Part shown: positions 1-42,758 of the stretch, one piece after another
Layout of the letters: each line of letters begins with the position of its first letter
Numbering within the stretch: position 1 is the stretch's first letter
Origin: Catajapyx aquilonaris
Taxonomy: Eukaryota
Length of the DNA: 42,758 nucleotides
Direction of reading: 5' to 3'
Assembly: GCA_000934665.2 (NCBI GenBank)
Contig: JYFJ02003376.1
Span: 1 to 42,758 of the forward strand
Position numbers and translations under genes: made by a program
The notes under the pieces: model-generated
What the model saw: only the letters and a program-made list of their open reading frames with translations
Told to the model about the DNA's origin: nothing
Databases searched by the model: none

Positions 1-233
1 GTCCATTGTTGCTGCGTCGTATTCAATACGTATTGTTACCACGACGCCTCCGATTGGCCCCCTTCCGAGCATGCGCAGTGAGTGGGAGAACGCCACAGTC
101 GCTTGCTGGACGTCAACGAGGACGCATCATTCTCCTCTCCCGTGAAGACCCCTACTCTACCCTTCCACCTTCCTCCGCCCACATGTTATTCACGGTGACC
201 TCACATCAGGGGAGGGGAAAATGGAAGCCGTAA
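1..233 (+). mobile_element. Fragment of the same Helitron-like family as 11036-13377
   Basis: Positions 1-108 are the approximate reverse complement of 13180-13287. Confidence 0.65.
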
Positions 234-3090
234 ACAAGCCGAACACTGGACTACGGTCGATCGTTGTCTATCGGTGCAGTGGTGCCAAACTGCCAAGTCC
301 GTGGACGTTTAGAAAGCAAAATAATTTCAGTTTTTTAACCTTTTGATGACGGCGGAGTTTTTGAGCCATTGCCTTACCCCAGGGCCTGAGTTCTTTTTCC
401 CCCTTTTCCGGAAATTTGATGAAGAGTGATATTAATGAATAATAATCCGCGGACTGCCCGGATTACCCGGATTACCTATCGTTACCTGAGGGGGGCAGAG
501 GTCAAGTCATAAAATTCCGACCTCACCGATTTTCTTGAAATTTGGTGCAAAAGGGATGAAAAACGCACCTCTGTATCTCTGTATCTTTTGCAGGCCGATG
601 AATGGTCCAAGCACTGGCATCCATAACCCGTCACCTCCACTACAAGCAGAAATCCTGAGTCTCTTGTGTCTATTGCCTCAGAAACGTGTGAAACAGTTAC
701 ATTTTCATTGAAATGATATCAGTTCGTCTAAATCCGTCCATATGCTGGGTACTTTTCTTACCTACACCTTTCTACGTCTCAGGGTAGTCCAGCAGGACGC
801 TGGGCGAGTTCAATCTTCACTCTGTATGTCACTTAATCTTCGTTGCATTAAGCATCGACATGCATTGTTTAGCTCAGAAATCAGCAACGCAGAACAACAT
901 ACCGATCTGTCCGAGGCATATAGACATTGCCTGTTGTTCCACGAGGCACACGAGCCGACGATGAGATAAAAGCTTGCCTCAAGTCTTCTTATCTTTGGAT
1001 TCCTGTCATCAAATTCCATCTCTCTACGAACATGAGTGCCTGAGACACTTGGTGAATACTGCTCACAGGAATTTGCACGTGACCTGTTGAAATATATTAG
1101 GAAATGGCCAGTTTAGAACTGATGCCCTATAGGAAATGTTGACATGGGATTGATCGGTACAAAGGTGTCCTCTGTCGATGAATTAAAATTTAAGGTCTCT
1201 CCCAATATCTGCCTCAACTACCAGAGACACAGTTGGTTGTGAGAGAGAGCAATATTATAGCTCAGAAAAACAACGCCGTCAATCTTATGAACGCACAACT
1301 CCTCAACCAACTACCTGGTCCTTTCCACTGTTACTGGTCTGTGGACACAGTCCCAGACGAGGCCCAGGTTAAGGTGTATTGCAAAGGTCCAAATCAATGA
1401 GTCACTCCTATGGAAAAGTATTTCATAACCCGAGCAACGCCGGGTATCCTGCTAGTCGTTAATATTATGACGTGCGTATATAGGCAGACACATTGTTATA
1501 GAATGATGTAGTGAAATAGACTCGAACACTTGCTAATAACCTTGAAAATGAAGGGCATGACCAGCTTTTAAGAGGGATTAAAAAGAGAAGTGTTCGACTT
1601 GATAACCTTCTGCTTGATAATATTTATTACAACATTCCAGGCGGACCCTCCCGATCGTTTGGATGGACTGGTAACAACAAGCCGATATTCAGCCGTGCAG
1701 TTGCTTTCGCAGGACAGATTTTATTAACAATGTTGACAACTTTGGTGTGGACTCCCGAACATTGAACTGGATTTGTGGTTATTTGGGTTAATTTTGGTTA
1801 ATTGTTCCCGTCATGCGGGAATGTGGGGAAAAATTATTATATATAGGCTATTATTGTGTGATAAACTCGAGCAATAAAAGAGAGAGAAAAAGAAGTTCGT
1901 TTAGGTACAGTGAGTGTTTTTTGTGCAAAGTTGGTACCCATGCAGGAAGGTTCGAGGGGGAGAAGTTGGGCTTTGTTTACTCCAGCAACCACTTTTGAAG
2001 AGAAAAGGTACAATGGTGGGCATAGCGGTCTGGAAATAGCGATCGGTTTCAACATGTAATTTATTAGCACTTTAATGCACTGATTCACAGTCCATTGAAC
2101 ATGTGGGTGACCCTAAAGTCTGGACACATAGGTAATAATGTATACCATTGAACATCACATGTTAATATTGACTTATATGCTTTCCATGCAATAAAATGTG
2201 GCAATTCACTTTGAATGGTGCAGTGCTGGTAGCAATGATGGAATAGTATTATATCCCAACTAGCGCACCCGTAGCCAAAATTTGGCAAAACCTTATCAGG
2301 CCCCATCAAGGCCTGGCCCAGCTGGCTCCTGTAAATGGGTTCTAACTACAATTAGATCCAGAGATCAGGGACCACAGTATATTTTCTCACTTCAATGCAT
2401 ACGACCGGCTCCCCGACTGAACCGAACAATAGACGGACAAACAGGCATTGAATGGGAACGATGCCAGAAAAAGAAATCCAAAAGAAAAACAGGAGGCGAA
2501 CATGAGCGCGTGACGGATACCAGCCCATCCACTTGGCTTCAGGAGAAGGCCCAAGGGGGTAATCACGGTAATGTACTCCGGTGTACACCTGGGAGTGGTA
2601 CTCCCTGGTACTCCTCAGGCACCTCACTCTTTATTACTCCGTGGTACTCCTTGAATTTGGTACTCCAGTGTACACTTTTCAGTCGAGTGATTACCCCCTT
2701 GAGAAGGCCACCTCACAGTGGTTGTCCTCATGCTGAAGGAAGGGGTCGAGGTGGAGGTCAAGGGCTGGAGTGATTGGACCCCGCTTCTCTATGCACCATT
2801 GAATGGCCACCTAAAGTTGGTCCATATTTGGGACTCATAGTGACAAGGTTTTGTCAGTTTGCATTTACTTCGAGCGTTATACCATATAATACCGGGAGTG
2901 TCACAAAGAGTTGATTCGGTTCCTCAAAAATATTTTTTCAATTTGATGTAATACTCGTACTTCTTTGAATATAAAACGGAAAAGAAATTTGACTTCATTT
3001 CCTTTCACAGGAACAGATTCTGAAGCAATACCCTGTCAAGTGGTGAAAGTTTTGGAAGAAGCAGTGGAAGCATAAGGTAACTTATATTAT

Positions 3091-3257
3091 TAGTGCAAAG
3101 CAGATGTGCTGGAAAGCGATGGTTTTAATCTATGACTTTTGACATTCATTATCTGCATGTGTAAACAAAGTTGTATCATTATCAGAGAGATGATTATATT
3201 TTGGGTTCAATGTACACTTTTTAAAGTTATAAATATATTGCTATCACTACTGCAATG
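3091..3257. repeat. Direct duplicate (~165 bp) of the TnC copy 1 3' flank/UTR at 4122-4285
   Basis: tagtgcaaagcagatgtg...tatcactactgca aligns by eye with 4122-4285, with scattered substitutions and small indels. Confidence 0.9.
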
Positions 3258-3562
3258 GCATGTTTCACTCAAGCAAGAATGTTCTGCTGCCTTTACAGAT
3301 GTGGAATGTCTTATGCTGGCTTATGCATAATCTTAGGATAATTTTTGTCACCTGAATAATACTATTACGACCTGACATTTCTGAACGTACGTGCGTGATA
3401 CATAATTTACAAACTTAGCGGTAAATTGATCTGACCAACAGAAAGTATGTGTCAAAAAAAAATTATGTACGAGGTTGTCCAGATTATTTTATTATCACAT
3501 TGTGCGCATGTAAGTAATCACATTTGTTGAATTCAACAGTACAGTTCAGCAGGCAGTGTTCA

Positions 3563-3925
3563 TCAGAAGAAGAAGAATTTTAGTGCCATGCCGCAATAGA
3601 GTATAACAATTGCAGTTCTTTGGCATGTGCGAAACAGACTTGTGTCGAGCCATGGGAAGTACAAGTAGAGTACGGATCGAGCTTGAACCAGTGCCAAGTG
3701 CATGCAGAAAGTGGCCATCAAGTGCAGCATCCAGCGTTGCATCAGTCCAAATGCGACATAGTGCAGCCAATCAGGAAGGACCAGGTGGAGGACCAGGAAG
3801 ACAGCCGCCAGATACAGGCCATAGGTCAACACCTGCGTGATGTAAGACTTGGCGTAATGGACCAGGATTGACAGTGGGGGCTGCCTCCTGGTGTGCACCA
3901 ATTGTATCGAGGCAGTGGAAGGCAT
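3563..3925 (-). CDS. Hypothetical 120-aa hydrophobic (3-4 TM) protein
   Basis: The ATG lies in a CAACA-ATG context like the neighbouring TnC starts. The ORF is more GC-rich than its flanks and has several hydrophobic stretches. AATAAA is on the minus strand at 3488-3493, and there is a possible acceptor (TTGCAG) at 3944. I recognise no family. Confidence 0.4.
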   Translation of the reverse strand: MPSTASIQLVHTRRQPPLSILVHYAKSYITQVLTYGLYLAAVFLVLHLVLPDWLHYVAFGLMQRWMLHLMATFCMHLALVQARSVLYLYFPWLDTSLFRTCQRTAIVILYCGMALKFFFF

Positions 3926-3982
3926 TGTTGCAGCATTTGTCAACTGCAATTGTTAACAGTACCGGTACGTGAGTCATCAGAC

Positions 3983-4056
3983 GTAGTACCACAACCCAAC
4001 ATGACCCTGAGAGTAGCAGAAAATATGCACCATCCGTGTGAGGGGTATGGTACTAC
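3983..4056. repeat. Member of a dispersed ~70-90-bp repeat with GTAGTACCA...TGGTACTAC ends; other copies at 6829-6895, 8408-8495, 9983-10071, 30737-30783, 34893-34965, 35151-35224, 41420-41514, partial at 14959 and 33070
   Basis: Shared cores GACCCTGAGAGTGGCAG and CATCTATGTGAGGG(A/G)TATGGTAC are found in both orientations. Confidence 0.85.
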
Positions 4057-4316
4057 ATGGACAGTTCAGTGGCAATACATTAGCACCAGAAGTCTCAAGT
4101 AAGATGGTACTTACACGACAGTAGTGCAAAGCAGATGTGTGCTGGAAAGCTATGGTTTTCATCTGTGATTTTTGACATTCATTATCTGCATATGTAAACA
4201 AAGTTGTATTTATCAGAGAGCTGATTATATTTCGGGTTCAATGTACACTTTTTAAAATTATAAATATTGCTATCACTACTGCATGTTTTACAGCGTGTTT
4301 GAGCATGGTTGTCAGC

Positions 4317-7300
4317 TTATTCTCCTGTCATCATCTCCATGAACTCTGTGGGAAGAGAGCATTGTTTTGTAAGATTGTGACACTGTCATGTACTCTCTCT
4401 GTGACGTACCGTCAAAGTCGACGGTGCCTGAACCGTCACTGTCGATTTCCTCGATCATGGCGTCCAGGTCAGAGTCGGTCAGCTGGTCATCCAGCTCGCG
4501 CATGATCTCACGGAGACACGAGGTCGGGATGAAACCGTTTCCTGTCAATAAAGGGCAATCAGAATTATTGTTATGAAAGCGGTCAAAGTTCGTACAGCCT
4601 GAAACACATGCTCGATATACGTGTCCAAATTTTTATTCGAAAATCCATCTATTTTTACCTCCGTCCCCCCTTCTGGACCGTTCAGTTGGGCAGAACAACA
4701 CCCTCCATTATGACAACGGTTTCATTATTTCAAACATAAAATGACCATAGAATCGATCAAGACTTGTTGCTATCGATATTGGCCTGACTCATCTTAGATA
4801 TCGATATTGACTTTTACATCGAATATCGATATTGACTTTTATATTGAATATCGATATTGACTTTTACATCGAATATCGATATGGACCTTTATATGGAATA
4901 TCGATATTGACTTTTACATCGAATATCGATATTGACTTTCACATGGAATATCGATATAGACCTTTATATCGAATATTGATATTGACTTTTATATGGAATA
5001 TCGATATTGACTTTTACATCGAATATCGATATTGACTTTTACATGGAATATCGATATAGACCTTTACATCGAATATCGATATTGACCTTTATATGGAATA
5101 TCGATATTGACTTTTACATGGAATATCGATATAGACCTTTATATAGAATATTGATATTGACCTTTATATGAAATATCGATATTGACTTTTACATCGAATA
5201 TCGATATTGACCTTTATATGGAATATCGATATTGACTTTTACATCGAATATCGATATTGACTTTTACATGGAATATCGATATAGACCTTTATATCGAATA
5301 TTGATATTGACCTTTATATGGAATATCGATATTGACGTTTACATGGAATATCGATATAGACCTTTATATCGAATATTGATATTGACCTTTATATGGAATA
5401 CCGATATTGACTTTTACATCGAATATCGATATTGACCTTTATATGGAATATCGATATTGACTTTTATATCAATATCGATATTGATCTGACTGATCGTGAA
5501 TATGGCATTTTCCATCCTAAATATCGATATCTGCAAGTCACAGCTTGAATATCGATATTGACCTGACCCATATTACATATCGATGTCGATTTGTGACATT
5601 CTAAATATTGATATCGGTTTGTCTCGCATTGAATATCGATATCGACATATTGCATATCGATATCGACATATTGCATATCGATATCGACATATTGCATATC
5701 GATGTTGACATATTGCATATCAAAATCGATATCGACTTGTCTCATACTAAATATCGATATTAAGTTGCCTCTTCATGGATATCGATGCTGAAATATCGAT
5801 ATTGAATATCCGTATCGAGCTGGTGCACGTCAAAAATCGATATATTTGATGCATATCGAAAATCGATATCGGGTTGACTAAGGGGTTGACCCATATTGAA
5901 TATCGATGTAGACTTCGCTAATATTACTATCGACTTGTTGCATATCGAAAATCGATTTCGAAATTGAATATCAAAATCGACATGTTCCATCTTGAATGAA
6001 CATATCAACAAACAAGCCGATAAAGCTACTTGGAGAGGAATATCCTATCATAACCGAAGCAGGTTGGTGTAGGGGTTAAGGAGCCAGACTGCTAATCGGG
6101 AGGTCCTGGGATCAAATCCCCGGGCCGGCAACTCTGACCGTGGTTTTCTGTGGTTTCCCACGGTCCCTCCAGGAAAATTCCGGAGTTGTTTCCGTAATTA
6201 ACAGGCCACAGCCGCTTCCTTCCTTCCCTATCCCTTCCCAAAAAGCGAAGCAAAAAGTAAAAAGACAAGAGTTCCTGACAAAAAAAAATTGGGATGAACT
6301 CCCCCCCTAAGAGAGCCAATGGCTCTATCACGGGGTAAATTATTAAATATTATTATTATATTATTAATATCCTATCATATAATAATTATGTGCACAATGG
6401 AACATGTCGATTTTCGATGAATATCTATCTAATGCACAAAAATGGGCCTGTTATTAATAGTTGCGTTGTGTGACCTTCTTTGTCGTAGAGACGGAAGGCT
6501 TCCTTCAACTCCTTGGCCATTCCTTCCGCGTCCTCCTCAATCATGAACCTGGCAGCAAGTTGGCAGAACTCGTCGAACTCAAGCTCGCCCGAACCTATAC
6601 ACGGGTACAACATCGTCAGATTAGAACTAATTTAGGTAAAAATTAAACGCGATTAATATTATACCGTCAGCGTCCACTTCCTCGATGAGTTCTCTGAGGA
6701 TCTTGTCGTTGAAGGCCTGACCCATCAGCCTGAGGATGGTGGCCACCATGTCGGTGGAGATGGAGCCCTTCTTGTCACGATCGAAGCTGTCGAAGGCCTT
6801 GCGCAGCACTGGAAATGTAAGACTCTTAGTAGTACCATATCCCTCACATAGATGGCACTATGCCACTCTCAGGGTCGTGCAAGTAGTGGTACCACATACA
6901 CCTAGCCGAATACACCGGGACAGAGGCAGAGACTAAGACAAATTATACTACAGAGTTGCTAATATTTTAAAGTCAGCAATTAAATGGACATTTAATTAGA
7001 ACGAATCCGAGCGGCAGGAGCAGCCAACGCTAATTGATTGGTCGTAATTAAAAAGAGGAGTTTTCAACTTACTGTCAATTTGCTCCTTGTCAAGTTCATC
7101 CTGCAAAAAAATGTGCAAAATACTGCCGTTATTAAATTATTAATAATTCGTCGGAAACCGGAATTAAAATATGAGTAAATAATTCTAAAATATTACAATA
7201 AATAAGTAGCAGGCGAATAATTGAAAATATGAACAATCTTACATTGTAAATAATTACGACAAATTAATAATAAGCGAATAATATTGACTAATGCGAGTAG

Positions 7301-7991
7301 TGAAATTTTATATGATTGCAACAAATAAAATAATTACTGTGCATAGTAAGTATGACCACTTGAATATATTATGAGCAATTAAATGATAGATGCAGCAAAT
7401 TAATTGTAAGTTAATAATAGACTAACACGAGTAATGTAAGTGAATAATAGTTACAAGAAATTAAGTTTCTTGTAACTTCGTATATACAGTAGGGGAGATC
7501 GGGGTCGGTTGTAACACTTTTTATAGTCAGGATTTTTAAATTCAGTTACATACGCATTTATGCAAATGACATGGTGGAAATAATGCAGCATTCCTTTTCC
7601 TAAAATTGTCATAATAAAATCTTCAGATTAAAAATTGATAGATTTATAAATATTTTTCTAAGGGAAGGCAGTACCCTGTTACAACTGACTCCGATCCCTC
7701 CTATATGAACATGAAATTACCAATTTCATAATTAAAATATTATGATCAATAAAACGCAATTAATTACTAAAACTAGGTTAGGTGGAAACAGGTCCAGTTA
7801 CATGCACAAGAGGGGAAAATCCACGGATTGTTTGCCCCAGCAACCAGTTTGAAGAGAAGCAACCTCTTAGTGCTTTGCTGCTTCTCTTTAAACTGGCTTC
7901 TGGAGCAAACAATCCATAACTTTTCGGCATGTTCGAGCTAATTTGTCACAGGGTTATTAGCTAGTCAATCCTGCAGTAAACTTACCGCCAT
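4317..7991 (-). CDS. TpnC: Troponin C copy 1 (152 aa); complement(join(4317-4345,4410-4541,6475-6594,6665-6808,7073-7100,7986-7991))
   Basis: Spliced translation [76 protein letters not shown]...[15 protein letters not shown]...[20 protein letters not shown]. All introns are GT-AG with consistent phase. The four-EF-hand sequence is typical of arthropod TnC. Confidence 0.95.
4798..5480. repeat. 25-bp minisatellite (ATATCGATATTGACTTTTACATCGA-like, ~27 units) in TnC1 intron 4
   Basis: TCGAT recurs at 4801, 4826, 4851 and onward. Degenerate ATCGAT-rich sequence continues to ~5980, including 21-bp units at ~5634-5735. Confidence 0.95.
6053..6365 (+). mobile_element. tRNA-derived SINE with 14-bp target-site duplication
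   Basis: A-box-like TGGTGTAGGGG, B-box-like GGATCAAATCC and a (TAT)n-like tail. TSD AATATCCTATCATA at 6039-6052 and 6366-6379. Absent from the paralogous intron of TnC3. Confidence 0.88.
7490..7703. mobile_element. MITE with ~27-bp imperfect terminal inverted repeats
   Basis: TAGGGGAGATCGGGGTCGGTTGTAACA ... TGTTACAACTGACTCCGATCCCTCCTA, non-coding interior. Confidence 0.75.
7826..7915. repeat. ~90-bp imperfect palindrome in TnC1 intron 1
   Basis: GGATTGTTTGCCCCAGCAACCAGTTTGAAGAGAAGCA ... TGCTTCTCTTTAAACTGGCTTCTGGAGCAAACAATCC. A related half-copy lies near 1973-2005. Confidence 0.75.
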
Positions 7992-8086
7992 TGTGTTAGA
8001 TAGTATCCGACTCTTCCTCTCAGGTGAGATGAGTAATATTGCCACCAGTTACTTTTCCTAGGTAGAAGTTGTTACCTGGACAACCT

Positions 8087-8280
8087 GAAGGCGACAGAGG
8101 CCCCGCGACACTCTTCCCCTTCCTTTTAAACCACACGCCTTTGGCCTTTGGATATTCTAATTTTGGAATTGTCCACCGCCGTTTTTGTGATGAGTGGTCG
8201 GAATATACATCAAGGTGTGCTCTACACCCCTTCCCTCCCTATCTCCCTCCCTCCCTGCATCATGTTATAGCCGATTGCGG
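8087..8280 (-). promoter_or_regulatory. TnC1 upstream conserved motif block
   Basis: GAAGGCGAC (8087), CTAATTTTGG (8157) and TAGCCGATTGCGG (8268) occur in the same order upstream of TnC3 and TnC4. Confidence 0.6.
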
Positions 8281-9348
8281 TGGATCAAAAAGCACTTTAC
8301 ACTCGATGTAGGAACAAGGAAAAGGGGGATTATTATAGTCGTTGTGACTAGAAACATCTAACATTATTGTGCAATTTGTTTACATAACTAGAGTTAACAC
8401 ACTGCCAAGTACCATATCCCTCACATAAATGACGTTCTGAACACTCCTGCCACTCTCAGGGTCGTACGAGAGGTAGTGGTACTACATGCACCTAGATTAT
8501 GACTCACCCCGGACAATGCGGCTGATGATAGATAGTTGTAATTGCGTTGGTTCCTTCCCTAACTAACTAACTGACTAACAACCAAACAAACAGCCCTGAC
8601 TGACCAACTAACTGACTGATTGACTGACTCACAAAAACATACCTTATTTATAACCATAACATACAAACAAACAAACAAGCAAAGGTACATTCTGCCACTT
8701 TCGTCATGTGAATGGGTTACACAATATTTCCCACAGTTTTTTTGAGCATATGTTGTGGCGAATAGTTTGGTCTACGCTGGTTACAAATGACCCACAGATG
8801 GCGTAACGCCTGATAAACATGACCCCCCCCCCCCCACCACTTAAAAAAAAAACTAAGGTCATGTAACAAAGTGCTGACGCCCACAATAATGACGCCATAA
8901 AATCCATTAAAAATAGGACTTGTTTGTAGCACATCTGACTTGTGAGCATATGTTATTAGCATCAATATTTCTCCATTTGTTTTTCTCTTATTATAAAACG
9001 CAAAGTCTGTTTGCTTGTGTCATGTTATATTAATTCCATATACCCGATATACCCATTTTCAAGCATTTGGCGTCATTTCATACTCACTAAATTTGTTTGT
9101 ATATTTTATACCCATCTTTATTATCAAAGACGATGTTTGTTTGGTTGTTTGTCCATTTTATTTCCATTACATACCCATTTCGTATCTATTTTATACTACT
9201 GTAATTTCATTTGTTTGCCTATTTTATACCAATTTATAAGTTCGTTCGTTCGTTTGTTTGTCCAGGTCTGGTCACCATGGCAACATGCGGGTATTAAAAT
9301 TTGACGGCAGAGATTCAGTAGTATCTATAACTTTTAAATATCCGGTAA

Positions 9349-9544
9349 CTAGAAAAACCCTCGCTTCGCGTCGCTTTTTCTTTCTAGGCCAGATAGTTCC
9401 CCCTCTCACCCACCAGAGGCGCTGCCTCCACCTCATTGCGCATGCGTAGAACTCGACCCAATCGGAAGCTGTGCGGAAGAACAATAACCGCCGGACCAAT
9501 CAGAGATGGCAAAACCAAACAAAGATGAATTTTAATATTATAGA
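9349..9544 (-). mobile_element. Short non-autonomous Helitron-like element
   Basis: The minus strand begins TCTATAATATTAAAA and ends GCGAAGCGAGGGTTTTTCTAG|T, the same termini as the 11036-13377 element. Confidence 0.65.
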
Positions 9545-10294
9545 CTTGTATTTATTTATTTACAAGTATTTATACAAATTCCTGATATTTATATGACTTC
9601 TAATGCTTCTAATGCCTGAAGTGCAACCCATGTCTGCACGCTTCAAGCCCCTGACCTGGATGACTATTTCTGAGAGAGGCCATCGACAACAATAGTCTCT
9701 CCCTGCACATATTCTCCAGAATACAATTTTTGTATAGGGGGCCAAGACGAAGGGAGGAATTTTTCTACCCCCCCCTTCCCCTTATCTAATTTTTGTCTCC
9801 GGGACGTAGTGTCCTTGCCTTGTGATTGACATTCGCTTAGGTCGCTACTGGCACCATGCCTTCAACTCCAGGTGTAATAATAATACCACAGGACGGCAGG
9901 AAACAATGCGGCTGCACCAGCACTACTTCTGCCATGCCATCAACATGAAAAAAAGAGTGTATGAACATAAGCCATGTGCATATAGTACCACTGGGCACGA
10001 CCCTGAGAGTGGCAGTAGTCTGCAGACCTGCTGCAGACGATGCGCCATCTGTATGAGGATAATGGTACTACTGGACAGTCGGTGGCGCGACGAAGTGTCG
10101 GGAGGCGCGGCGTGGCAAAGCCACAATAACGTTCGTTACCTTGCGGCGCAAAACTAACCCACAATAAGCGCCCGCATCTCCACAATTAATTAAAATTAAC
10201 TACAATTTAATTATTAATTGTCGACCACATTTTATTGTTCATTTTTGACAGCAATTTGGCACCAATTGTTACCGAAACTTGTGGCAATATTTTT

Positions 10295-13200
10295 TTACTC
10301 TCCGGTCATCATCTCCATGAACTCTGCAAGAAGATGGTTTTGTTAGTATACCTACACAAAGTGCGATAATTATTGAGAGAGGTCATACCGTCAAAGTCGA
10401 CGGTTCCGGATCCGTCAGTGTCAATCTCCTCGATCATGGCGTCGAGGTCAGCGTTGGACAGCTGGTCATCCAGTTCACGCATGATCTCACGGAGACACGA
10501 TGTTGGGATATAGCCGTTACCTATAGAATGGGGGAAAAAAAGAGGTGGAAAAATTCTCACGGTAGATCTCACGGCCCGTGAAAACAAGTCCGGAACCAAA
10601 CATTGCATGTTTAGCAAATTTCAAAAAAATTTAACTTGTTTGCAATTTATTATTCGAGTGTAAAATAACCACAGAAGGTACTCGGAACATAATTAGTAGA
10701 TTAACTTATGTAATTAATACACGTACATTCATTAATTAATTTGATTTTTATTTTACGTCATTTGGATGACTTCAATTATTTTGTATTCAAATTTATTTTA
10801 ATTTTATTTCGATTGCGATTTCTTCAATTTCATTCAAGTATATTTTTTCATTTTAGTTAATTAATAAATTAACAATTATAAATTTTAATTGTAAACCATA
10901 AACAAGGCCGGGACTAATTACATAAATAAATATTATTTATCAGATTAGTATTCGAAACAATATTGCATGAATAGGTAAAATATGGATGTAAACAATGGGA
11001 CATAAACTACAATCATATTAATTTTATAATAATTACTAGGAAAACCCTCGCTCCGCTCGCCTTTTCCTAGGGCGCAGGCCTAGAAAACCACTCGCTTCGC
11101 TCGCTGTTTTCTAGGCCTGCGGCCTACGGTGTAGGCCATGTTCTTAATGATGCTCACCCAACAATTATCCTCATCATACTCCCCTCCCCCCTCTCTCCCC
11201 CCTCCTTATCATAATATTACGATGTCCTGATGGTTTGTGAATTCAGCCCTCGAGGATGTGCATAGAGAAGGCGAACTTTTCAGTGCCAAACCCGGTTCAA
11301 TATGCTCCTGCCATCTCTTGGATTGTGACTCAAGTACCATGGCAACTCCAGATCCCCCCCTCCCCCCTGTTCCCGCCAAGTTGAGTCGTTTATGCCAAGG
11401 TCACGCTGCTCCCACGTGATCGCTTATGTAAACATGTTACCTCAGTACAGGGTTCCCCGTAAAGGATGGACTCTGGGAGTTTGTTTTTTAAGTTACCCCG
11501 TGATAAGGCGGAGCCTTTTTAGGGGGGTGGAATACCACCATTTCACTCCATTTTTCTATATTTTAACTTCAATATCCAGTGCAAGGCGTCAAGGATGTAG
11601 GGTAGGGGTAGGGATTTTTGGGGCTCAGGGAACATAGGTGCAAGTGCAAGATCTGTAAAGGGGCTATGTTCTGTTCCCCAGGAGGTTAGGTTGCCAGACA
11701 CCTCCAATAAGGTACAGGTCAGAGACCCTCCTGATGCAGGTGAAAGGAAAGTTCCCCAGGCGGGGATCGAACCTGGGGCCTTACACTCAGCAAGCCGAGA
11801 CCTTACCATCTCGGCCATCTACACCTCCCCGACCCTTGGGAGTTTATCATAGTACAGTGTTGTGGTAATATTATGTAACCATAAGAACAATGTACCATAG
11901 TCACTGAGTAACCTTGTGAGGCCTATCGACTTCCTGAGAGCCGGACGATTCTGAAAAGTTTATTATGCGGGACACCCTGTATATGAATTTTTCTCCGGCA
12001 TTTTACAATCAAAAGGACCACCACGAATTTAAATGATTAATTTTGGCGCAAAGTAGTTATTCATTAATATCACTCCTACATGGAATTTTGAACAAAAAGA
12101 AGGAAAGAGACGGCCCAAAAACCTGCCAAAAACTTGTGAAATGGTTAAGGGTGCGCAATTTGAAAATACAGTTCCCATATGTGGTTCCAATGATGGCTGT
12201 GATTCAAGGTGGCGAACAGAGCTTACCCAGTGTTTATACAATAATACAGCTGGGCGACCCTACAGTCTGTACTACACATAGGTACACTGTACTCCCGATT
12301 ATTATCCAAGCTAATGACTGCACGGGTGTTGCCAGATAATTGGGAAACACGGACAATCGGAAAATGGTCCTGGAAAGGGAGCTATTCACAGGTTGTTGAT
12401 GTACTACTGTACAAAGAGCATGCTGCTTGCTTGGTTAATCCAAAAAATAAAACTAACCATAGATTATTTTTTACTTTGCCTTCTAGAGTAAGTATGGTAT
12501 TTTTTTTTCGTTGGTGAGACATTGATATTGATATTGGGTGGAATTTCCGTACCACTGCTAAGTTATCAGTATGCGCTATCTAGCAGTGGGACAAAAATTC
12601 GAGACAATTTTTCGGACGTAAATGTTTATATTATGGCGATGCACGTATTATCCGCACCCTGATATAATCGGGAGTACAGTGTAATTGGATTCTATTGTTG
12701 GTTGCCAGTTGTGCCAACTCAATAACCTGACTGTATGTAAACAACCTGCCAGTTGGCACCATCACTATGGAAGACCAACAATATAGTACGTTCCAGGCTA
12801 ATAATTCGAACGCGTGATATTTGCAACCCGCCTTCTTACGTTCGATTCTACTCATTCGACGGTAGTCAGGTTCCGACACTGGACCGAAAGAAGTGCCTCG
12901 AAGACAGTGAACTGTACTTCCCATCTATGAAAGCACCGCGCATGGGTAGGCCTACGCGCGCACATCCAAAGCAGTCCGATCAGTAGGCCTAATTGTAAGG
13001 TTAGAATTTCGAACTTACATTTCTCCAGGCCAGTGCATACGGCCATTCTTCAATAACCAGCAGCGACTCGCGGCGAAGGGGGGGCAGGCAGACTGGGTGG
13101 GTAAGGGGTACAGGTCCTGCAGGTGACGATGACGGGAGCGGGAGAGACGAAAAAAAGCAACCTTCTCCCAAGGAGATCAGCAGGCAACTGGACGTGTTCC

Positions 13201-14662
13201 ACCCTCATTGCGCATGCTCGGAACAGGGGCCAATCGGAGGCGTCGTGGTAACAATGCGCCATGGATACGACGCAGCAACAATGGACAGGGGCCAATAGGA
13301 AGAGGTGGCGGCAACAATACGGGGGCGGACCAATCAGAGGGCTCGGCCGCCGTCCGCAAGCATTTTAATATTATAGATTACAGCATATTCGGTTAATCAA
13401 TTAAGTATAATTAACATAATTTTTTCTAATGCCAATAATTTTACTTAATAAAATACGCTTAATATTCATACAAATTAGGAATTAATTACGTACTGTATAA
13501 TCAGTACTGATATTTAAAATATAATATCAACTGCTGCTGCTGCAATTAATTTTCATGCAAATTATTAGAAATTAATTACGTATAATCAGTACTGACTTAA
13601 AAATATATCTATTAAATATGTAACATTAATATCTACACGATTAATATGAGTGACATGCGATCAATTAATATTAATGAACAAAAAAAACTGCTAATGATCG
13701 AATTATAATTTTGATTAATAATTTTAATACAACAACAACAACATCACGACATTTCCCTAATAATAATAATGATTTTAATAATAAAATTATTTCCAATTTC
13801 ATTTGCAGACGGTGTTTAATATTTTGTGGCACAAGTTGCACTATAAGTCTGGTCACCCCTCGATAACTAATGTGGTTTACGCCAATTTAGGTCAGGTCAG
13901 GTCAGGTCACTCGTACCTGCTTTGTCATAGAGACGGAAGGCTTCCTTCAACTCCTTGGCCATCGACTCACTGTCCTCTTCAATGATGAACTTTGCAGCAA
14001 GTTGACAGAACTCGTCGAACTCTAGCTGGCCAGAACCTACACGGGTACAACATCACTAATTGAAGTGCAAATTAAACGTGATTAATTATAATACCGTCGG
14101 CGTCCACTTCCTCGATGAGCTCTCTGAGGATCTTGTCGTTGAAAGCCTGACCCATCAGCCTGAGGATGGTGGCCACCATGTCGGTGGAGATTGACCCTTT
14201 CTTGCCACTATCGAAGCTGTCGAAGGCCTTGCGAAGGACTGCGGATTTAATTGATATTTAAGTTAAATACACTACTGGCCAAGGGTCATGCGGGTAGGGG
14301 TACTGTTTTTCAAACAAACGCAACCGAGTGCGCACTACAGTTCGCGCACAGTGCACGATTGGAATTATCAATGATAGCTGATGGACGTATTAAGCGATAC
14401 GGTTATTTCCAACGCTTCACTTGGGGGGAACAAAATGCGACGTTGCCGAGTCTCTAGATCTAGAACTAACGTCAGATGAGGCTACTGGCTACTCTGAGAG
14501 CTGCGCGAGTGTGGGTGCGCACTCGGTTGCGCTAGCTGATGACACCCCGAACCAACTTACTCGCAATCTGGTCCTTGTCCAGTCCAAGATCGTCGTCCTG
14601 AAAAATCGACCATTAGTCAAAGGTCACATTTGACCCCCCTCCAGTATACAACTCACCGCCAT
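10295..14662 (-). CDS. TpnC: Troponin C copy 2 (155 aa, most divergent); complement(join(10295-10323,10389-10520,13917-14036,14095-14238,14561-14597,14657-14662))
   Basis: [33 protein letters not shown]...[52 protein letters not shown]...[24 protein letters not shown] introns fall at the same positions as in the other copies. Confidence 0.93.
11440..11830 (-). mobile_element. tRNA-derived SINE (3' boundary approximate)
   Basis: The minus-strand head has A box TGGCCGAGATGG and B box GGTTCGATCCC followed by a non-tRNA body. Confidence 0.7.
12285..12681. mobile_element. Tc1/mariner-type MITE
   Basis: Perfect 17-bp TIR CACTGTACTCCCGATTA / TAATCGGGAGTACAGTG, flanked by TA on both sides. Confidence 0.85.
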
Positions 14663-14713
14663 CCTGTTTCAGAGAAGCGAAATCTGGTGTCTGTGAAGTG
14701 TGAAAGACGCGAT

Positions 14714-14719
14714 GACTGA
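14714..14719 (-). promoter_or_regulatory. Candidate initiator (TCAGTC) for TnC2
   Basis: Matches the arthropod Inr consensus TCAGTY about 55 nt upstream of the ATG. Confidence 0.4.
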
Positions 14720-16342
14720 GAAGGCCAGACGAGGTTTCCTCCTGTTTTACCACAGTTGTCGATGCTAATTCCGTCCTCTTGGACACCTTGCGCACAAGAC
14801 AATGTAGCCGGTTGCGACTTTGCGCATTTCAAGTGGATTGGCACATGTCGAACAAACAGTCGTGTCTGATAGATTGCCAAAAAAGTGCAACGGACTACAT
14901 TTACTATTGACCCGGATCTATTATATATACGAAAGTTTGCAACACTGTCCGGACTATTGTAGTGCCATATCGCTCACATAGATGGCGCACTACCCGGACA
15001 AACAATTCATTATGATTAACTAGCAGCGGAGCCCGTTCTTAGCGCGGCCTGTTTACATGTGGCTATCAACAACAATCAATCGTTTTTTTTTCGATGGACA
15101 AACAAACAAAAATTTTCTCATATATTGTGTAAAACAAGGTAGTATAGGGAGGGGAAGACACCAAACATCCGAAAAAAACAGAATAACCTAAATTTAGGCT
15201 ATTTAAACACAAAAAAGTGCGGTTTTCGGACTTTTTCCTGAATCAGCGGCATGTAATGCATCAGTGTGCCAAGTTTCAGCTCTCTCAGTAGTCCGAAAGT
15301 GGGTTAGGTAACCCGGACAAACATCCATCCCAACAAACTTTTCCGTTTATATACTATGAGAGATAATAGAAAATGGGGAAGACTTTCTCAAAATTTCAAT
15401 TGTTAAAAGTCCAACCGCTACAATCATTGTCGTATGTATAGCAAACGGCTACAGTGGCCTTACAGCTTAGTTTTTTGGAAGTGCGACAATACAAACAGAG
15501 TCAAGCTGTAAAACGTTTTACAACAGTAGAAATGAGGTCTGTTGTCTCCTTCCTGCTTCTTTGACATACTGAAGGACAATTGTTGTACTCGGAATAAATA
15601 GACAAAAATATTATTGCGCGTTTGTTCATATGTGCAATTGTTGGGTGGTGATCCAATGAGGCGCAACAGATGTCGGAAGCTGCCGAAAATAAATTTCTGA
15701 AGTGGAATCTGGGATCTGCCAAGAGCAACTCAAGGCATATTGTGCTATCAATCCGGACCCAGAAATACCGACAGACTATTGCGCATCGTGACTGAAATAG
15801 AGAGACAACAATACACTAACAGACAGCTCGTATTATTGGTGCATAATAACGACATGAGTTGGGCCAAATTGTAGTGTATCATACTACTAATCGGCTACGT
15901 CTGGCTGTCTGTGTGTTTGTCCGGGGTGAGTCATCACATGAACTCATACAGGTCCACGTAGGGCCATATCCATCGCAGAGATTACTCACCCCGGACAAAC
16001 AGACATACTAATTACACTGGTAACAAATTTTGACAAAAGTGAAACCTCTGAGATTGAAGTAGACATTTATTCAAGATTTTAATGTGCTGAGCATGAATAT
16101 AATAAAATAATAACAATGGACTTGCGCGAGTATGGATGCGCACTCGGTTGCGCTCGTAAAAAAATCACATATAGTACGGTATGTAGTAAGAAATAAGTGA
16201 ACGTCAAACTAAGAGTCGCCTGGATAATTTATTCGAGTTTACAAATAAAAAAAATTATTATCGAGATGGCCAATAATACCAATCGATTCAATACTGTTAC
16301 ATTTATTGCACCGCCATACTGTGCTTGTAGAGCGGCGATAAT

Positions 16343-19300
16343 TTATTCTCCGGTCATCATCTCCATGAACTCTGTGGGAAGAGAGCATTATTTGTAAGAT
16401 TGTAACAATGCCATATGTACTGTGTCTGCGACGTACCGTCAAAGTCGACGGTGCCTGAACCGTCACTGTCGATTTCCTCGATCATGGCGTCCAGGTCAGA
16501 GTCGGTCAGCTGGTCATCCAGCTCACGCATGATCTCACGGAGACACGAGGTAGGGATGAAACCGTTTCCTGTCAATAAAGGGCAATCAGAGTTATTGTTA
16601 TGAAAGAGGTCAAAGGTCGTACAGCTATAAAGACAGCTGCTTGATACTCGTCAAAATTTAAGGTTCAAAAATCCAGCAATTCAACCCCCGTCCCCCATTC
16701 TGGATTGTTCCCTTATGGGCAGAGCAACACCCTCCAAAAGTGACTACGGTGACGTTACCCTAAGCCTAAAATAATTAGAGAATCGATCTGTAATTACATT
16801 GAATATCGATATATTAGCAACAGGTCGATATCGATATTCAATACGAGTCAGGATTGAATATCGATATCGACCTGTTGCTAATTGGATATCGCATCGTCTC
16901 GTCTCCCTGAATGAATATAGATATTGCGTTATCGACAATGCCATCGATATTCAATATCGACTGGGTGCATATCGAAAATCTAAATATCGAGTTGTCGTAT
17001 TTGAATATCGATATTGATATGTTGCTAATTGTATATCGATATTGTCTCGTCTCGATGAATGAATATCGATATGCCTTATCGACATTGATATCGATATGGG
17101 TGTATACGAAAATCGATATATCGACTGGCATTTGAATATCGATATCGACCTGCCGCTAATTGGATATCGATATCGTCTCGTGTCAGCAATGAATATCGAT
17201 ATTGCCCTATCGACATTGATATCGATATTCAATATCGACATTGATATCGATATTCAATATCGACTGGATGTGTATCGAAAATCGATATATCATATTGTAC
17301 CATGTGAATATCATATCGAAAATCGATATATCATATTGTACCATGTGAATATCATATCGAAAATCGATATATCATATTGTACCATGTGAATATCATATCG
17401 AAAATCGATATATCATATTGTACCATGTGAATATCATATCGAAAATCGATATATCATATTGTACCATGTGAATATCATATCGAAAATTGATATATCATAT
17501 TGTACCATGTGAATATCATATCGACATAATTATCAATTCATGAATATCGATATTGAATGTGCATATCAACAAACCCGCAACAAACCAACCGATAAAGATA
17601 CTTGGATATGAATCGTTTCACATTTGCACATTAGAACATGTCGATTTTCGATGAATATCGATCTAATGGACAAAAATAGGCCTGTTGTTAACAGTTGTGA
17701 TGTATGACCTTCTTTGTCGTAGAGACGGAAGGCTTCCTTCAACTCCTTGGCCATTCCTTCCGCGTCCTCCTCCATCATGAACTTAGCGGCAAGTTGGCAA
17801 AACTCGTCGAACTCAAGCTCGCCCGAACCTATACGGGTACAACATCAGATTAGAACTAATTTAGGTGAAAATTAAACGCGATTAATTATTATACCATCAG
17901 CGTCCACTTCCTCGATGAGTTCTCTGAGGATCTTGTCGTTGAAGGCCTGACCCATCAGCCTGAGGATGGTGGCCACCATGTCGGTGGAGATGGAGCCCTT
18001 CTTGTCACGATCGAAGCTGTCGAAGGCCTTGCGCAGCACTGTAAACAAGCGAAGGCATCAGTACACATCATAATGTACCTACAGAGCGGTCCGTACATTG
18101 ACGGGACACCCTGTATACCGACCATATCTGAACACATTTGAAGACACTTGCAAAGTGGTCCCAGAACCTTACAAGCAATGTGCTCCGAGTTGTCCATAAG
18201 TTCGTTGCATGAACAATCATAGTAACAGTAAGGTAGCAGACCTGAAGCTCAAATTAGCCTCCATGTCATGATGAGGAGGCTTATGTGAACTTCAGGTATG
18301 CCAACAAAATAATGATTACAAACATTTGTTTTTTAATTTGCCACATTTGATTATTATTGCACCTTTGTCGTAAATAAGCAATTTTTAGTGTTATGCAAAG
18401 ATATGGATAACTCCCAAAATATTTTTCTAGCGGCTATAGGCTTATATCCTTGTTTTGTCTCGGATAAAAGTAATGGGTGTTGGGAGAATGTTTTTTGGGA
18501 AAAGTGCCACGAACTGCTCCTCAAGCTGGCACTTAGCTGGCACGAAGCAACTCTCGCCATCTTGCGGGTTTCTCCCGAATTTTGTGACGACAAGTTCGTT
18601 CTATTAGTTACAAAAATGAAGTGCAATGCACACCCTTTAGCCTACATGTATAACTGCTTAAAAATTGTGTGACATCAAGTTGTCAAGTCTTGATTTGTAT
18701 ACTGATGATGTGGAGCCAATGACTCGGTCAAATTTTAGTTTTGATGCCTTTAACTATATTTATAAAACTGGGAACGTGGTTCATGCTCATTAGTTCAACT
18801 GCATGTGTTTGGTTAGATCGTGTCTACCAGCACCGACACATGAGGTCTTTTGCTATTATAATAGCAATTGGTCTGAATAATGCGGGTGGGGAATGGTGTC
18901 TAAATAATATTTGGCAACCCTGTGTTTATGCCTACTTGCGATCTGCTCCTTATCCAGTTCGTCCTGCAACACAGAAAAGCAAAAAGCAGTTCATCAGCAC
19001 CGGTGATTTACACCATGAAGTGCAAGGAGCAATTGTATGAAAACTCAGAGTTCATACAATAGGTCCTTAAGTTTCCAATTATTTCAACCTGTGTTAGGCA
19101 CATATGAGCTAACACAGATTAAAATAATTGGGAAAACAAAATGCCAGCAATTATACAGTCACAACGAAATAAAACCTGACTATAACGGAATCCTTTTTGC
19201 AAAAATTTAATTAAATTAAATTGCAAAAGTATGCTAAAATAATTTCCATTATGCGCGACAGAAATAAAGCAAACATCTTGGTCCTGGTCCGTAATGAGGA

Positions 19301-20369
19301 AGATTCCGTTCTAGACAGGTTTTACTCAGTTGGTACGGGAGAAACTATCTTCATAAACTTAAAAACCGAGTACTTAAAATTGTCTTACGGCCTTAAATAA
19401 TTTTTAGCCGTAAATATGATAGGATCTCATAAAAATTGAAGCAGTACAGCATCAGGTGGATTATTCAAAAATTTGCACAAAACAAATTATTATTTCTTGT
19501 CTTCAGCATTGTAATTATTATGATTACATAATTTTTATAGCACCTAATTTGATACGGTTTAAAAAAATTCAATTGTTCATCGAATGCTATTAATATTCCA
19601 TAAATCCGGCCAAAAAGGCTGCCAAGATTGCGGAATGTTTGTTATATTGTTGCAAAAGAGTATAGCCATGATTGCGTACCGTAATTATTTCAACAACTAT
19701 TTTTTTAGCAATGAATACACAGCGCTAATTTTTTTAGAAAAAATTCAATAAAAAATTACTCGATGATTGAACCATCACATATTATGCAAATTTTTACAAT
19801 TAAGGATAATTTCAGTTAATTTGGATAAGATTTTTTATCAGCGGTGTTTGTATTTAAAACCTGAATGTCTTCTGTCAAATTAAACTAATAAGAAATTGAA
19901 ATTTTAATTCAAATGCCTAATTTAGTTGAGTCTCAATTTTACATGTTGAATTATAATGAACTGAATTTTAAATGTTGAATTTAAATGAACTAAATTTTAA
20001 AATTTCCATTGAATATAAATGAATGATTTTAATATTTCAATTGAATTTAAATGAACTGATATTAAAATTTCAATTGAATTTAAATGAACTTATTTTAAAA
20101 CTTCAGTTGAATTTAAATGAATGGAATTTGAAACTTTCAATTGAATTTAAATGAATGTAATTTTAAACTTTCATTTGAATTTAAATGAACGGAATTTTAA
20201 ACTTTCAATTGATTTTAAATTTCACATTCGTGTCCTTTTGTACAGTTGCTCCACATTCATTGCAAATTATTCCTGGACGGGATCCTTTCATTGTATATGT
20301 CTTTGTACACGTTCCACTTCACTACAAATGATTTCAATAACTCGCCATATGTATACTACTCACAGACAT
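16343..20369 (-). CDS. TpnC: Troponin C copy 3 (152 aa); complement(join(16343-16371,16437-16568,17709-17828,17895-18038,18936-18963,20364-20369))
   Basis: [26 protein letters not shown]...FMEMMTGE*. The first exon is ATG TCT|GTGAGT in a CAACAAC-ATG context. It differs from copy 1 at 4 residues by manual comparison. Confidence 0.94.
16800..17555. repeat. ATCGAT-rich region ending in a 41-bp minisatellite (~6 units, 17273-17523) in TnC3 intron 4
   Basis: Unit ATATCGAAAATCGATATATCATATTGTACCATGTGAATATC; ATCGAT occurs at 17281, 17322, 17363, 17404 and 17445. Confidence 0.93.
19172..19323. mobile_element. Degenerate MITE-like inverted repeat
   Basis: AAAACCTGACTATAACGGAATC ... GATTCCGTTCTAGACAGGTTTT. 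Confidence 0.55.
19940..20222. repeat. ~33-bp AT-rich tandem repeat in TnC3 intron 1
   Basis: TTGAATTTAAATGAAC...TTTCAA units. Confidence 0.8.
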
Positions 20370-20451
20370 GTTGTTGGGCTATGTAGTTGCACTGCTATAC
20401 AGTAACAAGAAGAGTAGTGTCCAGCAGAAGATGCTGTTGGGTCAACTGGAA

Positions 20452-20634
20452 GAAGGCGACTGTGGGCAGGGTCCCCCAAATCACACTCTTTTTGGTTTCT
20501 ATCCCTGGATTTAATTTTGGCTTTTCCAGCTCTTTTGTCATGCTGTGCCCGGTACTACAATTATCGAGGTCCCCCTCTTCCCTCTACTGCTGCGCGGAGG
20601 TACTTAGCTATACGACGTATGTAGTCGATTGCGG
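20452..20634 (-). promoter_or_regulatory. TnC3 upstream conserved motif block
   Basis: GAAGGCGACTGTGG (20452), TTAATTTTGG (20511), ATGTAGTCGATTGCGG (20619-20634). Confidence 0.6.
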
Positions 20635-20929
20635 ATATCAAAACCACGTAGACAGCACGTGTGCCCAGGATTGTTTCTAGTCGTTGCGAAGGGGAATAAG
20701 ACTGTCTCTTTCTTTTTCTATTATTTTCGGATGCCAGGGTCGATCAAAATGGCCATCATCACGTGCAGTTTGCTGTATTAGGATCACTATACAGTGCAAT
20801 GGATGGAGTTAAAGAGGTAAAGCCATCATTTCATTCAGTCATCATACAAGTCTGTTTAATGAGGTGTAATTCAGATGTCAGACATATTCAACCATACAGT
20901 GAATCGTAATTGAATCTGGATTAAATCAT

Positions 20930-21170
20930 TACTGATTCAATTACGGTTCAGTCATGATTCAATCAAGAGTCAATCATAATATTCAACCATAACTGATGAT
21001 GTATAATTCAACCACGATTCAACCATGATTCAATCACGATTCAACCATATTCATGACTCAACAATAATTTACTCGTGGTTCATTCACAATTCAACCATAA
21101 TTCAATCAAAATCCAATCATGATTTAATTACGAATCAGTCACAATTCAACCATGATTCAACCAAGATTTA
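20930..21170. repeat. Degenerate 11-bp tandem repeat (GATTCAACCAT)
   Basis: Repeated ATTCAA(C/T)CA. Confidence 0.75.
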
Positions 21171-23812
21171 CCTTCCTGTCCGAACCATCTGCTTTAATTA
21201 ATTTTACGCTAACAATTAAATGCAAATAAACGTGTTGGGAACAAGTCATCATTACTGAATGTGATAATCAGCTTAGTTCCTCATTATCTTAACATAATTA
21301 GAACCTAAATTATTTACAGTTAACTTGTGATCTGAATCGGTTGGTACTAATATTAGTTTTAATAAGTTATATTCAAATTATAATGCACTATACGACTTTA
21401 ATTATATCATTTAATTAATCATTACGTTCATTAATTGACCACAGTTTTAATGAAATTAATTAAATCATGATTCTAATGTAAGTGCTACCTAAATTTCAAT
21501 CTAATTAATTGTCATTTACAATTTATTCGACGATTAAAATCAAATTAGCAAATTAATTATATTTGTAAAACACTTAATTATAATTCTGGATAACTCTAAT
21601 TGGTTCAAGTACCACATTAATGGAATATATTGAAGTATAATTTTAATTTAATTAATTTACACGAAGGGCCAACCACATGATCAGAAGTGTTGATGTGGGC
21701 TGACCTTCATGTGCCTGATGCTTCCCAACAATGGACAGTTCCGATTATTATAAAGTCCCTGTTGCGAATATTCGAGTATTCTCACACGTATCGCAACGAT
21801 TCTGTGCTAAATTTAGCAGAATCGTTGTGATACGTCCGTGTGACAGTTTATCGTGCGACTTGTGGTGTCCAACTTGAACCAGAGGACAACCCATTAAGAG
21901 CCACAAGAGGATGTCACTTGTCGGCTGTCCTTTAGATCGTAACACTCTCGGCGACGTCTGAAACTGCCAAGTGACGACTTGTGTCGCTCCACTTCCTTGT
22001 CGGCCCACTTCAAAGAAAGGCTTTTAACGCTCAAACACACCGCCACTTTTTTCTCTCTCTCTTTCCGCATGCCAATATAAAACCTCACAAGTTCCCTTGT
22101 AAAACTAAAATTAGAGTTTTTCAATGAAATTATTTTGTATTAAAATTTAAATAAAATTGTTGCAAGTTTACATTTAAGTGCAAATCACAATTACTGGATG
22201 AAATTGATTTTTATTAAAATTAGAGTAAAATTTCAAAAAAGAATTACTGTTAATGAATGAAATTAATGTTTATTACGCGAGACTGAAAATGTAAGAAATT
22301 TAGGTGAAAATTCCAATTAATCGATTAATTTTTTATTATTTTCAATTTGAACGAAGTATAGGCCTACTTTTAAAAGGTTTAAATTTGAGTGAAACTTACA
22401 ATTAATCCACGAAAATAATTTTTATTAGAATTAGAAAGAAATGTCAAAAATTTAGATTTAAGTGAAAATTGCAATTTATTAATCGATGAAAATATTTTTG
22501 ATTCATATTGGAATGAATTTTTTTTAAAAGTTATAATTCAAGTAAAAAATTACAGTTTATCATTAAAATTAACATTGGATTAAAATGTAAATAAAATACT
22601 ATAAGGCTAAACTTAAGTGCAAATTACAATTCAAATCAATATTATATTCAAGTGTAACGGAATTGAAATGAAAATGTAATCGATGAAACAGTAATTATAA
22701 TTAAAAGTACCATTAATTTAAATGATTGCATCTATTGGGGTGACTCCTGCCGACCTCTTGAACTGGGTCAATATTTGTAGACCGTGGTGGCCTGGGCGTG
22801 CTCCATCCGAAATGGACGAAATTGTGTGGTTTGCTTTAGCAACCAGTTGCAATGCTTATGTTACCGCTGGGGGGTTATTTTTAGGGTGGGCCAACAACAA
22901 AAGGTTCCATTCCGCGGAAGACAGAGATTTATGAGGCCGCGCGGCTGCTCTCTTCTTATCATCAGGCTTCCAAATAATTATTTTAGGACCAGTGCACCCC
23001 ATGCAAATCCCATTCAGAATAAGGCGAAGTACTGTCCTTGCACCTTGACATGCACCATTAACACCAGAAGGTCATATTATCTTTGCCTATGTGGGCTTGG
23101 TTTGTTGCGCAAATTGCCCAAGTCCAACAATAGAGTCTGCTGATGGGAGAAGAAGTGGGTTGTTCACACTATAGCAACCTTGCTGCTTCACTTCGAACTA
23201 GTAGCTGGAGCGAACAATTTGCGATGGATAAAATATCATAATTAACACCGGAAATAATCTATGGTTATATTAACTAGCAAAAAAATTGCATCAATAATTT
23301 CTGTAATGATAAGTATTTCGTAATAATTTTACATTTTTAATGGTACGGTACAATCTTAATAAGAATTAGTGATAGTTAATTACATTATTATAATGATAAA
23401 TATATAAATTATAACCATTAAGTAAAATAAATTAAAAACGTTAAATTATATTATGATAATGATAAATATATAAATTGTAACTATTAAGCAAAATAAGTCG
23501 CAGCAGTTAAATCATATTATAATAAGGATAAATATATTAATTAGGCTATAACTATTAAGTATAAATTATAACAGTTAAATGATATTGTGATAATGATAAA
23601 TATATAAATTATCACTTAAGTAAAATAAATTAATGTATATTAGTTAATGATTATATTTATTATTAGCATTATTATTATTATAATTAGCGAAAGTGAAATA
23701 TATTATAATAATTATATTAATAACAACTACTGTATTATCAAAATAAATTACAATAATACAATCATATAAATTAGAGTTTAATTAAGTAAAATTACCAATA
23801 GATATATTTATA

Positions 23813-24031
23813 GGGCCGAGTTCAGAGAGGTTGCTTAACGTAATCGAGCCCGATTAAATCCTTTAGTCATCCTCGATTAGCAAATTTAAAAGTGCTAGCA
23901 AGTGCGATTAGGGGGCGCTTAGCGCTAATCGCTGTCTTTGTATTAGCAGGTTGATTAAATTTGCTAATCGAGGCTGACTAAAGGATTTAATCGGGCGCGT
24001 TTACGTTAAGCAACCTCTCTGAATTCGGCCC
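23813..24031. mobile_element. Foldback MITE with ~75-80-bp inverted arms (possibly PIF/Harbinger-type)
   Basis: GGGCCGAGTTCAGAGAGGTTGCTTAACGTAA...GCAAATTTAA is mirrored by TTAAATTTGC...TTACGTTAAGCAACCTCTCTGAATTCGGCCC. The superfamily is a guess from the GGGCC termini. Confidence 0.85.
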
Positions 24032-25528
24032 TTGATGATTAACCAAATCCATATATACTGTAAGATACTCGGTAAGATAATTACATATTAAAATGTATGA
24101 ATCGGCTATTTTAAAAGGCAAAGTTTGTCTTGTTCGTTTGTTTGATTTTCCAGGTTTGGTTACCAATTACGTACCATGGCAACATGTTTCCATGGTTGGT
24201 TACATATATAACCGTTGCGAAGAACGGGCTCCACTGCAAGTACGTTATAAAATATACTAGTTATTACTAGTTATAATAAAAGTAGCAGCTAATGGCCTAA
24301 TGCTAAGTTGCTGTTAATTGAAGCTAATTTTGTCCCATCACTACTGCATATTTTCCAGCATACTTCTCCTGTAGGTCACAGACTTTTTTTGGGGCAATGA
24401 CCCACCCTGCACATTGTTGTAGGTTCAAGTATTTCCGGCTCCGGTTTTCCTTCCTGTTTAGTCAGTGCAAATTGATGGATTTTTTTGGGGGAGGAAAATG
24501 AGGGAGGACTTTGCCCTCCTCTCCCTCCCAAAATTTTTTGGTGACTCACGCCCTAATTTTATATGCGGGTTTATATTTTTGGACGTTGTAACCAGTGCCA
24601 AATGAAAAAGTCGCGCAAAAAAATATACGCGAGTCATGCGGTATTGGCAAAGCATAAATTTTGAGGGAGTTCAGAATAGACTTCTAGGAAATATAGACGC
24701 GGAAATTGCAAAATAATGCCGTCTAATTTGGGCTTAAAATAAATATCAAAATTCAGCTTAATTAAAGTAATATATTTGTACAAAATGTAATAAGTGTAAG
24801 TCTGCATTAATCATGAAAATTGTTTTGCAAAAGAATTGCAACGTGCAGCAGGTTAATTAGCAGCAGAAGGCAACACAACAAAGTAAATGCAAACGTGCTG
24901 AAAATTATTACAGGCGAAAAGCTGCAATTTTTGCAAAAAAAATGAATCTGAAAATTTTGCGAAAATGATTGGAATTTTAATTTGTGTGCGTTACAATCTT
25001 TTTTGCAATAAATGGCAGTGAAATTGCTTGAAATATTCGCTAAAAATGGTTGCATTATAATTTACTCTCCTTTTACATATAAATATTGGAAATGGGAAAG
25101 TTTGTTTGTTTGTCCATTTTTTAAACGCGCGTAGCATGAATCCTTCACACACTGCCGTGACATACACTACGGTACGGGAGTCTGTTATAAACAGGCAAAT
25201 CCTAACTTTTAAAAAAATGCCAAAAGCTTTTGCGAAATTCACAAAAAAAAAACTAGAGGGTCAATCAAAGCATCTTGCAAGCAGAGTTGAAAAGCAACAT
25301 GGATTTTATTGAAGTGTGTACCAAATTAGTTTGTACATTAAGAGAAATGAGTCAAGTATATATACTATAGTTACACTGTTGTTCCAAAATCACTTACCAC
25401 ATGAACAACTCTATATATATATTTTTTCCAACAATAAGAAAGTAGTAAAGTAGTCAAAAAAAATGAGAAGTCCAACACCAATATGTTCTGCCTTCATGCT
25501 GACCACGATTGTTGAGCAAATGATTTTT

Positions 25529-27803
25529 TTACTCTCCAGTCATCATCTCCATGAACTCTGTAATCAGATAAAAATGTTATCAGAACAGGTCGGTTTAGAG
25601 TAGGTTCACACTGACGTCGTTTGTCGTTAGGTCGATGCTGTTGGCGTCATGGCTTCGAACATTTATACATTAATTAGGCCCTAATTAATATACGAAAACT
25701 TACCACGTGGTAAGCTGGACAAACAAACAAACTTTGCATTTTGTTTGTTCTTTGTTTGTCCAGGTTTTGGTTAACTCTATTAAAATAGTATCGATGAACT
25801 AATGGAGAAGTTCCTTTCATTACTTTCGATATTTGAGTATCCAGATCGATTTTCTGACAAGATATGGGAATATAAAGTACGTATCGATAATTAGATATCA
25901 GATATGATGAATGGCATATCGATAATATTAGATAACGTGAATGAACATATCGATAATATTAGATATTATGGATGGACATATCGATAATATTAGATATTAT
26001 GGATGGACATATCGATAATATTAGATAACGTGAATGAACATATCGATAATATTAGATGTTATGGATGGACATATCGATAATATTAGATAACGTGAATGAG
26101 CATTTCGATACGGTAATATTCGATATTATGAATGAGCATTTCGATACGGTAATATTCGATATTATGAATGAGCATATCGATTATATTAGATATTATGAAT
26201 GGACATATCGATAATATTAGTTAACGTGAATGAGCATATCGATAATGTTAGATATTATGAATGAGAATATCGATAATATTAGATATTATGAATGAGAATA
26301 TCGATAATATTAGATATTATGAATGAGCATATCGATAAATTTTAAATCGATTTTTGACTGGCATAATTGCAGGTCGATTTTGTATCAATGTGAATCAATA
26401 TATCGATAAGTTGCGTGATCGACCAACAGCAACGACCCCAAAGACCAAGAACAGCAACTCCCGTGTGAACACCCTAAATTCCGAAGACGTACCATCGAAG
26501 TCAACGGTTCCGGAGCCATCACTGTCAATCTCCTCGATCATTGCGTCCAGATCTGAGTTTGTAAGCTGATCGTCCAGCTCACGCATGATCTCACGGAGAC
26601 ACGAAGTTGGAATATAGCCATTTCCTGAGAGGGGGAGAGATAAGAAGGTACCATATTTCATACCCGTTGCCACACACTTGTTTACAGATTGCTAGATGGC
26701 ACCTCTCAAGTTTAATGAGAGTGGTTTGGATCCAGTTCAAATTGGCACGCCCAACAGTGCGTTTACACTATGAGATTCTTGCAGGTAAAAATAATGAGAT
26801 CAAAGTACCTTCTTTGTCGTAGAGACGGAAGGCTTCCTTCAACTCCTTGGCCATTGCTTCAGCATCGTCCTCCATCATGAACTTAGCGGCCAGAGTACAG
26901 AACTCATCGAACTCAAGCTGACCGGATCCTGAAAAATTTGACGAAATATTTATTTAATTTGTATAATTTTGCATAAATTTTTTTCCAGGTGATTTACCGT
27001 CAGCGTCCACTTCCTCGATGAGTTCTCTGAGGATCTTGTCGTTGAAGGCCTGACCCATCAGCCTGAGGATGGTGGCCACCATGTCGGTGGAAATGGAGCC
27101 CTTCTTGTCACGATCGAAGCTGTCGAAGGCCTTGCGCAGCACTGCAACAATACGGACATGTCTTGTTGTCACACACTATTAATTTATATTTAATTATTGC
27201 CTCTAACTACATTGGCATGATTCAGTAAGTAGAAAGACTCGAAATTGTCACAATGGACAGTTTAATAAAATGATGACAAAATTGTTGTGGATCAGGAGTG
27301 TTGATATTGACAATTTGTTGAACAATTGACAATAATTGACAATTAGTTGAACAATTGACAATAATAATTGAAGGGTCGCCCCGAATAATGTTGTAAGTGA
27401 TTATTTATTGGCAATTTTTGATCAATTTAACACTTGACTATTGACAATATATTTGTTGAACAATTGAACTGTTGAACAATTGAAATGTTGACAATAATAA
27501 TTGTTCAATATTGTTCAGCAAATTGTTATATTGTGAGACGGGCACAATTTTGGTGAAACTGGAGTGTTAATAATTTTTGACCATTGACCAATTGTGAGAT
27601 GGACACAATTGTTGTGAAACTGATTTGACACTACTATAATTGTCCAATTTGACAATATGAGTGACATGCATTGACAGTTTGAACAATTTTCAGTAATAGT
27701 GTACTCACTGGCGATCTGGTCCTTGTCAAGCTCCTCCTGCAAAAACAAGATGATGATTAATTAGTGCCATATGATCTACCCTTAACAACAGTGGACGTAC
27801 CAT
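25529..27803 (-). CDS. TpnC: Troponin C copy 4 (151 aa); complement(join(25529-25557,26493-26624,26809-26928,26998-27141,27709-27736,27801-27803))
   Basis: [25 protein letters not shown]...[29 protein letters not shown]...GNGYIPTSC...[20 protein letters not shown]. The first coding exon is ATG only (ATG|GTACGT). Confidence 0.94.
25880..26340. repeat. 31-bp minisatellite (ATATCGATAATATTAGATATTATGAATGAGC-like, ~14 units) in TnC4 intron 5
   Basis: ATCGATA occurs at 25918, 25949, 25980 and onward. Confidence 0.93.
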
Positions 27804-27870
27804 TGTTGTGTGAAAGAGGTGTGTGGTGCTTGATGAACTAACAAGAAGCAACTGGATGTCTAGGCGGCTG

Positions 27871-28004
27871 GAAGGCGACTGTGGCTCTGGAGGCTTTTAA
27901 CATCTCCTTTTTCCCAAGTCTAAATTTGGTATTTCCCCCCGTCATTTTGTGATGGGGATATACAAAGAGGGCTGCTTCTTGCTTGCCAATGTAGTCGATT
28001 GCGG
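27871..28004 (-). promoter_or_regulatory. TnC4 upstream conserved motif block
   Basis: GAAGGCGACTGTGG (27871), CTAAATTTGG (27920), ATGTAGTCGATTGCGG (27989-28004). Confidence 0.6.
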
Positions 28005-28481
28005 TGAGACCAGAAACGACACCACAAACCGCGTGGACCAGAATATTGTTCCTTGTGTTGAAACCAATGCTATAAAAATAATAGGAGCACCTGATGCTGT
28101 CGAGTATTGTTGCTAAACCACACTTGGAAGGAGGTGCGAAGAAGGTGCGATGAACTAGGAGGACAGGTGTTGCGACACCCTGGGTTAGTCTGATGCCAGA
28201 ATCTCATGTTTTATGGCGACGCTAATAGGCCGCAATGCTATTAATTACAAGTTCAATGAGTCATTCCGCACCTGAAGGTGTGCAAAAGGGCACGGAGTTC
28301 ATGTTATGCGCATTAGAAAACAATACATTGAGACGCAGCCTGGACAAACAAACAAACTTTACCTTTTATAATAAGTAATAGGTTTTTTTTCCAGTTTAAT
28401 TCAGATATGCCTAGCGTCCTACATTTAGGACACTCGTACAATTATTAGATTGTTAGATTATAAGCGAGTATTTATTTATTA

Positions 28482-28666
28482 CAGTTGAATCCGGATATAA
28501 CAGCCTCGGCTATATAACAGACTTTCGGTTACAACAGACTCGGCAAACCTCCATATATAGGCCCTATAGCTTTTGTATTCGGCTCTATCGGACCTTAGTT
28601 ATGACTTATTACAGACTTATTTCCGCTGTCCCTTGAAGTAGACTATGTTATATCAGGATTCAACTG
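28482..28666. mobile_element. Tc1/mariner-type MITE
   Basis: TIR CAGTTGAATCCGGATATAACA / TGTTATATCAGGATTCAACTG with TA flanks. Confidence 0.85.
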
Positions 28667-28799
28667 TATTAGTTATTAATTATTATAAGTCAGTAGTTAT
28701 TTTTCGTATTAGTTATTAGTAATTAGTACTATTAGTTGTTACTTATGAGTTTTATTAGTTAGTGGTAGTTATTAGTATTTAATCTGTTAATAATAGTCC

Positions 28800-28859
<60 letters not shown>

Positions 28860-28945
28860 AAACATAAGCATCATCTGCCCGATCCGGGGATCGAACTCGG
28901 GACCTCAGAGGCTGTGGTGCTAACCACTATGCCACCGTGTCGCCC
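28800..28945 (-). mobile_element. Short tRNA-derived SINE with (CAT)~20 tail
   Basis: Minus strand A box TGGCATAGTGG and B box AGTTCGATCCC, followed by the (GAT)n run at 28800-28859. Confidence 0.75.
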
Positions 28946-30107
28946 TTAATATGTTATTATTAGATATTGATTATTTATTTACGTATATTATTATCAGTGA
29001 TTTAAGTACCCGGCGGTAGGTAGTAATAAGTTTTTATTTTTTATTTTTAGTTATTAGTTACTGGTTAGTAATGTAGTAGTAAGTAGTTCATTTGCTCGTA
29101 TGTATATTTTAAAAATGAATCGAAAATAAAATTTATATGTGTGGGTTTGTAATCAGGAAGTTACAGTATTTTTTAATTATTTTATTTTATTTCGGCTTCG
29201 TTTACATTAGTGTACATTTAGTTGATTTAAATTTCTAAACTTCTTATAGGTAAAATCGACATGCTGCACTTACAAATTGGCATATTTATACATTTTATTT
29301 GTTTTTATTATTATTTGCATGATGCTACAGTATATTTAATTTCTGCGTTTTTATTGACACTTTTTATTTGATTTCCATTGGAGGTAAAAAGGACTTGCCG
29401 CATTCTCATGACGTGTGTGGTTGGGAACTTAAAAGCCAAGAATATTATTACTTGGCTTTTCTCGTGAAGGGAGGGGCATATTATAGTGGGGCAAAAATGT
29501 GTGGAAAGCAGTTACAATGTGCCGGCAGCGTAATGGGCTCAAGTCTATTCCTGGGGATGGGGCACCACATGCTGAGTATGTTAACAGGGCGTGTCCCCAC
29601 TGACCTTACAACCGTTTAAAATATAATAAGAAGTGTCATATACTGCATGTCAGGCGACCCGTCAAGGTGGTATAACCCGCAGGACGATACTTACTAAACT
29701 AGTATGATTAAAATGAAACCGATTTTGTGCTGTTGAATATTATGTGCGAGTGCGACATTTGCGACATTGTGTACAGTACGTCTCGGCTAATCCCAAGCAA
29801 ACTATGGGGATGGGGGGGGGGGGGGGNGGGGGGGTCAAGCTTTAAAAGCCACAGAAACTTTTAGAATAACCGTCCTTCCCTCGACCTTGCGCCATTACTT
29901 GCAAGTAAGATACTGTACATTGGCATACGTGTAACTACGCACACTCATGTGATGCATTGAAGCTCAACCTGCAATAATTTCAATAAAAATTAATACTAAA
30001 TACCGAAAAAGAAAATCGAACTAATAAATGAAAAATTGTAATAAGTACAATATATAGGCTACACAATTATAATTATTTAGATCGACAAAAATAAGTAAAT
30101 AAACAAA

Positions 30108-30272
30108 TCTCACATATATAAGGGAAAGTCAGTTCGTTCGTTTGCTTGTTCGTTCGTTGCGTCATTTGTTCGTTCGTTCGTCTGCAATATTGGTCTCCAT
30201 GACAGGCATTGATTGTTGTTGATTACATTACCACGAAAACAGGCCGTGCGAAGAACGGGTTCTACTGCTGAT
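30108..30272 (+). mobile_element. Short Helitron-like element with (GTTC/GTTT)n; relatives at ~24100-24241 (+), ~15019-15125 (-) and a 3' end at 1428-1455
   Basis: Shared 3' hairpin CCGT-GCGAAGA-ACGG followed by CTRR-like ends (e.g. ACCCGAGCAACGCCGGGTATCCTGCTAG|T at 1428-1456), with tetranucleotide microsatellites near the 5' end. Confidence 0.55.
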
Positions 30273-30770
30273 GGTAAATAAATAACGATCTAACAAACAA
30301 ACTATAACTAACTAACTGACTGACTAAATAAATAAATAAATAAATAAATAATTACTTGCGCAATATAGCCCGTCCTTCGTCGGGAAAACTGTACCGGACT
30401 ATAGTGGGTGCTGCATGTTCAGAAAGAAATCGCTAGATGGCGTACGCTCCTACTTTCCAAATTCTACTGGGCACGACATGACGGAGAAGAATATCCGCAG
30501 AATATTTCTTCTAACCCGCGTATTCCTCTCCGTCGGATGTTTGTCCGACCTGATAGTACCAGTCTCCCCGCACGGCTTGAGAGCGGCAGGAGTGTTCAGG
30601 GGAAGGGTGCGCCATCTATGCGTGAAGAATAGAGCTAGATGGTAAATCGGCCTCCAGAGTGGTACTATCATGTCGGACAAACATCCGATGGAGAGAATAA
30701 GCTGATTAGAAGTATTACATACAACCGATACACTCCTGCCACTCTCAGGGTCTGGCTGGGGGTAGTGGTA

Positions 30771-32747
30771 CTACATGCGCCTGGCTATAAATCGGATTCT
30801 TGTGGAAAATGTTACGTACACAAGTTCCAATACAAGTGCGACGGACGAACAGGACAGTCCGAGGTACCAGATCTTGAACATGGCCGAGAGTTTGGACACG
30901 GTCAGATGCTCGTCCAACAAACGGAGTGTCTCGTCTTGCTCTTCTTCGGCCCGGATATCCTTCAGACAGGACAGGAAGTTCATGTAGATCTCATCCTGCA
31001 CCATCTTGTCCACCAAATTGGTCTCGAGAAACACCCGCATCGCTGCATAAACCAGACGGTACAGAGCCAGGTTGCCTCTGGACACACCGACGTGGTTGTA
31101 CTTCGGAAACTTCTTCTCATCGCAGTACTTCAACTTCAACTCACCTCCGCTGGTTGTGTACCGGTACACCTCGCGCTCCATCAGGACGTTGATGCCGATG
31201 CAGACCACGTTCGTCTTGTGTGTCTTGTCATAGCAGCTTCGTATACTCTCGCACATCACCATCCGACGCATCATGGTGTGCAACACCGGGTCATCAGCCA
31301 TTGCCGCGTACTTCTGCAACACCAGGTAGTTCAAAGAGTTGGCTTCCACTGCCCAATTGGACGTCACAATTTCGTGCACCGTTGTTGGTACAAACTCCTT
31401 ACTAGGCCAGGTCAGAAACGAGACCAGTTTGGCCTTGTAGCCGACAGTGACCACGGTCACGAAGAAGAGGAAGGACGTGATCAGCGACAATGGGGCAGGT
31501 GACCCGAACGCGATTGGCTGGTCCAACAATGGACGAAACACGAGGGCAGCAGATCTGGCGATTGTCACATGTGACTCTGTCTGTCCGAGCCATCTATGTG
31601 AGGAGATTGGTACTGCAGCTTCGATCTGTGCCTCAGGTTGTCCAGGATCGGTCAGAAAATATCGGACGACAAGAGTGAACATGAACATGGTCGGAATGAA
31701 CAGTGACCAGAATATGATCGGGTACGGCTTGAATATGACTGTCCAGGTCACGACCCCGCGGGGCACTCGGGTCACTCCCAGACCATACGCGTAGATGTAC
31801 GGCTGTGCTGTCAGTTGGTACCGGTACGTTTCTTCGTCCGGAAATGAGACTGGGACAAGGTCAGTGTTGTTTCGGACAAGGTGTCCGACAAAACCTTCCC
31901 AAGATCCATTCGGATTGCGAAAGTTGATCTCGATGCTTTTGATGGACACCTCAATGTTGACCAGTGTTGCCCCCAGAAGTTCCTCAAAGACGACCTCACT
32001 TCTTTCGTGTAAGGTCAACGAGGTCTCGCCCATGACCTTCTTCCTTTGTCTGGCTCCAACAATGTCGATGTCACCATAGTAGCCCAACCGCACTGTTCTT
32101 CCGTTTGCGCTCCGAATTTTGGGGTCAAAAAAGGTCAGGGGGTCAATCTGGGTCATGAGGTCAAACTCACGGATGGGGTGAAACAGGTCATATCCATGTC
32201 TACCACAGTAGAAGCAGACTGTGCGCATCCGGATATGACCTGGTTGGTAAGTGGTGATGACCTTCTTCAAGATCGAGTGGGCAGGCGGATGAAAGGTCAT
32301 GACCTCTTCTAATGTCGGGTCAAGTGGGAGGTGGATCAGGAAAAGGTGCAGGGCTGGGTCTACTTTGACCTGAGATGCTGTTTGCATAAGGACACGTGGG
32401 AATGCGGATGAACTAGTGGGCAGGAGGAGGTGAAGGGTGCAGGTCAATCCAGGCCAAAGGTCAGATAAGAGGTCAGGCGAAACGGAGGTCCAGTCAAGGT
32501 CAGGCACATCATGGTGACCAATAGACACTACTGATGGGCCATACCTTTGTTGATGATGCGACATGACCTTTCCAAACGGGACAGTGTCCAGGTCACTCGA
32601 GGTCACCAACGAGCACGACTGCTTTTGCAGGATAGCCTGCACCAGTCGGGCCAACAGTACTTGCTCCTCTGGGTCAGAGGTCACCGATATATTGCTTCCA
32701 GTCACAATAGGAAGGAGCACCAGAAACAAGTGTCCGAACTTCTCCAT
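30771..32747 (-). CDS. Intronless divergent ionotropic receptor (IR, iGluR-related chemoreceptor), 658 aa
   Basis: Single long ORF with first ATG at 32747. It has a signal peptide (MEKFGHLFLVLLPIVTG), an S1-lobe motif NGSWEGFVGHLVRNNTDL, a first TM VIFKPYPIIFWSLFIPTM, a gating-helix homologue VGYKAKLVSFLT (cf. iGluR SYTANLAAFLT), an S2 end FLETNLVDKM, and a last TM LTVSKLSAMFKIWYLGLSCSSVALVLE. Confidence 0.9.
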   Translation of the reverse strand: MEKFGHLFLVLLPIVTGSNISVTSDPEEQVLLARLVQAILQKQSCSLVTSSDLDTVPFGKVMSHHQQRYGPSVVSIGHHDVPDLDWTSVSPDLLSDLWPGLTCTLHLLLPTSSSAFPRVLMQTASQVKVDPALHLFLIHLPLDPTLEEVMTFHPPAHSILKKVITTYQPGHIRMRTVCFYCGRHGYDLFHPIREFDLMTQIDPLTFFDPKIRSANGRTVRLGYYGDIDIVGARQRKKVMGETSLTLHERSEVVFEELLGATLVNIEVSIKSIEINFRNPNGSWEGFVGHLVRNNTDLVPVSFPDEETYRYQLTAQPYIYAYGLGVTRVPRGVVTWTVIFKPYPIIFWSLFIPTMFMFTLVVRYFLTDPGQPEAQIEAAVPISSHRWLGQTESHVTIARSAALVFRPLLDQPIAFGSPAPLSLITSFLFFVTVVTVGYKAKLVSFLTWPSKEFVPTTVHEIVTSNWAVEANSLNYLVLQKYAAMADDPVLHTMMRRMVMCESIRSCYDKTHKTNVVCIGINVLMEREVYRYTTSGGELKLKYCDEKKFPKYNHVGVSRGNLALYRLVYAAMRVFLETNLVDKMVQDEIYMNFLSCLKDIRAEEEQDETLRLLDEHLTVSKLSAMFKIWYLGLSCSSVALVLELVYVTFSTRIRFIARRM

Positions 32748-33569
32748 GTTGAACACCCAACTGTACTACGCACAACATTTTAAGGACATAATTACCCACA
32801 ATTATTTTGGAGGTAATGAGCGCTTAATGACATACAGTAAAAATGTAATAATATATAATTGTCTCAAATTAAGAGCCCGTTTTAGCCTGTGCGAGATTAG
32901 ATCACACTAAAGAGCTTTAATTGTTCGTGAATGAGTTATGCGTAAATTGACCCGTGTTTATAATGACAATTATGCCGTACTAATACGATAATTGCAAGTC
33001 ATTATCTAATTACGCCACAATATTGCCGCCATATTAGGCAATAACATAAATTATTCCGGGACTGTCCACGTAGTACCGTATCCCTCACATAAATGGAATA
33101 TCCTGGACAGCCAGAGGCACAGACTAAGCCAATTCTATACGATCAGATAATTTTTTTCGTCTGTTTTTAATTCCGACAAATTGACAATAATTGCTTTTCA
33201 CAAGGCCTGTATGACTTCTTGGAATGAAAGTTGCATAACCGGTTTTACTCTAGCAACAAGTATTCCTAGAAATCCGGGCATTTCGCAGATACTGACCTTT
33301 GTTAAATGTTAATGAATAAGGAAATGCAGTAGTAATATAGGTTTGAGAAACTTTAATGCTGGAATGAAAATAATTGACTTTTTAAACCGTACATAATTAT
33401 AAGAGTGCTGAGATTTTCATTATTTCCAATCCTGTTTCTTTCCAACGCTTCTTTCTTATATATTTTCTTCTTCAAGTTCAAAGTCCCTGAATCACTTAAC
33501 AAGTTGTGAGTTGTCCAAGGTTGTTGCATGCAGCACACACCTCTTTTCATTGCCTGAAGAGTCGCAGCC

Positions 33570-36292
33570 ATGTCCAGATCGTGTCTGATCGCTCTCCTCT
33601 TGCTGACCCTCGTTGGGGTCAATTTGGGGTCACCTATCCCGGACGATGTCCAGTCATCTCTGTCCATCGCTGACCTTCTGACTCAGAGGCAGAATGAACT
33701 GGCAGCATCTCGCAATTATCAACAGGTAATAATTAGGAAGACACTAATTGCTCTAAGTACTACTACCTTGAGACAAGTTTTTTCTAAGTACTGTGCATGT
33801 TTGCAAATTGCAATTACTGCTTACACGATAATACACTGGCACATATTCAACATTAAAAAAAAATTAAGTGATAACTACAGTAGGAGTAAGCTAACTTATG
33901 GGTTTCGGGAGGTGGCTTGTGTCCTTCGCAACCATATTAGCCCCGCCCCCTGCTGAGTGTAACCTGGAAATTATAACGATTGGTGGGGAAATATTATTTA
34001 ATTTAATTTAGTTTAAAAAATTAATAAGCAAATTTAACAAATTGCTAACGATATTCGTGCAGGTGAAAGAGGAATTCTTTGCTGCCTGCGGGACTGGAGA
34101 TTTGGAAGGGGTCAAGAGGTCGGTGTCAAAGGTCAAAGGTGGCGTGCAGGCCATGCTGGAGTGGCACAACAAGTGGCGCAATCCAGGGATGCACGTGGCT
34201 GCCTGGAGAGGTCACACGGAGGTGGTCAATTACCTCCTGAGCCAAGGATGGCCAGTTGACCAGAAGGGAAGGGAAGAGGCGACCCCTCTTGACTGGGCGG
34301 CCAAGGGAGGTCATCTGGACACCTCCCAGGCTCTCATCCAGGCTGGGGCAAAGGTCACGGCCAGAGACGAGCTAGGGAACGAGCCTGTCCACTGGGCAGC
34401 AGAAGAGGGTCACGTCCAGGTGGTGGACATGCTGGTGAAGGAAGGAGCCGGAGTGGAGGTCAAAGGTTGGAAAGGTCGCACCCCTCTGCATCTGGCCTCC
34501 ATGTACGGGCACCGGGAGCTGGTCAAGTTCCTGCTGTCCAAAGGGGCTGACCCAGGGGTCAAGGACGACGATGGTCAAACTCCACTGGATCTGACCATCA
34601 AAGAGCAGGAGTCCAGCGACCAACCTGAAGTGAGTATCATAATAATCGGCTTAGTTAGTTAGTTAGTCAGTTAGTCTGGTAGTTTGTTGGCCCGTTTTGT
34701 CTGTCTGTCTGTCTGCCTGTCTGTCTGTTTGCTTGTTTGTCCGTTTGTTTGTCTTTTAGTATGCGTGTCCTTTTGTTAGTTTTCTTGTCTGTTTGTTAGT
34801 TACTTAATCAGTCAGTCAGTCAGTTAGTTAGTGAGTTAGTTAGGTTGTATGTTTGTCCGGGGTGAGTCATCATCCCACTCAGCCCGGTACGGTAGTACTA
34901 TTACCCCTCGCACGACCCTGAGAATGGCAGAAGAATGCTCCGCCTATGAAAGGGGTGTGGTACTATACCTGATGGCTGGGTTGGGATGATGACTCGCCCT
35001 GGACAAACAAACAAACAGACAAACAAAGCGAAAAAAACTAACGAACAGGCAGACAAATACTCACGTATATTGTTTGTGTTTGTTTGTTTGTTTGTTTGTT
35101 TGTTTGTTTGTTTGTCCGGGTGAGTCATTACCTCAACGCAGCCATCAGGCAGTACCACTACCCCTCGTACTACCATGAGAGTGGCAGGAGGATGCGTCAC
35201 CTATGCGAGGGGTATGGTACTACCTGGCTGAGTTAAGGTGATGACTCAATCCAAACAAACAAACAAATGGACAAACAACTATATAGAAATAAACAAACGG
35301 ACGGACGGACGGACGGACGGACAGACATCCAGTGAGACAGACAGACAGACAAACAAATATTAACTACCAATCCTGACCTACAGATCAAAGCTGCCTTCCT
35401 GCGTGCCTGCACTGAGGGCAACCTGGATGAGGTCAAGGAGGCCGTGTCAAGGTCAGGGGGCATAGGGGCCGCCCTGGGTTGGTTGAACGAGTGGCATAAC
35501 CCTGGGATGCACGTGGCAGCCTGGAGAGGTTACCTGGACGTGGTGACCTACCTTTTGGAAAAGGGTTGGCCTGTTGACCAGCCTGGAAGGGGCGGGAGGA
35601 CACCACTATTTTGGGCAGCCAAGGGAGGTCATCTGGCCACATGCAAGGTGCTGATTCAGAAGGGGGCAAAGGTCGGGGCCAGAGACGATTTCGGTGACCA
35701 ACCAGTGCACTGGGCTGTCGAAGGTGGTCAGCTGCCAGCCCTTGACCTCCTGTTGGGTGAAGGGTCAGAGGTCAACTCGGTCGGATGGAAGGGACGGACT
35801 CCACTGCATCTGGCAGCCAAGGACGGAAGGGCTGACCTCGTCCAGCTTCTGGTGTCAAAGGGCGGTGACCCAGGGGTCAAGGACGCAGAAGGTCACACTC
35901 CAGTGGACGTCGCGAAGGAGACGGGAAAACGAGATGTTCTGGCCATTTTGGAAGTCAGATCTTCGCAATTTTAAACTTTGGAAATTCTTTGTATCAAAAA
36001 TATTTTGCAATAAAAATTTCAGCCCTGAATACAATTTATTATTTAATGTTTAGCGATTGGTTAATGATATACCATAAACCAAAATAATTGTCAAAAATAT
36101 TAGTACCGATGTGGCTATAGGCACTGCAAACAATGACAACAATATTATTTTCTCTTGGGGTGTGATTGTTATGATGACGTTAATTCCAATCATGAATAAT
36201 TAGTTTTTTTAAATGGAAATGTGTGACCCATCTGTTAGGTGAAATATTATTTCCTTCTTCCGGTTTTGTTGTTTCAGACCACAACGTGGTGA
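33570..36292 (+). CDS. Predicted secreted ankyrin-repeat protein A (~435 aa, 2 ANK modules); join(33570-33725,34063-34629,35384-35953,36278-36292)
   Basis: Exon 1 encodes a signal peptide (MSRSCLIALLLLTLVGVNLG-SPIP). Exons 2 and 3 each encode ~190 aa with G-x-TPLH-x-A-x-x-x-G-H ankyrin repeats. All introns are phase 0 GT-AG. The short last exon (TTTW*) is followed by AATAAA at 36345 and is less certain. Confidence 0.85.
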
Positions 36293-36469
36293 CGCTGTGG
36301 TCATACTTCCTGTGTTGTGTCCTGGTTTGCTGGTTATTATACGGAATAAATTAACCGTATAAAACTGTCCAATAAATTAATAGCAAAATGGCAATAATAA
36401 ATCGTATAAAAATAAAATAAAATTGCGTACACTTGCAAAAACAAATTGAATGCAATTACACTAAATTAA

Positions 36470-36740
36470 ATGCAGAAAATTGCAATAAATTCTTTGCAGA
36501 AGATTGCAATAAATTATTTGCAGACAATTGCAATAAATTATTTGCAAAAAAATGCAATAAATTATTTGCAGAACAATACAATAAATCAAACACAAAGTTC
36601 AAATAAATTCACTGCATAAAACCTCTCTACAGTATAATAATAGGAAAATGCAATAAATTAATAACAGCAAATGCAAAAAAATAATTGCAAAAAATTGCAA
36701 TAAAGTCATTGCATAAAATATATTATTGCAATAAATTAAG
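36470..36740. repeat. Degenerate ~23-bp tandem repeat (TTGCAATAAATTATTTGCAGA)
   Basis: Visible periodic GCAATAAA. Confidence 0.7.
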
Positions 36741-37293
36741 TCGTACTTGCAAAAATGCAGTATGTGTACTGTACGAGGCAGCCTTTACTGCAGTAAGCCT
36801 ATGTTTTTTCTGCAAATTATTATTTACCTTTCCAATATACTGCTGATGTTTACAACTACTTGCAAAATATGCGTCAAAGACAACACCACAAATTAATCAA
36901 AACGTCATCGTTACGAGGAATCCTGTAGTTCCCCCTGCTAACCAGTTTAGCAACTGCGCAAATTCTAAGAAATCGCAAGGGGGAAAAAAACTACACCTTG
37001 ATCATATTGTACGTGACCACATCTTTCCTGTACTACTCGATATGACGCCGTATCGCCACTTCAAAGGTCACTTAGTAAGCAACGAGTGTCCTTCCAGAGC
37101 TGGACCATTATTCAGGAGGTCAGGTGGGGGGCAAGGTCACCGCTGCTTCCATAGACAAAAACAGGTTTGCGCAGGTGTCTGGCACGTGATCTTCATTTTA
37201 AACTAGCGGCTTCTTAGTAGCAGCTTCTTCGGTTGGATTGTTAATATTTTGACCTCTGCCGGTGACCAGTTCAACAGCCGGGCAGTGCCAAGC

Positions 37294-40200
37294 ATGGCCG
37301 GATCTGGATTCCTCCTGATCTTACTGGCCTCCGGGTGTTTGGTGGTACAGGGTGTCACGTATGTTGCTGACAGGAGAAGATCTGCGAGGCAACTGGCCGT
37401 CGAGGGCACCAGGCAACACAAGCACCATTCGGTCATACCCTTCGTCATCAGGGAGTACCAGGATGAAGAAGTGAGTCTGTTCATGATCGCATGTGTTTAC
37501 ATCCATACCTGTGGAGACATGCCACAAAAATATTGGAGCCACCTTCGAGAAAACGCAAAATATTATCGCCAATATTAGTGTGCTTTTGCCTATGTGTTTG
37601 AAGGAAAGAGGCAAAGCCACTATGTATAACAAATATAATATAATACAGTGTAATATCACCAAATATTATAATATAATATATAGTGTAATATCACCAAATA
37701 TTATAATATAATATATAGTGTAATATCACCGGCAAATATTATATAATATGTAGTGTAATATCACCAAATATCATAATATAATATATAGTGTAATATCACC
37801 AAATATTATAATGAAAAATTTAAACTACTAATGAAAAGTAACTTATAATGTAACAATGTAATGATGTAATCATACCAGATATCAATGTAATCAAATAATA
37901 ACGCTGAATAAAATATAACAATAATACAACGCAATATAATAAAACACCAATCCCATATATTTAATGCAATAATAATACAGCACAATATAACAAGTAAATA
38001 AATACCGTCTGAATGACAGTTATTAATTTTTGTTAATGTATATATTTGTCATTTATTCTACTGTAAGTGATATATTAGTATTTTATTAGTTTTATTATAT
38101 ATATTCGTTTGCATTGATTATTTATTTACCTGTATTAGTATTTATTTCCTATTGCTTATTATTTCTTATCGCGTATTATTTATATTTTAGTAGCTTGCTA
38201 TATATTATTTCATAATTAGCTATCATTTATTATCAGCTATATATTTTCTAGGGTAATTAGCATCAATCATTAGTTATTGACGTCAATTATTATTAGTTAT
38301 GAATAGTTATTCGGTTATTAATATAATATTTTTCCAGGCGGAGAGATTTCTGCAAGCTTGCCAAGTTGGAGATTTGCAAACTGTGAAGAGATTGGCTGAG
38401 AGAAGGGGCCTGCTGGCCATGGTAGGGGTCAAGGATGGCTTCGGGGACAGCTGCATCCACCTGGCGGCCAAGGAGGGTCACCAGCAGATCTTGAGCCACC
38501 TTCTGACCTCGGGTTGGCCCGTGGACCAGAAGGGCTACTGGGGAGGGACACCTCTGCACAAGGCCAGCAAGGGAGGTCACCTGTTCGCTGCCACGCTTCT
38601 GGTCAGGTCAGGGGCCAGGGTCAGGTCGAGGGACGAGGGAGGAGACGGGCCTCTGCACGTGGCCGCCATCGCGGGTCACGTGAGGGTCGTCGACCTCCTG
38701 CTGAGAGAGGGGGCAAGGGTCGACGACCGGGGCGAGTTTGACCGTACCCCTCTGCATTGGGCGGCCCTCAATGGTCGGCTTGACCTGACCCAGCTCCTGT
38801 TGGCATCCGGAGCTGACCGGACCTTAGTTGACCAGTTCGGGAAGGTGCCTCGAGATTGGGCTGTCATTTGGGGTCACTCCCACGTGGTCGTTCTCCTGGA
38901 GGCCAGTCCTGGAGTAGTGTTGGCTTCGACCCCAGCACCCGCCATCACCACCAGGCCTCCAACTACCACCCGTGCTCCAACTACCACCCGTTCTGCTCCA
39001 ACTACTACCACCCGTGCTCCTGTAGTGCCATCGTCCACGCAAATTCCGGTAGAGCCAGCCGCCAACAGTGAGGAACAAGTAAGCATTGTTAGCACTGACA
39101 CGCTGGTCACCCACTGAATCCTCCTATAACGCAAGTCACGATAACTGTAGCGCTGGCTCTCATAATATAAATAAAGGTATCAATATACTGTACGTAATGA
39201 ATAACCAATAACAAGTAACTTACAAAACCAATAACTATTATTATTATTTATTGGTTATTATTTAGGGGTTATAATAATAATAACCCCTAAATAATAACCA
39301 CCAAATAATAACTAATAAATAATCTACAAATAACTCATATGTAATAAGTAACTAAAGTACGGTAATTAATAACAAGCAAATAAGTTATGTAATACGTAAA
39401 TAACTGATAAAATACATAACTAATAATCACCAATAACTGATAAAATACATAACTAATAATCACCAATAACTGATAAAATACATAACTAATAATCACCAAT
39501 AACTGATAAAATACATAACGAATAATCACCAATAACTAATAAAATACATAACTAATAATAAACAATAACTAATGAAGAATCCATAACTAATTTAATAGTT
39601 AATAACTACAGTAATAATAAGCAATAACTAATAAATAATACATAACAAATTTATTAGTAATAACTAATAATAAGCGATAACTAATAATAAGCAATAACTA
39701 ATAAAGAATCCATGATTAATTTATTAGTAATAAGACTAATAACTAATAATAAACAATAACAAATGAATAATAAATAATGAATAACTAGTGAATAATGAAT
39801 AATGTCATTTGTATTTTCACCAGGCGAAGAAGGATTGGTTGTCTGCTTGCCGAACAGGTGACATGGATGTGGTGACCAAGACCATGGAGACCTATGGCCT
39901 GAGGGCTGTCCGGAGGTGGAAGAACGAGTGGAAGAACGCGTGCATGATCATCGCTGCTTGGAATGGTCGAGAGGCTGTGGTCACCTACCTGCTGAGCCAA
40001 GGATGGCCCGTGGACCAGCGGGGAAGGGACGGTCGGACTGCCCTTCACTGGGCGGCCAAAGGCGGCCACATGTCCATGGTCAGGGCGCTGGTTGAAGGGG
40101 CAGGGGCGGACCCAAGGGCCAAGGACGAGTACGGAGAGGAGCCGGTGCACTGGGGGGCAGAAGATGGACACGAGCAGGTGGTCAGGTACTTTCTGAAGGA

Positions 40201-42167
40201 AAAGGACGTCCCGGTTGATGCCCGGGGATTGAAGGAGAGGACACCCCTCCAAAAGGCAGCGGAACACGGACGGGTGGAGGTGGCCCGGCTGCTCCTGGCC
40301 CTAGGGGCAGACCCACACGCCAAGGACCAGGAAGGAAAGACGCCTCTGGACTGGGCTAAAGAGAAGGGACACGAAACACTCGTCAAACTTCTGGAGGTAC
40401 AGTATGCACACGAGTTATCTGTATGGCTTTTGGGTGACCGCACCAGTATACTGTCCGTCTTGTGCGCCGCAAGCCGATGAACGTTATTGTGGCTTTGCCA
40501 ATATGCCATGGATGCAACCCGTTGCCATTTTTACATGAATTATTCATAATAATGGTTAGTTCTCACCACACATTGAGTTTGACCCCTGTTTGACCCGCAG
40601 GTCAAGGACAACTTTTTGCGTGGGTGCGGAGAGGGCAGCTTAGAACTGGTGGCTGAGAGTGTGAACGAGATGGGAGGTGTGGAGGGGATGCTGGGTTGGA
40701 AGAACAAGTGGGACAACCCGGGTTTGCACATTGCTGGGTGGAAAGGTCACGATCAGGTCATATCGTACCTGTTGAGTCAAGGTTGGCCTCCGAACCACAG
40801 GGGCAGGGAGGGAAAGACGGCTCTGTTCTGGACGGTCAAGGGAGGTCACCTGACCCCGTCCGTGACCCTGATTCGAGCAGGGGCAGAGGTCAGGGCCAAG
40901 GACGACTTTGAGAACGAGCCGATGCACTGGGCAGCCGAGGAAGGCCAGGTCCAGGCTGCTGACCTCCTGCTGACCGAAGGGGCAGAGGTCAACGCCAAGG
41001 GGTGGAAAGGAAGGACTCCTCTGCACATGGCGGTCAAGGAAGGAAGGGTGGAGATGGTCAAGTTTCTGCTGTCAAAAGGAGCTGACGCCGGGGTCAGGGA
41101 CAGGGAAGGGTTGACCCCGCTGGACTGGGCCAAACGGAACGAAGAAGACGACATCGTCCCTCTTCTTGAGGTCAGGTTAGGGTCATTCACACAGCACCGA
41201 GCAATGGTTCAATTTCCTCTCATTCACAGAGCTCTTCGGCACGTCTGGTGGCTGCCTTACCACTGTCCAGTTCTTCAAGGGTCGGAGGTCATGGAAATGC
41301 ATACTTGAAGGATGACCAGGTGTATGTCTCTAATTGCTCATTGCCCAGGGTGTTGACCAGGACAACTCATGTAGAGAATTGGCTTCAGTCTGTATCTCTG
41401 TTTGTCCGGGACGAGTCTATAGGTGCATGTAGTACTACTACCCCTCGCACGACCCTAAGAGTGGCAGTAGTGTGCTGAGAGGATGTGTCATCTATGTGAG
41501 GGTTGTGGTACTACGTCCACAGTCGGGGAGGCCAGGAAGGGGCTGTCAAAATTTTTGCAAAAGAATAACTCATTCTCATATAAATCTACAGTTTAATAAT
41601 AACTAATATAACTTACGATGACTCATATACAATAATTATCTCATATTTATAATGATTGATATATCATCTCATATTTATTATTATACATTATAAATATGGG
41701 TTATTATATCAATAATTGACATAAATAATTATTGCAGTTACAGTTATTATGATGGGTAATTACATCAATTAGTATGACGGGTTACATTTTCAATTATAAA
41801 TAATTATGGGTTGTAGTAATAATTGAAAATGTAACCCATAATTATTTATAATTGAATAATAATTGATATAATTACCCATCATAAATAACTCTTATAAGAG
41901 CCCATGGTCATAACTAATATAACTCAAAACTCATACTTATAATAACTGATAAGTAATATAATTATCATAATGACTATATAATAAACTCACTGTAACTAAT
42001 ATGATAAATAATAATAACTGATAATAATAACTTTGCAGGATTTGAGGACAGCAGAGCCAATCGGATTGACCATAACGGATGCTCCGTACTATTATTATTA
42101 CCAGAGGACTGACAGTACACTCGATTCAACAGAGGGGACAACAACAATGGTTTATAGACTCACCTAA
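37294..42167 (+). CDS. Predicted secreted ankyrin-repeat protein B (~729 aa, 3 ANK modules plus Pro/Thr linker); join(37294-37470,38338-39078,39824-40396,40601-41170,42039-42167)
   Basis: Signal peptide MAGSGFLLILLASGCLVVQG followed by a basic RRRSAR motif. Three phase-0 ankyrin exons, with a TTRAP/TTRPP mucin-like linker at the end of exon 2. The terminal exon DLRTAEP...YYYYY...YRLT* is followed by AATAAA at 42197. Confidence 0.85.
37630..37812. repeat. ~32-bp AT-rich tandem repeat
   Basis: AGTGTAATATCACCAAATATTATAAT repeated about 5 times. Confidence 0.8.
39399..39560. repeat. 33-bp tandem repeat
   Basis: AATAACTGATAAAATACATAACTAATAATCACC repeated about 5 times. Confidence 0.85.
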
Positions 42168-42758
42168 AGACAACAATAATGCTTGAAGGGGCATGCAATA
42201 AATTATGTTAAACTCTGCATGGTGATGGCAGAGTTGGTTTAGTATAATATTATTTGCAGAGTGTTTTTAGCAGAAGCATTTTTAGGTGAAGGTAACACTA
42301 TTGTTGTTCGTGATGTTGTTAAAAACTTGGCATGATATGCACCTTCTGGAGTGACATCCTGCTGATCACTATAATTATGTAGATGGTGATTTTGTCTCGG
42401 AGTGTTCGTTGTAAAGCTTTAAACAGAGTCGCGGATACACCCTACGACACTTACATCGCTATGTTATTAACACAGTCAAATATACCATGTAAGACAACAG
42501 GTTATACAACGCATGTGCATGTTCTCAAATAAACAGAGCTAATATGTATAAAAAACTCGGACATTTATTACATACACCCTGTACTTATCAGCATTATCAC
42601 TTATCAATGATCATGTTTTCTACCTATTTCAAGTGGAAAAGGCTTCCATTTATATTTATTTATCTTAATCTATAAATGAGGAGAGTTTGTTTGTTTGTCC
42701 CTTATAGAAATCCAGGGGAAAGCCCCTACACCGCCTTAAATTAGCATATCGGGGGTTA

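What the first reader, a model, noticed from the sequence alone, without database searches (positions are those of the whole stretch)
33570..42167. Two predicted secreted ankyrin-repeat proteins assembled from one-exon, phase-0 modules
Seen: both genes start with a separate signal-peptide exon and have no evident TM segment. They carry 2 and 3 copies of a ~190-aa cassette (capping helix F-x-x-AC-x-x-G-D/N/S plus ~5 near-consensus ANK repeats), each exactly one phase 0-0 exon. Established: animal ankyrin-repeat proteins are overwhelmingly intracellular, and symmetric exons can be duplicated or skipped without frameshift. Inference: a lineage-specific family of extracellular, multivalent, DARPin-like binding proteins whose valency changes by exon duplication and possibly by alternative splicing. 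This is the best candidate for an undescribed system in the window.
Basis: partly seen in the sequence, partly recalled or inferred. Interest (0 to 1): 0.8.

Follow-up and report, generated by a model that had tools for sequence, protein, structure and literature searches.

The report
Secreted-type tandem ankyrin-domain genes, arthropod
Two neighbouring arthropod genes put a secretion signal in front of two or three self-contained, tryptophan-rich ankyrin-repeat domains, an unusual but not unprecedented design that points to secreted multivalent binding proteins whose target is unknown.

Summary
The window has five homologous ~190-aa ankyrin (ANK) modules, 40-58% identical, each one phase 0-0 exon, behind two signal-peptide-like first exons. 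There is no other hydrophobic segment.

Spliced contigs of one public run join gene 1's signal exon to module 1 and module 2 (33725/34063, 34629/35384). In gene 2 they join modules 2 and 3.

It moves gene 2's stop to 42043-42045. Gene 2's signal exon and two of its junctions had no cover.

Each module folds as a DARPin-sized ANK domain (pLDDT 95). The usual binding face is largely conserved between modules and carries a family-specific Trp stripe. Trp is 3.5% of residues, against 0.8% in 389 fetched ANK proteins. This fits multivalent binding of one ligand class better than a diversified repertoire.

Module 1 of gene 2 ends in a mucin-like Thr/Pro linker.

I found no close relative, but every database search was swamped by generic ANK proteins. 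A family of 20 predicted secreted ANK proteins is published for stink-bug salivary glands, so the class is not new. Secretion is inferred only; SignalP could not be run.

The parts
33308..33569 (+). Gene 1 5' UTR (at least 262 nt) with five short upstream ORFs (2-10 codons) and an in-frame stop at 33555-33557
   Evidence: The contig (record 2) starts at 33308. Upstream ATGs are listed.
33570..33725 (+). Gene 1 exon 1, coding part: 52 codons, made of a signal-peptide-like N-terminus and a 32-residue spacer. Phase 0 donor.
   Evidence: The junction to 34063 is seen in a contig at word depth 85.
34063..34629 (+). Gene 1 ANK module 1 (189 aa), one phase 0-0 exon
   Evidence: AlphaFold2 pLDDT 95.2.
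35384..35974 (+). Gene 1 ANK module 2 (196 aa) plus TAA stop. The donor-like GT at 35955, homologous to the other modules' exon ends, is read through.
   Evidence: (junction 34629/35384)
37294..37470 (+). Gene 2 predicted exon 1: 59 codons, made of a signal-peptide-like N-terminus and a spacer with an RRRSAR basic cluster. It has a strong GTGAGT donor. It is prediction only.
   Evidence: It lies in a GC island (0.44-0.56 over 36900-37499) within DNA of 0.19-0.29 GC. Depth is 0 in its bin.
38338..38901 (+). Gene 2 ANK module 1, the most divergent (40-44% to the others)
   Evidence: A contig covers 38479-38986.
38902..39078 (+). Thr/Pro-rich mucin-like linker in the same exon: 59 aa with 14 T, 6 S and 11 P, including 18-nt tandem repeats
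39824..40396 (+). Gene 2 ANK module 2 (191 aa), phase 0-0 exon
   Evidence: The contig runs from 39858 on, and the 40396/40601 junction is seen. It carries 4 differences from the window, 3 synonymous and 1 Arg-to-Ser.
40601..41170 (+). Gene 2 ANK module 3 (190 aa), phase 0-0 exon
41230..41321 (+). It encodes a Ser-rich tail and shifts the frame of the last exon.
   Evidence: Joints 41170/41230 and 41321/42039 with GT..AG ends in the 1459-nt contig. Translation.
42039..42296 (+). Gene 2 last exon. The CDS ends with TGA at 42043-42045 in the observed transcript, and the rest is 3' UTR (at least to 42296).
2703..2828 (+). Decayed 42-aa fragment of a family-type module (profile positions 114-155) in a short open stretch, stop to stop
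   Evidence: tblastn gave 49% identity over 51 aa. hmmsearch gave 37 bits. The frames are shown.

Best explanation
Two tandem arthropod genes (437 aa, and about 719 aa if the predicted 5' exons are right) encode soluble proteins that enter the secretory pathway through a cleavable N-terminal signal peptide carried on its own exon.

The body is two or three autonomous ANK domains. Each is an N-cap, four full repeats and a C-cap, and each is encoded by one symmetric phase-0 exon. Connectors are short, except for one O-glycosylation-type Thr/Pro linker.

Four of the five domains keep the same concave-face residues. These include a ladder of Trp at positions that in ordinary ANK proteins touch the ligand. 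The proteins therefore most likely act outside the producing cell, in body fluid, in a matrix or in a secretion. There they would work as multivalent binders or cross-linkers of one class of ligand (a repeated peptide or glycan).

The copy number of the domain changed by exon duplication.

Shown: the exon structure, the gene 1 splicing, the fold, the conserved Trp-rich face and the absence of a TM segment. Inferred: cleavage and secretion, the exposure of the Trp residues, multivalent binding and the ligand.
For: - One RNA-derived contig runs from the 5' UTR through the signal exon, module 1 and module 2 with 0 mismatches and GT..AG joints.
- An upstream in-frame stop fixes the start at ATG 33570.
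- Both N-termini have a 14-18-residue uncharged core and (-3,-1)-rule sites: after residue 16 in gene 1 and after residue 20 (V-Q-G|V) in gene 2. No later window reaches KD19 above 1.41, and there is no KDEL-like end.
- The two signal exons do not align at all, yet both keep the signal-like character.
- A Thr/Pro linker with 18-nt repeats follows module 1 of gene 2.
- The module model has pLDDT 95.2. Its best structural matches are designed ANK binders of the same size, TM 0.86-0.87.
- Trp is conserved at repeat 1 positions 3 and 13 and at repeats 2 and 3 position 10 in 4 of 5 modules. It is conserved at repeat 4 position 2 and repeat 5 position 10 in 3 of 5.
- Trp makes up 3.5% of module residues, against 0.83% in 389 fetched ANK proteins, of which only 2 reach 3%. 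Trp follows the TPLH-type motif in 11 of 19 family matches, against 147 of 3295 (4.5%) in the background.
- The invariant Cys sits at a buried framework position of the N-cap, so it need not be a free surface thiol (the register is recalled).
- Precedent: 20 SignalP-positive, TMHMM-negative ANK proteins in stink-bug salivary glands (PMC8207144).
Against: - No signal-peptide predictor could be run. My test is a hydropathy and (-3,-1) heuristic.
- Gene 2's n-region has no basic residue.
- Gene 1's 5' UTR holds five upstream ATGs.
- There are no N-x-S/T sequons in 1116 mature residues. About 2.2 are expected, P(0) about 0.10 by shuffling. This is neutral to slightly odd for secreted proteins.
- Gene 2's signal exon and its joints to module 1 and from module 1 to module 2 are predictions only.
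- Module 1 of gene 2 lacks most of the Trp stripe.
- Tissue, ligand and presence in any secretion are all unknown.
Confidence: 0.55

Rival explanations
1. The proteins are secreted effectors aimed at another organism. They would be made in a salivary, venom or digestive gland and act on or inside prey, host or plant cells, as proposed for hemipteran salivary ANK proteins and for microbial ANK effectors. They would not be endogenous extracellular binders.
For: The only animal precedent found is salivary. ANK proteins form Group #2 (20 genes) of the predicted stink-bug salivary secretome, and its authors propose plant-manipulating effectors (PMC8207144). ANK domains normally work in a cytosolic setting. 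Of the 240 best database ANK hits, 81 start with an export-type hydrophobic segment; most are unnamed metagenome proteins with lipoprotein-like Cys (crude threshold).
Against: Nothing is known about tissue, and the organism's feeding mode is unknown. The largely conserved binding face is not what an arms-race effector family usually shows. The mucin-like linker suits a matrix or body-fluid protein equally well.
Confidence: 0.2
2. The proteins are not secreted. The hydrophobic N-termini would be uncleaved signal anchors, ER or Golgi retention devices, or functionally irrelevant. The ANK domains would then work in the cytosol or in an organelle, like nearly all animal ANK proteins.
For: Animal ANK proteins are overwhelmingly intracellular (established knowledge). 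No predictor was run. Gene 2's n-region lacks a basic residue. There are no N-glycosylation sequons, and each module carries one or two unpaired Cys.
Against: The hydrophobic cores are 14-18 residues, short for a TM helix, and are followed by small residues at -1/-3. Both paralogues keep the feature although the exons no longer align. The Thr/Pro tandem-repeat linker is typical of extracellular proteins. No retention signal was found.
Confidence: 0.2
3. Gene 2 is mis-modelled. Modules 2-3 (with or without module 1) may form a transcript that lacks the predicted signal exon. Alternatively, gene 1's last module may splice from its donor-like site at 35954 into 38338, making one five-module gene.
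For: No listed joint or shown contig piece covers 37294-37470, 37470/38338 or 39078/39824. The contig for modules 2-3 stops 34 nt inside exon 3. The module 1 contig is a separate record. The GAA|GTCAGA site at the end of gene 1's module 2 is homologous to the donor used after gene 2's module 3.
Against: The predicted exon 1 sits in a GC island typical of exons here. It has an ATG, an open 59-codon frame and a consensus GTGAGT donor in phase 0. No joint leaving 35954 was listed. Exons 2 and 3 have good acceptors and phase-0 ends.
Confidence: 0.2
4. This is the first reader's version: a DARPin-like repertoire in which each module has a different specificity, and valency and specificity are varied by exon duplication and exon skipping.
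For: The exons are symmetric phase 0-0. The modules have diverged to 40-58% identity. Module 1 of gene 2 has a different set of face residues.
Against: At the six positions randomised in designed ANK libraries, the commonest residue holds 0.60 of cells. At the other positions it holds 0.71. This count used repeats 1-4 only, with the caps left out. Several face positions are invariant (for example K13-G14 of repeat 2 and R5 of repeat 4). No exon-skipping joint was listed. Only five modules and one relic lie in 42.8 kb.
Confidence: 0.1

Closest known systems
Predicted secretory salivary-gland ANK proteins of the stink bug Halyomorpha halys (OrthoMCL Group #2, 20 genes; PMC8207144)
   Same: They are arthropod ANK-repeat proteins with a predicted N-terminal signal peptide and no TM segment, and they form a multi-gene family. 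Their best database hits also scatter over bacteria, archaea and animals, as mine do.
   Different: I did not compare sequences: their Table S3 is not held. The one H. halys ANK hit in my list is only 29% identical. Their proteins are defined by salivary expression, and the tissue here is unknown. The passages I read do not report a one-exon module design, a Trp stripe or a Thr/Pro linker.
Designed ankyrin repeat proteins (DARPins, N4C/N5C consensus designs)
   Same: Size and fold match: capped stacks of four to five repeats. They are the best structural matches, TM 0.86-0.87 at 36% identity. They also rank high by sequence.
   Different: DARPins are artificial. Their binding positions are randomised, whereas here those positions are largely conserved and Trp-rich. 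The N-cap with its extra short helix and the GWPVDQ loop are specific to this family.
Exported ANK proteins of bacteria (periplasmic or lipoprotein-type and effector ANK proteins)
   Same: The layout is a signal peptide followed almost at once by an ANK N-cap helix. By a crude hydropathy threshold, 81 of the 240 best hits to the modules look like this.
   Different: The window genes have spliceosomal introns and an arthropod context: an IR-type receptor and troponin-C-like genes as neighbours. GC3 resembles the neighbouring IR gene. No bacterial hit shares the family's N-terminal segment; the best per-domain score is 30.6 bits, against 107-127 for the family itself.
Latrotoxins of widow spiders
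   Same: They are arthropod ANK-containing proteins that act outside the producing cell. They appear among the PDB sequence hits.
   Different: From recalled knowledge and the title and abstract of PMC8630228, latrotoxins are proteins of more than 1000 aa with N-terminal pore-forming domains and about 20 ANK repeats. Their lack of a classical signal peptide is recalled only. Here there is a signal-type exon, no non-ANK domain, and separate five-repeat modules.

Membership tests
Ankyrin-repeat superfamily (Pfam Ank clan) | Tandem ~33-residue helix-turn-helix repeats with a TPLH-type motif, detected by the Ank profiles | tested here: met
   All 5 of 5 modules hit Ank, Ank_2, Ank_3, Ank_4 and Ank_5 above the curated cut-offs. 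The helix pairs appear in the model. The Foldseek top hits are all ANK proteins.
Classical secreted soluble proteins | N-terminal signal peptide (n-region, 7-15-residue hydrophobic core, small residues at -3/-1) | tested here: inconclusive
   The heuristic is positive for both genes. SignalP and DeepTMHMM are not available, so cleavage is not shown.
Classical secreted soluble proteins | No TM segment, GPI-type tail or ER-retention signal after the signal peptide | tested here: met
   The maximum KD19 beyond residue 30 is 0.79 for gene 1 and 1.41 for gene 2. The C-termini are neither hydrophobic nor KDEL-like.
Classical secreted soluble proteins | The signal-coding exon is part of the mature mRNA | tested here: met
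   Gene 1: joint 33725/34063 in a 1431-nt contig. Gene 2 had no cover, so this holds for one gene of two.
Classical secreted soluble proteins | The protein is found outside the cell | not testable with these tools
   This needs proteomics or an expression experiment.
Diversified binder repertoire (DARPin-like, VLR-like logic) | Hypervariable ligand-contact positions on a conserved framework, and many copies | tested here: not met
   Contact positions score 0.60 and framework 0.71 for the share of the commonest residue, with Trp, Lys and Arg conserved at contact positions. There are five modules and one relic in the window. The genome-wide count is not testable, because no genome is held.
Hemipteran salivary secretory ANK group (H. 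halys Group #2) | Sequence kinship with that group, and salivary-gland expression | not tested
   The sequences are not in hand (supplement not held). The tissue of run X1 is unknown.
Latrotoxin family | N-terminal helical or pore-forming domains followed by about 20 ANK repeats in one >1000-aa chain | tested here: not met
   No non-ANK domain was found. The modules have five repeats and the proteins are 437 and about 719 aa.

The most novel reading that the evidence does not exclude
An arthropod lineage has turned the cytosolic ankyrin fold into an extracellular, multivalent recognition or matrix protein. Each one-exon domain would present a conserved ladder of exposed tryptophans, spaced one repeat apart. 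That geometry suits binding a periodic polymer such as chitin, another glycan, or a Pro/Thr-rich mucin chain. Valency would be tuned by exon duplication. This would be a new class of animal extracellular binding module, perhaps one instance of a wider habit of this genome of sending cytosolic interaction domains into the secretory pathway. An earlier, unchecked note from this scan, not tested here, describes signal-peptide-bearing SPOP-type genes in the same genome.
Probability: 0.15. Interest if true: 0.75.

Novelty: new variant of a known kind. Interest (0 to 1): 0.45.

Why it matters
ANK repeats are among the commonest intracellular interaction modules, and extracellular use by animals is barely documented. 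Here one gene has transcript support, each exon is one domain, and the groove is conserved and Trp-lined.

This gives a concrete, testable case of a cytosolic scaffold recruited to the secretory pathway. It is also a natural counterpart of engineered multivalent DARPins.

If the ligand proves to be a polymer or a microbial surface, the family would add a new fold to arthropod extracellular recognition. If it proves to be a salivary or venom component, it would extend the ANK-effector theme from microbes and stink bugs to another arthropod lineage.

Tried and rejected
**Searches for relatives.** All were swamped by generic ANK arrays.
- (module 3 of gene 2, longer proteins): 709 hits among 2712 candidates, best 120 listed, identity at most 49% over partial cover.
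- (five-module profile, 103-433 aa): 4166 hits among 8000 scored candidates, best 120 listed, identity at most 43%.
- (profile of the family-specific N-cap plus repeat 1 against 1.84 billion representatives): 78,468 hits. The 150 listed are all proteins of 640-6572 aa with 7-64 matched stretches.
- Re-scoring all 389 fetched proteins per domain gave at most 30.6 bits for the cap profile, against 107-127 for the family. For the whole module it gave at most 120.9 bits among the 240 proteins fetched up to then, against 299-330 for the family.
- So I found no relative. Moderately diverged one- or two-module relatives would rank below the listed rows, so their absence is not shown.
- The ESM Atlas gave only generic ANK clusters.

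**Resources that gave nothing.**
- No whole genome is held, so family size could not be counted.
- No RNA holder is on record. The one run listed (X1, kind unknown) proved to hold spliced contigs.

**Parts without cover.** These were gene 2 exon 1, the first 141 nt of its exon 2, and junctions 37470/38338 and 39078/39824. This is no evidence either way. No exon-skipping joint was listed, but contigs drop rare forms.

**Weak or unresolved analyses.**
- The module tree had 0 of 2 inner branches well supported, so the order of duplications is unresolved.
- Bacterial origin by gene transfer was considered and could not be tested. The best per-domain hits mix a spider mite protein with unnamed database proteins, mostly from metagenome sources, at the same score level. 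GC3 (0.62-0.72) is close to the neighbouring IR gene (0.64).
- The lack of N-glycosylation sequons is not significant.

**Other.**
- Literature: six full-text searches. They found no animal family of this design. 'extracellular ankyrin' occurs in 1 paper (on latrotoxin) and 'secreted ankyrin' with 'extracellular' in 5 (none on animal proteins, by title and abstract start).
- The supplement of PMC8207144 that lists the ANK group is not held.


Full report
**What is there.** Between 33.3 and 42.3 kb the + strand carries GC-rich exons (GC 0.53-0.62) separated by AT-rich, repeat-filled introns (GC 0.23-0.47).

Five long ORFs contain exons bounded by AG and GT: 34063-34629, 35384-35974, 38338-39078, 39824-40396 and 40601-41170. 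Each is a multiple of three in length and begins and ends between codons.

All five translate into ANK-repeat modules. 5 of 5 hit the Pfam Ank families, while 0 of 3 non-ANK exon products hit anything. The modules align end to end with 42 invariant columns and 40-58% pairwise identity. A six-frame scan of the whole window with a module profile finds exactly these five (299-330 bits) plus one 42-aa relic at 2703-2828 (37 bits). Because the modules are copies of one another, the uniform phase 0-0 design is inherited, not five coincidences.

**The first exons.**
- Gene 1 starts at ATG 33570 and gene 2, as predicted, at ATG 37294 (the finding's junction coordinates 33725/34063 and 37470/38338 are right).
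- Both products begin with an uncharged run of 14-18 residues (KD19 2.15 and 2.12). Small residues lie at -3/-1, after residue 16 in gene 1 and after residue 20 in gene 2.
- Nothing beyond residue 30 approaches TM hydrophobicity (0.79 and 1.41), and neither C-terminus is hydrophobic or KDEL-like.
- The two exons share no alignable sequence.
- I could not run SignalP, so this remains a heuristic.

**Transcript evidence.** One public run (X1, kind not on record, 85,611 contigs, 31.8 Mb) holds 0.36 of the sampled words of the stretch. That is about the exonic share. Laid on the window, its contigs are spliced at GT..AG sites, so the run is RNA-derived.

A 1431-nt contig with no mismatch runs 33308-33725, 34063-34629 and 35384-35829. 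This shows that the signal-type exon of gene 1 is joined to both ANK exons. Within that exon an in-frame stop at 33555-33557 precedes the ATG, so the hydrophobic segment is the true N-terminus of the ORF. The 262-nt leader holds five short upstream ORFs.

A 1459-nt contig runs 39858-40396 and 40601-41170. The extra exon shifts the frame, so the ORF ends at TGA 42043-42045 after a short Ser-rich tail.

A third contig covers 38479-38986 inside gene 2's first module. No listed joint or shown piece (8 pieces shown, 27 more not) covers gene 2's first exon, the start of its second exon, or junctions 37470/38338 and 39078/39824. These stay predictions. They are supported only by splice consensus, by phase, and by the GC island at 36900-37499.

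**Anatomy of a module.** Laid on the canonical 33-residue register (numbering recalled from the designed-ANK literature), a module has three parts:
- a degenerate N-cap repeat with a short extra helix;
- four full repeats;
- a C-terminal helix or helix pair.

AlphaFold2 on the five-sequence alignment gives pLDDT 95.2 and pTM 0.89, with exactly this helix pattern. The best structural matches are designed ANK binders of equal size (TM 0.86-0.87, 36% identity). Natural ANK domains such as gankyrin and Varp follow. Sequence search of the PDB gives ankyrin-1/2, DARPins, NOMPC, latrotoxins and TRPA1, that is, generic ANK proteins.

The invariant Cys lies at a buried framework position of the N-cap. 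In gene 2, module 2's last helix runs straight into module 3's cap helix without the usual loop. The modules are therefore separately capped units, not one continuous solenoid. This is read from the sequence; the joined protein could not be modelled.

**The binding face.** At the six positions randomised in designed ANK libraries, the commonest residue holds 0.60 of cells. At the remaining positions it holds 0.71. This count covers repeats 1-4 of five modules, with the caps left out. Several contact positions are invariant.

Trp is strikingly conserved:
- at repeat 1 positions 3 and 13 in 4 of 5 modules;
- at repeats 2 and 3 position 10 in 4 of 5;
- at repeat 4 position 2 and repeat 5 position 10 in 3 of 5.

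It follows the TPLH-type motif in 11 of 19 family matches, against 147 of 3295 in the background. Module 1 of gene 2 is the outlier.

The pattern suggests that most modules bind the same kind of ligand through an aromatic groove. That favours avidity over diversity. The Trp exposure is inferred from the register, because I had no access to model coordinates.

**Other extracellular hints.** Module 1 of gene 2 ends in a 59-residue Thr/Pro/Ser/Ala-rich segment (14 T, 11 P, 6 S) built on 18-nt tandem repeats. This is the look of an O-glycosylated mucin-type spacer. The spacer after gene 2's signal peptide holds a basic cluster that could be a furin-type site (this is inference). There are no N-x-S/T sequons, but only about 2.2 are expected (P(0) about 0.10).

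**Context.**
- The organism is an arthropod. The head-to-head neighbour (30774-32747, minus strand) is a single-exon 658-aa ORF. It had no word-index or Pfam hit, but its nearest ESM Atlas clusters are arthropod ionotropic glutamate-type receptors (score 0.98).
- Upstream lie several troponin-C/calmodulin-like EF-hand exons.
- Earlier notes of this scan on the same genome also call it an arthropod. They describe an array of SPOP-type genes with signal peptides. I did not check these notes, and I treat them as leads only.

**Relatives.** I found no close relative, with the caveats given under Tried and rejected. By a crude hydropathy threshold, 81 of the 240 best hits begin with an export-type hydrophobic segment. 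Most are unnamed metagenome proteins with lipoprotein-like Cys. This shows that signal peptide plus ANK is common in bacteria. It does not establish gene transfer: the genes have introns, host-like GC3 and no shared family-specific segment.

**Literature.** Six full-text searches turned up three relevant papers.
- PMC8207144 (passages read): among 430 SignalP-positive, TMHMM-negative salivary-gland proteins of Halyomorpha halys, the second largest group (20 genes) are ANK proteins of unknown function. Its authors note that such reports are scarce.
- PMC5935387 (table passage): one ANK protein in planthopper saliva, without a signal peptide.
- PMC12911473 (abstract and passages): ANK regions in spittlebug foam proteins.

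Secreted ANK proteins of arthropods are thus on record, but as list entries. None of the passages I read describes the modular exon design, the Trp stripe or the mucin linker.

**Verdict.** The secretion reading is the best-supported one (about 0.55) but rests on heuristics. I rate the find a new variant of a known but poorly studied kind, with interest 0.45. What would raise it is proof of secretion together with a defined ligand for the Trp groove.

Noticed in passing
window 30774-32747 (-): A single-exon 658-aa ORF lies head to head with gene 1; contigs end at 33177 and start at 33308. It found no relative among 8000 word-index candidates and has no Pfam hit. Its nearest ESM Atlas clusters are arthropod ionotropic glutamate-type receptors (score 0.98). 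It is probably a very divergent IR-type chemoreceptor.
   Followed up: partly
window 4312-4632, 10309-10620, 16357-16650, 17566-17844, 26395-26691 (-): Repeated near-identical EF-hand exons (troponin-C/calmodulin-like; Pfam EF-hand hits on the two tested) suggest a tandem array of at least four EF-hand genes upstream of the ANK genes.
   Followed up: partly
window 2703-2828 (+): A 42-aa stretch in a short open frame (stop to stop) matches the family's repeat 3-4 region (49% over 51 aa to gene 1 module 1). It is a decayed module 31 kb upstream, which hints that the family once had another member here.
   Followed up: partly
window 34845-35000, 35104-35247, 41429-41476, 8444-8516: A short interspersed element of about 150 bp has copies in introns of both ANK genes and elsewhere in the window. 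A contig joint between 34874 and 41420 in the laid run is probably due to this repeat.
   Followed up: partly
window 37634-37812 and 39399-39704: AT-rich minisatellites (35-nt and 33-nt units, 5-9 copies) fill much of gene 2's first and second introns.
   Followed up: no
window 42454-42758: Contig word depth is high (about 105) and several loose ends lie at 42684-42689, beyond gene 2's 3' UTR. Another expressed feature probably begins here and runs off the window.
   Followed up: no
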